NCBI GenBank assembly: GCA_964599875.1
Contig: CAZRHE010000002.1
Span: 22,415-86,414 of the forward strand
Direction of reading: 5' to 3'
From: an uncultured Bacteroidaceae bacterium
GTDB taxonomy: Bacteria > Bacillota > Clostridia > Christensenellales > CAG-917
Length of the DNA: 64,000 nt
In this document: piece after piece, positions 1 through 64,000 of the stretch
How positions within the stretch are numbered: the first letter of the stretch is position 1
Layout: each line of letters starts with the position of its first letter
Notes under the pieces: generated by a model
Databases searched by the model: none
The model's input: the letters and a program-made list of their open reading frames with translations, nothing else
What the model was told of the DNA's origin: nothing
Position numbers and translations under genes: made by a program

Positions 1-191
1 ATGCTGTCTACGCCGTCCCCGAAAAATTCTTCTCCGGCTTCGACGTCGGCAAAGGATTGCGCAAGCGCACCGCCCTCTCGTTTGATGCGACTTATGCATT
101 TTCCGCCTTCGTTTACGGCGATTATGCCCGCAAGGCATTTGCATTTGACGTTGTGTTCACAGTTTGAAGTTTTGCAATTAATTTCTTTCAT
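1..191 (-). CDS. DUF1540-like small Cys-rich protein, N-terminal part (gene runs off left edge)
   Basis: Not in the ORF track because there is no stop in the window. ATG at 191-189 is preceded by AAGGAG with a 6-nt spacer. My translation is [41 protein letters not shown]..., a Cys pattern resembling Firmicute DUF1540 proteins. Confidence 0.5.
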
Positions 192-256
192 GGCGTACTC
201 CTTGAGGTTAGTATTCCCCGTTTTGCAAAAATTAAACCATCCGTTATTATTTTGGA

Positions 257-285
257 TTGAAATACGCACGCGTATGTGTTACAAT
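257..285 (+). promoter_or_regulatory. sigma-A type promoter upstream of rplI
   Basis: TTGAAA (257-262), 17-nt spacer, TGT-TACAAT (extended -10, 280-285). Confidence 0.5.
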
Positions 286-303
286 ATGGAAAAGGAGTAT
301 ATT

Positions 304-750
304 ATGAAAGTTATTTTGTTACAAGACATCAAAGGTCAAGGCAAAAAAGGCGATATCGTCACCGTCAACGACGGATATGCACGCAACTGCTTGCTCAAAA
401 AAGGTCTTGCGCTCGAAGGCACTCCGCAAAATTTGTACGTAGCCGAACAACGCAAGAAATCCGCAGAAGCAAAAGCCGCTCAAGAAAAGGCGGATGCTCT
501 CGCACTTGCTGAAAAACTCAAAAACGTTACCATAGAGGTTAAGGCAAGAGGGGGAGAGAATAACGGCAAAATGTTCGGCAGCGTCACCAACGACGACGTA
601 GCGAAAGCCCTTGCGGAACAAGGTTACGACCTCGACAAAAAGAAAATCGAACTCAAAGAAAACATTCGCGATTTCGGTGATTTCGAAGTTATCGTGCGCG
701 TGTATGCAGGCGTGCAACAAACTCTCAAAATCCGCGTCGTCAGAGCATGA
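304..750 (+). CDS. rplI: 50S ribosomal protein L9
   Basis: [36 protein letters not shown]... is a typical L9 N-terminus. AAGGAG RBS lies upstream of ATG 304. The track ORF 1..750 is an upstream read-through extension. Confidence 0.95.
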
Positions 751-1454
751 GCGAATTCGTAACCTTTCTCACGGGGGATTACAAGGTCATACAGGACGAC
801 GATAAGTATTTGTTTTCGGCGGACTCCGTTCTTCTTGCGAATTTGTCGTCGATAGGCGGGAGCGATTCGGTTATCGAACTCGGCGCGGGAAGCGGAGTTA
901 TTTCCATTCTCGTAGCGGTCAAAAAGAACGCGAAGAAAGTCGTGGGCGTCGAGATAGACTCTGCAACTTGCGATATGGCAATGCGTAGCGTCAAGATGAA
1001 CAAACTCGACGACAAAATCGAAATGATTTGCGGCGACGTCAAAAATTTATCCTCGTTCGTCGCAAGCGGAAGTTTCGATAAAGCGATAATGAATCCGCCT
1101 TATTTTTCTCCTAACGACGGCACTTCGGGCGGCGGCGTCAAGGCAAGTGCAAGGAAAGAATGCGAAGGCACTCTCGAAGATTTCGTGGGGGCGGCGGCGT
1201 ACGCACTTAAAAACGGCGGGGACTTATTCTTGTCGTATAAGTTCGACAGGCTGTGCGATTTGTTCGTCGTTTTGCGCCGTCACGGGCTTGAACCGAAACG
1301 TATTTATCTCGTTTATCCCAAACTCTCCAAAGGTGTGGATACGGTGATTGTGTCCGCAAGAAAGGGCGGCAAAGTCGGGCTTATCCCCGAAACTCTCGTC
1401 GTGATGGACGAGGAGGGAAGATACACCCCCGACGTAAAAAAACTATACGATTGA
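747..1454 (+). CDS. SAM-dependent N6-adenine methyltransferase, YabB / tRNA1(Val) m6A37 (TrmN6)-like
   Basis: SAM motif ELGAGSGV and catalytic NPPYF motif. ATGA overlap with the rplI stop. Sits upstream of rsmI, as yabB-yabC does in Bacillus. Confidence 0.8.
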
Positions 1455-1455
1455 T

Positions 1456-2259
1456 ATGGCGAAACTGTACATTGTAGGCACGCCGATAGGCAACCTCGGC
1501 GATATAACTCTCCGCGCACTCGAAACGCTGAAAAGCGCAGATATAATCGCGTGTGAAGACACGCGTCATTCCCTTGCGCTTTTGAACAAGTACGATATAA
1601 AAGCGAAACTCGTCGCTTATCACAAATTCAACGAAGTGGAGTGTGGCGGAAAACTCATAGCGGAAATCAAGGACGGCAAAAACGTCGCGCTCATCACGGA
1701 CGCGGGCATGCCTTGTATATCGGACCCCGGCTCCATACTCGTTGCAAGGTGCAGAGAAGAGGGGGTCGAAGTGGAATCAGTCCCCGGACCTACGGCGCTA
1801 ACTACCGCCATTGCTTTGAGCGGAATACAGAGCACGGGATTCACATTTTTGGGGTTTTTGCCTGAAAAAACGAAAGATAAAGTGGCGATTTTGTCAAAAG
1901 TGAAAGATACGGGACTTCCTTTTGTTATATACGTCGCGCCCCACGACCTAAACAAAATTGCGTCCTCTTTATATGAAATTTTAGGGGACAGAAAGGTGTA
2001 CGTCGTGAGAGAAATAACCAAACTTTACGAGAGCGTCACCGTCACGTCGCTATCTTCGTTTGAGTGCGAAGAGCGCGGAGAAATCGTTATGATAGTTGAT
2101 GCGGGAGAGAACAAAAACGCATATCTCGATATGACGATTGAAGAGCATTTGAGGGCGTATTTAGAAAGTGGAATGGACAAAAAAGAGGCGGTCAAAAAGG
2201 TCGCGTCCGAAAGGGGAGAACCTAAAAACGTCGTATATCAAATAGCGTTGAATTTGTAA
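1456..2259 (+). CDS. rsmI: 16S rRNA (cytidine1402-2'-O)-methyltransferase
   Basis: LYIVGTPIGNLGDITLRALETLKSADIIACEDTRHS is the tetrapyrrole-methylase-fold RsmI signature. Confidence 0.93.
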   Translation: MAKLYIVGTPIGNLGDITLRALETLKSADIIACEDTRHSLALLNKYDIKAKLVAYHKFNEVECGGKLIAEIKDGKNVALITDAGMPCISDPGSILVARCREEGVEVESVPGPTALTTAIALSGIQSTGFTFLGFLPEKTKDKVAILSKVKDTGLPFVIYVAPHDLNKIASSLYEILGDRKVYVVREITKLYESVTVTSLSSFECEERGEIVMIVDAGENKNAYLDMTIEEHLRAYLESGMDKKEAVKKVASERGEPKNVVYQIALNL

Positions 2260-2304
2260 GGATTATCTATTCCGATAGTTTATATAAACCAAAAACAATA
2301 AGAA

Positions 2305-2338
2305 AATCCCCGCCGACTTTTCGGCGGGGATTCATTTT
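2305..2338. terminator. bidirectional rho-independent terminator between rsmI and the T4CP-like gene
   Basis: ATCCCCGCCGA (2307-2317) / TCGGCGGGGAT (2321-2331), 11-bp GC-rich stem, flanked by an A-run and a T-run. Confidence 0.85.
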
Positions 2339-4157
2339 AATCATCGTAACTTGACGGCCTACTGCCTAAATTGAAGTAATCGTCTACGACTTTTTCGTAC
2401 GTAAATTGAGGCGACTTGAAAGACTTCTGCGAGTAAGGAGTGCAGGTCTTGAGCCCTTTGCTGAAATTCTTGAAAGTGCCTTGCGCCGCGCAAGCGTAAC
2501 TTCTGATGAATTGTGAAGTTATGACGGGCATATATAGGCGTTTCACGTACATTTGACCGGGCTTTATAAGGTCGAGGTCGCTGACAGGTACGAGAGCGAC
2601 TTCTTGTATGGAGTTGATTTTCGGGAGAATTTTGGATTCGAACGTCGGGACGTGATGCTTTCCGCATTCTTCGGAGAAGAGTTCTTTCGTATTTCTATTC
2701 TGTGCACCGAGGAATATATGTGAGTTGCAGTTGTCGCGAATGACGACGGATTTTTCCGAACCGTATACGATATCAATCTGTTGATAAGATTGAATTGCAA
2801 GGTGGAACCAAATATTTCTCGATCTTGCCGTCGCGATTTTGTTTTCAAAGTCCTTGATTTCGGGAATGTTGCCAAATTCGTCGAGGAGGAAGTGCAACGT
2901 CCTTGTGGATTCTCCGTTTTCCACTTTCTCGATCATTTGCCTATATACCCAATCGATGAAAAGTCCCGCGATTTGGAAATCGCTCTTTTCGTAGTCGCGA
3001 GTGATGAGAAAAATCGCAAAGGGTTGTTTTTCGGAATTATCCACGGTAATCGTGCTGTTGGTCGTTAAGGCGAATATGTGTCCGCTGAACCAGTCTTTCA
3101 TCGAGCCGTCGAAGATGCCGCAATAACTGCGCATGGTCCTCATTGCGTTGTCGAGCGCTTCGGACATAAGCAATATGGGTTTCTTCGATTTACCTTTGAG
3201 AAGAGGATGTCCGGGAAGTCGAATTTTGCCGGAGAGAATGGGCAATTTAAGCGTCGTGTAATAGTCTTGCAACGTGCTCAAGTTCATCATATCGCGGGTG
3301 AATCCGCTTTCGGGATCGATTGCGTCTTCGAGCATGCAATAAATAAGACCTTTGAGGAGTTCTTGCGCACCCATTTCCCACGTCGGATCTTTTGTGCTCT
3401 TGATGGATATCATCATATTTGCCAGTTGATTGACAAGACTGTCGATTTCGGCGCCGAGGAAGTCGCGTTTGAAATTCACGTATTCTTCGAACTTTTCTCC
3501 GTCGGGGAACGCCTTTCCGTCGTATTCGATATAGCCGTCGCTTGAATACATCTTTTTGGGGCAAGCGTATTCAAGGCTTTTTTTGACTCTACCCGTGTGC
3601 ATAAGCGCACCTTTTCCGACCGAAAGAGTGCTCATTTTCATATCGTATACTTCGAGAAGGGGATTCCATCTGTCCGAACGAATCAAATCCTTGAAGTTGA
3701 GCACGAAAGTCTGATAACCTTGGTCTTTCAAGTGCTGTGCGTTTCTTTCGAAAAGTTCACCTTTCGGGTCGGTCAGGAAGAGGTTGGGTTTGTTCTTTTG
3801 AGAGGAAATCGCACGAAGTTGCGGTTCGACGCAACCGGTGGTTTTTCCGCTTCCCGTCGTACCGATATAGATATCGTGGTAGTTGGGAAGGAAATAGAAC
3901 CTTAATTCGCATTTTCCTTTTTCTTCTGCGGAAAGTTTTTCGAATTCGTTCATCGAATACGCTTTGCCGTCGGGGGATACATAATCGCTTGCGACGGGGA
4001 ATCCGTCCACTTCGGTGTCGGGGAGGTCCTTATAGAGTACGACTTGAAGACCGTCTTCTTCAGTTAGTTCGGTGTAATCGATTTGTTTCGAGCATTCGAG
4101 ATAGTCTTCTTCGTATTTTGATCTGATTGAATCTATGATGGAATTTTTCGTAGTCAT
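2337..4157 (-). CDS. TraG/TraD/VirD4-family type IV coupling protein-like ATPase, no predicted TM anchor
   Basis: Walker A GTTGSGKT, Walker B-like LHFLLDEFGNIP and RSRNIWFHLAIQSYQQ, all typical of T4CPs. The N-terminus (MTTKNSIIDSIRSKYEEDYLE...) is hydrophilic. AAGGAGG RBS lies 5 nt before the ATG. Confidence 0.8.
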   Translation of the reverse strand: MTTKNSIIDSIRSKYEEDYLECSKQIDYTELTEEDGLQVVLYKDLPDTEVDGFPVASDYVSPDGKAYSMNEFEKLSAEEKGKCELRFYFLPNYHDIYIGTTGSGKTTGCVEPQLRAISSQKNKPNLFLTDPKGELFERNAQHLKDQGYQTFVLNFKDLIRSDRWNPLLEVYDMKMSTLSVGKGALMHTGRVKKSLEYACPKKMYSSDGYIEYDGKAFPDGEKFEEYVNFKRDFLGAEIDSLVNQLANMMISIKSTKDPTWEMGAQELLKGLIYCMLEDAIDPESGFTRDMMNLSTLQDYYTTLKLPILSGKIRLPGHPLLKGKSKKPILLMSEALDNAMRTMRSYCGIFDGSMKDWFSGHIFALTTNSTITVDNSEKQPFAIFLITRDYEKSDFQIAGLFIDWVYRQMIEKVENGESTRTLHFLLDEFGNIPEIKDFENKIATARSRNIWFHLAIQSYQQIDIVYGSEKSVVIRDNCNSHIFLGAQNRNTKELFSEECGKHHVPTFESKILPKINSIQEVALVPVSDLDLIKPGQMYVKRLYMPVITSQFIRSYACAAQGTFKNFSKGLKTCTPYSQKSFKSPQFTYEKVVDDYFNLGSRPSSYDD

Positions 4158-4167
4158 AACTGCCTCC

Positions 4168-5070
4168 TTAAAAACCTAATCTTTCGTTGGGGTCTGCGGA
4201 GGAGTTCGTGACTTCTCTCCAATCTTGGTTGCGATAGTTGTTGATATAGTACATCTTCTTGAAGTAGTCGAGTTCGGGGGAAGAGAGCGCTTCGATAAAC
4301 GAGAAGTCGATATTGTAACGCTCGTATGCGTAAACTACGTCTTGCTTTATGGAAGACGCATACACGTAATATTCTCTCGCTTTTTCGGAGTATGTGTTTT
4401 TCTCGGACGAGGGAAGAACGGTGCAGCCCGATTTAAGATACTTTTCAAAGAGTTCCGCAAGTTCGTGGAACACGGCGGAGTTTTCTTCGTCGCCGATGAG
4501 GGAATACGCGTACGAGATAAAGTGCGCGGAGGGGATATCTCCCCAGAACGTGCATTGGAAAAGTCGTCTGATGCCCTCTTTGACGTCGACGGGACAGCCT
4601 ATGCCCAGCACGCGCATAATCCCCGTTTGTCGCGTGGTAATAAGGTCGCCCGTTGCGCTCGCGGTGCTGATTTTGGAAAAACGCACGTTTGCCTGATAGG
4701 TTTTGTAGTGTGAGTAATCGAACCAACCGGGGTTGATTTCTCCTTTTGCGTCGTCGTGCATTTTTTGCAATTTGGTGAGGACGTCGCCCTTTATGTCGAA
4801 CAAAACGTCTTTATCCGAATACTCGTCCCAAAGCGTCCTGTCGCCGTATATGGCAAGTTGGTCGGTGTGCAAACCGAGCATTGTCAAATCGTTCAAGATA
4901 AGGGAAGAGCAGTCCTCGATGAAATCGTCGTCGAGGCGATATGATTTGCCGATAAAGTGAATAACTTTTTTGGCGTCCTCAATAAATGCTGGTGATAATG
5001 CGTTTGACATCACGGTCGTCGATAGCACCATGTTGTAAAACGCCTCGTAATTTTCAAAAAATTTGTTCAT
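4168..5070 (-). CDS. hypothetical protein with one Sel1/TPR-like repeat
   Basis: The segment GIMRVLGIGCPVDVKEGIRRLFQCTFWGDIPSAHFISYAY resembles a Sel1 repeat. The stop is 10 nt from the T4CP-like start, so the two form an operon. Start chosen at MNKFF (GGAG plus 9 nt); the track start at 5109 is less likely. Confidence 0.6.
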   Translation of the reverse strand: MNKFFENYEAFYNMVLSTTVMSNALSPAFIEDAKKVIHFIGKSYRLDDDFIEDCSSLILNDLTMLGLHTDQLAIYGDRTLWDEYSDKDVLFDIKGDVLTKLQKMHDDAKGEINPGWFDYSHYKTYQANVRFSKISTASATGDLITTRQTGIMRVLGIGCPVDVKEGIRRLFQCTFWGDIPSAHFISYAYSLIGDEENSAVFHELAELFEKYLKSGCTVLPSSEKNTYSEKAREYYVYASSIKQDVVYAYERYNIDFSFIEALSSPELDYFKKMYYINNYRNQDWREVTNSSADPNERLGF

Positions 5071-5100
5071 CTTTGTCATCTCCTGTACTACTTCGATTAC

Positions 5101-5129
5101 ATAATACAATTTTTTCTCGCAAATGTCAA
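5101..5129 (-). promoter_or_regulatory. sigma-A type promoter for the Sel1-like/T4CP-like operon
   Basis: On the minus strand: TTGACA (5129-5124), 17 nt, TATTAT (5106-5101). Confidence 0.5.
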
Positions 5130-5138
5130 TGGAGAACG

Positions 5139-5177
5139 AATATCGATATTGACCAAAATCCGAATCCGTGATATATT
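5139..5177 (+). promoter_or_regulatory. promoter for the three-paralog operon with an overlapping 12-bp palindrome
   Basis: Perfect palindrome AATATCGATATT (5139-5150) overlaps the -35 TTGACC (5149-5154). A 17-nt spacer follows, then TGA-TATATT (extended -10, 5172-5177). Confidence 0.5.
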
Positions 5178-5251
5178 TATTTCGAGGAAGGAGCGGTTTA
5201 TGGTCGTCCGTCGACGGATGAAATTCCCGTCGCTCCGAAAGGAAGGAATCA

Positions 5252-6721
5252 ATGGATAATTCTAATACGTATTATATAGTTTTCAAGAATTTAAGTGAAC
5301 GCGATTTTATCACTTTAAGCGACGTTTCCGAATGGTGCGACGGCTCGCTGAAGGATGCTTTCGACGTTATCAAATTTTTGGCTTCCAACGGTGCGGTTAA
5401 GGACGTAGGAAAAGGGAAATTCAAAGTTATCGCGGACGAGGGAATATTTGAAAATATGCGCAGAGAAATCAACTGCTATAAACGCGCGATAAGCGAGGAA
5501 AGATTGCAAGAAATCGCGGATACTATGCCGCTGCAACTGCTTTCCGTCATAGGGTTTCTCGAAAGAAATCCCGGCGCGACTTACGTGGAAATCAGAGATT
5601 TCGTGCGTGAAGTCGTGGAGAAAGACCCTCTTTATTATCTTGCGGAAAGCGGAATAATCGTAGCCGTGCAAGACGGTTACATAATGCGTTATTACAACAC
5701 GATTCCAACCGAAACGATAAATCGCTTGCCCCATCTTTTATCAAACAGTATAGCGACGAACAAAGGCGTCGGATTGACTGAAAGGTTTGCCTTTTGCGGA
5801 TTCGACTCGTGGGAAGAATGGCATTACGGCGAGGACGAGGAAATCGAAAATCCGCAAGAAGTCGAAATCGAAGAGGTAGACCTCATAACGCGGATAATGC
5901 GCAAAATGATCGGCAACGAGTCTTTTGCGGATGAAGAAGCGGAAAGGAAAAAGGAATATCTTGCGTCGAAAATCACAGACGTTTTCAAGGATAGGACTTT
6001 TCCCGTCGTGTTCGAAAATTCGAAAGGCGTGAAATTGGCGATTTCGGATGCGACCATACACGGCGATCCGTACGACTGGTTAAAAAAATGCGTTATGGAG
6101 AGCGACGATGCCACCATACTCGAATTTTTCGGCGTTGACGTCAATTTGCCCGAGTTGAGAAAAACGGAATGTATTGCGATATCTCTACTTATTGACAGTC
6201 TAACTTTGAAGTATAACGACAAAGTCGGAGAAGTCCATATGGGTATGAACCTGGATACGAACGAAGCCGACAATATTACTTATAGATATTTGATGCGCTA
6301 CGGTGCGCTTAAATTCAACGCCGAAGTTGATACGAGCGAAACCCGATTAAGTGATTTCCGTTTCCATCAAAAACGTGTTTGGTGTTGCGTCACGGACGTT
6401 CCCGTCACCCTCGAAAACAAAGAGGTGCCGGGCGTTACTTTGCATGCGCGCGTGTCTTTGAACGGGGTCGCAAAGTACGTCGTAAAAAGCGCGGCGTACA
6501 CAAACTTGATAAGCGATATAAAACCTTTCCTCGGAAAGTATTTCACAAAGGAAAAGGACCCTTTCGACTCGTACTTGGCTGAAGCGTACGTCGTCATGGA
6601 AAGCGAACGGAAGTTGGTACTTGAAAAAGAACTGGTTACACAACTGAGTGAAGAAGAGGTGGCGTCTATCAACGGCGATACCGGAATAACAATCAAATGC
6701 GTTTTTAAGGATAAAAAGTAG
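5252..6721 (+). CDS. hypothetical protein, paralog A (two wHTH-like modules + acidic linker + shared C-domain)
   Basis: N-terminus ITLSDVSEWCDGSLKDAFDVIKFLASNGAVKDVGKGKFKVI aligns with the N-termini of the next two ORFs. GGAAGGA RBS. Confidence 0.75.
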   Translation: MDNSNTYYIVFKNLSERDFITLSDVSEWCDGSLKDAFDVIKFLASNGAVKDVGKGKFKVIADEGIFENMRREINCYKRAISEERLQEIADTMPLQLLSVIGFLERNPGATYVEIRDFVREVVEKDPLYYLAESGIIVAVQDGYIMRYYNTIPTETINRLPHLLSNSIATNKGVGLTERFAFCGFDSWEEWHYGEDEEIENPQEVEIEEVDLITRIMRKMIGNESFADEEAERKKEYLASKITDVFKDRTFPVVFENSKGVKLAISDATIHGDPYDWLKKCVMESDDATILEFFGVDVNLPELRKTECIAISLLIDSLTLKYNDKVGEVHMGMNLDTNEADNITYRYLMRYGALKFNAEVDTSETRLSDFRFHQKRVWCCVTDVPVTLENKEVPGVTLHARVSLNGVAKYVVKSAAYTNLISDIKPFLGKYFTKEKDPFDSYLAEAYVVMESERKLVLEKELVTQLSEEEVASINGDTGITIKCVFKDKK

Positions 6722-6730
6722 GCGGGATAT

Positions 6731-8539
6731 ATGGAAAACGAAAGAAACAAAATTGAACAAAACTGCGAGAATAATTTGTCTTACCGTATTTTCGACCTAC
6801 TTGAACACGGCGACGTTTTGACTTTCGACGACGTCGTGGAGTGTTGCGATACTCCGTCGAAGGCGTTTTCTACTATGAAATATCTTGTGAGAACGGGTTT
6901 TTTGAAAGAGAAAAGAAACGGAAAGTATGCGATTTTGTGTGGTGCGGAGGATATTCTCGAAATAAGGCGGGCAACTAAAAATTTCAAGAAAAGATACAGC
7001 GAGGATGAAATCGAAAAGTTTTGCAACCTTTCGCCTTCCGCTTGTATAACTACGTTGGATGTTATCGATGCAAACGGCGGTGCGACTTATCTCGATATTT
7101 ATGCGGAAGCGCGTTTCACCGTGCCTTATAATCCTTTGCCGTATTTGCTGAATTACGGCGCGGTCGTTTATTATGACGGGAAGTATTACAGCACTTTTGA
7201 CACCGAAGTCGTTAGAAATACGTATGTAAATTGTCACGGCGAAGGGTTGTCCCGCGAAGAGCGTGAACTCAATTTAAGGCGGTGGAGATGGAAAGAACCG
7301 ACCGACGATATCGATTCCTATTTTTCTCGATTGAAAAACGAAACCGACTGGGACGGCTGGGGATATGACGATTATGCAGATTACGGCGTCGTTCCTTTGG
7401 ATTACGACTTTGAAATCGGTGACGTAACGGAAGAAGAAGTCGCCGAAAAATTAAACGAATTCGTCGACGCAAGAATAAATGCGTACAAAGAAGAACTCGA
7501 TAAAGAAGATGACGACGAAGACGATGAAGACGACGAAGAAGAGAACAACCGCCGCAGAGATTTGCTTAGGAAACTTTCAAGAGCGGAAGCGACGAGCATA
7601 ATCAGAGATCCGTCGGACGATCACCTGCGCGAACGATTGTATGTTAATATGACGCGCAAAAACAGATTCGACGATTATCGCATCAACGTAATCGGCGAAA
7701 ACGGCAAAAAAGTTAGGGAGAAAGAACAATTATTCAACATGAGCGGAGGCTTAAATAATATTGCTTACAATTTGGCGTATGAGGACGAAACCGAATTGCA
7801 AGGACTTTTGGACGTCATAAACTTCGACGCAAAGGATTATAAGATCACTCGCGGCAAGGCGATATACGATATCGTCGACAAAATGTACGTTCAAGTAAGT
7901 GCGGAAATTGCGGAAATCGAAAAGGCGGACGACACTTATACTTATCTTAAATACGACGAAATCGACGTCTTGAAAGAAATGGTCGAAAACGGCAAAGCGT
8001 CGGGGCTCGAAGATAAAGTGTTTTTGGACGTAATGGCAGAAGAATTGTTTAGACAATCATTCGACGATTTGGACCACGACGGCGTCCTCGTCGAACTCGC
8101 ATTGAAAAGGGAATTGACGGTTTTTCTCACTTTCATAAAGGACGAGGAAAAACTAAACGAACTCAGAGACGACCAAACGAAGTTTGCGGTGAGCACCGCC
8201 GTCACTGAGATTGTTTTCGTCAACGAATACGGGAAAGAATTGAACGCATGGCTGAACGTTGAAAGACGTCCCGACGTACTTCTCGAAATTGCGTTTGCTT
8301 TCAACGGAGAAGATGCGGTGAAGGATTATTTCGGCGTTGCGGAGATGCCCGTCGACGTCTACGACCCGTTTTTGGATATGGACGAACTCGTCGAATCGGT
8401 TGAAATTCTCGTCGGAGACGAACACGTCCCTCTCGACATGCACGATTGCGTTTTACCCCAATTGGAGCAAGAACAAATACTTAAACTGCGCGGGAAGAAA
8501 ATATTCCGCATAACCACTAACCCTAATTTGAGAGGTTAA
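6731..8539 (+). CDS. hypothetical protein, paralog B (two wHTH-like modules + poly-acidic linker + shared C-domain)
   Basis: LTFDDVVECCDTPSKAFSTMKYLVRTGFLKEKRNGKYAIL; a RRWRWKE motif; the acidic run DKEDDDEDDEDDEEEN; the C-terminal block ESVEILVGDEHVPLDMHDCVLPQLEQEQILKL matches paralog C. Confidence 0.75.
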   Translation: MENERNKIEQNCENNLSYRIFDLLEHGDVLTFDDVVECCDTPSKAFSTMKYLVRTGFLKEKRNGKYAILCGAEDILEIRRATKNFKKRYSEDEIEKFCNLSPSACITTLDVIDANGGATYLDIYAEARFTVPYNPLPYLLNYGAVVYYDGKYYSTFDTEVVRNTYVNCHGEGLSREERELNLRRWRWKEPTDDIDSYFSRLKNETDWDGWGYDDYADYGVVPLDYDFEIGDVTEEEVAEKLNEFVDARINAYKEELDKEDDDEDDEDDEEENNRRRDLLRKLSRAEATSIIRDPSDDHLRERLYVNMTRKNRFDDYRINVIGENGKKVREKEQLFNMSGGLNNIAYNLAYEDETELQGLLDVINFDAKDYKITRGKAIYDIVDKMYVQVSAEIAEIEKADDTYTYLKYDEIDVLKEMVENGKASGLEDKVFLDVMAEELFRQSFDDLDHDGVLVELALKRELTVFLTFIKDEEKLNELRDDQTKFAVSTAVTEIVFVNEYGKELNAWLNVERRPDVLLEIAFAFNGEDAVKDYFGVAEMPVDVYDPFLDMDELVESVEILVGDEHVPLDMHDCVLPQLEQEQILKLRGKKIFRITTNPNLRG

Positions 8540-8540
8540 T

Positions 8541-10274
8541 ATGAGCGAGAAAACAGGCAAGAACGAAATGTCCGAAATGTTGATAAAAAAATTGACGGCA
8601 AGCGGAGAATTGACCTTTGATTCCGTTCTCGACGAGTGCGGAGGAAATGCGGTCAAGGCTTTTGCGTATATTAAATATCTTGTCGAAAACGGCTATATCC
8701 GCGACAAGAAAAAGGGCAAATTCGAGGTTTTGGATAAGGCTAAAAACGTCGGCAATTACAAAAAGCAATTTCCGAGAAGTTTCATAAAAAACTTAATCGA
8801 CGTCGTTCATCGCAATTCCATACGCGCGCTTTTCGACCTTGAAGACAAGGGCGGTGTGGAGTGCGAGGAGTTTTTGGAGAGTTGCAAGGAAGAATTCACC
8901 TATAATCCCATACCTTTTTTGGAATCTTGCGGCGCAATAGTTTGCCGCGACGGCGCGTATTTCAACGCGATTCCCGTCGAATCTTTCGGCGATTTGTTGG
9001 ATTTTCTCACGTACACGATAAGAGGGGATTTGAAAGATTACGAGCGCGAAATTTGTTTCAAGCGTTGGGCTTGGGAGGAGGACGAGGATATCTCGCCTTA
9101 TGATTGCGATTACGAATATTTCGAATACGACGAGAGCAAAGGATATTGTCCCGATACGAGCGACTACGACGAGTATTACGAAGAGGACGACCGCGACGAA
9201 GAGGGTAGAATCATCTTGGACCCCGACGAAGAAAAACTCTTGATGGAGATTATTGCGTATCAGGAGGAGTTGAAAAAGGAAGAAGAGGATACGGCGGACG
9301 AAACGCCCGACGAGGATTCGAACGATAAAAAGCATAGCCCGTATGAATACGTGCGCATTTGCGAAACCGAGCACGACAGAGAAAGAGAAACAAAAATAAG
9401 AGAGAGAACGCTAAGGAATATTTGCAGTTTGAAAAGACTTATGCACGCCACTCTCGTGAACGAGCACGGCATGAAACTCGAAACGGATTTCATCGTGACG
9501 GACAGTTTAAAGGACGTAGTCGTGCACGCTATCAGGCACAGTTCGATAGATGAATTAAAGGGCTTTTTCGGCAGAGAAATCGACGCAAGGGACTTGAAAT
9601 CGACGGACGGCTACTATTTTTACGGTTTCGTCAAAGATATCTATATGGAGTTGGACGGTTCGAGCGTGCGCTCCGAAAGAATCGTCTATCCCAACACCGT
9701 AAGTCTTCCGAAATCCATGAGATACTGGTTGAAAGATAAAATGATTCCCGAGGTTAAGGACAAGGAATACGTCGTCGTCGACAAAAAGGAATCTTTCTCC
9801 GTGCCGTTTATTAACTATCTACCCGACGGATTCAGCACCCAACTCAACGATAAAAAAACGCTCACTTTCTACGTGCGACTGGAAAGCGACGGCGTGCTTA
9901 AAAGCGTAAACAAAATGCAACGAGAAACCGCCGTCGAAAAGTTCGAAAGAAAGTTGCTGTTCACAAGTAAACGTGCGGACCTTTTGATTTCGTATATGAA
10001 TTTGGACAGATTTCCTCTCGACCTTTTGAGAATGACGTTCGCGTTAAGCGGCGCGGAAGAAGTGCATAAATTCGCGCACGGTACGAAAATGGATAAGGAA
10101 AATTTGGATTATGCGTCCGCCGCGCTTGACGAAGTGGATAGCGTGAGTATTATAATAGACGACGAGGAAACCGTCCTCGACAACGAGCGCACCGTCTTGA
10201 AACAACTCGAATATAAGGATATATTGCGAATGGATTACGGCGTGGTGTTCCGCGTGAAATTCAAGGGAGAATAA
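8541..10274 (+). CDS. hypothetical protein, paralog C (two wHTH-like modules + acidic linker + shared C-domain)
   Basis: LTFDSVLDECGGNAVKAFAYIKYLVENGYIRDKKKGKFEVL; a KRWAWEE motif; an acidic region; starts 1 nt after the paralog B stop. Confidence 0.75.
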   Translation: MSEKTGKNEMSEMLIKKLTASGELTFDSVLDECGGNAVKAFAYIKYLVENGYIRDKKKGKFEVLDKAKNVGNYKKQFPRSFIKNLIDVVHRNSIRALFDLEDKGGVECEEFLESCKEEFTYNPIPFLESCGAIVCRDGAYFNAIPVESFGDLLDFLTYTIRGDLKDYEREICFKRWAWEEDEDISPYDCDYEYFEYDESKGYCPDTSDYDEYYEEDDRDEEGRIILDPDEEKLLMEIIAYQEELKKEEEDTADETPDEDSNDKKHSPYEYVRICETEHDRERETKIRERTLRNICSLKRLMHATLVNEHGMKLETDFIVTDSLKDVVVHAIRHSSIDELKGFFGREIDARDLKSTDGYYFYGFVKDIYMELDGSSVRSERIVYPNTVSLPKSMRYWLKDKMIPEVKDKEYVVVDKKESFSVPFINYLPDGFSTQLNDKKTLTFYVRLESDGVLKSVNKMQRETAVEKFERKLLFTSKRADLLISYMNLDRFPLDLLRMTFALSGAEEVHKFAHGTKMDKENLDYASAALDEVDSVSIIIDDEETVLDNERTVLKQLEYKDILRMDYGVVFRVKFKGE

Positions 10275-10278
10275 AGAT

Positions 10279-10653
10279 ATGGATTTCAAAAAATTGTTAT
10301 CCGGTTACGTCGATGAAATCACGATAAGACAATGGGACGACTTCGCGGTATTTTCAGTCCCCGTCTATTTCATGGGCACGATGGAAAGTATGGCGATAAG
10401 CGTGCGCGAGATTGAAAGCGGATTCGTCTTTTCGGATTGTCATCGCACCGTTGATTATTGGGAAGAACTGGATTTAGACACCACGCAATACGAAGAGAAA
10501 ATCGAAAAAATTCGCGATTCGTTCAATATCGAAAGACGGGGCAACGAATTTATCATGACCGCACAAAGCGAATGTGAAACTGTGTTGATGAATATGTTCG
10601 GATACTTTTTGCAAGGGATAATTATGCTTGCAAACGTAGCGATTGTAAAGTAG
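10279..10653 (+). CDS. small hypothetical protein, possibly DUF1828-like
   Basis: Starts 4 nt after paralog C, with the RBS AAGGGAGA inside the upstream gene. The pattern ISVREIESGFVFSDCHRTVDYWEEL...KIEKIRDSFNIERRGNEF recalls DUF1828. This is a recollection only. Confidence 0.55.
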   Translation: MDFKKLLSGYVDEITIRQWDDFAVFSVPVYFMGTMESMAISVREIESGFVFSDCHRTVDYWEELDLDTTQYEEKIEKIRDSFNIERRGNEFIMTAQSECETVLMNMFGYFLQGIIMLANVAIVK

Positions 10654-10745
10654 TGCGTGCCTGTGTGAAAACAAAGAAAATAGAAGAAAGTAACCGCAGG
10701 TTATTTGAACGATAATAGCAGAATAAACAGTTTAGAGGTGTAGAT

Positions 10746-11285
10746 ATGAGTAAAAAAGTATTGATTTTGTCGGGTAGTCCCAGAAAAGACGGCAACTCCG
10801 ATATGCTTTGCGACGAGTTTGCAAGGGGTGCGAGAGAAAGCGGAAACGAGGTCGAGAAAATAAGAATCGCGGATAAGAAAGTCGGCTATTGCAGAGCGTG
10901 TTATTATTGCGCGTCCCACGGCGGAGAGTGCGCGATTAAAGACGATATGGCGGATATTTTGCAAAAGATGATAGACGCCGACGTTTTGGTGCTTGCAAGC
11001 CCCGTGTACTTCTATTCCATAGACGCACAACTCAAAGCGGTCATAGACAGAACGGTCGCGCGTTGGCTCGAAGTCAAGGATAAGGAATTGTATTATATCG
11101 CCACTTGCGCGGACACCGAAAACGCATCCGTCGAAACAACGTTTGCTTGTTTCAGAGGTTATGCGGATTGCGTGGAAGGCGCAAAAGAAATGGGACTTAT
11201 ATACGGCACGGGTGCATACGAAAAAGGCGAAATCGCATCTTCTCCCGCGATGAAAGAAGCATACGATACGGGACTTCGCGTATAA
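10746..11285 (+). CDS. NADPH-dependent FMN reductase / iron-sulfur flavoprotein family protein
   Basis: MSKKVLILSGSPRKDGNSDMLCDEF...GYCRACYYC is typical of the flavodoxin-like fold FMN reductases. Confidence 0.8.
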   Translation: MSKKVLILSGSPRKDGNSDMLCDEFARGARESGNEVEKIRIADKKVGYCRACYYCASHGGECAIKDDMADILQKMIDADVLVLASPVYFYSIDAQLKAVIDRTVARWLEVKDKELYYIATCADTENASVETTFACFRGYADCVEGAKEMGLIYGTGAYEKGEIASSPAMKEAYDTGLRV

Positions 11286-11314
11286 GGTAAAACGGGTGGA
11301 CAAAAAGCAAGAAT

Positions 11315-11345
11315 AAAAGCGGTTCGTTTTCGAGCCGCTTTTTCA
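11315..11345. terminator. bidirectional terminator
   Basis: AAAAGCGGTTCG / CGAGCCGCTTTT stem with one G-U pair and a TTTT loop, lying between convergent genes. Confidence 0.75.
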
Positions 11346-11374
11346 ATCGATAAAGAAAGGACGGGTTGACTTTG

Positions 11375-12295
11375 TCAACTCAAACGCAGGTCTTTGCCGG
11401 GGATTCTCTTATATAAGGAGCGTTCGAAATCCGTAAGGCGGGAGAATATGCGCTCGCCGTATCTCGACATAAGGGTGCTTTCGTCAAGGTTGGTGGTTAT
11501 GACGGTCGTGCGTTTTTCGCGAAGTCTTTCGTCTATGGTGAGTTGCAGATATTCAATCGTCACGTTTTTATAGATAGGCTCGGTGCCTAAATCGTCTATG
11601 ACGAGAAGGTCTGCGGTCAAGATATCGTCGAGGAGGGCGGCGCGTTTTTCGAGGGGCGCAAGATGACATTCGAGCATTTTCGCGTTGTATTCGTATGCGG
11701 AAAGCACGAGTGCGCTTCTTCCTTTTTCAAGGACGGTTTTTCTTGCCATGGCGGACGCAAGGCAACTTTTGCCCGTGCCCGTCGCTCCCGTGAAAACGAC
11801 GAGATATTTTTTGACGTCGGGATAGCGGTCTACGTAGGTAGATGTGACGGCGTAGAGTTTGTCGAGAGCGTCTTTTTGATTTTTATCCGCTTTTACGGGA
11901 TTGTTATCGGCAAATGAGAAAGGCGCGCGTTTTTCGATTTCGCAAGCGTCCGCCAATTCTTTCATATATATGGATTTCACGCAGTCGCAAAGTTTGCCGC
12001 CTACGTAACCCGTATCCTTGCACTTTTCGCAAAGGCAGACGGGGGAGAAGTCCTTTTCGTCGAATCCGTATCGTGCGAGTGCGAATTGATATTCCTTTTT
12101 CGCAATCTCGACCTCTTTCGTGGTTTCCCCGGATTTCAATGCAGCGAATTTGGCGCGGACGTATTCGGATTGTGCGGCGGAAATTCTTTCTATCGCAAAA
12201 GCGCGCTCGCGCAGTGCGGCGCGTCTTGCGTTTTCGTCATTTACGGATTTTGCCTTTATCTCAAAGGCTCTTTTGAGTGCGTCTTGCGTTATCAT
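11375..12295 (-). CDS. dnaI: DnaI/DnaC-like helicase loader ATPase
   Basis: N-terminal zinc module CEKCKDTGYVGGKLCDCV, Walker A GATGTGKS and Walker B LLVIDDLG. ATGA overlap with the upstream DnaD-domain gene. Confidence 0.85.
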   Translation of the reverse strand: MITQDALKRAFEIKAKSVNDENARRAALRERAFAIERISAAQSEYVRAKFAALKSGETTKEVEIAKKEYQFALARYGFDEKDFSPVCLCEKCKDTGYVGGKLCDCVKSIYMKELADACEIEKRAPFSFADNNPVKADKNQKDALDKLYAVTSTYVDRYPDVKKYLVVFTGATGTGKSCLASAMARKTVLEKGRSALVLSAYEYNAKMLECHLAPLEKRAALLDDILTADLLVIDDLGTEPIYKNVTIEYLQLTIDERLREKRTTVITTNLDESTLMSRYGERIFSRLTDFERSLYKRIPGKDLRLS

Positions 12296-13725
12296 ATGTC
12301 TATGTCGTCAAATTGGTCTATGCCGCTGAAGAGAGTTTGCAATTCTTCGTCGGTGTACGTGCGTTCGGTGTATTCGGGTTTTTTGCCCGTCGAGGGTGCG
12401 GGAGCGGATTTTGCTTTGGCAAGGGTGGTGACGCCCGCCGTCTTCCAACCCGACAAAATCTGATTGATATAGGTGACGGGATAGGGTTTGCCTGCGGCAA
12501 GTTCGCTTGCGTATTCGATGATATCGTCGGTGAATCCCCAAGTCGAAGACCAAGTGCGATAATATTCTCTGTCCTTTGCGGATACGTTTCTGCTCGTGCC
12601 CGCCTTTTCGAGAATTTTTCTGATTTTGTCGTCCTGCGCAATGCCCGAAGAAATAAATTCGTCTATGCTTTCGACGGACAGATAACCTTGCGAATAGAAC
12701 TTGTTCACAACGTTGTTGAGCCCGTCCAAAGTGCGGATTCCGCTGACGAAACAGTAGTGCGCGATTTTGAGAAGGGCGTCGTCGTCGAAACCTTTGCTCG
12801 TCCAAGGAATTGTGTAAGTTTCCACGACGTGGTCGAGGGATTCGTAATATAGTCCCATAGTTTTGTTGATTTCGATTGCAAGGTTTATAAGGTGTTCGCG
12901 GCGTGCGTTTGCGCTTTCCATTTCCTCGGAGGTGAACACGTTCATGCGATAATATTCGTCGAGTTTTTGGTCGAGGCGTTTGAAAGTCTTGCCGCCTTTA
13001 AGGAGTTTTGCCGCGGTGAGAATCGCGCTTTGCTCGAATCCCCAACTGCGTTGCCATTTAAGGAGCGCTTGTTTTTCTTCGATATCCGCACCGCCTTTTC
13101 TGCCGAGTGCCGCAAGGACCTCTCTCATATCTTCGGTTTGCGCCTCGTATTCGTTGAGTTTGCGCTCGACGTCCGCGACCGTCTTCACTCCGTCCGCAAT
13201 CCAACTGCGCGCCACGGTGAAAATATAGGGATATCGGACGCTTTGTCCTTTTGCGTTTATGGAATATTGCACTATCATCAACAAAACTTCGGTGTCGATT
13301 TTGGTGGATTCGATGAAAGAGTAGTATTCGTTGTATTCGTTAGGCGTGATGAGTCTATCGGGGAAGAGGGATTGCAAAACGGAATTGAAATCGCTCCACT
13401 TGTCCGCCTTGTACTTTTTCGGGGGTTGAAGCCCGCGCTTTAAGGATAGATATTTCACTTCTATCGGGCGGCGGGAAAGGATTTTCACAAGCCCTAAATC
13501 CTCGAATTCGCCGTATATGGAAAGAAGTTCGTCTTCGGTCACGTCGAGGACGGAACATAGAGTTTCGGTTTCGTTCTGTTCGCTCGTCGTGCAGAGATAC
13601 AAACCGTAGAGATACACCTTGATTTGTTTCTCGTCGAGATACGGCAAATGTTCGTTGATGAACAAGTTGTCGACGAGGGTGAACGTTTCCATAAGAAAAT
13701 CGCTTGAAAATTTTGCGAAACTCAC
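12292..13725 (-). CDS. dnaB: DnaD-domain replication initiation / membrane attachment protein (Bacillus DnaB-like)
   Basis: Two DnaD-type repeats (WQRSWGFEQSAILTAAKL and YYRTWSSTWGFTDDIIEYASELA). Size and the dnaB-dnaI order match Bacillus. Start uncertain: GTG 13725 follows GAGG; alternatives are TTG 13737 and ATG 13692. Confidence 0.8.
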   Translation of the reverse strand: MSFAKFSSDFLMETFTLVDNLFINEHLPYLDEKQIKVYLYGLYLCTTSEQNETETLCSVLDVTEDELLSIYGEFEDLGLVKILSRRPIEVKYLSLKRGLQPPKKYKADKWSDFNSVLQSLFPDRLITPNEYNEYYSFIESTKIDTEVLLMIVQYSINAKGQSVRYPYIFTVARSWIADGVKTVADVERKLNEYEAQTEDMREVLAALGRKGGADIEEKQALLKWQRSWGFEQSAILTAAKLLKGGKTFKRLDQKLDEYYRMNVFTSEEMESANARREHLINLAIEINKTMGLYYESLDHVVETYTIPWTSKGFDDDALLKIAHYCFVSGIRTLDGLNNVVNKFYSQGYLSVESIDEFISSGIAQDDKIRKILEKAGTSRNVSAKDREYYRTWSSTWGFTDDIIEYASELAAGKPYPVTYINQILSGWKTAGVTTLAKAKSAPAPSTGKKPEYTERTYTDEELQTLFSGIDQFDDIDI

Positions 13726-13969
13726 TTTACACCTCAAATAATTTTGTCTATAAAGATTAGCACGATTTCCCGAAAAAAGAAAGCAACATTTTCACCGAAA
13801 AATATTTTCACAACATATGGTGTTATCCCGCGAACCCATTAACACTCGTTCACAACCGCACGCGATAGCAACCCTCGAATATAATCAAAAAAATTTTTAT
13901 TTGATATTGAAATTGCAATCGGATAATGTTAAAGTGTTATCATAAAAGGGAAGGAGATTATATGACGTC

Positions 13970-14395
13970 ATGAACAGAGAAATGCTTTATGAGCAGATGA
14001 AATCAGGGTTAAACGAATTATACGGCGACGTCGCGCCTGAAAAGCGCATAGATTGGCTTGTCGATTCGTTATGTGACGTCGTTATGAACGACGGAATAGG
14101 GCTTATCGACGTTTCGGCTTGCGTTATCGAATTCGAAGAAACGTTGACGCGCGAATACGATTCAAAGTATTATGAGATTTTTGAATTCATCCTTGACAAA
14201 TTGCCTAAAAGCAAGATAAATGCGGGAAGGTTGTTTTCGTTTTTTATTGAAGACAACAGAGATTTCGCCGTCTTTGAGAAGTTAATGGATGATTTTAGTA
14301 AATTTCTGTCGGACGAGCAATATCAAAAAGTGGTTGAAACTGCGAGGGAAGTTTTCGATGAAGAAACTCTATCGCCTTATAATTTAGACGATTGA
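13970..14395 (+). CDS. hypothetical acidic protein
   Basis: 141-aa ORF with coding-like composition and no recognisable motif. A 3-codon ORF (ATG 13963) sits between the AAGGAG RBS and this ATG. Confidence 0.5.
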   Translation: MNREMLYEQMKSGLNELYGDVAPEKRIDWLVDSLCDVVMNDGIGLIDVSACVIEFEETLTREYDSKYYEIFEFILDKLPKSKINAGRLFSFFIEDNRDFAVFEKLMDDFSKFLSDEQYQKVVETAREVFDEETLSPYNLDD

Positions 14396-14457
14396 AACAG
14401 AGTGTACTATATTTCGCTTTTGAGAATATCGCGGGCGGTTTCGATGCGCAGAAACGT

Positions 14458-14487
14458 TTGACTTATCGTCGCGCTGTGTGGTAGTAT
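14458..14487 (+). promoter_or_regulatory. sigma-A type promoter for the preQ1 riboswitch-queT unit
   Basis: TTGACT (14458-14463), 18 nt, TAGTAT (14482-14487). Confidence 0.5.
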
Positions 14488-14493
14488 TTAGGC

Positions 14494-14534
14494 AGATGGT
14501 AGCGGCTTAACCCATCAATAAAAAAAACCGAGGT
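14494..14534 (+). promoter_or_regulatory. preQ1-I riboswitch (translational, SD-sequestering)
   Basis: P1 is GAUGG / CCAUC with loop UAGCGGCUUAAC, followed by the A-rich tail AAUAAAAAAAACCGAGG. Loop CGG can pair with tail CCG to form a pseudoknot next to the SD. It lies directly upstream of queT, a known preQ1-regulated gene family. Confidence 0.75.
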
Positions 14535-14540
14535 ATTCTC

Positions 14541-15080
14541 TTGAGTAAGTCTTTGAAATTCATCACTCGTTCTGCTTTAATCGGTGCATTGTATTTTGTG
14601 CTGTCGACGGTTGTATCGCCGATTGCTTTCGGGCCCGTGCAATTTCGTTTGTCCGAGTGTCTCGTGTTGCTCGCGGTGTTTTTCCCCGAGGCTATCCCCG
14701 GATTGACGGTAGGGTGCGTACTTGCCAATTTCGCGTTTTCGCCGTACGGATTTTACGATATGATATTCGGCGGACTTGCAACTCTTCTCGGTGCGGCGGG
14801 GACGTATATTCTCAGAAAAAGGATTCCGCTTTCCGCACTTCCTCCCATATTATTCAACGCATTGCTCGTGCCGATAATTTGGGTGCTGGACGGCAGCGAT
14901 ACGATATATATAATATCCGCACTCGAAATTCTTGCGTCCGAGGTTGTCACGGTCGGGGTTATCGGCATTCCGCTTTGCTACGCACTGAAGCGCGCTTTCT
15001 TGCGGACGGGAATAATAGGGGATAAGGACGAAATAATATATAAACGCATGCCGCCCGAAGATAATGAAAAAGAAGATTAA
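14541..15080 (+). CDS. queT: queuosine precursor transporter QueT (ECF S-component-like)
   Basis: Multi-TM 179-aa protein. ALIGALYFVLSTVVSPIAFGPVQFRLSECLVLLAVFFPEAIPGLTVGCVLAN is typical of QueT. TTG start. Confidence 0.8.
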   Translation: MSKSLKFITRSALIGALYFVLSTVVSPIAFGPVQFRLSECLVLLAVFFPEAIPGLTVGCVLANFAFSPYGFYDMIFGGLATLLGAAGTYILRKRIPLSALPPILFNALLVPIIWVLDGSDTIYIISALEILASEVVTVGVIGIPLCYALKRAFLRTGIIGDKDEIIYKRMPPEDNEKED

Positions 15081-15138
15081 AACTCTTTTCAATTTTCGTC
15101 GCGCGTGTTAATATTGTAAAAAAGAATAGGAGCGAATT

Positions 15139-15624
15139 ATGCACGAATTTAAGAATATGGATTTTATGAACAGTTCGTTCAATACGGGCGCGTTCGTCGT
15201 TGCAAAGGATAATCCCATGGTCGCAAGTTGGGGATTCGTCGGCGTTATGTGGGGGAAGAAAGTTTTCGTCGCACCCATACGCGAGAGCCGTTACACGAGA
15301 GAACTTCTCGATGAAAGCGGTGAGTTTACCGTGAGCGTCCCTGCGGCGGGCACCTTCAAATCCGAACTGTCTTTTTGCGGCACGAAAAGCGGTCGCGACT
15401 ACGACAAATGGGCGGAAACGGGAATGGAAAAACAATCCGCAAAATCCGTTGATACCGTCGTCGTCAAAGGTTGCGAGAGATATTTCGAATGTAAAATCGT
15501 AGGCACTCTTCCTATGGGGGATATGGATATAAGCGCAGTCGAAAAGTGGTATCCGACGAGTGAAAAATTCCCCGCGGGCGACAAACATATTTTCTATTTC
15601 GGCGAAATCATCGAGGAATATTGA
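15139..15624 (+). CDS. flavin reductase-like (FMN-binding split-barrel) protein
   Basis: AFVVAKDNPMVASWGFVGVMWGKKVFVAPIRESRYTRELLDESGEFTVSVP resembles flavin reductase domain proteins. Confidence 0.7.
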   Translation: MHEFKNMDFMNSSFNTGAFVVAKDNPMVASWGFVGVMWGKKVFVAPIRESRYTRELLDESGEFTVSVPAAGTFKSELSFCGTKSGRDYDKWAETGMEKQSAKSVDTVVVKGCERYFECKIVGTLPMGDMDISAVEKWYPTSEKFPAGDKHIFYFGEIIEEY

Positions 15625-15662
15625 TGAAAATCTGGGGCAAACTAATCAAAGGAGATAGGATA

Positions 15663-15887
15663 ATGAAAGACGTGCTTTACGAAAGTGCGCTCGTCGTTTC
15701 ACCTACGAATTTCAAACGCGACTTGCAAGAAATTTGTTATGAACTCGACGTGTCTACGCCCGTCGTTTTGCCCACTCATTATAAGCACTTCACAAGGTTT
15801 AATCGCATAAAATTTTTGCCGCGCGATTTTGTGGAAGACGTGGATTTCACCTCTCTCGTGCTTGAACTCGTAATTGATAAAAAATAG
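15663..15887 (+). CDS. small hypothetical protein
   Basis: 74 aa from ATG 15663 (GGAGA plus 7 nt). The track start at 15621 overlaps the upstream gene. Confidence 0.45.
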   Translation: MKDVLYESALVVSPTNFKRDLQEICYELDVSTPVVLPTHYKHFTRFNRIKFLPRDFVEDVDFTSLVLELVIDKK

Positions 15888-15922
15888 CACGATCCGCATT
15901 TAATCGCTTGATAACGAATAAT

Positions 15923-15961
15923 AAACCTCTTGTTTTGCAAACTAATGCAAACAGGAGGTTT
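15923..15961 (+). promoter_or_regulatory. long hairpin / terminator-like element whose 3' arm contains the spoVT Shine-Dalgarno
   Basis: AAACCTCTTGTTTTGCA (15923-15939) pairs with TGCAAACAGGAGGTTT (15946-15961): about 16 bp with one bulge and one G-U pair. GGAGG lies at 15954-15958 and ATG at 15966. A T-run follows. Confidence 0.6.
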
Positions 15962-15965
15962 TTAT

Positions 15966-16487
15966 ATGTCCAACGGAATCGTAAGACGAATAGACGAACT
16001 CGGGCGCATCGTCATCCCTAAAGAATTGCGACGCACGATGAGATTGAGAGAGGGGGACGAACTTGAAATCGCCGCGGACGGAGAAAGACTTATCGTCAAA
16101 AAGTACGGCGCGTTTCAAAATATGAAATCCGCATCCGACGGGGTCACTCGAATGATTGCAGAGTACGTGTCGGGGGCTTGCGCATACGTCGTGGATAAGG
16201 ACTGCGTCGTGTCTGCGTCCGCAAATTCGAAAAGCGTAAGAGAGGGGAAGGGAATAACCGACTATTTGCGAAAAATCGTGTACGGACGCAGTGCTGTGGT
16301 GCTCGATATAAAAAACGGTTTGTTCGAGGACGTGCCTTTCGACGGCGTCGCGGTGGTTGAACCCGTCGTCGTAAGAGGAGATCTCGTAGGCGCGGTCGTG
16401 GTGACTTCTCCCGTCGCACTCACCGAAAACGAACTCGGATACGTGCGCTTTTCTTCGGCAATTCTCACCGCCGTTATTTCGGATTGA
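15966..16487 (+). CDS. spoVT: stage V sporulation protein T (AbrB-type SpoVT)
   Basis: MSNGIVRRIDELGRIVIPKELRRTMRLREGDELEI is an AbrB/SpoVT swapped-hairpin domain, followed by a C-terminal GAF-like part of about 120 aa. The yabM-mazG synteny supports the call. Confidence 0.9.
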   Translation: MSNGIVRRIDELGRIVIPKELRRTMRLREGDELEIAADGERLIVKKYGAFQNMKSASDGVTRMIAEYVSGACAYVVDKDCVVSASANSKSVREGKGITDYLRKIVYGRSAVVLDIKNGLFEDVPFDGVAVVEPVVVRGDLVGAVVVTSPVALTENELGYVRFSSAILTAVISD

Positions 16488-18070
16488 TGAAAAGAAAAAA
16501 ATCTACTCTCGTAGGCGGAGCGGCGTTGCTTGCAATAGGCAACGTCGTCGCAAAAATCATAGGTGCGCTTTACCGCGTTCCGCTCACGAATATTCTCGGC
16601 GCGGAAGGCATGGGAATGTATCAATTGGTTTTTCCCGTTTTCGCCCTCTTTATGGTGTTGTCGGGGGCGGGGATTCCTACTGCGCTTTCTCGGATTGTCG
16701 CTGAAAAACGCGCTTTTCACGAGGACACTAAAAAGTATTTCGTCGTCGCTTTGATATCCCTTGCGTTGCTGTCTTCGATTTCGGCGGCAATAGTTTATTT
16801 TCTCTCGGACCGGATAGCGGATTTACAAGGAAACGGAAGCGTTGCAGTCGGATACAAGATAATTGCGCCGAGTATATTTCTCGTTGGAATTATGGGTGCG
16901 TTTAGAGGTTGGTTTCAAGGTGAAACGTATATGGTGCCGACCGCAGTGTCGAACGTTATCGAGCAAGTAGTAAAACTCGCCGTAGGATTGAGCCTTGCGA
17001 TATATCTCAAAAACCGAGGGACGGAAATAGCGGTCTTCGGCGCGATATTCGGCGTTACCGCATCCGAGGTCGTAGCACTTGCGTATCTTGTTATAACTTA
17101 CTTTATTAGAGAAAGAAAAAAGGATAAGGAAAGTTTGAAAATCACGAAGGCGGAATGTATTGAAACATTTCGTATCGCCTTGCCTATCGCGGTGGTCGCA
17201 ATCCTTTTGCCGCTGTCCAATTTTTTCGACAGTATGATAGTAGTCAACGTGCTGAAATTAAAAGGAGTCGCAACGGCGGTCGCAACCGCAGAGTACGGAC
17301 TTTTGTCGGGACCTATCAATTCCCTTGTCAATTTGCCCGTGGTGACGATAACCGCACTTGCAATCGCAATCGTGCCGTCGGTGTCCGTTTCGAGGGTGAA
17401 AAGGGACGCCCCCGCCATTCTTATTAAGAGTGCGTTGTCTCTTAAAATCGCATATGCAATAGGAGTGCCGTCCGCAATTTTTATGATGATTTTCTCTTCA
17501 GAAATCATAAGCGTTTTGTATCCGTCGCTTGCCGTGGCGCAAGCGCAAATCGCGCGAAATCTTCTTATCATATCCGCCTCGAATATCGTATTTCTGTCCG
17601 CTATGCAAATATACGTTTCGCTCTTACAGGCACTTGACCGCACCAAAACGGCGGTTTTAAGTATTGTTATTGCGATTATAGTCAAAGTCGCGTTATCCGT
17701 CGTGCTTGTAGGCAGAATAGGTATAAACGGCGGTGCGGTGGCATCCGTTTGTTTCGGCGCGACGGCACTTATCGCGCTTACCGCGTCTTTTATCCGCCTT
17801 ACGTCCTTGCGTCTCGAAGAGAAAATCGGACGCATTTTGATATCCGCCTTTATCGCGGGCGGTTTAAGTTATATTCCTCACGTTTTTATATTAAACGATA
17901 TTGTTGCACTCGTCGTCGGTTTTGTGATAAACTATATCATATACTTCTTTTTAGTGCTTGCCTTCGGCGTCTTGGACGAAAACGAATTTTCCTCTTTGCC
18001 CGCGGGAAACGCGCTCAAGAAGTTGTATAGAAAAATCGGATTTCGGAAGTGCGACGATGAACGTTTTTGA
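16487..18070 (+). CDS. MOP-superfamily flippase (YabM/SpoVB-like polysaccharide biosynthesis protein)
   Basis: Roughly 14 TM segments. LLAIGNVVAKIIGALYRVPLTNILGAEGMGMYQLVFPVF is typical of the MurJ/SpoVB family. TGATG overlap with spoVT. Confidence 0.85.
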   Translation: MKRKKSTLVGGAALLAIGNVVAKIIGALYRVPLTNILGAEGMGMYQLVFPVFALFMVLSGAGIPTALSRIVAEKRAFHEDTKKYFVVALISLALLSSISAAIVYFLSDRIADLQGNGSVAVGYKIIAPSIFLVGIMGAFRGWFQGETYMVPTAVSNVIEQVVKLAVGLSLAIYLKNRGTEIAVFGAIFGVTASEVVALAYLVITYFIRERKKDKESLKITKAECIETFRIALPIAVVAILLPLSNFFDSMIVVNVLKLKGVATAVATAEYGLLSGPINSLVNLPVVTITALAIAIVPSVSVSRVKRDAPAILIKSALSLKIAYAIGVPSAIFMMIFSSEIISVLYPSLAVAQAQIARNLLIISASNIVFLSAMQIYVSLLQALDRTKTAVLSIVIAIIVKVALSVVLVGRIGINGGAVASVCFGATALIALTASFIRLTSLRLEEKIGRILISAFIAGGLSYIPHVFILNDIVALVVGFVINYIIYFFLVLAFGVLDENEFSSLPAGNALKKLYRKIGFRKCDDERF

Positions 18071-19097
18071 CCTGAAAGGCTCTTATCAATATTATCTTGC
18101 GGAAGATTTCATTCCGCCTTTTTGCCGTCCCAATAAGCGCGTAGGTTGCGTCGTGGATAAGGTTTGCAGTGCATACGAGGCGGTGAAAAACAAAATCATC
18201 GACGTGTACGGCAAGGATACGACGGTACGCTATTTTGCTGACGGAAAGACGTTCGATTGCGTTGCCGCCGATTTGCCCGTCTGCGAAAGCGTTTATATCG
18301 AAGAAGAGAAAAACGTCGTAAACCGCAAGCGTTTTGATTTCACCGACCTCGAAGAAATCATGAAAAGACTTCGCGCGGACGACGGTTGCGAATGGGATAA
18401 GGCGCAAACTTACGATTCCCTTCGCTCAAACGTGCTCGAAGAGGCTTGCGAACTCATCGAAGGTATGGAACAGCATGACGCCGAAAAAATGCTCGAAGAG
18501 GCGGGGGACGTGATTTTGCAATCCGCGTTCGTATCCGAAATTGCGGAAGAAAACGGCTCGTTCGACTGGACGGACGTCCTCACCGCGCTTTGCAGAAAAC
18601 TTCTCGATCGCCATACTCATATATTCGGCTCCGACCACGCTAACAATGCGGAAGAGGCGTTGGCGTTTTGGACGGAGGCAAAAAAGAAAGAGAAACAATA
18701 CGTCAACGGCACCGATCAAATGGATAGAGTGCCTCTCAATTTTCCTGCGCTGTCGTATGCGGAGAAAATCCAAAAAATCGCAAAGAAAAACGGATTCGAT
18801 TGGGATACGGTGGACGGCGCGGTCGAAAAGGTGAACGAGGAACTTCAAGAACTTCTTTCCGCCACTCCCGAAAACCGCGAAGAAGAGGGCGGAGATTTGC
18901 TGTTTGCAGTAGTTAACGTCCTGCGCTTTTTCAAGATAAATCCCGAAATGGCGTTGCACGACGCAAACCTTAAATTCAAGGAAAGATTTGCGGAAGTCGA
19001 AAGGCTGGCAACTGCGAACGGAAAAGAAATGAAAGACTATACGCTATCAGAACTCGACGAGTTTTGGAATCAGGCGAAGAAAACTTGCAGAAGATAG
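18057..19097 (+). CDS. mazG: MazG-family nucleoside triphosphate pyrophosphohydrolase (YabN-like)
   Basis: Two MazG repeats (EEACELIEGMEQHD...EAGDVILQ and ELQELLSA...EEEGGDLLFAVVNVLR). Start taken at ATG 18057 (MNVFDLKG). The N-terminal part is degenerate compared with the methylase domain of YabN. Confidence 0.8.
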   Translation: MNVFDLKGSYQYYLAEDFIPPFCRPNKRVGCVVDKVCSAYEAVKNKIIDVYGKDTTVRYFADGKTFDCVAADLPVCESVYIEEEKNVVNRKRFDFTDLEEIMKRLRADDGCEWDKAQTYDSLRSNVLEEACELIEGMEQHDAEKMLEEAGDVILQSAFVSEIAEENGSFDWTDVLTALCRKLLDRHTHIFGSDHANNAEEALAFWTEAKKKEKQYVNGTDQMDRVPLNFPALSYAEKIQKIAKKNGFDWDTVDGAVEKVNEELQELLSATPENREEEGGDLLFAVVNVLRFFKINPEMALHDANLKFKERFAEVERLATANGKEMKDYTLSELDEFWNQAKKTCRR

Positions 19098-19100
19098 ATA

Positions 19101-20030
19101 ATGAAAATAGGTGACTTGGAACTTAAATCGGATATAATCTTCGCGCCTATCGCGGGATTTTCGGACGCCGGGGCAAGAGCGCTTTGCTCACGCTACGGCG
19201 CGGGACTCGTATACACCGAAATGGTCAGCGCAAAGGGGCTTTGCTACGGGAATAAAGCGACGGAAGATTTGCTTTATACAACCCCGACGGATGCCCCTGT
19301 TGCAGTGCAAATTTTCGGGCACGAGCCTGAATTTATGTACCGCGCGGCGCGCGACGAAAGATTAAATAAGTTCGACGTCATCGATATCAATATGGGTTGT
19401 CCCGTCAAAAAAATCGTCGGAAACGGGGACGGCAGTGCGCTTATGGAAAATTCCGCACTCATCACGGAAGTCGTGCAGGCAGTCAAAGAAGGGTCGGGAA
19501 AACCCGTCACCGTCAAATTGCGCGCGGGCGTGAGAGAAGGAGAAGTCACCGCCGTCGAATGTGCGCTTGCGGCGGAGAGGGGCGGAGCGGACGCAGTCGC
19601 GATACATCCTCGTTTTCGCGAGCAATTTTACTCCGGAAAGGCGAATCACGAGATAACCGCAGAAGTTAAGAGAGCGGTGAAAATCCCCGTGATTGCAAAC
19701 GGCGATATCGTGGATAGAGAATCCCTTGACGAAGTGCGGAAAATAAGCGGCGCGGACGGGTTTATGGTGGCGCGAGGCGCACTCGGAAGACCGTGGATTT
19801 TTGCAGAACTTAACGGCACTCCTTATGAATTCGACGTGAGGTCGGCGATAGACGAGCATATCGCGATTTTGCGTAATCGTTTGCCCGATAGAGTTGTTGC
19901 AAACGTCATGAAAATTCATCTATGCCACTACGCCAAAAACGTCGGCAATGCTAAAGCCGTCAGAATTGCGATTTCATCCGTCAAAAACGCGGACGATCTT
20001 TTCGCACTCGTGGACGAATATTTCAAGTGA
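19101..20030 (+). CDS. dusB: tRNA-dihydrouridine synthase
   Basis: IFAPIAGFSDAGARALCSRYGAGLVYTEMVSAKGL and DINMGCPVKKI are Dus family motifs. Confidence 0.92.
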   Translation: MKIGDLELKSDIIFAPIAGFSDAGARALCSRYGAGLVYTEMVSAKGLCYGNKATEDLLYTTPTDAPVAVQIFGHEPEFMYRAARDERLNKFDVIDINMGCPVKKIVGNGDGSALMENSALITEVVQAVKEGSGKPVTVKLRAGVREGEVTAVECALAAERGGADAVAIHPRFREQFYSGKANHEITAEVKRAVKIPVIANGDIVDRESLDEVRKISGADGFMVARGALGRPWIFAELNGTPYEFDVRSAIDEHIAILRNRLPDRVVANVMKIHLCHYAKNVGNAKAVRIAISSVKNADDLFALVDEYFK

Positions 20031-20039
20031 GGAAGATAT

Positions 20040-20525
20040 ATGTTTAACGTAGTTTTGGTCGAACCTGAAATTCCGCAAAACACCGGCAATATCGCGCGCA
20101 CTTGCGCGGCGACGGGCTCGAAATTGCATCTTGTAAAACCGCTCGGATTTTCTATCGACGACAAGTCTTTGAAAAGGGCGGGACTTGATTATTGGCACCT
20201 TCTTGACGTTACCGTCTATGAAAACCTTGCGGATTTCCTCGAAAAAAACAAGGACGGCAGAATGTGGTTTTTGACGACGAAAGGCGCGAAAAGATACGAC
20301 AAGGCGGATTTCAAAGACGGGGACTATCTTGTATTCGGCAAGGAAACGAAAGGACTGCCCGAGGAACTTTTGCACGACAATTACGACAGCGCCGTGCGAA
20401 TCCCGATGATAGCGGACGCAAGAAGTCTTAACCTCAGCAACTCGGTCGCGATAGTGGTCTACGAGGCAATCAGACAAAACGACTGCGCCGATCTTCTCGA
20501 ACAAGGACACCTGACGAAATATTGA
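20040..20525 (+). CDS. trmL: tRNA (cytidine/uridine34-2'-O)-methyltransferase (SpoU/TrmL)
   Basis: VVLVEPEIPQNTGNIARTCAATGSKLHLVKPLGFSIDDKSLKRAGLDYWH matches TrmL. Confidence 0.92.
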   Translation: MFNVVLVEPEIPQNTGNIARTCAATGSKLHLVKPLGFSIDDKSLKRAGLDYWHLLDVTVYENLADFLEKNKDGRMWFLTTKGAKRYDKADFKDGDYLVFGKETKGLPEELLHDNYDSAVRIPMIADARSLNLSNSVAIVVYEAIRQNDCADLLEQGHLTKY

Positions 20526-20582
20526 CCTTATCATAATGAAGTAAACTTGCAAATGCAAGTTCAGAAAGGAGGAAAACTAAGG

Positions 20583-21233
20583 ATGAATAGAGCGGAAAGC
20601 GTTGTAAAATATTACGTGCTTTGCAATAAATTGAAGAACGTCGTCAGAACGGGTTGGAAAAATTTCAAAATTAAATCCGATAGGCTTGAAAGCGTTGCGG
20701 AGCATATTTACGGCACGCAAATGCTTGCTATCGCCGTGAAAAGCGAATATGAATACGACGTCGATATCGAAAAAGTTTTGAAAATGCTTGCCGTTCACGA
20801 AACCGAAGAAATTTTGATCGGCGACCTGACTATGTTCGAGATTTCGAAGGAAGAAAAAGAGATTATAGGACACGGCGCAGTCAAAAAAATATTTGCGGGT
20901 TTAATGGACGGAGAAGAGTACGAAAATCTGATAAACGAATTTGACGAAAGGAAAACCGAAGAGGCAAAATTTGCATATTTTTGCGACAAACTTGAAGCGG
21001 ATTTGCAAGCAAGAATATACGATTTAAACGGTTGCGCCGACGTTGAAACTCTGGAAAACAGTAACAAGTATTTTGTGGAATTGAAAAACGAAACGTCATC
21101 CGACAATGAGTTGAGTTGGGGACAAGCATGGATTAAATCAGGGCAAATCAGATACGGATACGATTCAAATTTCTATGAGATTTCCGAGTTTGCTATGAAC
21201 AACGATATCTTGGACATTAAGGCCGACAAGTAA
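20583..21233 (+). CDS. HD-domain 5'-deoxynucleotidase-like hydrolase (YfbR-like)
   Basis: RLESVAEHIYGTQMLA ... HETEEILIGDL is an HD motif. Start taken at ATG 20583 after AAAGGAGGA. Confidence 0.75.
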   Translation: MNRAESVVKYYVLCNKLKNVVRTGWKNFKIKSDRLESVAEHIYGTQMLAIAVKSEYEYDVDIEKVLKMLAVHETEEILIGDLTMFEISKEEKEIIGHGAVKKIFAGLMDGEEYENLINEFDERKTEEAKFAYFCDKLEADLQARIYDLNGCADVETLENSNKYFVELKNETSSDNELSWGQAWIKSGQIRYGYDSNFYEISEFAMNNDILDIKADK

Positions 21234-21280
21234 TATAACTTGACAACGTTTTAGTCGGAAGTAAAACTACATAAAACGCA

Positions 21281-21306
21281 AAAACCGCAGTTTATACTGC
21301 GGTTTT
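21281..21306. terminator. bidirectional terminator
   Basis: AAAACCGCAGT / ACTGCGGTTTT stem between convergent genes. Confidence 0.8.
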
Positions 21307-21336
21307 CTCAATTTAAACGTTTGATTATGTTGTTTG

Positions 21337-21564
21337 TCAGTCGATGAGTCCGATGAGGTAATCGGCGGATACGTCGAAATAATTTGCAAGTTTGTATATG
21401 GCGGACGCACACGGCTCTTGCTTGCAATTCTCCCAATAACTGATGCTTGCGTTGGATAAGGAAAGGTCTTCGGCAAGTTTGTTTTGCCCGATACCTTTTT
21501 CCATGCGCAGACTTTTCAGCCTTTCCGCAAACGTTTGGGGATTGAACTGATTGATTTCTTCCAT
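21337..21564 (-). CDS. XRE-family HTH transcriptional regulator
   Basis: FAERLKSLRMEKGIGQNKLAEDLSLSNASISYWENCKQEPCASAIYKLANYFDVSADYLIG is a Cro/CI-type HTH. Confidence 0.9.
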   Translation of the reverse strand: MEEINQFNPQTFAERLKSLRMEKGIGQNKLAEDLSLSNASISYWENCKQEPCASAIYKLANYFDVSADYLIGLID

Positions 21565-21597
21565 ACCAAAATTCTAACAATAATTAGTATTTCCGTC

Positions 21598-21627
21598 TTG
21601 ACATCTAATTATAATTAGAGATATAAT
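21598..21627 (+). promoter_or_regulatory. promoter of the first TM2 gene with an embedded 14-bp palindromic operator
   Basis: TTGACA (21598-21603), perfect palindrome CTAATTATAATTAG (21605-21618) inside the 18-nt spacer, TATAAT (21622-21627). Divergent from the XRE gene. Confidence 0.6.
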
Positions 21628-21646
21628 TTTAAAAAAGGAGGTTATT

Positions 21647-22321
21647 ATGGCTAAACGTTTCGTATGCCCGTCGTGTGGAAGACGCATAGAAATATCCGAT
21701 GACGAGATTATTTGCTGTGAATGTGGAAAGAAATATAAGAATCCTTTATTGAAAGAGAGAGAACAGGCGTATGAGGAGGGTTTTTGGAGATACGTTCGAA
21801 TTGAACGAGATGATCGCGATGAACAAAACTTTTTACTATTTGATAAAGGGCAGTTTACTAAATACAAAATCAAATGCGAATGCATTGATGAAGACGTTAT
21901 GACGGAGGATCATCGTAACGAGATCCTTTATAAATTAAAAGATAAGATGTTGTTTGAAGACTATTATTTCGTTTCCGATGCATTGAAAAAGTGTCCTGAT
22001 AGAAAATTTGATCAGATTATTTTAAGAGAGTATAAATCTCCATATGCCACGCATGCGTTTTCTCTTTTGTTTGGTGCACTTGGCATAGATAGATTTTATA
22101 TGGGTGATATTGCGCAAGGGATTGTAAAATTAATTTTTTGCTTGTTTTCTCTGATAATGTATATGTGCGGGAGATTTATTCCAGTAGCACCATTGTTTGT
22201 GTTTGGAGAAATATTATTAGGAATTGTGTGTTTCGTACAACTTTGCGAAATATTTATATGCTTCCGTAAAACAAAACAAAATAACTACTTTCTTGTGAAG
22301 GAAATTATTGAATTGAAATAG
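21647..22321 (+). CDS. zinc-ribbon + TM2-domain membrane protein (paralog 1)
   Basis: N-terminal CPSCG...CCECGKKYKNP and C-terminal TM2 signature FGALGIDRFYMGDIAQGIVKL followed by a second TM. Confidence 0.8.
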   Translation: MAKRFVCPSCGRRIEISDDEIICCECGKKYKNPLLKEREQAYEEGFWRYVRIERDDRDEQNFLLFDKGQFTKYKIKCECIDEDVMTEDHRNEILYKLKDKMLFEDYYFVSDALKKCPDRKFDQIILREYKSPYATHAFSLLFGALGIDRFYMGDIAQGIVKLIFCLFSLIMYMCGRFIPVAPLFVFGEILLGIVCFVQLCEIFICFRKTKQNNYFLVKEIIELK

Positions 22322-22400
22322 ATATATAATGTCGACTGCTAACACTCGATATTGACACACGGGACAAAAAGTAATATCCTATTGATAAGGAGATATTATT

Positions 22401-23000
22401 ATGGCTAAATACGTTAAATGTCCTGCGTGCGGTGCGATTTTGCCTATATCCTCGGAGGAATCTATAAACTGCAGTTGCGGCGTAAAGTTAAGAAACCCGT
22501 ATTACAATGGACCTATATATAACCTTCAATCGAGTCGTTTGTCAAGCGGGCAGATTTCCGCAATAATGGCGAAGTATTCGAGTGCGTTGCCGTCGGGCGA
22601 TATTCCCGTGATATACGAAATGCTTGGAAGGTGCCATGAATCGAAATATTCATCCTTTATGGATATTAAGATTAAATCACCCGTTGCCGCTACGATTATA
22701 TCGATATTTTTCGGTGGAATCGGAGTGGATAGGTTTTACGTCGGTGACAAAAAGGCTGGATTTGGAAAACTTGCGCTTTGGCTGATTACGCTGATATTGA
22801 CGATTTGCACTATTGTTAAATATATGGGCTTCATAAATAGCGGTGTGGAAACAAACGACTTATATGCTTTGATTGGGTATTACGTGGGAATTGCAATTGT
22901 CGGATTTGCATTGTCTACGTGGTGTTTTGTCGATATGTTCATCATTCACAGTCGCGCGAAAAAGGCTAATGCAAAAAGATTTTACGAAACGATAGGTTGA
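22401..23000 (+). CDS. zinc-ribbon + TM2-domain membrane protein (paralog 2)
   Basis: CPACG...CSCGVKLRNP and FGGIGVDRFYVGDKKAGFGKL. Confidence 0.8.
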   Translation: MAKYVKCPACGAILPISSEESINCSCGVKLRNPYYNGPIYNLQSSRLSSGQISAIMAKYSSALPSGDIPVIYEMLGRCHESKYSSFMDIKIKSPVAATIISIFFGGIGVDRFYVGDKKAGFGKLALWLITLILTICTIVKYMGFINSGVETNDLYALIGYYVGIAIVGFALSTWCFVDMFIIHSRAKKANAKRFYETIG

Positions 23001-23010
23001 TAACGCTATA

Positions 23011-23038
23011 AAGCCGACGCAAACGTGCGTCGGCTTTT
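23011..23038 (+). terminator. rho-independent terminator
   Basis: AAGCCGACGCA / TGCGTCGGCTT stem followed by TTT. Confidence 0.75.
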
Positions 23039-23134
23039 GCGTGATGCTTAAAAAATTATTAAAATTATTTTTCGATTGATATTGACACTCTGATGATAAT
23101 ATAATATTCTAAATAAAAAAGGAGGGATATTATT

Positions 23135-23755
23135 ATGAAGAAAATTAAATGTCCTAATTGTCAAACAATAATAGAAGTCGGCACCGGTGAATATTTGGAA
23201 TGCCCTAATTGCGGAAAACGCTACAAAAATCCCGCATATCAACCGCAAGCACCCGCTGAAGCAGCGACCGTGCAAGTTGCGCCCGTAGCGGCAGTACAAG
23301 TCGCCGCACCTGCAAAACCGGTTGAAAGTGCTCCCGCAAACGAGGTAGTCGTTGCAAGCGTCGTGCAAAAAGAAAATCCCGCAAGCGCGCCTATGACGGA
23401 AGATCAAAAAGGAGAATTGCTCCGTCACTTCTCCTGGTATTTGCCCAAAAACGAAACGATAAACTTCCTTGCCGCATTGAATGGTGCAAAGCAAGATAAA
23501 TACGCGCTCCTTATGAGTTATCAACCCAAGAGCCCTCTTTATACGAGCCTGTTTGCAATGTTCGGCGGATTCCTCGGCATGGATAGATTCTATATCGGAA
23601 GCAAAGGCAGTGCGGTTTGCAAATTGATATTCGGTATCGCGACTTTCGGACTCTGGTATCTCATCGATATTTTCGTCACTTACAAGAAATGCAGAAAGAA
23701 AAATCTTGAAGCGCTTATGAATTTGCTGACGGTTGGTAACGTAAAGGGCAAATGA
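23135..23755 (+). CDS. zinc-ribbon + TM2-domain membrane protein (paralog 3, Ala/Pro/Val-rich linker)
   Basis: CPNCQ...CPNCGKRYKNP, linker QPQAPAEAATVQVAPVAAVQVAAPAKP, and TM2 signature FGGFLGMDRFYIGSKGSAVCKL. Confidence 0.8.
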   Translation: MKKIKCPNCQTIIEVGTGEYLECPNCGKRYKNPAYQPQAPAEAATVQVAPVAAVQVAAPAKPVESAPANEVVVASVVQKENPASAPMTEDQKGELLRHFSWYLPKNETINFLAALNGAKQDKYALLMSYQPKSPLYTSLFAMFGGFLGMDRFYIGSKGSAVCKLIFGIATFGLWYLIDIFVTYKKCRKKNLEALMNLLTVGNVKGK

Positions 23756-23774
23756 CACGAATTGTGTACTAATA

Positions 23775-23808
23775 AGGCGCACTTGGAAACGGGTGCGCTT
23801 TACTTTTG
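23775..23808 (+). terminator. rho-independent terminator
   Basis: AAGGCGCAC / GTGCGCTTT stem followed by a T-rich tract. Confidence 0.6.
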
Positions 23809-24026
23809 CTTAAAATTCGCATAATATAGGTGAAAATACTAGGATTTCAGGGGGGATATGAGAATTGTTTATTGAAATTAAATACACGATATGTGTATCA
23901 AAGTTTTAAGTGTATTTTGATTAAGTACACGATAAGTGTTGTGAATAGGGTGGGCAAGTGGAATTTTGCAGAGATTGTTCGGAAATAAGTCGTGTTTCGG
24001 GTCTTCACCCAATATCGCTCATTTTA

Positions 24027-24055
24027 TTGCAATCGTTATCAAAAAGTGATATAAT
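24027..24055 (+). promoter_or_regulatory. strong sigma-A promoter of the pgk-tpiA-gpmI operon
   Basis: TTGCAA (24027-24032), 17 nt, TGA-TATAAT (extended -10, 24050-24055). Confidence 0.65.
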
Positions 24056-24109
24056 CAGTGAGAATAAAATTATGCGTGCGCTTGCACGCTTGTAAGGAGA
24101 TTTCAGTTT

Positions 24110-25414
24110 ATGGCAAAAATGACTGTACGCGACATCGACGTCAAAGGTAAGAAATGCTTGGTGCGTTGCGATTTCAACGTCCCCATGCAAGACGGCGTCA
24201 TCACCGACGAAAACCGTATCAACGGCGCACTTCCCACCATTCAATATTTGGTTGACAACGGCGCGAAAGTGATACTTTGTTCTCACCTTGGCAAACCCCA
24301 CAATATCTTGACTCCGGGATTCGGTCTCACCAAGAAAGAAAAGAAAGCGGTTGAAGCACTCCCCGAAGAAGAAAGAGAAGCCGCAAAAGCGGAATATATA
24401 GCAAAAGCACTCAAAAACGATCCTAAAAAATTCTCGCTTAAACCCGTTGCGGACAGACTTGCCGAGATCTTCCCCGGAAAAGTTTCCTTTGCAACCGACC
24501 TCGTCGGAGAAGACGCCCACGCAAAAGTCGCAGCACTCGGCGACGGTGAAATCGTCCTCCTTGAAAACACTCGTTTCTATGCGGGCGAAGAAAAGAACAG
24601 CGAAGAACTTTGCCGTCAACTCGCAGATTTCTGCGACGTGTACGTAAACGACGCGTTCGGCACCGCACATAGAGCGCACGCAACCACCGCGGGTATCGTC
24701 CAATACGGTTTTGCAAAAGTAGCGGTCAGCGGTTTCCTCATCGAAAAGGAACTTAAATTCCTCGGCGCGGCTGTCGAAAATCCCGTCCGTCCTTTCCTTG
24801 CAATCCTCGGTGGCGCGAAAGTCAGCGATAAGATCGGCGTCATCGAAAACCTCATCAACAAGTGCGACGCAATCATCATCGGCGGAGGCATGTCCTACAC
24901 CTTCCTCAAAGCACAAGGTTTCTCTATCGGCGCAAGCCTTCTCGAAGAAGACAAAATCGACCTCGCAAAAGACCTTATGGCAAAAGCGGAAGCAAAGGGC
25001 GTAAAACTCTATTTGCCCGTTGATAACACCATTGCGGACGCATTCTCCAACGATGCGAATATCAAACACACTTGCGGCGACGGAATCCCCGACGGTTGGC
25101 AAGGTCTCGATATCGGTCCCAAGACCATCGAACTCTTCACCGAAGCAATCAAATCCGCAAAAACCGTCGTTTGGAACGGACCTATGGGCGTTTTCGAAAT
25201 GGAAAACTTCGCAGTCGGCACCAAAGCGGTCGCGTCCGCACTTGCAAATATCGATGCAACCACGATTATCGGCGGAGGAGATAGCGCAGCGGCAGTCGCA
25301 ACCCTCGGTTACGCAGACAAGATGTCTCACATCTCGACGGGTGGCGGAGCGTCCCTCGAATTCCTCGAAGGCAAAGTCCTCCCCGGCATCGCGTGCCTCA
25401 ACGACAAAGACTAA
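24110..25414 (+). CDS. pgk: phosphoglycerate kinase (with an N-domain insertion of about 38 aa)
   Basis: [25 protein letters not shown] and GGGDSAAA motifs. 434 aa against the usual length of about 395. Confidence 0.95.
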
Positions 25415-25505
25415 CGATATGATTTAGGCGAACCCTTGAGGGTTCGCTTATTCACAATAATAAAGAAATTCTCGCGCTATACGCACGATTAAAGGAGAAA
25501 TAATT

Positions 25506-26255
25506 ATGGCAAGAAAACCTATCATAGCAGGCAACTGGAAAATGAACAACACCATCGCGGATACCAAGGCGCTCATCACCGACCTTATCCCTCTCGTTAA
25601 GGACGCAAAATGCGACGTCGTCATCTGCACTCCCTACACCGACCTCGCAACCGCAGTCGAAATGACCAAAGGCACCAATATCCACGTCGGCGCAGAAAAC
25701 GTGCACTGGGCGGAAAAAGGTGCGTTCACCGGTGAAATCAGCGCCAATATGCTCGTTGAACTCGGCGTCGAATACGTCATCATCGGACACAGCGAACGTC
25801 GCCAATATTTCGGTGAAACCGACGCAACCGTCAACGGCAGAGTCAAAGCGGCACTCGCGGCAGGTCTTAAACCCATTATCTGCGTAGGCGAAACCCTTGA
25901 ACAACGCGAAAAGAATCGCACCAAATCCGTCGTCAGAAAACAAGTCAACGGCGCATTCGAAGGCATTGCGGAAGAAGAACTCAAAAACATCGTTATCGCA
26001 TACGAACCCGTTTGGGCAATCGGCACCGGCAAAACCGCAACCGCGGAACAAGCGGAAGAAACCATCAAAAATATCCGCAGCATGGTCGCGAAACTCTACG
26101 GCAGAAAACTTGCAAACAAACTCCGCATCCAATACGGCGGCAGCATGAATCCCAAGAACGTGTCCGAACTTATGGCACAACCCGACATCGACGGCGGCCT
26201 TATCGGCGGTGCGTCCTTGAAGGCGGTTGATTTCAGCCAAGTCGTCAACTTCTAA
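25506..26255 (+). CDS. tpiA: triosephosphate isomerase
   Basis: IIAGNWKMN, IIGHSERR and AYEPVWAIGTGKTA motifs. Confidence 0.96.
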   Translation: MARKPIIAGNWKMNNTIADTKALITDLIPLVKDAKCDVVICTPYTDLATAVEMTKGTNIHVGAENVHWAEKGAFTGEISANMLVELGVEYVIIGHSERRQYFGETDATVNGRVKAALAAGLKPIICVGETLEQREKNRTKSVVRKQVNGAFEGIAEEELKNIVIAYEPVWAIGTGKTATAEQAEETIKNIRSMVAKLYGRKLANKLRIQYGGSMNPKNVSELMAQPDIDGGLIGGASLKAVDFSQVVNF

Positions 26256-26369
26256 TAACTCGTCATTTCGCAGAAACGACGTTTTAACAAATCAAAATGC
26301 GTATATGAACGTGCTGTTTTGCTTTGAAACGGCACGTTTAGTGCACGCACGACAAATAAAGGAAACGTT

Positions 26370-27935
26370 ATGAAACAATTAGTTCTCGTTGTCATGGACG
26401 GCGTCGGGCAGTCTAAAACAGGGCTCGGCGACGCCGTTACGCTTGCAAACACTCCCACTCTCGACAAACTTTTGTCCACGTGCCCTCATACCTATATTAA
26501 GGCGCACGGCACCGCGGTCGGACTTCCGTCTGACGACGATATGGGCAACAGTGAAGTCGGTCATAACGCACTCGGTTGCGGTCAGGTCTATTCGCAGGGC
26601 GCAAAACTCGTCGAAGAGGCTATCGAAAGCGGTGATATCTTCAAGTCTTCCGCTTGGACCGCGCTCAAAGAAAACTGCTTGAAATCGGGCGGCGCAATGC
26701 ACTTCATCGGGCTCCTCTCGGACGGAAACGTGCATAGCAATATATCTCACCTCATCGCCCTCGTCAAAGGCGCGAAAGCGGACGGAATCAAAAAGGTCAG
26801 AATACACGCTCTCCTCGACGGCAGGGACGTCCCTGCGACTTCCGCACTCGTCTACGTCGAACAACTCGAAACCGCTTTGGCGGCGCTCAACGACGCGGAT
26901 TTCGACGCGCGCATAGCGTCGGGCGGCGGCAGAATGAAAATAACGATGGATAGATACTTCGCAAACTGGGATATGGTTCGCGACGGATTCTATACGCACG
27001 TGTACGGAGAGGGCAGAGGCTTTGCAAACGCTACCGAAGCCATTCAAACTTTCCGCGACGAAACCCCCGGTATCATCGACCAAGACCTTCCCGCGTTCGT
27101 CGTCAAAGAAAACGGTGAACCCGTCGGAGCAATGCACGACGGCGACAGCGTGATACTTTTCAATTTCAGAGGGGACAGAGCAATCGAACTCAGCATGGCT
27201 TTCGACAATGCGGATTTCGATAAATTCGACAGAAAAGATATGCCCAAAGTTCAGTACGCGGGCATGTTGCAATACGACGGAGACCTTCATCTTCCCGAAA
27301 AATTCCTCGTCGAACCCCCGAAAATCAAATATACGCTTTCGGAATTTTGCGTGGGCTACGGCATTTCCTCTTACGCCGTTTCCGAAACTCAAAAGTACGG
27401 CCACGTCACTTATTTCTGGAACGGAAACCGCAGTGAAAAATTCAGCGATACTCTCGAAACGTGGGAAGAAATCCCCAGCGATAAAGTGTCTTTCGACGAG
27501 CGTCCTTGGATGAAATCCGCGGAGGTTACGGACAAAGTCATAGAGGCGATAGAAAGCGGAAAATACGGCTTTATCCGTTGCAACTACCCGAACGGCGATA
27601 TGGTCGGCCATACGGGCAATCTCGACGCAACCATAGTCGGTGTCGAAGCGGTGGATTTGGGCCTTGCAAGGCTTCTTTCCGTCATTGACAAAAACGACGC
27701 AATCCTTGTCGTCACCGCAGACCACGGCAACGCGGACGAAATGCTCGAAAAGAATAAGAAAGGAAATATCGCAGTCCGTACGGCACATTCCTTGAACCCT
27801 GTTCCGTTCATCGTGTACAACGCGGATGCGGAAATCGCAGACGGCGAATTCGGACTTTCGAACGTTGCGGCAACGATTGCAAAACTTATGGGACTCGAAC
27901 CCGATTCTCATTGGGATAAAGCGATTATTAAGTAA
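26370..27935 (+). CDS. gpmI: 2,3-bisphosphoglycerate-independent phosphoglycerate mutase
   Basis: LVVMDGVG, MGNSEVGHNALG and TADHGNADEM motifs. 521 aa. Confidence 0.95.
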   Translation: MKQLVLVVMDGVGQSKTGLGDAVTLANTPTLDKLLSTCPHTYIKAHGTAVGLPSDDDMGNSEVGHNALGCGQVYSQGAKLVEEAIESGDIFKSSAWTALKENCLKSGGAMHFIGLLSDGNVHSNISHLIALVKGAKADGIKKVRIHALLDGRDVPATSALVYVEQLETALAALNDADFDARIASGGGRMKITMDRYFANWDMVRDGFYTHVYGEGRGFANATEAIQTFRDETPGIIDQDLPAFVVKENGEPVGAMHDGDSVILFNFRGDRAIELSMAFDNADFDKFDRKDMPKVQYAGMLQYDGDLHLPEKFLVEPPKIKYTLSEFCVGYGISSYAVSETQKYGHVTYFWNGNRSEKFSDTLETWEEIPSDKVSFDERPWMKSAEVTDKVIEAIESGKYGFIRCNYPNGDMVGHTGNLDATIVGVEAVDLGLARLLSVIDKNDAILVVTADHGNADEMLEKNKKGNIAVRTAHSLNPVPFIVYNADAEIADGEFGLSNVAATIAKLMGLEPDSHWDKAIIK

Positions 27936-27956
27936 GCCTAATTTTAGTGCATAATG

Positions 27957-27987
27957 AAAAAATCCGCCGTTTATCGGTGGATTTTTT
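27957..27987 (+). terminator. rho-independent terminator of the glycolytic operon
   Basis: ATCCGCCG / CGGTGGAT stem with a TTTAT loop and a T6 run. Confidence 0.8.
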
Positions 27988-28361
27988 ATGCTTTAAGTGC
28001 CGTTTTTTTGGAATATGGTGCCGTTCCCGGAGATTTTTCGTCGTGCTTTGCACTTCCTCTGAATGACGATATAGCGGTATACTCACTTTTTTTGTCATTC
28101 CGAGCAAACATAGGGGCATCCCCACCGCAAAAACAAGCCAATGGCAATATGATTTAGCATTATGCTGAAATCAGGCGCAGATTTTTGCGGAAGGGGAAAA
28201 AGGAACAAGGCTCAACGCATAAAGCCCTCGTGAGAGGGCATAGCGCAAAGTGTCTTGTGACGTAATCTCGTGGAAACGAAACGATACTTATGTTCGCATC
28301 AATTAAGAACGGGTGCGGGTGTCCCGCCCACACCTATTACCTATTCACTATTACTTCTTAC

Positions 28362-28733
28362 CTATTTTTTATCGGGTTTTGGAATAGGGGAGAAGCACTT
28401 ATCGAGTTCCCCTCTTCTTTCAAGCACTTCGTAGAGGTCGTCGGGGACGTTGTCGATGATTTGCGGATTGCGCGTGAAACATAAGTATTCATTGGATAAA
28501 TCCACGTTGCTCGCGTGCAACAGTATCAAATCTTCTTCTTTGACCACTAAGTCAACGTCCGAGCAGGACCACATGCCGTCTTCTTCTTGGAAAATTTCGC
28601 CCTCGAAAATAACGAGCCAGCAACCCCCTATTTTTCTCGGGTCCATGATGCATCCTTTGGCTCCTTTATGTAACCCCATGCTTGCATAATATTCATTCTC
28701 TACGTTTAGAGCAACCCAATCGTATTCTTGCAT
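28362..28733 (-). CDS. DUF4926-like small protein (immunity/antitoxin-type), paralog 1
   Basis: 123 aa. The SH3-like N-half MQEYDWVALNVENEYYASMGLHKGAKGCIMDP is DUF4926-like by recollection. The C-terminus is nearly identical to the next gene. Confidence 0.65.
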   Translation of the reverse strand: MQEYDWVALNVENEYYASMGLHKGAKGCIMDPRKIGGCWLVIFEGEIFQEEDGMWSCSDVDLVVKEEDLILLHASNVDLSNEYLCFTRNPQIIDNVPDDLYEVLERRGELDKCFSPIPKPDKK

Positions 28734-28741
28734 AATGCCTC

Positions 28742-29113
28742 CTATTTTTTATCGGGTTTTGGGATAGGGGAGAAACACTTGTCGAGTTCACCTCTTCTTT
28801 CAAGCACTTCGTAGAGGTCGTCGGGGACGTTGTCGATGATTTGAGGATTGTGCGTGAAACATAAGTATTCTTCGGATAAATCAACGTTCATCGCTTTTAC
28901 GAGTCTTAAGTCCTCTTCTTTGACGTTTACGTAAGCATCCGAACAAGTCCAGACGCCGTCTTCACCTTGGAAAATCTCTTTGTCAAAAATAACGAACCAA
29001 GTGCCTTCGATTTTTCGCGGGTCCATAATGGTGCCTATATCCCCTTTGTGTGCACCCTCTTTGGCGTAGCACTCTTTTTCGACTATCAACTCAACAATAT
29101 CATATTCTTGCAT
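28742..29113 (-). CDS. DUF4926-like small protein (immunity/antitoxin-type), paralog 2
   Basis: 123 aa from ATG 29113 (AAGGAG RBS). MQEYDIVELIVEKECYAKEGAHKGDIGTIMDP. The last 140 nt or so are about 94 percent identical to 28361-28500. Confidence 0.65.
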   Translation of the reverse strand: MQEYDIVELIVEKECYAKEGAHKGDIGTIMDPRKIEGTWFVIFDKEIFQGEDGVWTCSDAYVNVKEEDLRLVKAMNVDLSEEYLCFTHNPQIIDNVPDDLYEVLERRGELDKCFSPIPKPDKK

Positions 29114-29166
29114 ATAATCAAATCTCCTTATTATGAGTATAATATAGCTTTGTAAAGTTTGCAAAT

Positions 29167-29745
29167 TTATTTTTTTTGATTTGCAAATGGCGTTGCAAGC
29201 AAAATTTTCCCGTCAGGGTAAACGGTCCAACCTGTTTTAAACGCAATATACTCGCCGTTGTCTTTTCGTTTAAGTATAATTTCAATGTTGATTGATTGAG
29301 AATACTTGTTTAAATTTGTGAGAGTGTAATTCCCGGTAGAATAAGCAATATATGCTTGTTTTGCAAATTCTTTTTGCAAATATTCAGAGTCGTTAATATC
29401 AAATCCCCACGATTCAAAAAGTTGTTTTTTATCTCCTACCTCATGATGAACGAATGCATATCTTGTAAATTTAATTATTGGACATTCTACCATAACGGTC
29501 ATATGCTGTACGTTTTTCAAAAAGCAATGGCAATGTGGATGGTGTGGGATTGTAGGACACTTGTCAATAACAAAACAACAGCCGTTCAAATTTAAGCAAA
29601 TAGAGCAGTGTGAAGTATTGTTTTGTTCAGCATATATTCTTTTCATTTCTGCTGTGGTTGCCGGTGCCGTGCCGGGATGAATGATTTTTACCCATTCTTC
29701 CATACACAATTTTTCTAAAAGTTTTCCTGCTTCCGATAAGTTCAT
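29167..29745 (-). CDS. MuF/SPP1-gp7 C-terminal motif fused to a putative toxin domain (DUF6883-like)
   Basis: CSICLNLNGCCFVIDKCPTIPHHPHCHCF matches the C-x-x-C...L-N-G...P-x-x-H-P-x-C-x-C motif of phage head-morphogenesis MuF proteins. The C-terminal 110 aa (KFTRYAF..GDKKQLFESWGF ... WTVYPDGKILLATPF) resemble a domain seen in toxin-antitoxin contexts. Confidence 0.6.
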   Translation of the reverse strand: MNLSEAGKLLEKLCMEEWVKIIHPGTAPATTAEMKRIYAEQNNTSHCSICLNLNGCCFVIDKCPTIPHHPHCHCFLKNVQHMTVMVECPIIKFTRYAFVHHEVGDKKQLFESWGFDINDSEYLQKEFAKQAYIAYSTGNYTLTNLNKYSQSINIEIILKRKDNGEYIAFKTGWTVYPDGKILLATPFANQKK

Positions 29746-29840
29746 ATGGATTTTCCTCCTTGAAGAGAAAGTAACTTATGAAAACGTCGAAAAGCAAGTT
29801 TTTATGACACGGAAAAATTTTTGTTTTTTGTTTCATAAAC

Positions 29841-29866
29841 AAATCCGACGTTTATGCGTCGGATTT
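29841..29866 (-). terminator. terminator downstream of the MATE gene
   Basis: AAATCCGACG / CGTCGGATTT stem. Confidence 0.7.
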
Positions 29867-29920
29867 GAGAGGTTAAAGTTTTGGTTTTGCAAAATGTGTG
29901 GGATTTCGTCTTTGATGAAA

Positions 29921-31378
29921 TTATGCGACGAATTCCGTTTCGGGGGGATTGAGTGCGAGATTTTCTTCGGCGCGAAGGGCAAACTCTTCGTCCTTCTTTT
30001 TGAAGATTCTCTTTATCGTGGCAAGGGCGATCGGGAAGAATATTGCCGTCGTCACGAACTCTGCGACGGGGAATGCAACCCAAAATCCCGTAAGTCCGAG
30101 GTCGGTGTAGTTGGACAGCACGTAGCCGAGAGGTACGAGGATTCCGATTTGACGGAGAAGGGAAATGAGCATTGCTTTTATGCCTTGTCCGACCGCGTTG
30201 AACATTGCAATCATAATGACCGAAACGCCCGCTGAAACGAATGCGATAGAGCAAAGTCGGAGTGCCTCGGAGCCGACTGCAACCTTGTTTGCGGTGTCGG
30301 GGGAGAATAGCGCAAGGATATATTGCGGCATCGAGTGGAAAATAATCAGTCCGAAAGTCATATAGCAAAACGCTATCAGCATCGACGTGTAGAAAGTCTT
30401 GTCGAAACGCTTGCGGTTGTTTGCGCCGTAATTGTAACCCATAATAGGCATGCAGCCTTGGTTCAGACCGAAGACGGGCATAAACACGAAGGATTGCACT
30501 TTGAAGTAGATTCCGAACGCCCAAACCGCATCTTTGAATCCGTTGAGAATGACGTTTGAAATCATGTACATAATCGAGCCGATTGCGTTGAGGACTACGG
30601 AGGGCAGACCGACTTTGATGATTTCGAGGACGATCGCCTTTTGCACTCGGAAACCTTTTTTGAAGAAGATTTGTATGTCGTAGTGCTTTTTCGTTAGGAC
30701 GATTAGCGGCACGAACATAGACGCGATTTGTCCCGTAACGGTTGCGATTGCCGCGCCGACCGCACCCATATCACACGCAAGAATGAAGATGGGGTCGAGA
30801 ATGATATTGGTTATTGCGCCCGTCAATTGCGCGAACATAGGAATTATCATATTGCCCATCGCTTGAAGTATACGATTGAGCATGGTTTCCACCATAACGC
30901 CTATCGAGCAACAGATGCAAATGGTGAGATAGACGGTTCCCATTTCTTGAACTTTCGCCCAATCCGCCGTATCTTCGAGTTGTGCCGCCGCGCCCGTCGT
31001 GTAAGCGGAGATGAATCCGTCCGCGACGAAGTAGCCGATTATCAAAAAGGTAAGTCCCGAAAGAATGGAGAGGAGAAGTCCTGTTTGCGCCGCCGCGCTT
31101 GCGTCTACGTTTTTGCCCTCGCCGAGTTTACGCGATATGACCGAGCCCGTGCCGACCGCAAATCCGATTGCAAAAGCGTTGACGAGGAGTTGCATAGGCA
31201 TGGCGTAAGAGAGCGCAAGGACGCCGTTTGTTGCGTCGTACATGCCGACGAAGACGCTGTCTACTATGTTGTAAAGCGCTTGCACGAGCATGGACAATAT
31301 GGAAGGGCCGCTCATTTGCAAGATGAGTTTTCCGATGGGTACGTTTCCGAGTTTTGTCGATTGTAAATCCTGAGCCAT
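29921..31378 (-). CDS. MATE-family efflux transporter
   Basis: 12-TM protein. PIGKLILQMSGPSILSMLVQALYNIVDSVFVG is a typical MATE N-terminus. Confidence 0.9.
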   Translation of the reverse strand: MAQDLQSTKLGNVPIGKLILQMSGPSILSMLVQALYNIVDSVFVGMYDATNGVLALSYAMPMQLLVNAFAIGFAVGTGSVISRKLGEGKNVDASAAAQTGLLLSILSGLTFLIIGYFVADGFISAYTTGAAAQLEDTADWAKVQEMGTVYLTICICCSIGVMVETMLNRILQAMGNMIIPMFAQLTGAITNIILDPIFILACDMGAVGAAIATVTGQIASMFVPLIVLTKKHYDIQIFFKKGFRVQKAIVLEIIKVGLPSVVLNAIGSIMYMISNVILNGFKDAVWAFGIYFKVQSFVFMPVFGLNQGCMPIMGYNYGANNRKRFDKTFYTSMLIAFCYMTFGLIIFHSMPQYILALFSPDTANKVAVGSEALRLCSIAFVSAGVSVIMIAMFNAVGQGIKAMLISLLRQIGILVPLGYVLSNYTDLGLTGFWVAFPVAEFVTTAIFFPIALATIKRIFKKKDEEFALRAEENLALNPPETEFVA

Positions 31379-31402
31379 TGTTATCCTAACGTGAATTTAA
31401 TA

Positions 31403-32683
31403 TTATGCGTTTGTATCGTTCGTGGTTGCGTCCGCTGTTTCGAGGACGGGATTTATAGGGGGAGGAAGGGTGTTTTCGCCCTTGTAACTTGCCTTCAAAA
31501 TAATGGGGGTGAGAAGGGAAGTAAGGATGATAAGGATGATGATGAAAGGCATAATTTCCGCGCTGACCATACCTGCCGAAACGCCCTTTTGAGCGCACAC
31601 GAGGACGACTTCCGCACGCACCATCATACCGACTCCGACTCTCAAAGAATCCTTGACGGAATACTTGCAAACGAGTGCGCCGAGACCGCACCCCACGACC
31701 TTGCCGAGAATACCCGCCAAGATGAATGCGAAACCGAAACCGACCATTTTCCCGTCGATTCCGCTAAATGAAGTCTGTATTCCGATATTTGCGAAGAAAA
31801 CAGGAGCGAAAATCAGATAGTTGCTCGTTTCGATTTTTTGGTCTACGTAATGCTTCTCGCCGATGTTGGAAAGGATGAGTCCCGCGACGTAGGCTCCCGT
31901 TATATCCGCCACTCCGAACCAATGTTCCGCAGCCCACGCGTAGAAGAAACACATTGCGAAACAGAAGATAGGGATACGTCTTGTATGGGGGTATTTTTTG
32001 GACGCCCATTTCATCGCTATATCGAGGACGATACCGACCGCGATAGCCGCCGCGAAGAAAGCAATCATCATGCCGATGGTTTTGCCGATTTCGCTTGCAG
32101 AGCCGCTGTTTTCAAGGCTGATGAAAAGGGAAAGGAGTATGACGCCGATGATATCGTCGAGGATTGCGGCGGACACTATGGAAGTGCCGACTTTGGTGTT
32201 GAGTTTGCCGAGTTCTTTGAGAGCGGCGACGGTTATGCTGACCGAAGTCGCGGCGAGAATGGTGCCGTAGAACATATTGCAAAGGATATCGTGGGTGGAA
32301 AGTCCCGAAAATCCGCCGTTATTGAAAAGGCACGCCACGATAAAGCCGAATCCGAGAGGGAACAAAACTCCGAGAGAGGTGATTATAATCGAGGGAATTC
32401 CCGTGGATTTGAATTGTTTGAGGTCGGTTTCGATGCCCGCCGAGAACATAATCAAAATGACGCCGATTTTCGCAAGGAAGGAAAGTCCTTCGAGGGTGAA
32501 AGACGAAAGGATTTTTTGTCCGGGGATGAGTTTGATAAGACCGATGAGTATACCCGCGACGAGCATTCCTATGACTTGCGGAAGCCCTATTTTTTTGCAA
32601 CCCATCGAGAGCACTTTCGACAGGATGAGTATCATCGCGAGAGGGAGAAGAATCTCGTATTCCATATATTCCTTATCGCGCAC
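31403..32683 (-). CDS. cation:proton antiporter (CPA2 / Na+-H+ exchanger family)
   Basis: About 12 TM segments. LPQVIGMLVAGILIG and LIMFSAGIETDL are typical of the Kef/NapA family. Confidence 0.88.
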   Translation of the reverse strand: MRDKEYMEYEILLPLAMILILSKVLSMGCKKIGLPQVIGMLVAGILIGLIKLIPGQKILSSFTLEGLSFLAKIGVILIMFSAGIETDLKQFKSTGIPSIIITSLGVLFPLGFGFIVACLFNNGGFSGLSTHDILCNMFYGTILAATSVSITVAALKELGKLNTKVGTSIVSAAILDDIIGVILLSLFISLENSGSASEIGKTIGMMIAFFAAAIAVGIVLDIAMKWASKKYPHTRRIPIFCFAMCFFYAWAAEHWFGVADITGAYVAGLILSNIGEKHYVDQKIETSNYLIFAPVFFANIGIQTSFSGIDGKMVGFGFAFILAGILGKVVGCGLGALVCKYSVKDSLRVGVGMMVRAEVVLVCAQKGVSAGMVSAEIMPFIIILIILTSLLTPIILKASYKGENTLPPPINPVLETADATTNDTNA

Positions 32684-32838
32684 CTATGCGCTGAAATTTA
32701 ATCTTCGTTTTAGAAACTCGTTATACTCTTTTCGATAAAAATAGTCAAGCGTAGCGGTATGGTTGCGGAAAAAATCGCGATAAAAGGCGGATTTTCCACG
32801 CGCGAATTAGGCGGAGGCGTCAAAATGCGCCTATTCCG

Positions 32839-32867
32839 TTGACACGATTGTGCGCACGTGGTAAAAT
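32839..32867 (+). promoter_or_regulatory. sigma-A promoter upstream of the membrane protein/ABC cluster
   Basis: TTGACA (32839-32844), 17 nt, TGG-TAAAAT (32862-32867). Confidence 0.55.
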
Positions 32868-32915
32868 GGTACAAGATATTGTGTATATATACGCACGCGT
32901 ATCGGTAGCAAAATT

Positions 32916-33353
32916 ATGATGAACATGAACGTAATTCTCAACTTAACGAGCACTTTCCTCGGCATTGCGTGTGCCATAGCGGCAATCGCGATATTGTTCC
33001 TTTTGGGCGTTTTTATCAAAAATCTCCCGAACGGCATAAGTCGTTTGCTTTCCGCTATATTGGCGTCCATGGTCATCGCGACTTTTTTGACGGGGCTTGC
33101 GGCGCAATTTTTGTACGTCCTGTCCTCTAAAGCGATGCTTACCGCCGTGTTCTCGATAAAAATCGTGAGCGTCACGGCAATGGTAGGCTTTTTACTTTAT
33201 TCCGCAAACCGCTTTTTATGGTTCGTATTGAACGAAAGACGCTTTTTGAAAGGATTGTCTTTTTGCGTAAACGGATTTGCGACTTTTGCGAGGAATAAGA
33301 AATCTTCCTCGTCTTTATTCGAATTGAAAACGTCGTCGGTGCTTTTGTGGTGA
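32916..33353 (+). CDS. hypothetical membrane protein (4 TM)
   Basis: 145-aa hydrophobic ORF that is first in the cluster. No recognisable family motif. Confidence 0.55.
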   Translation: MMNMNVILNLTSTFLGIACAIAAIAILFLLGVFIKNLPNGISRLLSAILASMVIATFLTGLAAQFLYVLSSKAMLTAVFSIKIVSVTAMVGFLLYSANRFLWFVLNERRFLKGLSFCVNGFATFARNKKSSSSLFELKTSSVLLW

Positions 33354-33413
33354 CGATAAAATTCCCTTTCGCGACGGGCGGTCGCAATATTAACTATTCA
33401 GGAGAAAAACATT

Positions 33414-34244
33414 ATGCTTAAAATAGAAAATTTGACAAAGAAATATCCCAAAAGCGACAGACTTGCGGTAGATAATATCAGCATCGAACTTCAACCCGGT
33501 GAAATCTTCGGATTCCTCGGACAAAACGGCGCGGGCAAATCTACCACCATTAAATGCCTCACGGGCATACTTCCTTTCGACGGCGGCACGATTGAAATCT
33601 GCGGACACGATATCGTGAAAGACCCTATCGGCGCGAAGATGAATATGGGTTACGTCCCCGACAACCATTCCGTGTACGAAAAACTCACGGGCAGAGAATA
33701 CGTCAATTACGTTGCGGACCTATATAAAGTTTCTCTTGCGGACAGAACGGAAAGATTCGAGCGTTATCTCGACCTTTTCAAACTTCGTTACGCGGCGGAT
33801 AGACAAATCAAAGCGTATTCCCACGGTATGAAACAAAAGATTTGTATCATAGCGGCGCTTATACACGAGCCTAAACTTTGGGTTCTCGACGAACCGATGA
33901 TGGGTCTTGACCCTCAATCCACTGCGGAAATCATCGCGCATATGCGTGAACATTGCGCAAAAGGCAACACGGTTTTCTTCAGTTCGCACAACCTCGACCT
34001 CGTCAAAAAACTCTGCGACAGAGTGGCGGTCATCAACGAAGGCAAACTCATCGACATGTTCGACCTCAAAGATAACGAACAAAACAAAGCGAATCTCGAA
34101 GAAAGATTCTTCAAAATCACCGGCACTTACGAAAAACGTTTGTTCGAGGACTACGCCGCACAAGAAAGCGCGGATATGCGCCCCGACCTTCCTCTTGAAG
34201 AAGTTGCAACCGAAGACGTCGCCGAAACGGAGGACAAGGACTGA
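33414..34244 (+). CDS. ABC transporter ATP-binding protein (ABC-2 type)
   Basis: Walker A GQNGAGKST, signature YSHGMKQK and Walker B LWVLDEP. Confidence 0.93.
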   Translation: MLKIENLTKKYPKSDRLAVDNISIELQPGEIFGFLGQNGAGKSTTIKCLTGILPFDGGTIEICGHDIVKDPIGAKMNMGYVPDNHSVYEKLTGREYVNYVADLYKVSLADRTERFERYLDLFKLRYAADRQIKAYSHGMKQKICIIAALIHEPKLWVLDEPMMGLDPQSTAEIIAHMREHCAKGNTVFFSSHNLDLVKKLCDRVAVINEGKLIDMFDLKDNEQNKANLEERFFKITGTYEKRLFEDYAAQESADMRPDLPLEEVATEDVAETEDKD

Positions 34245-35950
34245 TGAAACAATCCATCTCATGGCAAAGCGTTAAAACGCTATTCCGCCTCGACCTGCGT
34301 TCTCGTTACGGCACGAACACCGAAATGACGGCGAAAGACAAAGGAATGAAAGCCGTCAACGTGTTGTTCGCCCTCGTCGTGTACGCACTTCTCGTAATGG
34401 GCATATATTTCTTGACGAGAATGTTCGTCGTGCGTTCGGGGCTCAGAATCGAATTTTTGGTCATAATAACCCTGCTCACGATGGGCATCGAAACCATAGT
34501 CGCGACAAGTACGGTCGTGAAGAACTTATATATGAACGGGGACAACGAACTGTTGTTGCGCTTCCCTGTAAACGGCGCGGAAATTCTCATCGCGAAATCC
34601 ATATATTGCGCTCTTCACAACTTCGTAGTGTGCGTGCTGTTCACCCTTCCTTTCTACGTGGTGTTCGGCGTGGTCACGGACGCGGTAGTCGGCTACTATT
34701 TTGCGGCACTCGGCATGATAATTTTCTCGACGATGTTCCCGTTTTTCGTGGCGAACCTCATCGCAATCCCCGTGATGAGAGCGGTGAATGCGGTCAAGAA
34801 CCAATTCTTGCTCATTCTCATATTCGTCATACTTGTCATATGCGGCTGTTTCGTGCTGTATATGGAAGCGTTGTCCGGCATACTTACCTATCTGTCCGAT
34901 AACAACGCGAACTTATTCGGCGACCCCGTCATCAGAGAGAAACTCATAAACTTTGCGGCGCACGCGTATCCTTTCAACTGGTACGCATACGTGCTCAACG
35001 GCAAAGTGGCGGGCGGACTCACCGCAAAAGACCTCGGACTTTCCTTCCTTTGGATATTCCTCATCGACGTAGTGCTCGGCGTAGGCGCGTATTTCGTGAC
35101 GACGAAGTTCTATTACGGCACCATTCTCAAAGGTATCGAAACCGAAAAGGTCACCTTCCAAAAGAAAAATCAGAAGAACAGAAGGCGTTCCATATTCGGC
35201 ACTTTGCTCAATAGGGAATTCTTCCTTATCTTCAGAAGTTTCAATTACAGTTTCCAATATTTCGCGATGGCATGCGCCGCACCCGTCATGGTGTACTACT
35301 GCAACGACCTTGCGGCGTCTATGGGTAAAAAGAGCGTGGGCGCGTCTATCGTGCCGGGACTTACCCTCCTCGTCATCATCATATTCGTCACCATAGTGGT
35401 TTCCTTCGCCTCGACGTCCATATCGAGAGAGGGCAACGTGTTTTATCATACGAAAGTCATCCCCGTCAGTTACACCAATCAAATCCTTGTCAAACTGTTC
35501 CTGTACGCACTGGTCGGCACGATATCCGTCGCGCTGTCCTGTATAGTCGTAGGGGCAACGTTCGGCTCGGAGAAGGGCGGCAACTTGCTTTCCGCAATGG
35601 ACGTGGGAGCGATATTCGGCATATCCGAAATGGTCGTGCTTGCGCAGACTTGCTTGTCTATGTGGGCGGACATCAAATCTCCGACCTTCAACGTGTCGGG
35701 GGACGGTGAACTCGTCAGCGCGAACAAGAACGTTGCGCTTGCTTTGTTCACGGGCATAATCACCGCGGTTTTGTACGGCGTGTTTGCAATGGTGTTCAGT
35801 TTCGGATTCACTATCGGTGACTCTCAATTCGAGATGACCCCCTCGGTCGTGTACGGCATACTTGCAGGCGTATCGGGCGTGGTGTTGATCGCAAGCGTGT
35901 GCTTGCTGTTCATCAATCTCGAAAAGCGCTATACGAAGATAGTGCCTTAA
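34244..35950 (+). CDS. putative ABC exporter permease (large multi-TM protein)
   Basis: 568 aa with more than 10 TM segments. The start overlaps the ATPase stop (TGATG). Confidence 0.75.
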   Translation: MKQSISWQSVKTLFRLDLRSRYGTNTEMTAKDKGMKAVNVLFALVVYALLVMGIYFLTRMFVVRSGLRIEFLVIITLLTMGIETIVATSTVVKNLYMNGDNELLLRFPVNGAEILIAKSIYCALHNFVVCVLFTLPFYVVFGVVTDAVVGYYFAALGMIIFSTMFPFFVANLIAIPVMRAVNAVKNQFLLILIFVILVICGCFVLYMEALSGILTYLSDNNANLFGDPVIREKLINFAAHAYPFNWYAYVLNGKVAGGLTAKDLGLSFLWIFLIDVVLGVGAYFVTTKFYYGTILKGIETEKVTFQKKNQKNRRRSIFGTLLNREFFLIFRSFNYSFQYFAMACAAPVMVYYCNDLAASMGKKSVGASIVPGLTLLVIIIFVTIVVSFASTSISREGNVFYHTKVIPVSYTNQILVKLFLYALVGTISVALSCIVVGATFGSEKGGNLLSAMDVGAIFGISEMVVLAQTCLSMWADIKSPTFNVSGDGELVSANKNVALALFTGIITAVLYGVFAMVFSFGFTIGDSQFEMTPSVVYGILAGVSGVVLIASVCLLFINLEKRYTKIVP

Positions 35951-35965
35951 TAAGGGAGAATTGAA

Positions 35966-38692
35966 ATGAAGAAAATAATGATCGGAATATTGATAATCAT
36001 TCCCGTGATTATCCTTGCGGTCGTATCCGCAGTGTCCGTCGTGGTGTCCACGAGGGCGCACATAGGCGTTGAAGAAGTGTCTTTCGACCGCAACTCTGTT
36101 GAAATCGTTTTCGGCGACGAGTCGTACGATATCAACGATTACCTCACCGTCACCGTCCTTCCCGAAAAGGCGACGGACAAAACTTGCGTGTGGGAAATAG
36201 TCGAAGACGGCATGCAATGCTTCGACGCGGACTATAAGGACGCATACGACTACTATCTCGCGCATTTAGGCGAGGCGAACAACAAAGAGGTTTTGCCCCC
36301 CGTCACCCTCGTGGACGCGGACGGCAACAAAGCGGACACCAACACGACGGGCAAGTTCAAAGTAAACGCAAGTTGCTCGTTCATTCTCGAATGTAGGGCG
36401 GAAGGAAAAACCGCAAGATGCACGGTCATCGCACTCGATTACGAACTCAAATCCGTCGTTGTCAAAGGTGACGTAGTGAATATCAAAGAAAACGAAAACC
36501 TTTTGCTCTCCGCGGAATTGTCCCCCGTGGACGCACTTGTGGAGAGAGTGGAATGGATATCCTCGGACGAATCTATCCTCACCGTCGATAGCAACGGCGT
36601 AGTCGTCGGCAAGAAAGAGGGAAGTGCTGAAATCGTCGCAAGAGCGTACGTAGAGGGCGGTTACGTCGAAAGCGCGCCTTACGTTATAACCGTTGAAAAG
36701 AACGCATCCTTGCTTGGAAACGCAGTTTCTACGGACGTCAGAAGAATTCCTTTGTCCGCATTCGGAATTGCGGAAAACGATATCGTAAACCTTGTCAACG
36801 CGAGTATAGAAGGGGATGAAATCGTCATCGCGGAGGATAAGAACGAGGCGCAAATCGAAACCGCATACGGCGTAGTCACCCTGACCGTCGAAGACGGAAT
36901 AGTCATCAAAAACAAAAACCTCTTCGCATACGTGGACGGCGAAAGCAGTTTCGTGTTTGCAGTGGGCGAAAAACTCAATCTCGAAGTCGTGTGGAAGAGT
37001 GTATTCAAGGCGGATAAACCTCAGGTTACTTGGAGCGTAGACAACGACAGAATCGCTACCGTCACGGACGGCGTGCTCGAAGGAAAGGGCAACGGCATAG
37101 TGACCGTGACCGCGACTTGCGGAGATTATAGCGACGTTCTCACTCTCAACGTGAGAGAAAAAGCGGTGTCCGTCATTATGGATAAGACGGCGGACGAATA
37201 TACGGACGCGGGACTTGCGCTCGAATACGTAATCCCCACTCTCAAATACGAGAATATAGAGGCAAACAAAAACAAGGTTGCAAACTATATTGACGTTGAG
37301 TTGGTGCGTCCCGCACCCCCTGAAAGTGAAAAAGCGGCGTTTTACGAGGCATTCAAGTTCGAACTTCTCGAAAACGGAGAAGTTAGCGACAAAGGCTACT
37401 TTGTGAGCAACAGACTTTATCTCAATCACGAAAAAGTGACCGAGAAAACAGTCCTAACCGTCAAGGTGACCGCAAAATATCCGAAGTATCCCGATAGCAC
37501 GCTTTCTTACGACAGCGTTGAAATCACGGTCGTGGACGGCGTGGAAGTGAAAAATTACGTTGAACTTAAATCCGCAACGGACGAGAAATACAGCGTGTGC
37601 CTCGTGAACGATATAGAACTTTTCGACGGCGACGAAAGCCAGAAAGTGTACGAAAACAATCAAAGCACTTATCTTTTCTGCAGAAAGGCGTACTACGGCA
37701 ACGGATTTATGTTCTCCGCAAAACCGGGACAACTGACCAACACCATGTGTGCATTGCTCTTCGTGGTCGACGATAACGCGGTTATATCCAACGGCGTTTT
37801 CCGTGCAAATACGGGCGTAGGCGATATCATCACATCGGAAGATACCGAAGGACTGCAAGGCTCTTGCGTTATCGCAGGCGCGAGATATTCGGGTGATAGG
37901 GACGCAAACGGCAATAGATTGTTCGTCGAAAACATAAGGACGGAATACAGCATTTTCGAAAACGGCAACGTGCTTTACAAGGCACTCACTTGCGAAAACT
38001 ATATCGAAGGTTGTATCTTCCGCAACAGCGCGGGCGTGGGCATTTACACTCGTACTTGGGCGTTGTTGGGTGAACCATCCGTAAAACGCGATACTGCTAT
38101 GTATACAAAACTCACCACCAAAAACTGCATTATGTCCAACCTTACGGGGCTCGGCATAAACTTCGACTTCAACAAAGTCACCAATGCGGGTGAGGAATAC
38201 AGACAACAACTCATCGACGAAGGCAGAATGACCACGTACAACCAACTCGGATTCCTCGATATATACAACTGGCAATCCGTCAATACGATGAAATTCTTGC
38301 CGCAAGACGTGCTCGGAAACGGAATGGAAGGGGTCGTCGATATGTTCAACTCCCTCATCCGCGACAAGATAGCGGACAAGCGACTCGACCCGTATCGTTA
38401 CACTTATAACCGCGAGGACTATTTCTGTCTTGGAATGATGAGCACGGGCGCGCTTGACAAGTCCTGTTTGACGGGCGTCACGCAAGACCCGAGAATCAAG
38501 ATTTTCAACAGCGATATGTTCGGCACGGATATAAAGAAAGTCATCGCAAACCCCGTGTGGATAATCACCTACGGCAACGACGTGGACGATATCATCCCCG
38601 GCAGCGAATATAAGATAAACAAAAAACTCATCAACAGATTGCACGGAATAGGAGTGGAATACGGCGAAGAAGTGCCCTTCTCCTTCATCTAA
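35966..38692 (+). CDS. membrane-anchored surface protein with Big_2 Ig-like domains and a C-terminal beta-helix-like region (paralog A)
   Basis: N-terminal anchor MKKIMIGILIIIPVIILAVVSAVSVVV; Big_2-like segments (VEWISSDESILTVDSNGVVVGKKEGSAEIVARA and VTWSVDNDRIATVTDGVLEGKGNGIVTVTA); repetitive xCxFRNSAGVGIY / NCIMSNLTGLGINF turns. Confidence 0.8.
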   Translation: MKKIMIGILIIIPVIILAVVSAVSVVVSTRAHIGVEEVSFDRNSVEIVFGDESYDINDYLTVTVLPEKATDKTCVWEIVEDGMQCFDADYKDAYDYYLAHLGEANNKEVLPPVTLVDADGNKADTNTTGKFKVNASCSFILECRAEGKTARCTVIALDYELKSVVVKGDVVNIKENENLLLSAELSPVDALVERVEWISSDESILTVDSNGVVVGKKEGSAEIVARAYVEGGYVESAPYVITVEKNASLLGNAVSTDVRRIPLSAFGIAENDIVNLVNASIEGDEIVIAEDKNEAQIETAYGVVTLTVEDGIVIKNKNLFAYVDGESSFVFAVGEKLNLEVVWKSVFKADKPQVTWSVDNDRIATVTDGVLEGKGNGIVTVTATCGDYSDVLTLNVREKAVSVIMDKTADEYTDAGLALEYVIPTLKYENIEANKNKVANYIDVELVRPAPPESEKAAFYEAFKFELLENGEVSDKGYFVSNRLYLNHEKVTEKTVLTVKVTAKYPKYPDSTLSYDSVEITVVDGVEVKNYVELKSATDEKYSVCLVNDIELFDGDESQKVYENNQSTYLFCRKAYYGNGFMFSAKPGQLTNTMCALLFVVDDNAVISNGVFRANTGVGDIITSEDTEGLQGSCVIAGARYSGDRDANGNRLFVENIRTEYSIFENGNVLYKALTCENYIEGCIFRNSAGVGIYTRTWALLGEPSVKRDTAMYTKLTTKNCIMSNLTGLGINFDFNKVTNAGEEYRQQLIDEGRMTTYNQLGFLDIYNWQSVNTMKFLPQDVLGNGMEGVVDMFNSLIRDKIADKRLDPYRYTYNREDYFCLGMMSTGALDKSCLTGVTQDPRIKIFNSDMFGTDIKKVIANPVWIITYGNDVDDIIPGSEYKINKKLINRLHGIGVEYGEEVPFSFI
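36551..37449 (+). repeat. copy 1 of a near-identical tract of about 0.9 kb shared by the two surface-protein paralogs
   Basis: 36576-37449 is identical to 39375-40248 (constant offset 2799). The sense-frame translation and two antisense-frame translations in the ORF track are all identical across the tract. The first mismatches are at 36574-36575 and 37450. Confidence 0.9.
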
Positions 38693-38761
38693 TCTCGCGT
38701 GAGTGCGTAACAATAAATAACGGCGCGCGTGCCTGCGCACGCGCCACCTATACGGAGTAAT

Positions 38762-41446
38762 ATGAAAAAAGTCACGATAGGAATATTAATCGTAATACCG
38801 GTCATCATTATGCTCGTCGTATCTCTCGTGTCCGTCGTCGTGTCCGCAAACACGCATATAGGCGTGGAAAGCGTGACCCTCGACAAGTCGAGAATAGACG
38901 ACGTGCCTTTCGGACTGGATATTTACGATATCAACGATTATCTCACCGCAACCGTCCTTCCCGAAAAGGCGAAGAATAAGACTTGCACTTGGGATATCGA
39001 CGAGGGAAGTATAAAATTCGACAACTCGGAGTTGCAAGAGGAGTACGAGAATTATCTCGAAAACCCCTCCGACCCCTCGGTGAAAGTCGTCCTTGCTCCC
39101 GTCTATCTCGTGGATGCGGACGGCAATAGGACGGATACCAACACCACGGGCAAATTCAAAGTCACGGACAGTTGCTCTTTCGTCATCGTTTGCAATGCGG
39201 AAGATAAATCCGCAACCTGTCAGGTTTTCGTCACTGACGTCACTTTGAAAGCAGTTGCGGTGCAAAGCGAAGTTTCTGCGATTAAGGAAAGCGAAAACGC
39301 ACTCCTTTCCGTCCTGCTCAATCCCGTAGGCGCAATCGTTGATAGACTTGAATGGATATCCTCGGACGAATCCGTCCTCACCGTCGATAGCAACGGCGTA
39401 GTCGTCGGCAAGAAAGAGGGAAGTGCTGAAATCGTCGCAAGAGCGTACGTAGAGGGCGGTTACGTCGAAAGCGCGCCTTACGTTATAACCGTTGAAAAGA
39501 ACGCATCCTTGCTTGGAAACGCAGTTTCTACGGACGTCAGAAGAATTCCTTTGTCCGCATTCGGAATTGCGGAAAACGATATCGTAAACCTTGTCAACGC
39601 GAGTATAGAAGGGGATGAAATCGTCATCGCGGAGGATAAGAACGAGGCGCAAATCGAAACCGCATACGGCGTAGTCACCCTGACCGTCGAAGACGGAATA
39701 GTCATCAAAAACAAAAACCTCTTCGCATACGTGGACGGCGAAAGCAGTTTCGTGTTTGCAGTGGGCGAAAAACTCAATCTCGAAGTCGTGTGGAAGAGTG
39801 TATTCAAGGCGGATAAACCTCAGGTTACTTGGAGCGTAGACAACGACAGAATCGCTACCGTCACGGACGGCGTGCTCGAAGGAAAGGGCAACGGCATAGT
39901 GACCGTGACCGCGACTTGCGGAGATTATAGCGACGTTCTCACTCTCAACGTGAGAGAAAAAGCGGTGTCCGTCATTATGGATAAGACGGCGGACGAATAT
40001 ACGGACGCGGGACTTGCGCTCGAATACGTAATCCCCACTCTCAAATACGAGAATATAGAGGCAAACAAAAACAAGGTTGCAAACTATATTGACGTTGAGT
40101 TGGTGCGTCCCGCACCCCCTGAAAGTGAAAAAGCGGCGTTTTACGAGGCATTCAAGTTCGAACTTCTCGAAAACGGAGAAGTTAGCGACAAAGGCTACTT
40201 TGTGAGCAACAGACTTTATCTCAATCACGAAAAAGTGACCGAGAAAACGGTCCTAACCGTGAAAGTCAGTGCGAAGTATCCCAAATTCCCGACGAGCAGT
40301 CTTTCCCGCGATAACGTGGAAATAACCGTCGTGAATGCAGTCAAGGCAACCGATTTCGACACCTTGAAAGCCGCAACCGAAGAAAAAATCAACGTGTGTC
40401 TTGTGAATAATATCGAAATCGACCACTCTATCCGCACGGATTCTCCCGTTCTTTACAACTCGGCGGGTTACTACGGCAACGGATTTATGCTCTCCGCAGA
40501 GCCCGGTCAACTCACAAACACCCACGCCGCGCTTATGATTTGCAATGCGGATAACTCTTTCGTGTCCAACGGCATATTCCGCGCAAACCGCGTCGTAGGG
40601 GATAGTATCTCGCAAGACCAGACCGAAGGTTTCCAAGGCTCCGCCATTATGTTCGGCACCAGAGGACGCACGCACGGCGATTACGAGAACGGCAATTATT
40701 GCTATCTCTCCAACACGAGAGCGGAATATTGTATCTTCGAAAACGGCAACGCGCTTTGCAAAGTGTTCACTTGCGAAACCACGTTAGAGGGTTGTATTCT
40801 CCGCAACTGCGCGGGCGTCGGCATCTACGTGCCTACGAGAACTTTCGGAAACGACCCCGACACCATGACCGTCAGTTACTCGAAACTTACCACCAAAAAC
40901 TGCGTCATGTCCAACCTTGTCGGCATGAGCCTTTCTTTCGAGTATAAAGACTATGCGCTCGACGCAAACAAAGAGATCATCGTAGAAAAACGCGACGCAC
41001 TCCTTGCGGAAGGCAAAAACACTTTCTACAAGCAAGAAGGTTTCCTCGATATATACAACTGGCAATCCGTCAACACGATGAATCTTCTTCCGAGCGACGT
41101 TTTCGGAAGCGGTGATACCGACGTCGCGCTTGCACAGGGCATAAACACCCTCCTTCGCGAAAGACTTTTGGATAAGAAGATCGAGGATTATCGCTATTCG
41201 TATAACCGCGAGGAATTCTTCCTCATCGGCTTTATGAGCACGGGCGTAAAATATCCGACTTATCTCGAATGGTCGTTTGAAGACGAAAGACTGACTTTCG
41301 TCACGAGCGATATCTTGAGCGGCTTGGATATCATCGCGAATACGGTCTATCTCTTCACGTACAAGAATACCGTCGAAGATATCGTGCCGAGCAGCGATTA
41401 TAAGATAAACAAAAAACTCATAAATAAATTGCACGGAGTCGGGTAA
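38762..41446 (+). CDS. membrane-anchored surface protein with Big_2 domains and a beta-helix-like region (paralog B)
   Basis: MKKVTIGILIVIPVIIMLVVSLVSVVV. Same architecture as paralog A. GGAG RBS before ATG 38762; the track start at 38729 is an upstream GTG extension. Confidence 0.8.
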   Translation: MKKVTIGILIVIPVIIMLVVSLVSVVVSANTHIGVESVTLDKSRIDDVPFGLDIYDINDYLTATVLPEKAKNKTCTWDIDEGSIKFDNSELQEEYENYLENPSDPSVKVVLAPVYLVDADGNRTDTNTTGKFKVTDSCSFVIVCNAEDKSATCQVFVTDVTLKAVAVQSEVSAIKESENALLSVLLNPVGAIVDRLEWISSDESVLTVDSNGVVVGKKEGSAEIVARAYVEGGYVESAPYVITVEKNASLLGNAVSTDVRRIPLSAFGIAENDIVNLVNASIEGDEIVIAEDKNEAQIETAYGVVTLTVEDGIVIKNKNLFAYVDGESSFVFAVGEKLNLEVVWKSVFKADKPQVTWSVDNDRIATVTDGVLEGKGNGIVTVTATCGDYSDVLTLNVREKAVSVIMDKTADEYTDAGLALEYVIPTLKYENIEANKNKVANYIDVELVRPAPPESEKAAFYEAFKFELLENGEVSDKGYFVSNRLYLNHEKVTEKTVLTVKVSAKYPKFPTSSLSRDNVEITVVNAVKATDFDTLKAATEEKINVCLVNNIEIDHSIRTDSPVLYNSAGYYGNGFMLSAEPGQLTNTHAALMICNADNSFVSNGIFRANRVVGDSISQDQTEGFQGSAIMFGTRGRTHGDYENGNYCYLSNTRAEYCIFENGNALCKVFTCETTLEGCILRNCAGVGIYVPTRTFGNDPDTMTVSYSKLTTKNCVMSNLVGMSLSFEYKDYALDANKEIIVEKRDALLAEGKNTFYKQEGFLDIYNWQSVNTMNLLPSDVFGSGDTDVALAQGINTLLRERLLDKKIEDYRYSYNREEFFLIGFMSTGVKYPTYLEWSFEDERLTFVTSDILSGLDIIANTVYLFTYKNTVEDIVPSSDYKINKKLINKLHGVG
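39350..40248 (+). repeat. copy 2 of the near-identical tract of about 0.9 kb
   Basis: See copy 1. Outside the tract the paralogs are only roughly 55-60 percent identical at protein level, by eye. Confidence 0.9.
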
Positions 41447-41514
41447 AACTGACAAAACGCACTTTAACATATGAAAATCGATACGTAAACACCCGTATCG
41501 GTGAGGAGCAAACT

Positions 41515-42327
41515 ATGCAACGGGAAAAACTCGGTTTAATTCTTGAGGGCGGCGGCGCAAAAGGCGTCTATCAAATGGGGGCTATAGAAGCACTCCACGA
41601 GGCAGGCGTTGTTTTCGACGGCGTCGCAGGCACGTCAATCGGTGCCGTCAACGGCGCGGTCTTTGTCGCCGACGGCGTAGAAAGAATGTCCGCACTTTGG
41701 GACGAGGTCACTTTCAGTACGGTTTTCGATATCGATCCCGACTGGATTTCCAAGTACAAAAACAAGGATTTCGACCTCGATATGATGTCGTACGCGGGCA
41801 AAAAACTCACCAATCTCCGAGAGGTCATAAAGGACTCCTACGTCAAGAGCGAAAAGTGGCTTTACGACCGCCTCGAAGAAAGAAAAGTGAGAGAATCAAA
41901 ACTCGATTTCGGGCTCGTGACTTACGATATCACCAATATGAAACCCGTCGAACTCATGAAAGAGGATATCCCGGACGGTAAACTTTTGGACTTCGTCATC
42001 GCGTCCGCCTCTTTCCCCATCTTTCCGCCCAAGGTCATAGACGGCGTGAAGTATATCGACGGCGGCGTCTACGACAATATGCCCGTCAATCTCCTCGCTC
42101 GTCACGGTTATAGAAAATTCGTCGTCATCCGCACAAACGTCGAATCCAAGCCCCCTAAACGCAATATCGAAAGGGACGACCTCGATATCACTTATATCAT
42201 GCCCGAGTCAGACCTCGGTCTTGCAATGGCGTTCAACGAGGAGAAATTCGGCAAAATGCGCAAGCAGGGTTACGACGACGCAAGACGCCTGCTCGACGCA
42301 GGGCTTATCTTGCCTTACAACGAATAG
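41515..42327 (+). CDS. patatin-like phospholipase
   Basis: GGGAKGVYQMG oxyanion motif, GTSIGA nucleophile elbow and DGGVYDN catalytic Asp motif. Confidence 0.88.
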   Translation: MQREKLGLILEGGGAKGVYQMGAIEALHEAGVVFDGVAGTSIGAVNGAVFVADGVERMSALWDEVTFSTVFDIDPDWISKYKNKDFDLDMMSYAGKKLTNLREVIKDSYVKSEKWLYDRLEERKVRESKLDFGLVTYDITNMKPVELMKEDIPDGKLLDFVIASASFPIFPPKVIDGVKYIDGGVYDNMPVNLLARHGYRKFVVIRTNVESKPPKRNIERDDLDITYIMPESDLGLAMAFNEEKFGKMRKQGYDDARRLLDAGLILPYNE

Positions 42328-44835
42328 ATGTCAAACAAAATTATTTTAATAGACGGCAACAGTTTGCTTCATCGCGCCTATCACGCCCTCCCGGGACTCA
42401 AAACCTCGAAGGGTACGTATACGGGCGCGATTTTAGGTTTCTTGCGCCTTACCGCTAAACTTGTCAAAGAGCAAAAACCTACTCATATCGCAGTCGCTTT
42501 CGACCTCAAAGCGCCCACTTTCAGACATAAAATGTTCGACGGCTACAAGGCTACCAGAAAGCCTATGGACGCCGAACTTGCAATGCAGGTCGAACCGCTT
42601 AAAAACATACTATCCGCAATGCGACTTAAAGTCGTGAGCCTCGAGGGTTACGAGGCGGACGATATCCTCGGCACGCTTTCAAAGCGTTTCGACGACGAAA
42701 CCCTCATCGTCACGGGGGATAGGGATAGTTTCCAACTCGTCGGAGAATCTACGCACGTCCTTTGGACGAAAAAAGGGGTGACGGATATCGTGGAAGTCAC
42801 TCCCGAAAGTTTGCTTGCAGACGGTTTCACCGTTGAAAAATTCATCGACTACAAGGCGCTCCGCGGCGACCCGTCCGACAATATCCCCGGCATAAAGGGC
42901 GTGGGCGAAAAGACCGCGAAAGACCTTCTCGACAAATTCGGCAGTCTTGACGAAATCCTCGCGCGTGCGGACGAAATCCCCGGCAAACTCGGCGAGCAAG
43001 TCAAAAACGGAAAGGATATCGCACTCCTTTCCCGCACTCTTGCAACCATAGACCGCGACGTCCCCGTCGAGTGTACTCTCGAGGATATGGCGTTCAATCC
43101 CGTGTTCCCGAAAGAAGTAAAAATCATGCTGCAAGAACTCGAACTAAATTCCATAGTCGCGTCTATGGAATTCGAGGAGGGGGACGCTCCCGCGGCAAGG
43201 GAAAGAGCGGAAGTCGAAAAAGTCGAAATCACCGCAACCGCAGATATCGAAAAGTATATGACGGGGGATTCCGTCGCCGTCCTCATCGGTGACAAAATCT
43301 CGTTTGCCGTCGACGAAAAGAAAGAATACGTGTTGTCTTGCGGAGACGATTTGTTCGCGGATATGACCTTCGACAGCGCGCTCGACGAGGTCAAACGACT
43401 TGTCAAAACCAAAACCCTTATCTGCTACGATTCCAAAGCACTTCGCAAAAATTACGGCGTGGAATCCGAAAAATTCTTCGACGTTATGATTGCGACGCAC
43501 CTCGTGAGAGAAAGTGCACCGATTAAGTCGATAGATGCCGTTCTCGGCGCGGAAGGGCTTGAAATAGGGGCGGCGCAAACATTCTTCTATGCCGCCGAAC
43601 TTAAAGACAAAATCGCAAAAAAGGGACTTGAACGACTGTTTTACGACGTTGAACAGCCACTTTCGGTTGTTCTCGGCAAAATGGAAGAGAGAGGTTTTTC
43701 AGTCGAGGCGGAAAGACTCGACGACCTTAAAGTCAAATATACGAATATTGTGGACGACCTCACGAAACGGATTTACGACGCCGTCGGATTCGAGTTTAAC
43801 GTAGCGTCGCCTAAACAACTCGGCGACGTGCTTTTTGAAAAACTCGGGCTTAAACACGGCAAAAAAACAAAGACGGGTTACAGCGTCGGGGAAGAAGTTT
43901 TGTCGGGGCTCGTATCCGAGCACCCCGTCGTCCCTCTCGTCCTCGAATGGCGAAGATATAATAAACTCCTGTCGACTTACGTCGTCGGACTTCAACCGCT
44001 CGTCAACAGAGGTAAAATCCACACCGAATTCAATCAGTGCATAACTACGACGGGCAGGCTGTCGAGCACCAATCCCAACTTGCAAAATATCCCCGTCCGC
44101 AGCGAAGAATCAAAAGACGTAAAGAGTGCTTTCGTCGCAAGCGGAGATAACGTCCTCGTGTCCGCCGACTACAGTCAAATCGAACTTCGTTTGCTCGCGC
44201 ATTTCAGCGGGGACGAGAAACTCATCGAGGCGTACAACCGCGCGGACGATATTCACGCGCTCACCGCATCACAAATCCTCGGAATCCCCGTGGACGAAAT
44301 CACTCCCGCGCAAAGACGGGACGCAAAGGCGGTCAATTTCGGCATTATCTACGGCATGAGCGACTTCGGGCTTGCGGAAAACCTCGCTATCCCCAAATAT
44401 AAGGCGAAAGAATTTATCGAAAGATATTTCGAAACCTATCCCACCGTCAAAGAATACCTCGACGGAAACGTGGCGTTTGCAAAGGAGCACGGCTATGCGG
44501 TCACTTTGCTCGGCAGAAGAAGAAATTTGTCGGATATAAACGCGTCCAATTATCTCGTGCGCTCGTCCGCTGAAAGAATGGCGAAGAATACTCCCTTGCA
44601 GGGCTCGGCGGCGGATATCATCAAACTCGCTATGCTCGGCGTGGAAAAACGCCTTGAAAACATGAAATCCAAGATGATTTTACAGGTGCACGACGAACTC
44701 ATCATCGACACCGCACCCGACGAAAAAGACGAGGTCGTAAGGATTTTGAAAGAGGAAATGGAAGGCGCGGTTTCTTTGAGAGTACCTCTCATCGCGGACG
44801 CAGTCGTCGGCAAGAAGTGGAGCGACCTCAAATGA
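42328..44835 (+). CDS. polA: DNA polymerase I
   Basis: 5'-nuclease N-terminus ILIDGNSLLHRAYHA, and polymerase motifs DYSQIELRLLAH and QVHDELIID. Confidence 0.96.
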   Translation: MSNKIILIDGNSLLHRAYHALPGLKTSKGTYTGAILGFLRLTAKLVKEQKPTHIAVAFDLKAPTFRHKMFDGYKATRKPMDAELAMQVEPLKNILSAMRLKVVSLEGYEADDILGTLSKRFDDETLIVTGDRDSFQLVGESTHVLWTKKGVTDIVEVTPESLLADGFTVEKFIDYKALRGDPSDNIPGIKGVGEKTAKDLLDKFGSLDEILARADEIPGKLGEQVKNGKDIALLSRTLATIDRDVPVECTLEDMAFNPVFPKEVKIMLQELELNSIVASMEFEEGDAPAARERAEVEKVEITATADIEKYMTGDSVAVLIGDKISFAVDEKKEYVLSCGDDLFADMTFDSALDEVKRLVKTKTLICYDSKALRKNYGVESEKFFDVMIATHLVRESAPIKSIDAVLGAEGLEIGAAQTFFYAAELKDKIAKKGLERLFYDVEQPLSVVLGKMEERGFSVEAERLDDLKVKYTNIVDDLTKRIYDAVGFEFNVASPKQLGDVLFEKLGLKHGKKTKTGYSVGEEVLSGLVSEHPVVPLVLEWRRYNKLLSTYVVGLQPLVNRGKIHTEFNQCITTTGRLSSTNPNLQNIPVRSEESKDVKSAFVASGDNVLVSADYSQIELRLLAHFSGDEKLIEAYNRADDIHALTASQILGIPVDEITPAQRRDAKAVNFGIIYGMSDFGLAENLAIPKYKAKEFIERYFETYPTVKEYLDGNVAFAKEHGYAVTLLGRRRNLSDINASNYLVRSSAERMAKNTPLQGSAADIIKLAMLGVEKRLENMKSKMILQVHDELIIDTAPDEKDEVVRILKEEMEGAVSLRVPLIADAVVGKKWSDLK

Positions 44836-45374
44836 AAATCGCGATTATAGGCGGAATAGGGAGCGGAAAAAGCGCGGTGTTGTCTGTTGCAAAAGCACTC
44901 GGCTATACTACACTGTCCGCGGATGATATAAATCGCGAATTGCTGTCCGACCCCGAATACGTCGAGAAGATAGAAAAAAGATTTCCGTCAGTCGTGAAAA
45001 ACGGCGTCGTGGATAAATCCGCACTCTCCGTTATCGTGTTCTCCGATGAAAACGCAAGGCTTGACCTCAACGCAATCGCTCATCCCGAAATCGGGAAGAG
45101 AATTTTGAGTGCGGGGGATGCGGTCGTAGAGTTGCCGCTTGCGCTCGAGAGCGGCGTTATCGACATCTTCGATGAAATAATCCTCGTCAGGTGCTCCCTC
45201 GATAAGCGTTTGGAACGTCTTGAAAAGAGGGGAGTGGAAAAAGAGCGCGCGTTGAAAATCATCGAGGCGCAAGTCCCCGTGTCCGAACTTGAAAAAGTCG
45301 CGACGAAAATCATCGATAACGACGGCACTATGGAAGAACTCGTAGAGAAAGCAAGTCTCGCACTCAAAAAATAG
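44832..45374 (+). CDS. coaE: dephospho-CoA kinase
   Basis: MKIAIIGGIGSGKSAV P-loop. ATGA overlap with polA. The polA-coaE order is conserved. Confidence 0.9.
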   Translation: MKIAIIGGIGSGKSAVLSVAKALGYTTLSADDINRELLSDPEYVEKIEKRFPSVVKNGVVDKSALSVIVFSDENARLDLNAIAHPEIGKRILSAGDAVVELPLALESGVIDIFDEIILVRCSLDKRLERLEKRGVEKERALKIIEAQVPVSELEKVATKIIDNDGTMEELVEKASLALKK

Positions 45375-45437
45375 ACTTGTTTTTTCGACGCAATTCGATT
45401 ATACTTTAGAAAACAAAACCTTTTAGGGAGATAAATT

Positions 45438-46217
45438 ATGATTACCGGCAAAAAAATCGTACTCACCGGAGCAAACAGCGGTATCGGTCTTGAAACCTTG
45501 AAACTCCTCGTCCAAGGGGACAACAAGATTTTGGCAGTAGACCTCAACGTCAACAATCTGGAATCTTTCGATAAGTCCAAAGTTATCGTTATGCAATGCG
45601 ACGTTTCCACCAAAGAAAACGTGGACCTCATCTTCGCAACCGCAATCGAAAAACTCGGCGCAATCGATATCTTCTACGCAAACGCGGGATTCCCTTACTA
45701 CGAGAAAGTGGACTACGTCAACTGGGAACGCACCGAAAAAATCTTTGCGGTCAACGTATTCTCACCCATCTATTCTTACGAGAAATACGTGGAATATATC
45801 GGCGAAAAGAAAGGCGTATTTGCAATCACCGTTTCCGCAATCGGCAAGATGGCGATGCCCGGCTACGCACTTTACAGCGCAAGCAAATTCGCAATGCAAG
45901 GTTTCCAAGAAGGAATCCGCTACGAGAAAGCGAAAAACGTACAACTCACTTGCCTCTATCCCATCGCTACCGATACGGGATTCTTCAAAAAGGCGGCGGA
46001 AGGCAGTGGCAGAACCATAACCGAGCGTCCTTTCCCCGTGCAAAAACCCGCACACGTCGCAAAATGCATGGTCAAGGGCATAGAGAAAGGCAAAAAATAC
46101 GTCAATCCTTCCAAGTTGTTCGTTATGTCCAGAGTGCTTATGGCGATTTGCCCTCCCGTCAAATGGGCGTATCTCGCACTCGAAAAGAAAAAACTCGCAA
46201 GATATCTTGCAAAATAA
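45438..46217 (+). CDS. SDR-family oxidoreductase
   Basis: TGANSGIG cofactor motif and YSASK catalytic motif. Confidence 0.88.
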   Translation: MITGKKIVLTGANSGIGLETLKLLVQGDNKILAVDLNVNNLESFDKSKVIVMQCDVSTKENVDLIFATAIEKLGAIDIFYANAGFPYYEKVDYVNWERTEKIFAVNVFSPIYSYEKYVEYIGEKKGVFAITVSAIGKMAMPGYALYSASKFAMQGFQEGIRYEKAKNVQLTCLYPIATDTGFFKKAAEGSGRTITERPFPVQKPAHVAKCMVKGIEKGKKYVNPSKLFVMSRVLMAICPPVKWAYLALEKKKLARYLAK

Positions 46218-46231
46218 CAAGTCGAGAATAT

Positions 46232-46266
46232 GCGAGCCGTGCAAAAGCGCGGCTCGTTTTCTTTTA
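46232..46266 (+). terminator. rho-independent terminator
   Basis: CGAGCCGTGC / GCGCGGCTCG stem, AAAA loop, TTTTCTTTT tail. Confidence 0.8.
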
Positions 46267-46383
46267 AAGCCGCTTAACGACAAATTAAATAATTTGTATG
46301 ATTATTTGCTTTTTTGAAAATACGACGTTTATGCGTTTGACTTATTTTTTCCATAAGACTAAAATACCGTGCGAGGCGTAATT

Positions 46384-47778
46384 ATGGAAAAAGATTTAAC
46401 GGTCGGCAAACCGCTTAACGTCATTTGGAAATTCTGTCTGCCGCTTTTCGGCAGTATCATATTTCAGCAACTTTACAACCTTGCGGACAGTTTCGTCGCG
46501 GGCAAATTCATCGGCAACGACGCTCTTGCGGCGGTGGGCAATTCCTATGAAATAACCCTCATTTTCATAGCATTCGCATTCGGGTGCAATATAGGTTGCT
46601 CGGTCATCGTTTCGAGATTATTCGGCGCGAAGAATTTCAGGGATATGAAAACCGCAATTTACACTACTTGGATTTCGGGTAGCGTACTTTGTGCAGTGCT
46701 TATGATTCTCGGCGTCACGTGCGGAGAATTGTTGCTTTCTCTCATCAACACTCCGGATTCCTTGATGGCGGATTCCTTGTTATATCTCGACATTTACGTA
46801 TGGGGACTTCCTTTCGTCTTCTTCTATAACATTTCTACGGGTATTTTCTCGGCGATGGGGGACAGCAAAACGCCGTTTATCTTCCTTGCCGTATCCTCAC
46901 TTGCAAATATCGGGGTGGATATACTTTTCGTCGCGTCCTTCCATATGGGAGTAGCGGGCGTTGCTTGGGCGACCTTTATTTGTCAAGGCGTAAGTTGTCT
47001 TGCGTCCGTCGTAGCGGTGCTGTTTAGACTTCGCAAAATCAAAACGGAGGGCAAAATTCAAGTCTTCTCTTGGCGCATATTCAAGGATATCGCGATTATC
47101 GCGGTGCCCAGCATAATGCAACAGAGTTTCGTGTCCGTCGGCAACCTCATCATTCAAAGCGTCGTCAACTCTTTCGGAGAGGCGGTCATGGCGGGATACG
47201 CCGCAAGCGTCAAACTCAACAACCTCGTCGTCACGTCCTTTACAACACTCGGCAACGGCATATCGAATTACACCTCTCAAAACCTCGGCGCAAACAAAAC
47301 AGAGCGAATTATGCCCGGATTTAAGGCAGGCATGATATTTATTTGGATACTCTGTATCCCTATCGTCGCGCTTTATCTTGCCGCGGGCAAGCCGCTACTT
47401 CTCATATTCCTCGAAGAGGGCGGGGCGGAAGCAATCGAAACGGGACTGAAATTCCTGACCATAGTGTCCCCTTTCTACTTCTTGATAGCGGTGAAAATCA
47501 TCGCGGACGGCGTGTTGCGCGGAGCGGGCAAAATGGTGCGATTCGCTATCACGACCTTTACGGATTTGATTTTGAGAGTCGCGATTGCCGAACTTCTTTA
47601 TAAGCCTCTCGGATACGTCGGCATATGGTGGGCGTGGCCTATCGGTTGGGCGGTCGGCACGGTGCTCTCCGCGATATTCTTCTTTACGACGAAGTGGAGA
47701 GGGTCGCTCCCCGACAACGAATACGTGCGTGAACCGAGAAATCCCGAAGTCCTTAAAGAGCAAAACGAAGTTGCGTAA
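46384..47778 (+). CDS. MATE-family efflux transporter
   Basis: VIWKFCLPLFGSIIFQQLYNLADSFVAGKFIG is a typical MATE N-terminus; 12 TM. Start at ATG 46384 after GAGG. Confidence 0.9.
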   Translation: MEKDLTVGKPLNVIWKFCLPLFGSIIFQQLYNLADSFVAGKFIGNDALAAVGNSYEITLIFIAFAFGCNIGCSVIVSRLFGAKNFRDMKTAIYTTWISGSVLCAVLMILGVTCGELLLSLINTPDSLMADSLLYLDIYVWGLPFVFFYNISTGIFSAMGDSKTPFIFLAVSSLANIGVDILFVASFHMGVAGVAWATFICQGVSCLASVVAVLFRLRKIKTEGKIQVFSWRIFKDIAIIAVPSIMQQSFVSVGNLIIQSVVNSFGEAVMAGYAASVKLNNLVVTSFTTLGNGISNYTSQNLGANKTERIMPGFKAGMIFIWILCIPIVALYLAAGKPLLLIFLEEGGAEAIETGLKFLTIVSPFYFLIAVKIIADGVLRGAGKMVRFAITTFTDLILRVAIAELLYKPLGYVGIWWAWPIGWAVGTVLSAIFFFTTKWRGSLPDNEYVREPRNPEVLKEQNEVA

Positions 47779-47782
47779 ACTA

Positions 47783-47825
47783 TTGACAAATTTTTATAGA
47801 GGTTATATAATCTAACCCAGTTAGA
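47783..47825 (+). promoter_or_regulatory. marR promoter with overlapping palindromic operator
   Basis: TTGACA (47783-47788), 17 nt, TATAAT (47806-47811). The palindrome TCTAAC-CCA-GTTAGA (47811-47825) abuts the -10. Confidence 0.65.
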
Positions 47826-47842
47826 TATCTGCGAGGTGAATT

Positions 47843-48283
47843 ATGGCGACCGAGAAACAAATCGAATACGTTGTAAATGCATTGGAAAATTCTCATATCG
47901 ACGAATTTTTGGGTCACCTTAACGGAGCGAAAGAGGGCGTAGGTTTCGTGCTCAAAATTTTGAACGAAAGCGGAAGTCCTTTGACCGCGGGGGATATCAG
48001 CGAAAAAATGAGCGTCAGCACGGCAAGAGTTGCGGTGCTTTTGCAAAAAATGCTCAAAAAAGACCTCATCGTCAAAAAGGCGGACGAAAAAGACGGACGA
48101 GTTACTATCGTCGAGTTGACCGCGCACGGCAAGGACGTCGCACTCTCCATGCAGTCGGAGATGAAAAAACACGTATCCGCAGTCATCGACGGGGTAGGAA
48201 TGGAAAAAATCATTGCGTTTATCGCACTTGCGTCGGAAATCGAGGAAGTCGCAAGGACGAATATCGACGTGAGTGAAATATAA
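47843..48283 (+). CDS. MarR-family transcriptional regulator
   Basis: 146 aa. The wHTH region LTAGDISEKMSVSTARVAVLLQKMLKKDLIVKKADEKDGRVTIVELT is typical of MarR. Confidence 0.88.
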   Translation: MATEKQIEYVVNALENSHIDEFLGHLNGAKEGVGFVLKILNESGSPLTAGDISEKMSVSTARVAVLLQKMLKKDLIVKKADEKDGRVTIVELTAHGKDVALSMQSEMKKHVSAVIDGVGMEKIIAFIALASEIEEVARTNIDVSEI

Positions 48284-48290
48284 AAAGAAT

Positions 48291-48319
48291 TGCGTTTTTG
48301 AAAACGCTTATTTTTTACG
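48291..48319 (+). terminator. weak terminator/attenuator after marR
   Basis: GCGTTT / AAACGC stem (6 bp, TTGA loop) followed by TTATTTTTT. Confidence 0.5.
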
Positions 48320-48325
48320 GAATTA

Positions 48326-48340
48326 TCTAACCCAGTTAGA
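48326..48340 (+). promoter_or_regulatory. second copy of the MarR-type operator upstream of the HXXEE/ABC operon
   Basis: Exact repeat of TCTAACCCAGTTAGA, 24 nt upstream of ATG 48364. Confidence 0.65.
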
Positions 48341-48363
48341 AATATATTTCAAAGGAGAATAGT

Positions 48364-49218
48364 ATGAACTTTTGGTATTGGTTTGTAGGCACGGGTTGGC
48401 TTTACCTGATGGTCGGGATAGGGTTGTTTCTATCCGTATGGCTTGCGGTGAAGTGGAAAAAACTCGATTGGTGCAATAGGCTCGGTACGATTGCTATAAT
48501 AGTGCTCGTATTTCACGTTTGGGAAGAGTGGGTTATGCCCGGCGGATTCCATTATATATACAATGAAAATTCCGCCTTGCCCGACCGCTATCCCATGAGT
48601 CAGATTACGGATATGATAACAAACCTCGGCGGAGCGATAGTAGGCGTTATCGTGCTTTTCGTATGGGGACTGAACACGGGTGCGGGAATCGCGATATCTC
48701 TCTTCAGTTTATTCGAGGCGGTGATACATATAGTGCTTGCTTCAAAGTCACTTGCCGCTTTCGGAGATATGGGGCAGACGGCGTTTTACGCACCGGGACT
48801 TAACACCGCGCTTTTCGGATTTTTGCCCGTTGCGATTGCGTACCTTTTGTATTTCATTTTCCATAAACCGAAGCCTAACGTTAAGCAATGGTGCGGTGCA
48901 ATCGTAGCCTTGCTGTTGTTGTCTTTCTTGCTCGTGAACTTGCCCGAAATGGTGTTGAAGTCAGAGGACAGTCCCTACGTTTTCCCGACGCACGGCTACT
49001 ACGACCAATTTTTGAACGGCACGGCGACGAGCGGTTTAAGCGGCGGCACGATAGGCACTATAATCATAGGCTGTGCGCTGATTGCGGGGATTATCGGCGT
49101 ATGCATTTACTATTTCGGCGTCAAGAAAAAGACGATGAAAGACGTAGCGGCGTATTTGCGTGGAGTATTCAATCCGCAAATCGAAAATTCGGAGAGCGTG
49201 GAAAATGCTGACGATTAG
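48364..49218 (+). CDS. HXXEE-domain membrane protein
   Basis: FHVWEEWVMPGGFH carries the H-x-x-E-E motif. About 7 TM segments. Confidence 0.7.
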   Translation: MNFWYWFVGTGWLYLMVGIGLFLSVWLAVKWKKLDWCNRLGTIAIIVLVFHVWEEWVMPGGFHYIYNENSALPDRYPMSQITDMITNLGGAIVGVIVLFVWGLNTGAGIAISLFSLFEAVIHIVLASKSLAAFGDMGQTAFYAPGLNTALFGFLPVAIAYLLYFIFHKPKPNVKQWCGAIVALLLLSFLLVNLPEMVLKSEDSPYVFPTHGYYDQFLNGTATSGLSGGTIGTIIIGCALIAGIIGVCIYYFGVKKKTMKDVAAYLRGVFNPQIENSESVENADD

Positions 49219-51505
49219 GAATATTACTAAAAACTACGGTAGTGGTCAAGAAACGACGAAAGCACTAAAAGGCGTGAATCTTGATTTTTCCGAAAACGGT
49301 TTAACAGCCGTGCTCGGTCCGTCCGGGTGTGGCAAAACGACCTTGCTTAATATCATCGGCGGGCTTGACAAGTATACGGACGGCGACCTGCTGATAGACG
49401 GAAAAACCACGAAAGAGTTTAAGGATAGCGACTGGGACGCGTACAGAAATGCGAAAATAGGTTTCGTGTTTCAAAGTTATAATCTGATTCCGCATTTGTC
49501 GATTTTGGAAAACGTCGCTATGGCACTATCGCTATCGGGAGTTTCGGCAAAAGAGAGAAGGGAAAAGTCGAAAGAGGCTTTGGCTGCCGTAGGATTGTCC
49601 GAGCACCTCGAAAAGAAGCCTAATCAACTTTCGGGCGGACAAATGCAACGCGTAGCCATTGCGCGCGCTCTCGTCAACAATCCGTCGATTATTTTGGCGG
49701 ACGAGCCGACTGGCGCACTCGACAGCGCGACGAGCGTTCAAGTGATGGAGATTTTGAAAGAAGTTTCCGAAACTCGCCTCGTAATTATGGTCACGCACAA
49801 TCGAGAACTCGCGGACAAATATAGCGACAGAATAATCGAAATGAGGGACGGACTCGTCATAAACGACAGTAATCCGCTTCCCGAAAATGCTTCGGAAAAC
49901 ATCGAAAAAATGTTGAATAAGCATACGAAAATGTCTTTTCGCACCGCACTTTCGTCCTCTTTCAAAAACCTGCTTTCGAAAAAAGTTCGGACGATTCTCA
50001 TATCCGTTGCGGGGTCGATAGGCATCGTGGGTGTCGCGCTTGTACTTGCGATTTCAAACGGAATGACGATGTTTTTGGATAAAACCGAAAAGGATACGCT
50101 TTCGGGATTTCCTTTGAGCGTAAGCCAAACGGTCGCGGCGGATTTCACTATGCCCGACGGAAATATGAACACGGGTACTTTCCCGACCGACAACGTATTC
50201 CATGCGTACGATAAAAGCGGTTCGACAACTTTGCACGTAAACAAAATAACCGACGAATATTTGGATTACGTAGCAAAGACGGACGAATCGTATTATAGTG
50301 CGATCGAATACAATTACGCCATAAGCAAAAACGTGGTCAGTCGCGCGGACGACGGAAGTTATAAACTCGTGGATACTTCGATTAGCAGTTCGGACATTTT
50401 TTCGACGACGAGCGTGTTTTCGGAAATGCCGAACAATAGAGAGTTTATCGAAAGTCAATACGATTTGTTGGCGGGCAAGTATCCGACGGAGTACGGCGAA
50501 TTGGCTCTCGTCGTAGATAAAAACAACAGAATAGACACCACGATTTTGGAACAATTCGGAATTACTATTGCGGATGATTATCGTCCCGACGACTTATTGG
50601 GACGCAGTTTCAAAATTGTCTTGAACGACGACTTTTACGTGAAAAAATCCGACGGTTTTTACGTGGCGGGTAACGATTACGAGGCTATGTATAATTCCGA
50701 AAATTCTTTGACGATAAGTATAACCGCGATTATGAGAGTCAAAGAAAGTTCTTCGAGCGAATTGCTTGCGACCGGCGTGAATTATACCACGGCTTTGACG
50801 AAGAAATTGTTGTCCGAAAACAAGGAATCCGAAATCGTCGTGGCTCAAGAACAAAATCCTTCTATAAACGTATTGACGGGGGCGCCGTTTTTCGGGCAAA
50901 TCACGTATGAATCCGTGATGAGAGCGATAGGCGGGGACGCCACTCCCGTCGGAATCAGGATATATCCGAAAAACTTCGAGGACAAGGCGAAAATCAAATC
51001 CTATCTCGACGAATACAACAAAGATAAATCCGAAGAGGATAAGATAATTTATACGGATGCGTCCGAAACGATGTCGCAGACGATATCGTCGATGGTGGAC
51101 ACCGTATCCGTCATATTGATCGCGTTTGCGGCAATATCCCTCGTGGTTTCCACCGTGATGATAGGCATAATAACCTACGTATCCGTCGTGGAAAGGACGA
51201 AAGAAATCGGAATCATGCGGGCGATAGGGGCGCGCAAGAGAGATATCACGCGGATTTTCAATGCGGAAACGATAATCATCGGCCTCGCGTCAGGCGTCTT
51301 GGGAGTGATATTGACATATATTCTGAGTATCCCCGCATCTTCGATTATTTCAAAAACCGTGGGCGTCGAATTTACCGTTTTGCTGCAACCTTATTGGGCA
51401 ATCGCACTTATCGGAATAAGCGTTTTGCTCACGTTGATTGCAGGCTTTTTCCCGTCGAGAATCGCGGCTAAAAAGGACCCTGTCGTCGCTCTGCGGACGG
51501 AGTGA
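49205..51505 (+). CDS. fused ABC ATPase + FtsX/MacB-type permease
   Basis: [17 protein letters not shown] and [11 protein letters not shown] in the N-terminal half. The C-terminal FtsX-like 4-TM part has a large extracytoplasmic domain. ATG 49205 overlaps the upstream gene by 14 nt. Confidence 0.88.
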
Positions 51506-51541
51506 GGACGATATTCAAACAAAATGCAAACGTCTAACCAA

Positions 51542-51567
51542 AAAGAGTCGCGATTTTGCGACTCTTT
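51542..51567. terminator. bidirectional terminator
   Basis: AAGAGTCGC / GCGACTCTT 9-bp stem with flanking A and T runs, between convergent genes. Confidence 0.8.
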
Positions 51568-51628
51568 TCATAATCGATATTTTATCGTGTAGTTTTACGA
51601 TGATAAACCGCTTGTTTCGACGGTTGGT

Positions 51629-52939
51629 TTATTTTATCACATTCACGTCGTCAATGCCGTAATAGGCAAGGGCGTCTATCGCGTTTCTTGAAAGTCGCTC
51701 TCCGCATATCGCGATAGGCACGGCGGGAGGGCAGGATAGCGTCAGCCCTGCAAGCACTCTTCCTTCCGCGTTTTTCGACGAGATTTTTTCGGACGGGGAG
51801 AAAACCGCTTCCCGCACGGACAAAACTTTTTCTCCTTGCGCGGGTTTAGGGCAAGGAGCGAGGATCGCGGACTTTTTAGGCAAGGCGCAAAGTGCGTCGA
51901 GGAGTGCGTTTAAGTCGTCGGGGGTGTTACAAGGGGATATCATCACGGTGAGAAAATCTTTGTCCGCAAATTCGACGACGATATTTTTTTCGTTGAGCGC
52001 ACTCGCGATTTCGGTACCGAGATAGCCATAGGGCTTTGCGGATATCGTGATTTTCAAAGGCTCGTTTCCGACGAGAATATGTCCCTTTTCGTTAAGTGCG
52101 ATTTTGACTTTTTCGGTCGCTTGTACCGTGGATTGCAATTTTGTCTTGAAGTCGTCCGCTTTTCCGTTGAATTCGTCCAAGGAGGACAACAGCAAATAAG
52201 ACGGACTGGTGGATGCAAACAGCGACAGCGCATTATTAAGATTCTCCGCAAAAAAGGTAGGCGCGCTTTTTGAGATGTGCACGTAGGCGGTCCCCGTAAG
52301 GCAGGGGAGAGTTTTGTGTGCAGAGTCCACGACTATATCCGCGCCGAGTGCAATAGGATGACGGGATTCGGATAAGAAATTAAGATACGCGCCGTGTGCG
52401 TCGTCAACGACGAGGAGCGCGCCGTACTTGTGACAAATATCCGCAAATTTCGACACGTCGGCGATATTACCGAGATAATCGGGAGAGGTGAGATAAAACG
52501 CCGTTGCATCCGTGTGGTTAAGTGCGTCGTCGAGAATTTCGGGCGTGACGGAGGAGGATATGATTTCATCGTCCTTTCCGTACAGCCAGTCGGGGCTGAC
52601 GTCCGAGAGCGCACAAGCGGATATGAAAGTCGAATGTACGTTTCTTGCCGCAATTACGACGGGGTTTTTGCCGATTGACTTTGCGTAAGTCGCGACGAGA
52701 TACACCGCCGCACGTATGCCGAGGGAAGAGCCTTCGACGGAGTATGCGGTTTTTGCGGTGCCGAAAATCTCCGCCGCGTTTTTTTCGCTTTCCGCGATTA
52801 TGCCGTGCGGAGAGTATAAGACGTCCGCGCCGTCCACTTCGGTGATATCGTAGGGGTTGACTTTCCCTTTATGTCCCGGCATGTGTAGGCGGACGACGCC
52901 GTCGTACGATTTCAAAAAGTCTAAAATCGGGGTGTTCAT
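51629..52939 (-). CDS. PLP-dependent Orn/Lys/Arg decarboxylase-family protein
   Basis: LHMPGHKG near the N-terminus and DSAHKTLP (PLP-lysine motif) are typical of the family. ATG 52939 overlaps the maturase stop (ATGA). Confidence 0.8.
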   Translation of the reverse strand: MNTPILDFLKSYDGVVRLHMPGHKGKVNPYDITEVDGADVLYSPHGIIAESEKNAAEIFGTAKTAYSVEGSSLGIRAAVYLVATYAKSIGKNPVVIAARNVHSTFISACALSDVSPDWLYGKDDEIISSSVTPEILDDALNHTDATAFYLTSPDYLGNIADVSKFADICHKYGALLVVDDAHGAYLNFLSESRHPIALGADIVVDSAHKTLPCLTGTAYVHISKSAPTFFAENLNNALSLFASTSPSYLLLSSLDEFNGKADDFKTKLQSTVQATEKVKIALNEKGHILVGNEPLKITISAKPYGYLGTEIASALNEKNIVVEFADKDFLTVMISPCNTPDDLNALLDALCALPKKSAILAPCPKPAQGEKVLSVREAVFSPSEKISSKNAEGRVLAGLTLSCPPAVPIAICGERLSRNAIDALAYYGIDDVNVIK

Positions 52940-54300
52940 TCGTTTTTGGAGAGTTCGACCATAATGGCACATTCCATACGCTTGCGGAAAAGTTCGCAGC
53001 CGTACTTATAAACGCCGTTGACCGAGCCCGTTGCGTGATATGCGTTTGCCGCGCAACCGCCCGAGCAGTAGAGTTTCGCCCAGCAATCGCGACATTCTTC
53101 TCTCGTATATACGTTGCAAGCGGAGAATTCGTCTTGGATAGTCGTGTTAGTAACTCCGTGCCAAACGTCGCCGAGTTTGAATTTTTCTTCGCCCACGAAT
53201 TGGTGGCAGGGATAGAGGTCCCCCCACGGAGTGACCGCCATGTATTCCGTGCCGCTTCCGCAACCCGAAACGCGCTTGTAAATGCAGGGGCCGCCTTTGA
53301 GGTCTATCATATAATGATAGAAGGTGAACGGTCTTCCCTCTTTGCGTCTTTCAATCATAAGGGTTGCAAGGTCTTCGTATCCTTTGAGAACGACGGGTAA
53401 ATCTTCTTCGGTGAGGGCGGAGGGGTCGTCGGGTGCGCAGACGACGGGTTCCATACTAAGTTCCGTGAAACCGAGGTCGAGCATCGCTTTGATATCGTTG
53501 AGGAAGTCGGGATTGTGATGGGTGAAAGTGCCTCTCATATAGTAGTCCTTGTTTCCTCTTTCTTTCACGAGTTTCTGGAAGAGCGGAACGATTTTGTCGT
53601 AACTGCCTTTGCCCGCGTAGTCCACTCTGAAACGGTCGTGTACTTCTTTTCTGCCGTCGAGGGAAAGAACGACGTTGCTCATTTCCTTGTTTGCGAAGTC
53701 GATGACGTCGTCGTCGATTAGTACGCCGTTGGTGGTGAGGGTGAAACGGAAGTTTTTGCCGCGTTCTTTCTCGATCGAGCGCGCGTATGCGACGAGGCGT
53801 TTCACGACGTCGAAATTCATAAGCGGTTCGCCGCCGAAGAAGTCTACTTCGAGATTTCTTCTGCTTCCCGAATTTTCAACGAGGAAGTCGAGGGCTTGTT
53901 TGCCCACCTCGAAACTCATAAGCGCTCTGTCGCCGTGATACTTGCCTTGACTTGCAAAGCAGTAGGAGCAGTTTAGGTTGCAGGTGTGCGCGACGTGCAG
54001 GCACAACGCCTTGACTACGCCCGCGCTACGCTCTTTGAGTTTGCCCGCAAGTGGCTCGAAAACGTCTTCCGAAAAGAGTTTGCCTTCGTTTTTGAGTTCT
54101 TCGATTTCGTCTACGCACTCCGCGATTTCTTCCGCGGGGACGGAGGGATAATCCGAAGAGAGTTTCTTCACGATTTCATCTTTCGGCAGGGTGGGGAATA
54201 GGGCTATAGCGTCGTATGCGACTTCGTCCACGAGGTGTACGGAGCCGGATGCGACGTCGAGGACTACGTTATATCCGTTAAGTTTGTATTGATGTATCAT
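52936..54300 (-). CDS. radical SAM/SPASM thioether-forming SCIFF peptide maturase
   Basis: CNLNCSYCF radical-SAM cluster motif and a C-terminal Cys-rich SPASM region (CGSGTEYMAV...CHQF...CRDCWAKLYCSGGC). It lies directly downstream of a SCIFF precursor. Confidence 0.9.
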   Translation of the reverse strand: MIHQYKLNGYNVVLDVASGSVHLVDEVAYDAIALFPTLPKDEIVKKLSSDYPSVPAEEIAECVDEIEELKNEGKLFSEDVFEPLAGKLKERSAGVVKALCLHVAHTCNLNCSYCFASQGKYHGDRALMSFEVGKQALDFLVENSGSRRNLEVDFFGGEPLMNFDVVKRLVAYARSIEKERGKNFRFTLTTNGVLIDDDVIDFANKEMSNVVLSLDGRKEVHDRFRVDYAGKGSYDKIVPLFQKLVKERGNKDYYMRGTFTHHNPDFLNDIKAMLDLGFTELSMEPVVCAPDDPSALTEEDLPVVLKGYEDLATLMIERRKEGRPFTFYHYMIDLKGGPCIYKRVSGCGSGTEYMAVTPWGDLYPCHQFVGEEKFKLGDVWHGVTNTTIQDEFSACNVYTREECRDCWAKLYCSGGCAANAYHATGSVNGVYKYGCELFRKRMECAIMVELSKNE

Positions 54301-54306
54301 TTTGTC

Positions 54307-54342
54307 AAAAAAAGGCTCACTACACCGCGGTATAGCGAGCCT
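54307..54342 (-). terminator. intercistronic terminator/attenuator between the SCIFF precursor and its maturase
   Basis: On the minus strand: AGGCTCGCTA...TAGTGAGCCT stem (10 bp with one G-U pair, inner ACCGCGGT palindrome) followed by T7. Confidence 0.7.
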
Positions 54343-54366
54343 ATCCGTATAGATTGTCGAATGAGG

Positions 54367-54528
54367 TTACTTGCTTTCTTTTTCGCTCTTGGTGTTTTCG
54401 CACTTTTGGTTTGCAATGCCGCAACTGGTTTTGCATGCGGATTGGCAAGAGGTTTGGCATTCACCGCAACCGCCCTTGACGGCGCTTTCGCAAAGATTAC
54501 GAGTTTCAACGGTTTTGATATGTTTCAT
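54367..54528 (-). CDS. SCIFF (six-cysteines-in-forty-five) ribosomal peptide precursor
   Basis: Absent from the ORF track because it is under 60 aa. My translation is MKHIKTVETRNLCESAVKGGCGECQTSCQSACKTSCGIANQKCENTKSEKESK. It has the MKHIKT start and the GGCGECQTSCQSACKTSC core characteristic of SCIFF. AAGGAG RBS lies 7 nt upstream. Confidence 0.9.
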   Translation of the reverse strand: MKHIKTVETRNLCESAVKGGCGECQTSCQSACKTSCGIANQKCENTKSEKESK

Positions 54529-54679
54529 AATACGACTCCTTGTTGTGTGGATATTTTTTCATAGTTTAACATATCCCCCTGCAAAAATCAAGGGGAAAGC
54601 CGTTATATTTTGCAAAACCGACTTATTTTTCCTTTTTTGCGCACGATTATATAAAATATATCATACAAAAAATATTCGT

Positions 54680-54708
54680 TTGACATATAGGGTGTCGTGT
54701 GATAAAAT
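54680..54708 (+). promoter_or_regulatory. sigma-A promoter for the membrane protein-MoxR-VWA operon
   Basis: TTGACA (54680-54685), 17 nt, TGA-TAAAAT (54703-54708). This leaves a leader of about 100 nt. Confidence 0.55.
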
Positions 54709-54811
54709 TTTCCTTACGAATGTCGCATTATTATGCATATGCGTATTGAAACGAAGTATAAACGATGAAATAATGCATAATTTTTTTGATATTATGCAAC
54801 GAGGCGGTACG

Positions 54812-56332
54812 ATGGTCGAAAAGTTCAAAGAGATGAAAAAGAAATACGCCGTGATTACGCTTTTGAAAAGCATGATCGCGGGTGTGTTTTTCGCGCTTTT
54901 TGCAGTGGGCGTCGTGCTTCTCGGCGTCAAACTCGGTGCGGCGCGTCTTGCTTGGTACTATTATCTCATTATCGGCGTAGGCACGTTCGGCGCGGCGTTC
55001 GGCGTTACGTTTTTGCTGACTCGTTACACGGATAAATCTCTTGCGAAACACCTCGACGAAGAGTTCGGACTCAAAGAAAAAGTTCAAACCATGGTCGAGT
55101 TCGCAGGGCAGGACGGGGAGGTTCTCCAACTCCAAAGAGAGGACGCGGAAAGAACGCTCGAAAATCTTCCCAAAGAAAAAATAACCTTTGCAAAAATTTG
55201 GAAATACGTCGTGATAACCGTGCTCGGCATAGCGTTTTTCGTATCCGGCGTAGTCGTCCCGTCCAGATACGTCGTTCCCGACGTGGACGTGCAGGATAAA
55301 TTCGTTTTGAACGAATGGGACGAAAAAGCACTCGAACAACTCATCGCGGACGTGAAATCTTCGGACCTCGAAGAAAAAGTGTCCGTCCCGACGATTGCCG
55401 CGCTCGAACTTTTGAAAGACACTCTCGGCGAAATCAGAACGAATTCCGAAATGCGCGAGGCGGTCAAGAATTGCGCGTCTTTCATAGACGAAGCGGTCGT
55501 TCTTGCAAATTCCTATCGCGACGTTGCGGAAGCGGTGAACGAGTTTTCCGAACTCGATAAATTCAAATCCGCGTTGATTAGTGCGAGTAAATCATATGAA
55601 GGCGACGTCGGAATCGAAACTATGACTCAAGTCAAGGCGGAGCAGAAACAGTCCGAAGGAAAAATCCGCACGGCACTTTCGGTTTTCACGGATTCGTTCT
55701 TGGCAAAGGTCAAGTCGGCGGGTAGCAACGTCGAAATCAGGGATATCGTCTTTGAAATCGTAGACCCGCTTAACGAGGCTATGGCTGACGAAGAACTTAT
55801 GGAAAAACTTGCGGAAGACGACTTGTATAAAGCCATATACGACTTCTCGGAGTCTTTCGAAATCGTGCGTAAAGAGTATTATTGGAGAGATGATTTGAAG
55901 ACTATCGTGTCCTCCTCGTGCACGAATTTCGTTTCGGCGGCGGCGAAAGAACTTGTGGTTCAAGTGTACAATCGCATGATGGAAGATATGATTTTCAATT
56001 CTCTCTACGATATTTTCGGCGTCAAGGTTTATCCTTCGGATTTGACTTTGTCCGACACTTCCGACGACGACGTAAACGACGGCGACAACGGAGCGCAAGG
56101 CGGAGGTCTTGGCGACAACAACGCCGTATACGGCGGAGAAGACGCGGTTTACGACCCGACGACGAAGACGTACGTGCCTTACGGACAGGTTTGGAACGAA
56201 TACGTCGCGAAATTGTACGAAAGACTCAGTGACGAGGAATCCGGTTTGAGCGAAGAAATGAAATCTTATATCAACAACTATATCGGAATTCTCTACGGCA
56301 ACTCGACGGACTCGTCCGAAGACGCCGACTAA
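54812..56332 (+). CDS. hypothetical membrane protein (N-terminal TM bundle + long helical/acidic C-terminal region)
   Basis: Start taken at ATG 54812 after GAGGCGG. The track ORF from 54371 overlaps the SCIFF gene and the promoter region. TM segments at IAGVFFALFAVGVVLLGV, YYLIIGVGTFGAAFGVTFLL and VVITVLGIAFFVSGVVV. Confidence 0.65.
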   Translation: MVEKFKEMKKKYAVITLLKSMIAGVFFALFAVGVVLLGVKLGAARLAWYYYLIIGVGTFGAAFGVTFLLTRYTDKSLAKHLDEEFGLKEKVQTMVEFAGQDGEVLQLQREDAERTLENLPKEKITFAKIWKYVVITVLGIAFFVSGVVVPSRYVVPDVDVQDKFVLNEWDEKALEQLIADVKSSDLEEKVSVPTIAALELLKDTLGEIRTNSEMREAVKNCASFIDEAVVLANSYRDVAEAVNEFSELDKFKSALISASKSYEGDVGIETMTQVKAEQKQSEGKIRTALSVFTDSFLAKVKSAGSNVEIRDIVFEIVDPLNEAMADEELMEKLAEDDLYKAIYDFSESFEIVRKEYYWRDDLKTIVSSSCTNFVSAAAKELVVQVYNRMMEDMIFNSLYDIFGVKVYPSDLTLSDTSDDDVNDGDNGAQGGGLGDNNAVYGGEDAVYDPTTKTYVPYGQVWNEYVAKLYERLSDEESGLSEEMKSYINNYIGILYGNSTDSSEDAD

Positions 56333-56362
56333 TATCAAAAATACACACATGGAGATAGAACT

Positions 56363-57358
56363 ATGGAAAATGAAGCAAGAATAAAGGAATTCAGTCTTGT
56401 TATCAACAGAATAAGAGATGAATTGCACAAGGACGTCGTAGGTCAAGACGAAATTATCGACAACGTTATCATCGCAATTATTGCGGGCGGCAACGTGTTG
56501 CTCGAAGGCGTCCCCGGCGTCGGGAAAACCCGTTTGGTGCGTTCGTTAGGGAAAACCCTCGGACTTCCTTTCTCCAGAATTCAGTTTACTCCCGACCTTA
56601 TGCCGTCCGACGTGACGGGCACTAACGTCATCGAAAAGGACGACAACGGCAAACTCAATTCCGTGTTCCAAAGAGGTCCTATCTTTGCAAACCTCGTGCT
56701 TGCGGACGAAATCAACCGCGCCACGCCTAAAACGCAGGCGGCAATGCTCGAAGTTATGCAGGAGCATAAGATAACCGTCGCAAAGAAGACTTATATCCTC
56801 GACGAGCCTTTCTTCGTGCTTGCGACCGAAAACCCCATCGAGCAAGACGGCACCTATCCGCTTCCCGAAGCGCAAATGGACCGCTTTATGCTCAAACTCA
56901 TCATGAGTTTCCCGTCAACCGACGAACTTAAAGACATCGTCAACATGACGCAAATAACCATGGACGAAAACGCAGACGCAGTCGTAGACGGCGCAACCGT
57001 CCTCGAAATGAGAGAAATCGCAAAACAAATGCCCGTCATCGACGACGTGCTTCACTATGCGGTCAGTTTGGTTGCACATTCTCACCCCGAATTGGCGTCT
57101 ACTTCCGAAGTCGCGATGAAGTATCTCAAATACGGTGCGTCGCCGAGAGCCGCGCAAGCACTTATCACCTGCGCGAAAATCAGAGCGTTGATGAAGGGCA
57201 ATTACAACGTTTCTTACGAAGATATCGACGCCCTTGCGCACCCCGTGTTAAGACACAGAATCAAAATCAATTACACCGCAATCAACGAAAAACTCTCCGT
57301 CGACGACGTTATCGACCGCCTCGTCGAAGAGAACAAGAAAATCTGCAAAGTCAAATAA
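56363..57358 (+). CDS. MoxR-family AAA+ ATPase
   Basis: GVPGVGKT Walker A, LADEINRATPKTQAAMLEVMQE and the short 331-aa length are typical of MoxR. Confidence 0.92.
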   Translation: MENEARIKEFSLVINRIRDELHKDVVGQDEIIDNVIIAIIAGGNVLLEGVPGVGKTRLVRSLGKTLGLPFSRIQFTPDLMPSDVTGTNVIEKDDNGKLNSVFQRGPIFANLVLADEINRATPKTQAAMLEVMQEHKITVAKKTYILDEPFFVLATENPIEQDGTYPLPEAQMDRFMLKLIMSFPSTDELKDIVNMTQITMDENADAVVDGATVLEMREIAKQMPVIDDVLHYAVSLVAHSHPELASTSEVAMKYLKYGASPRAAQALITCAKIRALMKGNYNVSYEDIDALAHPVLRHRIKINYTAINEKLSVDDVIDRLVEENKKICKVK

Positions 57359-57382
57359 GCAAAATAGTTACGGAAGCGTTTT

Positions 57383-58267
57383 ATGAGTAAATTAGCGATA
57401 ACGGACGAGTTCCTCAAAGAAGTTGAATTGTTGGAAATACTCGTCAAAAATAACGTCGCAGGCATGTTCGGCGGCAATCACAAGAGCAAGACGTTCGGCT
57501 CCTCTTGTGAATTTGCCGATTTCAGAGAATACATGCCCGGTGACGACGTTACCAAAATCGACTGGAATGCTTTCGCGCGCTTCGACAAACTCTACACGAA
57601 ACAATATCTCGACGAACGTCGTCTGCACACCGCAATCTATATCGACGCAAGTAGATCTATGGATTTCGGCAAGGCGAAAAAGGCGGAACAAGCGTTGAGG
57701 ATAGCCGCCGTCTTGGCGTATCTTTCCATAATCGCAATGGATAAAGTTTCCATTTTCGCAGTCCGCGGAACCGAAATCGAGGACGTCGTTTTGAATATGT
57801 CGGGGAAGGAATCCTATCTCAATTCGATAGGGAAGTTGAATGATATCGTTTTCGACGGCGACAGCAGTTTGAGCGAGGCGATTTTGCCTACGAAAGTCGG
57901 TTACGGCGACGGCGTGTCCGTGATTATTTCGGACTTCCTCACCGACAACGACTACGAAACCGCTATCGACTATATGATTTCCAAAAAGAGGGACGTGCTT
58001 TGCGTGCAGGTTTTGTCCGGCGACGAACTCAATCCCAAAGTCAGAGGGAAAATGCACCTTTTCGACTCCGAGGATTTCAACAAGTATTATCGTAGAAATA
58101 TAAATAGAGATATTATAAATGCATATAAGAAAGCACTCGAATACGTGCAGAACAGAATCAAGGATTTCTGCTCGGCGAGAGGGGCGGACTATTTGCTCGT
58201 TTCGGACGAAGATTCCGTCGGCAAAATCTTCTTTGAAACGCTTACCGATATGGGGGTGCTGAAATGA
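57383..58267 (+). CDS. DUF58-domain protein (VWA-like, MoxR partner)
   Basis: FADFREYMPGDDVTKIDWNAFARFDKLYTKQY is the DUF58 signature. Confidence 0.88.
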   Translation: MSKLAITDEFLKEVELLEILVKNNVAGMFGGNHKSKTFGSSCEFADFREYMPGDDVTKIDWNAFARFDKLYTKQYLDERRLHTAIYIDASRSMDFGKAKKAEQALRIAAVLAYLSIIAMDKVSIFAVRGTEIEDVVLNMSGKESYLNSIGKLNDIVFDGDSSLSEAILPTKVGYGDGVSVIISDFLTDNDYETAIDYMISKKRDVLCVQVLSGDELNPKVRGKMHLFDSEDFNKYYRRNINRDIINAYKKALEYVQNRIKDFCSARGADYLLVSDEDSVGKIFFETLTDMGVLK

Positions 58268-60186
58268 ACTTTACGTATCCTCTCGGATTATTGGGATTGA
58301 TAGGCGTACCTATCCTCGTCATAATCTATATCATCAAGAATAAGTATACCGAACAAACCGTTACTTCCACTTATATCTGGACGTTGAGCGAGAAGTTTTT
58401 GAAACGCAAAAACCCTATCAACAAACTCCAAAAGTGGATAAGTTTGGTTTTGCAAATTTTGGCGGTCGTGTGCGTATCTTTTGCAATCGCGCATCCCACT
58501 CTCGCACTTGCGGGCAGAGCAAACGATTATTGTTTCGTTTTGGACGGCTCGGGCAGTATGGCGGCGGTCGTTGACGGAGAATCTCGTTTCGACAGAGCGA
58601 AGAAGAATATCGAGAATATCATTCGCGAATCGAAAAACGGAAGCACGTATACGCTTATTTGCGCAAGCGAAACTTCCGCAGTCCTTTATCACGGCATTAC
58701 GGACAAAGAGCAAGCGATAAAACTTCTTGCGGACGCAGAGGCGTCGGGTGCACAAGCGGACTTTGACGGCGCACTCGAAAGCGCACAGGAATATTTCGAC
58801 GAAACACCGTCCGCGAAAATCTACTTCATGACGGACGGCGATTATAAGACTTATTCTAACGTCGAAATCGTCAACGTCGCGGCAAAAGAAACCAATTACG
58901 CACTTGTGAGCGCAGAATGTAGTATTCAAAACTCGGATTTGGTCGTTAAAGGCAAAATCGCGGCATACGGCGGAAGCGGAATGCTTACCGTGTCCGTCTA
59001 CGTGGACGACGCGGAAAAACCCGCTGGACAAAAGACCGTTTCCGTGGTCGGAAAGTCGGATAAAGTGAACGTATCTTTGAACGACGACGAACTTGCATCT
59101 CTCACTTTAAGTAGTGCGACGGGATTCGAAATTAAGTGCGAGTCCGTAGCGGATTATCAATCCGTGAGAGTGGTTGTGGAAAATAAAGACGCGATTGCGT
59201 CTGATAACGAAATCGTCCTTTACAACGTCAAGCACGGCGCGTCGTTCGACACTCTCATCGTGAGCGAACATCCTTTCTTCCTGAAATCCATTCTCAACTC
59301 TCTCGGACACAGACAAATAGACGTCATGGCGCCCGAAGAATACGATGCGGCGGCGGTTACGGGATTGAGTTACGGACTTTATATCTTCGACGAGTTCACT
59401 CCCGCGGAGTTGCCGTCCAACGGTGCTGTTTGGTTCTTTGCGCCTTCCGCGACGGTAGCAAATTCGGGATTCGCATTCCAAACCGAAGCCGAAACTTACG
59501 AAAAATCCATTGAATACAGCAATTCGTCGAAGTCCGAAGTTAAAAAACTCCTCGAGGGGTTGGACAGAAACGAATCGCTGACCATAACGGATTACAACAA
59601 ATACAGCACCGACTTTTTGACTTTGCTCACTTGCGAGGGAAGTCCGGTCGTGTTCGTGGGTAACAACGGCTACAACAACAGAGAAGTCGTCTTTGCGTTC
59701 AGTCTTAATCGCTCGGACGTACCGTTGACTTACAACTATATCAGACTCGTCAGCAACTTGCTGGGATACACTTTCCCGCAGGTTATCGACGAGGCAAACT
59801 ATTTCTGCGGGGACGTCGTGGATATCAACGTGCTCGCAAACACTCAAAGTATCAAAGTGGTGACTCCGTCCGGGGAAGAAGAATATCTTTCCACGGAAGC
59901 CGCAACGGCCAAGTACACGCTTGCGGAAGTGGGGTTGTATTCCGTAAAAATCCGCGTCGGCAGCGGCAACAACGTTTCCGAACGCACGGTTTATATGTAT
60001 TCCGAAATGCCGTATTCAGAAAGCGCAACCGTTTCGGAAGCGAATAGTTTTTCTATCGTAGGCACCGCGGTCGCAGGCGGTAGGGACGGAATATACGATA
60101 ATCTACTCGCATTGTTTATTATTCTCGCCGTGATTTTCGTCGCGGATTGGATGGTGTATTGTTATGAGCAGTATCAACTTCGATAA
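58264..60186 (+). CDS. BatA-like protein (aerotolerance-regulator N-terminal TM domain + VWA domain)
   Basis: MNFTYPLGLLGLIGVPILVIIYIIK is a BatA_N-type start. The VWA MIDAS-like motif is CFVLDGSGSM. There is a C-terminal TM. Confidence 0.8.
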   Translation: MNFTYPLGLLGLIGVPILVIIYIIKNKYTEQTVTSTYIWTLSEKFLKRKNPINKLQKWISLVLQILAVVCVSFAIAHPTLALAGRANDYCFVLDGSGSMAAVVDGESRFDRAKKNIENIIRESKNGSTYTLICASETSAVLYHGITDKEQAIKLLADAEASGAQADFDGALESAQEYFDETPSAKIYFMTDGDYKTYSNVEIVNVAAKETNYALVSAECSIQNSDLVVKGKIAAYGGSGMLTVSVYVDDAEKPAGQKTVSVVGKSDKVNVSLNDDELASLTLSSATGFEIKCESVADYQSVRVVVENKDAIASDNEIVLYNVKHGASFDTLIVSEHPFFLKSILNSLGHRQIDVMAPEEYDAAAVTGLSYGLYIFDEFTPAELPSNGAVWFFAPSATVANSGFAFQTEAETYEKSIEYSNSSKSEVKKLLEGLDRNESLTITDYNKYSTDFLTLLTCEGSPVVFVGNNGYNNREVVFAFSLNRSDVPLTYNYIRLVSNLLGYTFPQVIDEANYFCGDVVDINVLANTQSIKVVTPSGEEEYLSTEAATAKYTLAEVGLYSVKIRVGSGNNVSERTVYMYSEMPYSESATVSEANSFSIVGTAVAGGRDGIYDNLLALFIILAVIFVADWMVYCYEQYQLR

Positions 60187-62863
60187 CGCCTATCTGTTGT
60201 TAATCGCGATTCCTATCGCGGTATTGCTCGCAGTACCGTTCTTTTGGGCTGTCAGAAAGGATAACGCCAACGCGCATAATATCGCGTCCGGCGTCCTTCA
60301 CGTCCTTATGGCACTCTGCATTGCTTTCGCACTTGCGGGCGCAACCGTCGAAACTACGGTGACCGAAACCGACGTTTACGTGCTTGCGGACGTATCTTTT
60401 TCCGCTGAAAAGAATCTCGATACCATCGACAACTATATCGACGAACTCAAAGTGAATCTTCCCAAAAACTCTAAACTCGGGGTGGTTTGTTTTGCAAAAG
60501 ACCAACAACTTCTCGTCCCTCTCGGCAAGTCCGTGAAAAGCGTCAAGGCGGCGGATACCGACCTTTTGGTTGAAAGCGAAACTGATATAGAAGGCGCACT
60601 CGACTACGCGACCTCTCTCTTCCGCGACGGCGTTATCAAGAGAATAGTCTTGATGACGGACGGCAAACAAACGCACGTCAAAGACTCCAACGCGTTGAAA
60701 CGCGCGGTCGACGCAGTGCGCGCGGAAGGAATTTTCGTGGACGCGGTCTACGTGGACGACAATCTCTCCGCGGATGCGCAGGAAGTGCAAATGATTTCCG
60801 CCGTCGCTACGCAAAATACTTACAACGGCAAAGAGGAAGAAGCGGTCGTTACCGTCCGTAGCACTTACGAAACAAGAGCGACCGTATCCCTGTATAGAGG
60901 GAATTTGCAGATGAGCAGTCAACCCGTTCGCCTAACAAAAGGCAACAACAACGTCACTTTCGATCTCGATACGAGCGTGAAAGGCACTTTCGAATACGAG
61001 GTTAGAGTGGACGCGGAAGGTGACGAAAATTCTCTTAATAACAACGCAAAATTCTCGCAAACCGTTTCGGATTCCGTCAACGTGCTACTGATAACCGAAA
61101 AAGACGAGGACGAGGCTGAATTCAAGGAAAGATATTACGGAAAGGCAAACGTGACCGTATTCGCACCCGACGGGGATATCCCCATGACCATCGAGGATTT
61201 GTGCGGTTACGACGAAATAATCATAAGCAACGCAGATATGACGAAAGCAGCGAACAGCACGCTTTTCCTTGAAAATTTGAATATCGTCGTGTCTAAATTC
61301 GGCAAGAGCCTCGTGACTTACGGCAACGTTTACACGCAGGACAACGAATCCCTCGTCTCCCTTGCGAATATGCTTCCCGTTAAATTCGGAAACGCGGACA
61401 GAGATTCCAAACTCTATACGATAGTCGTGGACGCGTCGAGAAGTATGGAAACTTATTCGAAGTTCGCAATCGCAAAATCCGCAAGCAAACAACTAATTTC
61501 GAAATTGAGCGAAGGAGATTGGGCTTGCGTGGTCGTGTTCAACGGCAACTACTATACGAAATTCGCACCCGCGGAAATTCACGACGAACCCGCTACGGGA
61601 GAATCCGTTTCCACCCGTCAAAGCGCACTCGACGCAATAGATTCCATAGAGGCGGAGCACGGCACCGTCATCAGTTTCGGTTTGCAAGAGGCGTATAAAC
61701 TCATGAAGAATCTTCGTTTCGAGGAAAAACAAATCATGCTAATCAGCGACGGTTTGTCCGTTGATAACCAAGGCAACGGCGACGAAGAAGAAAAGATAAC
61801 CCAAGTGTTGAACGATATGAAGAGAAGCCGCATATCCGTGTCCGTTATAGACGTGGGCAGAGGCGGAGATTTTACGAGTTCTCAATCCATACACGCAAAA
61901 GAACTTCTTAACAATATAGCGAGTATCACGGGCGGCACTTATTCCTTTGCAAACACTCTCGACTCTCTCGACGACGTCGTATTCGGCGACGGAATCATAG
62001 ACGACCTCACCGAAGTCGTTATGGACGACGAACCCGCAAACGTCGTAGTGGTGCGTTCGTCGGATTCCGCTTTGAGCGGAGTGAATTTCGTGTCCGACGA
62101 TTATATAACGGGATTCGTAGTCAGCAAAGCAAAGTCGGGCTCGACAACCGTTCTCGAATTGTCTTACGACGACAGAAGCGTTCCGCTTTACGGCTATTGG
62201 ACTTACGGAAAGGGCAAAGTGGCGACCTTTGCGGCCTCTTTGAAACATACGAAAGAGTGGAGCAACGCCGTTGCGGATCCGTTCTTCGAGAATTTGCTCT
62301 CGACGAATATTCCCGACGAAAAGGCGAATTATCCTTTCGTTCTCGAAACAATCGAAGAAAACGGATATATCCATATTACGGCGACCCCCGCGAGAATGTC
62401 CAACAGCGCGGTCGTGAAAGTCACTCTCACCACCCCCGGTGAAACCGAAAACGCGGAAAGAATAACCGAACAAAGCAATATGACGTTTGCAACGTCGTGT
62501 TATAAATACAGTTTTGCAACCTACAACGTCGGCAAGTACGAAGTCGTCATCGACTATATCGAGGAAGGACGAGCAAATTATTCGGCAAATTACTCATACT
62601 ACGTGACGTATCTGCCCGAATACGACAGTTTCGCATCCTACGACATAGCAACGCTTTACAAGATGATAGGCTCCGAAGGCAAGGTCATGGACGTCGACGA
62701 CGTCATCAGAATAGAAAACGACGAGAGTATGATTGCAAGTTACGAACTTGATTTGTCCCTTATTCTTCTCATCATATGCGTAGTTTTGTTCGTCGCGGAC
62801 GTCATCGTGCGCAAGATTAAGTGGGAAGATATACGCAGCCTTTTCGGCAAAGGAAGGAAATGA
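60164..62863 (+). CDS. large VWA-domain membrane protein (two VWA-like modules)
   Basis: N-terminal TMs; VLADVSFSAEKN and TIVVDASRSMET MIDAS-like motifs; C-terminal TM LILLIICVVLFVADVIV. 23-nt overlap with the upstream gene. Confidence 0.8.
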   Translation: MSSINFDNAYLLLIAIPIAVLLAVPFFWAVRKDNANAHNIASGVLHVLMALCIAFALAGATVETTVTETDVYVLADVSFSAEKNLDTIDNYIDELKVNLPKNSKLGVVCFAKDQQLLVPLGKSVKSVKAADTDLLVESETDIEGALDYATSLFRDGVIKRIVLMTDGKQTHVKDSNALKRAVDAVRAEGIFVDAVYVDDNLSADAQEVQMISAVATQNTYNGKEEEAVVTVRSTYETRATVSLYRGNLQMSSQPVRLTKGNNNVTFDLDTSVKGTFEYEVRVDAEGDENSLNNNAKFSQTVSDSVNVLLITEKDEDEAEFKERYYGKANVTVFAPDGDIPMTIEDLCGYDEIIISNADMTKAANSTLFLENLNIVVSKFGKSLVTYGNVYTQDNESLVSLANMLPVKFGNADRDSKLYTIVVDASRSMETYSKFAIAKSASKQLISKLSEGDWACVVVFNGNYYTKFAPAEIHDEPATGESVSTRQSALDAIDSIEAEHGTVISFGLQEAYKLMKNLRFEEKQIMLISDGLSVDNQGNGDEEEKITQVLNDMKRSRISVSVIDVGRGGDFTSSQSIHAKELLNNIASITGGTYSFANTLDSLDDVVFGDGIIDDLTEVVMDDEPANVVVVRSSDSALSGVNFVSDDYITGFVVSKAKSGSTTVLELSYDDRSVPLYGYWTYGKGKVATFAASLKHTKEWSNAVADPFFENLLSTNIPDEKANYPFVLETIEENGYIHITATPARMSNSAVVKVTLTTPGETENAERITEQSNMTFATSCYKYSFATYNVGKYEVVIDYIEEGRANYSANYSYYVTYLPEYDSFASYDIATLYKMIGSEGKVMDVDDVIRIENDESMIASYELDLSLILLIICVVLFVADVIVRKIKWEDIRSLFGKGRK

Positions 62864-62864
62864 T

Positions 62865-64000
62865 ATGAAAATAGCAAGCGGAAAACTGAAAACGATTTTG
62901 GTTGCGGTGATTATTTTCGTCCTTGCCGTGACTATGGTTGCGTGCAACTACAATCCCGCGACTAACGACGGAATCCCATCGGGCGGCGGAAACGATAATA
63001 ACGGCGGAAACCTTTTGGGCGACGATTCGAGCGGCACGACGAGCGGAAGTTCGGAGGACGTTTTCACCGTGAGATTGAGCGAAAAGGTGGCGACTGCTTA
63101 TCTTATCGACATAAAAGTCATCTGGACGGACGTTGAAAGCAGTAGCGGCGCGTATTATTCGGCAAGTTTCGACAAAGACGGCGTCGCGCGAGTAAGCGGT
63201 CTTGACGGAGATTACAAAGTCACGTTGTCCGCAATTCCGAAAGGATACACCTATAACCCCAATGTCTACGTCACGAACAGGGATGAAAGGGATATAGTCA
63301 TTCAAATTTTCAAGTTGGGCGAGGTGAGCAATCCCGACGCTACGGGACTCAGCAGTTACGACCGTTTTATCCTTAAATCTACGGGCGCATACAGAGCGGT
63401 TCTCACTGCGGATAACTTCGAAAACGGCTTGTGGTTTACGTACGAGCCTCAGACCGCCGGTGAATATTCCTTGGAAACCTTGATTGACGTCACGGCGAAC
63501 AAACTCTGTCCCATGCTCGACTATCACGGCGGCTCCTTTGCCTTCGTCAATCCGACCGGCACGACGATAGAGGGCGGCGGAGAGGAAAGCACCTATACGA
63601 AGAACGTTCGATGGGAAATGAAGGTCAGCGGAAGTCAATATCCGACGTTCCATTTCCACATTTACGCTACGACGCTGGATAAAAACGTGTTCCCGATAAA
63701 CGTGGACTTCATTCTCGAAAGGGACGGAGAATACACGGATAGCGGAAAATTGCAAACGATAGAGGTCGAGGCGACGCACGATTTCGACGCGATTTCGGAT
63801 ATTGCTTTCAGCGATTATAGAGGAAGTTTCACCGCGTATTACGAATTCGACGGCAACAACGGTTTGCTCGACGGCTCCAAAGTCCACTATGCGGGCGAAA
63901 ACGCGAAGAGCGAAGCGGAGAGAAGAGCAAACGACTACTATTACGTCGAACTTGCGGACGGCACGAAAAAGATACTGTACGCAAGGATTACGAAGGACAC
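62865..64000 (+). CDS. putative lipoprotein (5' part; continues past right edge)
   Basis: Not in the ORF track because there is no stop in the window. ATG 62865 lies 1 nt after the upstream stop. The signal peptide MKIASGKLKTILVAVIIFVLAVTMVAC ends in a lipobox-like VAC, followed by a Gly/Asn/Ser-rich linker. I read the frame as open to position 64000. Confidence 0.7.
   Translation, partial: MKIASGKLKTILVAVIIFVLAVTMVACNYNPATNDGIPSGGGNDNNGGNLLGDDSSGTTSGSSEDVFTVRLSEKVATAYLIDIKVIWTDVESSSGAYYSASFDKDGVARVSGLDGDYKVTLSAIPKGYTYNPNVYVTNRDERDIVIQIFKLGEVSNPDATGLSSYDRFILKSTGAYRAVLTADNFENGLWFTYEPQTAGEYSLETLIDVTANKLCPMLDYHGGSFAFVNPTGTTIEGGGEESTYTKNVRWEMKVSGSQYPTFHFHIYATTLDKNVFPINVDFILERDGEYTDSGKLQTIEVEATHDFDAISDIAFSDYRGSFTAYYEFDGNNGLLDGSKVHYAGENAKSEAERRANDYYYVELADGTKKILYARITKD

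Follow-up and report, generated by a model that had tools for sequence, protein, structure and literature searches.

The locus described here raises the question of what a type IV coupling protein (T4CP)-like ATPase does in a chromosome where, as the original prediction had stated, no T4SS, relaxase, or integrase genes are evident within 64 kb (the whole stretch of DNA analysed, hereafter the window). The ATPase gene and its neighbour g313 form one of two divergent operons that lie between housekeeping genes; the other operon encodes three paralogs of a family termed PAR (parA, parB, and parC) and the small protein g124.

Layout of the locus

The predicted arrangement of six genes in two divergent operons was recovered, with the open reading frames (ORFs) and promoters listed in Table 1. 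The divergent -35 boxes are about 20 bp apart, and the genes of the plus-strand operon are separated by 9, 1, and 4 nt, within the 1 to 9 nt proposed. Judged from their boxes, both promoters are predicted to be strong and real, and the putative terminator that ends the minus-strand operon combines T-runs on both strands with a stem of 12 to 13 bp that includes 8 GC pairs. The g313 gene almost certainly starts at the ATG rather than at the upstream TTG, because its homologs are 300 to 302 aa long and the TTG precedes the -10 box of the promoter. The locus is flanked by L9, methyltransferase, and rsmI genes on one side and by flavodoxin, DnaI-like, and DnaB/DnaD-like genes on the other, as read from the window ORFs and from Pfam annotation of the syntenic loci L086/L087; housekeeping flanks had been foreseen, and so had the lack of flanking repeats (none beyond chance around the locus) and of a compositional shift (GC content of 0.43 to 0.47 in the locus and 0.46 to 0.50 in the flanks). 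No tRNA or Rfam matches were found at the locus.

Table 1. Genes and regulatory signals of the locus (window coordinates)
Feature	Position	Strand	Size or description
Terminator, intrinsic, strong, bidirectional (predicted)	2304..2333	both	between rsmI and the T4CP-like gene
T4CP-like ATPase gene	2337-4157	-	606 aa
g313, full open frame	4168-5109	-	open back to TTG 5109
g313, corrected (start almost certain)	4168..5070	-	300 aa, from ATG 5070
Predicted promoter, g313/T4CP operon	5101..5129	-	sigma-70 type, TTGACA-17-TATTAT, 11/12 matches
Boxes, g313/T4CP promoter	TTGACA 5129-5124; TATTAT 5106-5101	-	
Predicted promoter, paralog operon	5149..5177	+	sigma-70 type, TTGACC-17-TATATT, 10/12 matches, extended -10 (TG)
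Boxes, paralog-operon promoter	TTGACC 5149-5154; TG-TATATT 5172-5177	+	
parA	5252-6721	+	489 aa, PAR family
parB	6731-8539	+	602 aa, PAR-family paralog
parC	8541-10274	+	577 aa, PAR-family paralog
g124	10279-10653	+	small acidic protein

The ATPase and its partner g313

The assignment of the ATPase to the T4CP family held: its sequence marks it as a genuine T4CP, a P-loop ATPase of the VirD4/TraG family, with Pfam matches to T4SS-DNA_transf (1e-31), TraG-D_C (1e-23), and TrwB_AAD_bind (1.5e-19), the last corresponding to a TrwB-type all-alpha "DNA-binding" domain. Walker A (GTTGSGKT) lies at residue 99 and Walker B (FLLDEFGN) at residue 423, and both motifs are preserved in each of the 80 homologs whose sequence spans them. 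The P-loop domain with these motifs, the all-alpha domain, and the TraG-D_C region are shared with the conjugative T4CPs (VirD4/TraG/TrwB), of which the VirD4-like clostridial "CD1115 family" (NCBIfam NF045973) is the closest. Unlike the conjugative proteins, the window ATPase is free of TM segments (its KD19 hydropathy peaks at 0.89) and so lacks their N-terminal anchor; it carries family-specific N-terminal (about residues 1 to 90) and C-terminal (about residues 506 to 606) extensions, scores below the CD1115 cutoff (220 versus 250 bits), has g313 as an obligate partner, and has no relaxase, VirB4, or channel genes nearby. Its identity to T4CPs inside true T4SS loci is 31 to 34%, and the sole PDB sequence match of its profile is Cag5 (8DOL; E, 3e-4). 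The ordinary T4CPs in loci L070 to L082 carry TM segments at the N terminus, their neighbours are of a T4SS type never seen beside the g313-ATPase pair, and g313 does not adjoin these T4CPs; pair-type ATPases are free of TM segments, with Walker A at about residue 97. Hundreds of ATPase homologs of 596 to 616 aa, 53 to 67% identical to that of the window, occur in many genera, and the dN/dS value is 0.040 (window versus L083). We conclude that the ATPase is a domesticated type IV coupling protein that has lost its N-terminal membrane anchor and retained its ATPase site and all-alpha domain; the data also support the view that a T4CP works here without a relaxase or channel.

The partner g313 is an all-alpha protein (AF2 model, pLDDT of 93.8) that had been called Sel1-like. 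A weak structural resemblance bears this out in part, whereas no Pfam Sel1 match was found at an E of ≤1. The best PDB matches of the model (Foldseek) are all Sel1-like repeat (SLR) proteins, a group that includes SEL1L, HcpB/HcpC, LpnE, and LceB, and about 120 residues, roughly three repeats, superpose on SLR proteins of 130 aa (TM, 0.6; rmsd, about 4.5 Å), with a Foldseek E of 0.03 at best. In contrast to SLR proteins, g313 has no Sel1 HMM match, signal peptide, TM segment, or cysteine pattern, and more than half of it lies outside the SLR-like part. The model thus suggests that g313 is partly a Sel1-repeat-like solenoid, by a likeness that is weak and structural only.

Conservation of the pair and its variable companions

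Of 82 loci searched by tblastn, 64 have g313 directly upstream of the T4CP-like gene, and the adjacency holds in essentially all sufficiently long loci whose ATPase is at least 36% identical to that of the window (about 60 species-level genomes). The pair is under strong purifying selection between close strains (dN/dS of 0.04 to 0.05; 0.047 for g313), its location is stable and syntenic within clades, and T4SS, relaxase, and integrase genes never adjoin it in the loci compared. The invariably conserved unit is the two-gene pair, not six genes: of the six-gene co-occurrence originally envisaged, the g313-ATPase pair stood, whereas PAR proved optional and g124 restricted to one clade. Within the pair, g313 is always co-transcribed with the ATPase. 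The hosts are uncultured gut Firmicutes, namely Christensenellales-like Clostridia, some Bacilli, and Acutalibacteraceae. Unlike conjugative T4CPs, the locus is a chromosomal, vertically inherited, multi-gene system, and no g313 homologs were found in plasmid, phage, or IMG/VR (viral-contig) collections. As proposed, this system appears to be undescribed, because g313, the paralogs, and g124 have no match above curated cutoffs in Pfam or NCBIfam and nothing relevant was found in the literature; nor did these proteins match any known PADLOC defence system.

The PAR family is tiny, with 19 clusters (representatives) among 1.84 billion (1.84e9) proteins. The three paralogs had been described as homologous along their full length, which is true of parB and parC (26% identity over about 600 aa; E, 1e-40) but not of parA, whose BLAST alignment with them is limited to the N-terminal 175 to 200 aa plus a short common C-terminal motif. 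PAR proteins consist of a tandem winged helix, an acidic linker, and a novel alpha/beta C-terminal region; in parA, these correspond to winged helices at about residues 1 to 60 and 82 to 149, a disordered acidic linker (residues 171 to 226), and a C-terminal region ending in a conserved β-strand. In the predicted structures, the first 150 residues fold as two winged helices, with matches that include a phage TrmB_N protein (E, 5e-5), ScpB (E, 2.4e-3), and members of the MarR family. Unlike ScpB, TrmB, and MarR, the PAR winged helices have no significant sequence-profile match, are acidic in the window's clade (pI of 4.7 to 5.5; about 9 in some lineages, where the region is basic), and are fused to the linker and to an alpha/beta region of 250 to 400 aa with no detectable relatives. 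The net-basic C-terminal tails noted in the original prediction are present in the three window paralogs but are not a family trait, as the charge over the final 10 residues varies from -8 to +7 among family members. Because such tails lack conservation, the idea that they are T4CP recognition signals fails; what is conserved is a terminal helix followed by a hydrophobic β-strand.

PAR proteins are 4 to 7 times less constrained than the pair (dN/dS of 0.28 for parA, 0.29 for parB, and 0.15 for parC). In the same syntenic slot they are 25 to 33% identical, against 69 to 95% for the flanking genes, and are present in 1, 2, or 3 copies. The g124 gene (dN/dS, 0.19) always follows the last PAR gene in the window's clade and is confined to near relatives of the window (L006, L007, L018, L083, L086, and L087). 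It has no supported Pfam assignment, and its proposed likeness to DUF1828 was not borne out (E = 0.14; 13 bits versus a cutoff of 22).

About 15 loci carry PAR genes no more than 10 kb from the pair. Look-ups made from the PAR side, independently of the ATPase, found the pair adjoining in L084, L086/L087, and L088, and a TM-RyR gene (see below) in L085, a locus of 2.7 kb; in total, five of five independent retrievals adjoin the pair or its accessories, in three architectures. The two arms are functionally linked, because independently retrieved PAR members always adjoin the pair or accessory genes, and PAR counts as a true accessory of the core, though an optional one.

The system is larger than first reported, since a ClpP tandem, multi-TM RyR-domain (TM-RyR) proteins, and YbjN-like proteins join the pair elsewhere. 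Of the 33 loci whose flanking sequence reaches 6 kb or more on each side, 25 contain at least one accessory (TM-RyR in 14, ClpP in 11, YbjN-like in 11, and PAR in 9), and the pair stands alone in 8; at least five different gene orders surround it. The multi-TM proteins bear Rossmann-like and RyR domains (RyR E of 7e-11 versus PDB sequences), free RyR-domain proteins also occur, and YbjN is matched by 4 of 10 YbjN-like members. Mixed rings of active and inactive ClpP subunits are known from actinobacteria, cyanobacteria, and plastids (ClpP1/ClpP2 and ClpP/ClpR), and the tandem in related loci likewise combines a catalytically dead copy, the upstream one, in which Ser, His, and Asp are all lost, with a downstream copy read as active. 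In contrast to those systems, this putatively active copy begins at reference position 23 to 25 and lacks the N-terminal axial loops (about 23 residues), every copy scores under the NCBIfam ClpP cutoffs, and no AAA+ partner gene lies next to the tandem. Loci L089 and L090, retrieved from the ClpP side, also carry the pair; in one lineage (L091 to L097), the tandem occurs apart from the pair and therefore may simply be the general ClpP of that lineage. ClpP, TM-RyR, and YbjN-like genes are all absent from the window. Some loci adjoin VWA/kinase/PP2C-like/TerD genes, RtcB, or metallophosphoesterases.

Candidate functions of the system

Our best guess, which we hold tentatively, is that the system is a cytoplasmic ATPase machine that handles substrates (by unfolding, remodelling, or degradation) and not a DNA-transfer device. 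Like other T4CP/FtsK-HerA ATPases, the ATPase would form a cytoplasmic ring, with g313 as its putative assembly or recognition adaptor. The ring might engage PAR proteins as clients or adaptors through their C-terminal element and/or winged helices, aided by g124 or YbjN-like proteins as possible chaperone-like helpers, and in most lineages it would pass clients to the unusual ClpP-like protease and/or act at the RyR-domain membrane proteins. A client or adaptor role of PAR is suggested by tandem winged helices that are similar to those of ScpB, a protein-binding type, and have an acidic character in this clade; the conserved helix-strand element and the small companion protein also count in its favour. 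T4CPs with dedicated soluble partners are known, namely Helicobacter pylori Cag-beta (Cag5) with CagZ and Legionella DotL with IcmS/IcmW/LvgA/DotM/DotN, in which small helical or chaperone-like proteins stabilize a VirD4-family ATPase or select its clients. Those complexes, unlike the putative one of g313 and the ATPase, belong to complete membrane-spanning T4SSs, and g313 showed no homology to CagZ or Dot/Icm adaptors in any test run. Against the substrate-handling reading stand the absence of ClpP, TM-RyR, and YbjN-like genes from the window, the eight well-flanked loci with the pair alone, the ClpP tandem found apart from the pair, and the DNA-binding-type domain kept in the ATPase. In addition, the best-known role of T4CPs is that of a DNA-coupling motor, and we know of no FtsK/HerA-class ATPase that partners ClpP.

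A somewhat unlikely alternative is a conflict system directed at phages or plasmids, in which the exapted T4CP ring would sense or capture invading DNA or proteins, the PAR winged helices would act as specificity sensors, and the RyR membrane proteins and/or the ClpP-like protease would be effectors. A conflict system accounts for the hypervariability and variable copy number of PAR no less well than housekeeping proteostasis does, the accessory set is modular and differs between lineages, the T4CP family originates in mobile elements, and the VWA/kinase-type and other genes adjoining some loci count on the same side, as does a weak PADLOC match of one component to mad8 (31 bits). HerA-NurA, HerA-Sir2, and HerA-DUF4297, the latter two being defence systems, are ring ATPases of the FtsK/HerA superfamily coupled to an effector enzyme, and they share with this system the logic of a RecA-fold ring translocase encoded beside a partner enzyme that it feeds (weak PADLOC HerA match; E, 0.048). 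In place of a nuclease or NADase, however, the putative partner here would be membrane proteins, a ClpP-like protease, or both, and the ATPase belongs to the T4CP rather than the HerA branch. No other component significantly matches any known defence system, nuclease, NADase, and toxin domains were not found, and the strong conservation of the pair across genera, its stable position in housekeeping synteny with apparently vertical inheritance, and the absence of g313 homologs from plasmid and viral collections also speak against this explanation.

It is unlikely that the locus encodes an FtsK/SpoIIIE-like DNA-handling motor split over several polypeptides, with the ring translocating chromosomal or incoming DNA, the PAR winged helices recognizing it, and TM-RyR serving as the membrane anchor. 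T4CPs and FtsK do belong to one ATPase superfamily, the all-alpha domain is kept, the PAR N termini fold as TrmB/MarR-type winged helices that are basic in some lineages, and dnaI and dnaB adjoin the locus in the window's clade; but that neighbourhood is clade specific, the winged-helix regions are acidic in this same clade, the ClpP tandem and YbjN-like proteins are left unexplained, and no relaxase, nuclease, or recombinase is associated.

Quite doubtful is dedicated protein export, in which the soluble T4CP would dock on the TM-RyR proteins to export PAR, with g124 or YbjN-like proteins as secretion chaperones. In its favour, protein substrates of effector-translocating T4SSs are recruited by T4CPs, YbjN proteins are related to folds of the secretion-chaperone type, TM-RyR genes share operons with the pair, and the PAR C-terminal element is conserved. 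However, TM-RyR proteins resemble neither T4SS components nor any known channel, a nearby TM-RyR gene is missing from many loci that have the pair, and PAR proteins are large, acidic, winged-helix proteins without toxin or enzyme domains.

Coincidental adjacency of the pair to an unrelated, lineage-specific paralog operon is very improbable. Phylogenetically, the pair ranges more widely than the PAR genes detected, and about 45 of 60 pair loci have no PAR gene within 10 kb, but the five concordant retrievals oppose this reading, and chance adjacency is implausible because PAR is so rare. Finally, a decayed conjugative-element remnant, raised in the original prediction, here taken to be without current function, and suggested by the kinship with conjugative T4CPs, deserves next to no credence and was rejected: searches for T4SS debris, an integrase, and flanking repeats came up empty, the homologs are uniform in length, the paralogs are themselves constrained (dN/dS of 0.15 to 0.29), and the reading is contradicted because the dN/dS is 0.04, the Walker motifs are intact, and the pair is conserved across many families.

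Organization of the six-gene locus

All six ORFs of the original prediction are present, and they form two divergent arms. The minus-strand arm encodes a T4CP-like ATPase and its all-alpha partner g313 (together called the pair), and the plus-strand arm encodes the three long proteins parA, parB, and parC, which represent the PAR family, followed by the small protein g124. Spacing of the plus-strand genes is as tight as predicted, with intergenic gaps of 9, 1, and 4 nt, and both divergent promoters were confirmed as strong: the one on the minus strand (TTGACA-17-TATTAT) matches the consensus at 11 of 12 positions and that on the plus strand (TTGACC-17-TG-TATATT) at 10 of 12. Because the minus-strand -10 box lies downstream of TTG 5109 and all homologs of g313 are 300 to 302 aa long, the true start of g313 is almost certainly the ATG at 5070, which would give a protein of 300 aa.

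Features of the six-gene locus in the window
Feature	Position (nt)	Strand	Basis or remark
Bidirectional terminator, strong	2304-2333	both	closes the minus-strand arm
T4CP-like ATPase gene	2337-4157	-	ORF reading
g313, as a 313-aa ORF	4168-5109	-	ORF reading; start revised to ATG 5070
-35 boxes of the divergent promoters	5124-5129, 5149-5154
parA ORF	5252-6721	+	ORF reading
parB ORF	6731-8539	+	ORF reading
parC ORF	8541-10274	+	ORF reading
g124, 124-aa ORF	10279-10653	+	ORF reading

All six are real genes and evolve under purifying selection. Compared with the sister contig L083, which contains exactly the same six genes, dN/dS is 0.040 for the ATPase, 0.047 for g313, 0.28 for parA, 0.29 for parB, 0.15 for parC, and 0.19 for g124. 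The six-gene slot is syntenic in relatives, among which amino acid identity is 69 to 95% for the flanking housekeeping genes, 63 to 66% for the pair, 38 to 46% for g124, and 25 to 33% for PAR, in the last case over the N-terminal third only; the PAR arm is hypervariable. The window's closest relatives (L006, L007, and L018) are MAGs deposited as "uncultured Bacteroidaceae bacterium," and their gene content is of the Firmicute type (DnaI, DnaB/DnaD loaders, AbrB/SpoVT, and synteny with the window); these labels look wrong.

The remaining window is ordinary chromosome, with genes for L9, rsmI, DnaI-like, DnaB/DnaD-like, and AbrB/SpoVT-like proteins, PolA, CoaE, transporters, and a MoxR-like cluster. 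As had been claimed, inspection of the ORFs in the 64-kb window revealed no relaxase, VirB4-like, or integrase-like gene; repeats are only short, imperfect, and not beyond chance, and the GC content of the locus is within 0.03 to 0.05 of that of its flanks. The window contains no tRNA gene, and an Rfam search of it for regulatory RNAs gave no match.

Several other gene groups were seen in the window. On the plus strand, adjacent paralogs of 224 and 199 aa with an initial CxxC...CxxC zinc-ribbon-like motif occupy 21647-23000, two tandem paralogs of ~905 aa, both having a TM helix at the N terminus, lie at 35966-41446 after an ABC-transporter ATPase/permease pair (33414-35950), and a MoxR-like AAA ATPase gene is followed, as judged by eye, by genes for a DUF58-like protein and two large TM proteins (56363-62863), an arrangement resembling a Bat/MoxR-VWA operon. 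Three small, tightly packed, co-directional genes on the minus strand (28362-29745) are cassette-like and encode paralogs of 123 and 140 aa and a 192-aa Cys/His-rich protein. The 200-aa minus-strand ORF at 10701-11303, antisense to a flavodoxin-like gene (10746-11285, plus strand), is almost certainly spurious; it displaced the real gene in greedy gene calling and may do so with automated callers as well.

The soluble ATPase and its partner

T4CPs act as gatekeepers in conjugation and effector secretion, and the domains of the ATPase place it in this family, as originally predicted: the Pfam matches to T4SS-DNA_transf (1e-31) and TraG-D_C (1e-23) are both above gathering scores, the all-alpha domain inserted in the NBD corresponds to TrwB_AAD_bind (1.5e-19, 70.6 bits versus a cutoff of 20.5), and Walker A (GTTGSGKT) and Walker B (FLLDEFGN) are intact in all 80 homologs covering the motif region. 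Three features that define functional coupling proteins are missing: it has no TM anchor, is not set in a T4SS/relaxase context, and does not reach the curated family cutoff. Its family-specific extensions span about residues 1-90 and 506-606. Maximum KD19 hydropathy amounts to 0.89 for the window ATPase and has a median of 0.98 among 60 pair-type homologs, which are uniformly TM-less; ordinary T4CPs (L070-L082) reach 2.1 to 2.7 within the first 60 residues, reflecting their N-terminal TM segments. The closest curated family, NF045973 (Clostridial CD1115 VirD4-like), gives 220 bits, under its cutoff of 250, and the ATPase falls far under the NCBIfam cutoffs of the other named T4CP families (VirD4, TraD, and TraG). 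Close homologs number in the hundreds (53 to 67% identity, 596 to 616 aa) and come from MAGs of Christensenellales and other Clostridia.

For g313, the predicted Sel1 likeness survived only as a weak and partial structural resemblance; as a sequence family, Sel1 (PF08238) gave no HMM match at an E value of ≤1, and 109 g313 homologs have no precomputed Pfam domain. The AF2 model of g313 is very confident (pLDDT 93.8, pTM 0.91), and its top Foldseek matches in the PDB are all SLR proteins, albeit weak ones (E at best 0.03, TMq ~0.3) with ~120 residues superposed. We provisionally call g313 a partial SLR-like solenoid. Homology between g313 and PAR was rejected by hhalign (probability 0.1%). One g313 homolog, P0180, is named "cell division protein SepF" at NCBI, a name for which g313 finds no Pfam or NCBIfam support.

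Homologous loci were collected by a scan of species-representative genomes with alignment A1, which yielded 77 loci; a single-protein query found none. According to tblastn, 64 of 82 loci have a g313 homolog directly upstream of the ATPase, including essentially every locus with an ATPase identity of at least 36% and enough contig. Ordinary T4CPs, with 31 to 34% identity to the ATPase, have no g313 alongside and are set among T4SS-type genes, accompanied by protein clusters c6, c7, c9, c10, and c12. Within 10 kb of the pair, no relaxase or T4SS gene occurs in ~60 loci, and no g313 homolog is found in plasmid, phage, or IMG/VR collections. Given this adjacency, the TM-less ATPases, the lack of T4SS neighbors, the intact Walker motifs, and the absence of g313 from mobile collections, the conserved core is the two-gene pair, namely a domesticated, soluble T4CP and its dedicated partner on the chromosome. 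A mobile-element origin finds no support either in those collections or in repeats or tRNA genes in the window. The locus is not a decayed conjugative remnant, as the original prediction had entertained, since the pair is never beside T4SS-type genes and all six genes are under purifying selection.

The PAR family and recurrent accessory genes

Full-length homology of the three paralogs holds for parB and parC (26% identity, E 1e-40), whereas parA shares only the N-terminal 175 to 200 residues with them by BLAST. A C-terminal helix and hydrophobic strand are common to all three, and this conserved element is structural; the idea that basic C-terminal tails serve as T4CP signals was not borne out, since across the family the 10 terminal residues carry charges anywhere from -8 to +7. 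In the parA model (pLDDT 80), two winged helices (residues 1-60 and 82-149) are followed by an acidic linker that is disordered and by an alpha/beta C-terminal region modeled with confidence; Foldseek matched only the winged helices (to ScpB, MarR-family proteins, and TrmB_N); the winged-helix regions are acidic in the window's clade. A ubiquitin/beta-grasp reading of the PAR C-terminal region found no support from hhalign against ubiquitin (probability 0.6%), and Foldseek matches to a viral "ubiquitin family" (E 3e-4, poor TM) are only a weak lead. The family is small: parB had one non-self match in the homolog search, and among 1.84 billion representative proteins, searched exhaustively with a profile, only 19 members were found, alike mainly in the N-terminal 170 to 200 residues.

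The proposed DUF1828 likeness of g124 was not sustained (PF08861, 13 bits versus a cutoff of 22, E 0.14), and its homology to the YbjN-like family c33 was rejected as well (hhalign probability 0.2%). The paralogs, g124, and g313 have no match in PHROGs, PADLOC, or NCBIfam, other than weak PADLOC fragments for g313.

When the collected loci were searched iteratively with HMMs, PAR was found within 10 kb of the pair in ~15 loci, mostly as a single protein of 235 to 400 aa. The reverse test examined the contexts of PAR members found independently of the ATPase. In L084, the pair diverges from two genes for TM-RyR (a multi-TM protein with an RyR domain) followed by PAR; in L086/L087, with the same rsmI/dnaI synteny as the window, it diverges from two PAR genes and a g124-like gene; in L088, it diverges from genes for a YbjN-like protein, a 91-aa protein, a dead ClpP, an active ClpP, and PAR; and the 2.7-kb L085 carries TM-RyR followed by PAR. 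One syntenic slot holds one PAR copy in L006, L007, and L018, two in L086/L087, and three in the window and L083. Independently found PAR thus adjoins the pair or its accessories, and these contexts together with L083 demonstrate that the two arms are functionally linked, as the original prediction had it; PAR and g124 are genuine accessories of the pair system.

Gene maps show recurrent accessories around the pair in at least five different gene orders, such as g313, T4CP, TM, ClpP, ClpP, TM, and PAR in L024 and L030. At least one accessory is present in 25 of the 33 pair loci having at least 6 kb on both flanks. None of the ClpP, TM-RyR, or YbjN-like accessories is encoded within the 64-kb window; from synteny with L007 and L018, a TM-RyR gene is predicted immediately beyond the left edge of the window, ending ~260 nt upstream. 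The ClpP tandem has the CLP_protease fold by Pfam (1e-62 and 5e-38). Its upstream copy has lost Ser, His, and Asp, and the downstream copy keeps the triad and starts at reference position 23-25, without the axial-loop region; all ClpP copies are under the NCBIfam ClpP cutoffs. In a few lineages, g313 is instead directly preceded by a single ClpP of full length. Searching from the dead copy led to two metagenome loci again with the pair and to one other lineage in which the pair is not near the tandem. Considering this lineage and the 25 of 33 loci, the links are frequent but not obligatory.

TM-RyR proteins form one superfamily (550 to 1,280 aa) in which a Rossmann-like GxGxxG region is combined with an RyR domain at the C terminus. 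The profile of this family matches RyR1 repeat structures (E 7e-11) and a bacterial RyR-domain protein (E 4e-5), whereas individual sequences, at up to 24.8 bits, narrowly miss the Pfam gathering score (27.4). In 7 loci there are free RyR proteins of 95 aa. The YbjN-like c33 family (~160 aa, 16 loci) matches PF10722 in 4 of 10 members (best E 8.9e-4) and has no PDB sequence match.

Other arrangements were seen as well. L054:1-5702 (Candidatus Enteromonas) has two pair-type ATPase genes in the order T4CP, ClpP, ClpP, g313, T4CP. Where the ClpP tandem lies apart from the pair (L092:1241-3774, as well as L091 and L093-L095), it is preceded by a DNA-methyltransferase-like gene, into which an "RQTD" tandem repeat is inserted, and by a DUF262/ParB-like gene with a C-terminal HNH motif, both recognized by eye in L091-L095. 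Directly beside the pair in three lineages (L001/L002/L009 at about 1-8300, L056, and L062) is a cluster of TerD, transglutaminase-core, Ser/Thr kinase, PP2C-like (590 to 750 aa), and VWA genes resembling TerY-P-type conflict modules. A PrpE/ApaH-type metallophosphoesterase (Ser/Thr phosphatase-like), with a weak PADLOC PDC-S10 match, is found just downstream of the ATPase in L001/2/8/9, L062-L065, and L069, and RtcB recurs in L011, L030, L062, and L063.

Possible function and relation to known systems

The locus represents a previously undescribed system, inherited vertically and centered on an exapted T4CP; no published description of this gene set was found in the literature searched. With moderate to low confidence, we favor a protein-handling role, in which the soluble ring ATPase and its SLR-like adaptor would act on proteins that serve as clients or adaptors, namely PAR, assisted by small chaperone-like helpers; in most lineages the ring would work together with the unusual ClpP-like protease and with the membrane proteins bearing RyR domains. 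A more specific version, which we consider improbable, is that the TM-less T4CP ring and its SLR-like partner are the dedicated unfoldase/translocase of a loop-less ClpP heterocomplex, with PAR as substrate adaptors or regulated substrates and the RyR membrane proteins as regulators or docking sites. If true, this would be the first protease machine built on an ATPase of the FtsK/HerA/T4CP class rather than an AAA+ ATPase, and a large group of uncultured gut Firmicutes would have turned a conjugation motor into a proteolytic machine by exaptation.

The main rival is a defense or conflict system, which would fit the PAR hypervariability, the modular accessory composition, and the occasional neighboring kinase/PP2C-like/VWA/TerD genes, RtcB, and metallophosphoesterases. 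However, synteny is stable, g313 homologs are absent from mobile-element collections, and no PADLOC-DB 2.0 system was matched; that database gave only three weak matches, one of the ATPase to mad8 (31 bits) and two of g313 to fragments of Cas13 and PDC-M60C, and none for PAR, g124, ClpP, TM-RyR, or c33. A split FtsK-like DNA motor and a dedicated export system are further rivals to the protein-handling role.

Functionally, the nearest analogs are T4CPs paired with soluble proteins (Cag-beta and CagZ; DotL and its adaptors), HerA-class rings that work with effector enzymes, and ClpP rings that mix active and inactive subunits; none of these matches the whole gene set. The ATPase is an exapted T4CP, and the complete machine is possibly categorically new. 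In a Menshen paper, T4SS-DNA_transf comes up solely as a rare sensor domain of NsnA.

The branch with its obligate partner is widely conserved in gut Christensenellales-like Clostridia, some Bacilli, and Acutalibacteraceae; being TM-less, chromosomal, and T4SS-free, it would show that the motor has been exapted for a cellular function. Three associations are not predicted by known biology, namely the dead and loop-less ClpP, the bacterial RyR-domain proteins (for which we know of no assigned function), and the hypervariable winged-helix family, and they provide testable hypotheses on a new ATP-driven machine in abundant, poorly studied gut bacteria. Pair-type ATPases carry a database annotation that is misleading for conjugative-element searches, and in practice the current annotation of such genes will wrongly mark chromosomes as carrying conjugative elements.

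Follow-up and report, generated by a model that had tools for sequence, protein, structure and literature searches.

Three consecutive genes at positions 5252-10274 of the 64,000-nucleotide window (the whole stretch of DNA analysed here), which we refer to as A, B and C, are true tandem paralogs and belong to an undescribed, very rare and fast-evolving protein family. Structural models predict that this family is built from two successive winged helices (WH-WH), an acidic disordered linker and one or two ubiquitin-fold (Ubl, beta-grasp) modules, two of them in each of A, B and C. The paralogs adjoin genes for a soluble VirD4-like ATPase and a Sel1-repeat protein, and the interpretation that we tentatively favour is that they are non-conjugated, Ubl-bearing adaptor or specificity subunits of this ATPase module that have been duplicated in tandem. 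Paralogy, predicted fold, rarity, synteny, copy-number variation and differences in evolutionary rate are established here; we infer, in addition, that A, B and C may dock physically on the module, bind targets and possibly act in conflict or defence.

Tandem paralogs of a rare, fast-evolving family

The genes and sites to which we refer are as follows.

2304..2333, both strands: bidirectional terminator-like hairpin (12-13 bp stem, 8 GC pairs, T-runs on both strands)
2337..4157, minus strand: soluble VirD4/TraG-like (T4CP-like) ATPase, 606 aa; Walker A GTTGSGKTT, Walker B HFLLDEFG
4168..5070, minus strand: p300, a Sel1-like-repeat protein divergent from A (300 aa from the ATG at 5070)
5101..5177, both strands: back-to-back divergent promoter-like sites between p300 and A
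5252..6721, plus strand: paralog A, 489 aa, pI 4.8 (ORF and homology to B and C)
6731..8539, plus strand: paralog B, 602 aa, pI 4.4 (aligned along the whole of C)
8541..10274, plus strand: paralog C, 577 aa, pI 4.8 (full-length AF2 model)
10279..10653, plus strand: p124, a small acidic protein, 4 nt 3' of C

The three co-directional ORFs that the initial annotation placed at 5252-10274 are present there and are followed in the same direction by the 124-aa ORF p124, with successive gaps of 9, 1 and 4 nt. Its proposal that they are diverged tandem paralogs is borne out by pairwise BLASTP, in which B matches C over its full length (about 600 aa, 26% identity, E=2e-40), A matches B over the N-terminal 173 aa (29% identity, E=2e-18) and A matches C over 199 aa (26% identity, E=1e-13). 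The direct match of A to B and C is confined to its N-terminal ~170 aa, and its C-terminal half gives no significant direct match to either (BLASTP E=0.36; hhalign E=0.21). A chain of family intermediates nevertheless indicates that this half of A is homologous to C: residues 10-428 of A match P0008 (E=1e-12), P0008 matches P0005 (E=2e-136) and residues 328-444 of P0005 match residues 283-413 of C (E=3e-4). The C-terminal blocks described earlier as related are therefore directly so in B and C, and in A only by way of these intermediates and of the leave-out profile described below.

A, B and C have no significant match in Pfam, NCBIfam, PHROGs, PADLOC or PDB sequences, in agreement with the initial annotation, which recognised no named family. 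When 1.84 billion representatives were searched exhaustively with an HMM, 19 further proteins were found, giving a family of 22. WH-WH is the sole part common to all members; what follows it may be nothing, one Ubl module, two Ubl modules or DUF6273, and some members that lack Ubl modules are located elsewhere (P0007, for instance, comes after an SNF2-like helicase).

In related Clostridia MAGs the slot occupied by A, B and C holds one, two or three paralogs. Because the slot contains fewer copies, one or two, in close relatives, an obligate A-B-C hetero-oligomer, one of two suggestions made previously, is unlikely; the other, that the copies are subfunctionalised specificity factors, fits a family that diverges fast and varies in copy number. 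That the three copies are old is uncertain, as single-copy orthologs are only ~25-30% identical where the adjoining ATPase is 65% identical; the family evolves so quickly that copies may be deeply diverged without being very old. Compared with their counterparts in the window, housekeeping proteins are 73-90% identical, the T4CP-like ATPase and p300 63-66%, p124 40-44% and members of the paralog family 20-30%. In comparison with a 97%-identical strain, the dN/dS of A is 0.49, that of B 0.15 and that of C 0.19, values that reflect purifying selection and therefore coding function, compared with 0.03 for the ATPase and 0.04 for p300.

Predicted winged-helix and ubiquitin-fold modules

The architecture that A, B and C were said to share is real, and its parts are as follows (all on the plus strand).

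A, ~aa 6-163 (nt 5267-5740): WH1-WH2, from N-terminal homology to B and C
A, aa 166-245 (nt 5747-5986): acidic linker
A, aa 246-379 (nt 5987-6388): Ubl-like module 1, from the leave-out HMM
A, aa 380-489 (nt 6389-6718): Ubl-like module 2, from the leave-out HMM
B, aa 15-169 (nt 6773-7237): WH1-WH2, from alignment to C
B, aa 171-309 (nt 7241-7657): acidic linker, containing the DKEDDDEDDEDDEEEN run
B, aa 310-487 (nt 7658-8191): putative Ubl-like module 1 with insert, from collinearity with C
B, aa 488-602 (nt 8192-8536): Ubl-like module 2, from the leave-out HMM (23.5 bits)
C, aa 7-63 and 79-142 (nt 8565-9008): WH1 and WH2, from the AF2 model
C, aa 161-296 (nt 9021-9428): disordered acidic linker with one helix at 228-250
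C, aa 297-464 (nt 9429-9932): Ubl-like module 1 with insert, from AF2 and Foldseek
C, aa 465-577 (nt 9933-10271): Ubl-like module 2, from AF2 and Foldseek

The two wHTH-like modules noted previously are upheld by AF2 secondary structure, which gives three helices and a beta hairpin (H-H-H-E-E) twice at a pLDDT of ~80, by Foldseek matches to a MarR-type HTH phage protein and to a 60-aa HTH domain (TM 0.74), and by weak Pfam winged-helix matches in family members (TrmB 5e-6, reached in isolated relatives only; HTH_24 3e-4; MarR 7e-4). A, B and C themselves fall below the threshold of every curated winged-helix family, the best being HTH_45 (E=0.15, 12.5 bits against a cutoff of 25.5). The modules are net acidic in nearly all family members; in A, B and C the net charge is -4 to +3 for WH1 and -6 to -8 for WH2. 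Of the Trp motif that had been described, one invariant Trp stands (W185 of B), and the rest is not invariant. The Asp/Glu-rich linkers are confirmed: D/E make up as much as 57% of a 30-aa window in B, whose acidic tract is 5 aa longer in one related locus (L001), and the whole-protein pI of A, B and C is 4.4-4.8.

The C-terminal modules are predicted to have a beta-grasp fold, b-b-a-b-b-(a)-b. The full-length AF2 model of C contains two WH and two alpha/beta modules, and its top Foldseek matches are tandem Ubl proteins (di-ubiquitin, ISG15 and OASL; probability 0.99-1.0). For a model of a single module (pLDDT 91.3, pTM 0.84), the top 50 PDB matches are all ubiquitin-superfamily folds, among them ubiquitin, UBX, SUMO, ISG15, RBD and RAWUL, with a probability of 0.90-1.0 (at least 0.97 in 49 of the 50) and a target-normalised TM of 0.52-0.70 for Ubl-sized targets (75-111 residues). 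An alignment of 20 modules has the pattern b1-b2-a1-'FFG'-b3-b4-'QLxEEE'-b5. An HMM built exclusively from 16 modules of other genomes detects a pair of modules in A (27.9 and 17.6 bits, where the best of 900 shuffled controls reaches 9.5 bits); its scores are weak for module 1 of B and module 2 of C. Neither the 20-module profile searched against PDB sequences nor per-module Pfam scans gave a sequence match to known Ubl families (ubiquitin, ThiS/MoaD, YukD, UBX). We note that the "C-terminal block" of the initial annotation corresponds to the helix and strand that close the second Ubl module, and that the annotation had overlooked both the ubiquitin-fold pair forming the C-terminal half and the link to the neighbouring VirD4-like ATPase.

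The ATPase module and candidate roles

The ATPase matches Pfam T4SS-DNA_transf (1.1e-31), TraG-D_C (1e-23) and TrwB_AAD_bind (1.5e-19), and reaches 220 bits against the NCBIfam model conju_CD1115, under its cutoff of 250. It has no transmembrane segment or N-terminal membrane anchor (maximum 19-aa Kyte-Doolittle hydropathy 0.89). The p300 ORF, extendable to a TTG at 5109, matches the profile of a Sel1 repeat protein (6ork_A, E=6e-6), has 181 homologs of ~300 aa in Clostridia MAGs and is 64-66% identical between syntenic loci. The order rsmI / T4CP-like gene, p300 <-> one to three paralogs, p124 / FMN reductase is seen in five further contigs. In the window, the genes flanking the cassette are those for L9, a methyltransferase and rsmI to one side, and FMN reductase, DnaC-like and DnaD-like genes to the other; the hairpin at 2304..2333, between rsmI (+) and the T4CP-like gene (-), forms the left edge of the cassette. 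p124 is kept behind the last paralog in every syntenic locus (40-44% identity). With at least 181 protein clusters, the p300/T4CP-like pair is more widespread than the WH-Ubl family with its 22 members, and the ATPase module therefore works without WH-Ubl proteins in most genomes; adjacency of paralogs and ATPase could in part result from insertion into a permissive site. In PADLOC-DB 2.0, A, B, C and p124 have no match, p300 has a weak match (PDC-M60C, E=0.004) and the ATPase has a partial P-loop match (mad8, 3.7e-8), and no component fits a known anti-phage defence system.

A rare acidic family that adjoins a soluble VirD4-like ATPase looks for that reason like a set of accessory machine parts and not like DNA-binding regulators. 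On the adaptor interpretation, A, B and C would be non-enzymatic accessory subunits of a conserved module in which a soluble, hexameric VirD4-like ATPase is joined by a Sel1-repeat partner and, in other genomes, also by a ClpP pair, a YbjN/CesT-like small protein and a TM/Rossmann/RyR-like membrane protein. The Ubl modules may dock onto the ATPase ring or its partners, the acidic WH pair would bind a variable target, probably a protein and not DNA, and the long stretch of acidic, disordered sequence could be a flexible tether or a place for the motor to engage. Duplication to three copies would broaden the range of targets and would not require an obligate hetero-trimer. Besides paralogy and predicted folds, this interpretation draws on the shared slot, on the rearranged P0013 cassette and the ClpP and TM-RyR loci described below (L023, L017, L020, L007, L024, L011 and L013), on the gradient of rates, on the acidic WH modules and on the defence-island setting in one genome; the lack of a ClpP pair and of the 160-aa protein in the window cassette counts against it.

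It is also conceivable, although we consider it unlikely, that the paralogs are cargo which the ATPase translocates or unfolds, with p124 as a dedicated chaperone and WH-WH as a handle for a variable payload, in the manner of polymorphic secreted effectors. Such a role would fit the constancy of WH-WH among the 22 members beside variable C-terminal parts, the fast evolution and varying copy number, the small acidic protein that always lies behind the paralogs and the YbjN/CesT-like small proteins found alongside the ATPase in other genomes. However, the ATPase lacks a membrane anchor, there are no channel or mating-pair-formation genes among the scanned ORFs (cassette flanks and largest window genes), and neither toxin nor enzyme domains are present in A, B and C. 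Nor is p124 detectably chaperone-like: its one Pfam match is a weak one to DUF1828 (E=0.14), and it is unrelated to the 160-aa YbjN/CesT-like family (hhalign E=0.21).

Loci elsewhere bear on a rather improbable third reading, in which WH-Ubl proteins silence a TM/RyR-like protein or other effector until a signal causes the T4CP-like ATPase and ClpP to remove them, as with an antitoxin, the acidic segment being the site of degradation initiation and the Ubl modules a docking tag. In four loci (L007, L024, L011 and L013), representing three lineages, a TM-RyR gene precedes the family member, with a 16 nt gap in L024 and overlapping ORFs in L011 and L013. A ClpP pair lies directly upstream in some loci and directly behind the ATPase in L023, which has p300, T4CP-like, ClpP and ClpP genes in a single operon; the diverged member P0013 belongs to a cassette with a rearranged gene order (T4CP-like, p302 / CesT-like, ClpP, ClpP, P0013). 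In L017 and L020, T4CP/p300 genes accompany a 160-aa protein and a TM-RyR-like protein. TIR-TPR and TIR-STAND genes flank the L024 cluster, within a defence island that also holds a TerY-P-like triad and WYL. Also in favour of this reading, domains of the RyR type bind cADPR immune signals or cleave them (PMC13232231). Against this reading, we know of no FtsK/VirD4-type ATPase that feeds ClpP, and the window cassette has no ClpP pair; the TM-RyR-like gene of the window clade is ~3 kb away, beyond three housekeeping genes and a small DUF1540-like gene. The RyR assignment is, moreover, sub-threshold in Pfam (E 5e-5 to 1e-3), and the two groups of TM proteins have only short collinear motifs in common.

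A more elaborate scheme, which we regard as a long shot, would make the WH-Ubl proteins ubiquitin-fold shuttle or degron subunits serving a soluble VirD4/FtsK-type ring ATPase, used in place of an AAA+ unfoldase, and a dedicated ClpP pair, in TIR-to-RyR (cADPR-type) immunity, with the paralogs as diversified target-recognition variants. If true, this would be a bacterial proteolytic or translocating machine of a previously unseen kind.

That the tandem wHTH modules are transcription factors, three copies of which regulate the cassette, is very unlikely. The winged-helix fold, the weak TrmB, MarR and HTH_24 matches in some relatives and the following arrangement of sites speak for such a role.

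5129..5101, minus strand: promoter-like TTGACA-17-TATTAT
5149..5177, plus strand: promoter-like TTGACC-17-TG-TATATT
5141-5150, both strands: perfect 10-bp palindrome ATATCGATAT between the divergent -35 boxes

Both -35 boxes and the extended -10 are kept in L002, L003 and L005, but the palindrome is not conserved in these loci and is kept only in the near-identical strain. DNA binding to the palindrome (5139-5150), as proposed previously, is thus unsupported: we found neither a basic DNA-contacting surface, with net charge as a proxy, nor a conserved operator, judged by conservation of the palindrome. Regulators, furthermore, rarely outpace their operon threefold or bear 100-aa poly-acidic linkers and Ubl modules.

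Still more doubtful is that the cassette is the remnant of an ICE, with A, B and C as former relaxosome or accessory proteins drifting without function. The VirD4-like gene with TraG-D_C, the ICE coupling protein conju_CD1115 as nearest curated family and the dN/dS of A are compatible with decay, but the slot is retained across genomes in which flanking genes are only 63-90% identical, the ORFs are unbroken, dN/dS is below 1 for every member, and the ATPase and p300 are strongly constrained. No relaxase, integrase, VirB4, MPF/channel gene or oriT-type element was found among the scanned ORFs, there are no flanking repeats, and large ORFs elsewhere in the window encode PolA, iPGM, ABC, Big_2 and vWA proteins. 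Least credible is that the tandem Ubl modules are conjugated to targets, as BilA/ISG15-like modifiers: the fold is closest to di-ubiquitin, ISG15 and OASL and B ends in ...NLRG, but a C-terminal Gly or Gly-Gly is not conserved (family ends include KDKK, NLRG, KFKGE and VSEV), Pfam annotation gives no E1, E2 or JAB/DUB gene in the window cassette or the related loci examined, and the modules are C-terminal parts of large multidomain proteins.

Comparison with known systems

Like BilA/ISG15-like proteins, A, B and C place tandem ubiquitin folds in a bacterial protein, with ISG15 and di-ubiquitin as best structural matches; unlike BilA operons, the cassette lacks neighbouring genes for E1, E2 or a deubiquitinase, the proteins do not end in Gly-Gly, and the Ubl pair makes up the C-terminal half of a protein of 490-600 aa. 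Type IV coupling systems (DotL with IcmS/IcmW/LvgA, TraD with TraM) likewise combine a VirD4/TraG ATPase bearing TraG-D_C with small accessory proteins and variable neighbours. The ATPase described here differs in lacking the N-terminal membrane anchor, no channel, relaxase or oriT-type element accompanies it among the scanned window ORFs, and the gene pair, which lies on the chromosome, is retained across a lineage of Clostridia.

The eukaryotic UBL/UBX adaptors (the Rad23/Dsk2 shuttle factors and FAF1/p47) dock on AAA+ rings (p97, 26S). A, B and C share with them a ubiquitin-fold domain, a flexible linker and a separate domain, and the UBX of FAF1 is among the top structural matches of the single module (3r3m_A, 3qq8_B); docking and binding roles would follow by analogy, although the ATPase here has a RecA/FtsK-type fold, unlike the AAA+ partners of these adaptors. 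Two consecutive winged helices also serve as protein-binding modules in ScpB/kite proteins and ESCRT-II subunits, which the WH pair resembles in general terms. No SMC/kleisin or ESCRT genes lie near the cassette; because the pair is acidic, it more plausibly binds protein than DNA.

YukD/EsaB and the N-terminal domain of EccD in T7SS are non-conjugated Ubl proteins found beside an FtsK-HerA-superfamily substrate-handling ATPase with which they are thought to cooperate (PMC1779556). The modules of A, B and C have no sequence match to YukD and are fused to a WH pair and acidic linker and duplicated, the ATPase is of a soluble VirD4 type and not a membrane EssC/EccC, and neither WXG100-type substrates nor T7SS membrane genes are among the cassette's annotated neighbours. 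Nevertheless, as with YukD/EsaB and EccD, the Ubl modules of A, B and C are encoded next to an ATPase of the FtsK-HerA superfamily.

Paralogy and predicted architecture of A, B and C

Three co-directional genes, A, B and C, are separated from one another and from the small ORF that follows, p124, by gaps of 9, 1 and 4 nt, and thus form one operon with it. Divergent from A lie p300, which encodes a Sel1-repeat protein, and the gene for a VirD4/TraG-like (T4CP-like) ATPase. The 142-nt spacer between the divergent genes holds back-to-back promoter-like sites and a 10-bp palindrome, ATATCGATAT.

Features of the cassette, in window coordinates
2304-2333, bidirectional hairpin at the left end of the cassette
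2337-4157, minus strand, T4CP-like ATPase gene (606 aa, VirD4/TraG-like)
4168-5070, minus strand, p300 (~300 aa), divergent from A
5252-6721, co-directional with B and C, A, ORF of 489 aa
6731-8539, co-directional with A and C, B, ORF of 602 aa
8541-10274, co-directional with A and B, C, ORF of 577 aa
10279-10653, downstream of C, p124, ORF of 124 aa

We find that A, B and C are tandem paralogs, as the initial annotation had proposed. B and C align from end to end (26% identity, E=2e-40, BLASTP), and the N-terminal 170-200 residues of A align with B (E=2e-18) and with C (E=1e-13). Compared directly, the C-terminal half of A shows no significant similarity to B or C (BLASTP E=0.36; hhalign E=0.21), and we accept its homology only because of intermediate sequences and a leave-out HMM. 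The intermediates are relatives from other genomes: P0008 aligns with residues 10-428 of A (E=1e-12), P0005 aligns with P0008 (E=2e-136), and residues 283-413 of C align with residues 328-444 of P0005 (E=3e-4). The leave-out HMM, built from 16 C-terminal modules that all come from genomes other than that of the window, detects two modules in A at 27.9 and 17.6 bits, the best of 900 shuffled sequences scoring 9.5 bits. Each of the three genes is intact and evolves under purifying selection, the dN/dS values against a 97%-identical contig being 0.49 for A, 0.15 for B and 0.19 for C. We note that residues 329-333 of A (window 6236-6250), inside its first ubiquitin-like (Ubl-like) module, read HMGMN here and NRNIR in the sister strain L001; these five consecutive differences could mark either a hypervariable loop or a patch left by a compensated frameshift. 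We also note that the poly-Asp/Glu tract of B (window 7490-7550), a GAx-rich repeat with length polymorphism, is 5 residues longer in L001.

Two winged-helix units had been anticipated in each protein, and an AlphaFold2 model of C built from a 23-sequence family alignment (mean pLDDT 67) supports this for C. The first predicted unit (WH1) comprises helices 7-21, 26-32 and 37-49 and strands 53-55 and 60-63, and the second (WH2) helices 91-103, 108-118 and 123-129 and strands 133-136 and 139-142, both at pLDDT ~80. In the model two more helices follow, ending at a conserved Trp; residues 181-295 are acidic and of low confidence, with one helix; and alpha/beta modules occupy residues 300-372 and 469-574 (pLDDT 80-92). 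When this model was compared with the PDB using Foldseek, nearly all matches were tandem ubiquitin-like structures (linear di-ubiquitin, the OASL tandem UBL, ISG15, talin F0F1 and the PI3K RBD), at probabilities of 0.97-1.0 (0.69-0.85 for PI3K-alpha) and with alignments covering both modules. Because multi-domain superpositions yield low TM-scores, individual modules were aligned, and 20 of them follow a common pattern, b1-b2-a1-'FFG'-b3-b4-'QLxEEE' helix-b5. Modelled alone, residues 465-577 of C gave a pLDDT of 91.3, a pTM of 0.84 and the beta-grasp element order; the top 50 PDB matches of this model were all ubiquitin-superfamily folds (ubiquitin, MUB, UBX, SUMO, ISG15, RBD and RAWUL), with target-normalised TM of up to 0.70. 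A viral structure library again returned polyubiquitins and, for the N-terminal part, HTH proteins, some of them MarR-type. No link between the Ubl modules and known Ubl families was found by sequence, using a 20-module profile against PDB sequences as well as Pfam, and the winged helices of A, B and C give only sub-threshold Pfam matches, with a few significant ones in relatives. The C-terminal modules are thus predicted, on the basis of these models, to adopt a beta-grasp/ubiquitin fold, and we refer to the family as WH-Ubl.

Other elements of the proposed shared architecture fared differently. The acidic linkers are real, the proteins having a pI of 4.4-4.8; the Trp motif reduces to a single invariant Trp after WH2, and what was seen as a conserved C-terminal block is formed by the final helix and strand of Ubl-like module 2.

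A rare and variable family in a conserved slot

The WH-Ubl family is very rare. With C as the query, a word-indexed search of 5.8 billion proteins returned only a 97% ortholog, as did one with the 23-sequence alignment, in which acidic words dominated. When 1.84 billion cluster representatives were searched exhaustively with HMMER, a profile of A, B and C that left out the acidic linker gave 22 proteins at E<=1e-3, including the three from the window. The family profile matched nothing in GTDB species genomes, and the WH module nothing in IMG/VR, so there is no sign of phage origin. Curated protein families and defence-system models gave no match to the family either, in keeping with the earlier statement that it has no name. 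The N-terminal WH-WH module is common to all 19 relatives, whose C-terminal part may be absent or consist of one or two Ubl-like modules; a single relative has a DUF6273 domain there. We note that one relative, P0007 (240 aa; locus L026, 243-5410), consists of the WH-WH module plus a basic tail; its gene follows that of a 1475-aa SNF2/ResIII-type helicase at a distance of 18 nt and immediately precedes ctsR-mcsA-mcsB-clpC. The WH-WH module thus also pairs with other large ATPases. Separately, the called starts of two single-copy orthologs, P0004 (L003, 2831-3000) and a 592-aa ORF in L009 (8870-9049), add ~50 N-terminal residues (MITFFRCIVNS...) that are absent from other members; these starts are probably mis-called, the true start likely being at MKTDKD.

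The cassette is flanked by housekeeping genes, with L9, a methyltransferase and rsmI on one side and FMN reductase, DnaC/IstB-like and DnaD/DnaB_2-like genes on the other. Elsewhere in the window, the large ORFs that we scanned belong to ordinary chromosomal genes (PolA, iPGM, ABC transporters, Big_2 proteins and BatA/vWA) and include no type IV secretion genes, and no credible repeats or att-like sites flank the cassette. Among these ORFs, two adjacent ones of ~905 aa (window 35966-41446) each carry a Big_2 domain at a matching relative position; they look like another tandem paralog pair and are probably surface proteins.

The only close homolog lies at the same locus in L001. The slot is conserved in more distant genomes, in the order rsmI, T4CP-like and p300 divergent from the paralog(s), p124, in some cases an aldo-keto reductase, then FMN reductase, DnaC-like and DnaD-like. 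It holds one WH-Ubl copy in L002, L003 and L009, two in L004 and L005 (the second without WH2), and three in the window and L001.

Identity to the corresponding window protein
Housekeeping neighbours, 73-90%
T4CP-like ATPase, 63-65%
p300, 64-66%
p124, 40-44%
WH-Ubl proteins, 20-30%

This gradient, together with the spread in copy number, indicates that, within a conserved cassette, the paralogs are the component that is hypervariable and differs in copy number. Their divergence, which had been taken as a sign of age, is deep but may instead reflect speed of change, since WH-Ubl proteins from this slot are only 20-30% identical between genomes in which the ATPase retains 63-65%. The retention of three copies had also been read as pointing to a hetero-oligomer or to subfunctionalised factors; a slot that holds one, two or three copies makes an obligate A-B-C hetero-trimer unlikely, while diversified copies are plausible. 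Even with a mundane function, the family would provide a clean example of a hypervariable component in a strongly conserved cassette.

The ATPase, p300 and their wider network

The ATPase matches the Pfam families T4SS-DNA_transf (1e-31), TraG-D_C (1e-23) and TrwB_AAD_bind (1.5e-19), and scores 220 bits against NCBIfam conju_CD1115, short of the cutoff of 250; its profile finds nothing among PDB sequences at E<=1e-3. Its Walker A (GTTGSGKTT) and Walker B (HFLLDEFG) motifs are intact and it has no hydrophobic segment; it is thus a soluble coupling-protein-like motor. The product of p300 contains Sel1-like repeats (profile match to 6ork_A, E=6e-6) and has homologs of ~300 aa in at least 181 clusters, the few named ones being labelled Christensenellales, Clostridia or Clostridiales MAGs. 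The title "uncultured Bacteroidaceae" carried by three GTDB MAGs with the locus is doubtful, given their SpoVT and DnaD-type neighbours. p300 and the ATPase gene (window 2337-5070; also in L015-L023) are strongly conserved, with dN/dS values of 0.03-0.04, and the pair, which occurs in non-mobile chromosomal contexts and is much commoner than the WH-Ubl family, looks like an uncharacterised system in itself. In syntenic loci p124 always follows the last WH-Ubl gene; its product has a hydrophobic C-terminal end and only a weak family match, to DUF1828 (E=0.14). We considered p124 as a YbjN/CesT-like chaperone and rejected this at the sequence level (hhalign E=0.21 against the 160-aa proteins described next).

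The pair is accompanied by a homologous 160-aa YbjN/CesT-like protein in L012, L015, L017 and L019-L021, and in L017 and L020 by a membrane (TM) protein with a GFGxTG Rossmann and a RyR-like region. In L023 (619-4600) the uninterrupted gene order on a single strand is p300, T4CP-like ATPase (664 aa), ClpP, ClpP, which ties a VirD4-type ATPase directly to a ClpP pair within an operon. WH-Ubl genes occur in similar company. The P0013 locus reads T4CP-like, p302 (a p300 homolog), then CesT-like, a 91-aa ORF, ClpP, ClpP and P0013; P0006/P0148, P0011 and P0021 are each encoded immediately downstream of a TM/RyR-like gene, the gap being 16 nt in L024 and the ORFs overlapping in L011 and L013; and a ClpP pair lies upstream in L007, L024 and L025. 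L024 and L016 join in one array divergent from p300/T4CP-like (L024 1-21086; ENA ERZ28614678 scaffold_43), which encodes HTH_3, CesT-like, a vWA, PP2C-like and kinase triad, TerD and an LRR protein, followed by TIR+18xTPR (1212 aa), ClpP, ClpP, TM+Rossmann+RyR-like (874 aa), WH-Ubl (361 aa), PHP, TIR-STAND (926 aa), Apyc1-like MBL and WYL. This is a defence-island setting, in which the genes from TIR+18xTPR to WYL form a candidate immune cluster beside the triad, which is TerY-P-like, and TerD. RyR domains bind or cleave cADPR signals (PMC13232231), and a TIR-to-RyR-effector logic is conceivable in L024. In the window's clade, a 767-aa multi-pass membrane protein is encoded ~170 bp beyond the left window edge (L001 1-1276), apart from the ATPase by L9, the methyltransferase, rsmI and a small DUF1540-like gene; it is homologous to the TM/Rossmann/'EHERWN' protein of L017 (E=9e-94). 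The RyR matches are below the Pfam threshold, and the two groups of TM proteins have only short collinear motifs in common.

Readings of function and known precedents

The WH-Ubl proteins appear to be non-enzymatic, modular and linked to a ring ATPase, and we tentatively favour a role as adaptors or specificity subunits. Reasoning from fold, synteny and evolutionary rates, the Ubl modules would dock on the ATPase module, the WH pair would bind a variable partner, the acidic segment might serve as a tether or engagement site, and tandem duplication would diversify recognition. It is unlikely that the WH-Ubl proteins are instead cargo of the motor. It is rather improbable that they are labile inhibitors removed by the ATPase and ClpP in a TIR/RyR-type pathway, an idea with which the handling of cADPR signals by RyR domains would be consistent (PMC13232231). 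A classical DNA-binding regulator, which winged helices beside a palindrome had brought to mind, is also unlikely, and no such role is evident: in nearly every family member the winged helices have an acidic net charge, and only the sister strain shares the palindrome, for which reason we reject it as an operator; two -35 boxes and an extended -10 are conserved. The WH-Ubl proteins are not conjugatable modifiers, as they have no conserved C-terminal glycine and no E1, E2 or DUB neighbours in the loci examined. Nor is this a conjugation module, whether working or recently decayed, as the locus is stably chromosomal, its ATPase lacks a membrane anchor and the ORFs scanned encode no relaxase or channel.

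In a literature search both the WH-WH/acidic/Ubl(-Ubl) architecture and its association with a soluble VirD4-like ATPase network appear to be undescribed, and no paper describing VirD4, ClpP and RyR domains in combination was found. This uncharacterised network (soluble T4CP-like ATPase, Sel1-repeat protein, YbjN/CesT-like protein, ClpP pair and TM/RyR-like protein) is present in many Clostridia MAGs, and its position in a defence island beside TIR proteins in at least one genome suggests, in a form open to testing, that nucleotide sensing by RyR domains is linked to regulated proteolysis and to a motor of the coupling-protein type. If the adaptor reading is correct, this would be a bacterial family with non-conjugated ubiquitin folds fused to a winged-helix pair, accessory to a VirD4-type motor that left conjugation. 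The UBX and UBL adaptors of AAA+ rings offer a functional analogy for such a role. The closest documented precedent is YukD/EccD of type VII secretion, in which a non-conjugated Ubl is encoded with FtsK-like ATPases (PMC1779556), and the WH-Ubl family would then join YukD/EccD as the second instance in which Ubl domains partner FtsK-HerA-class ATPases.
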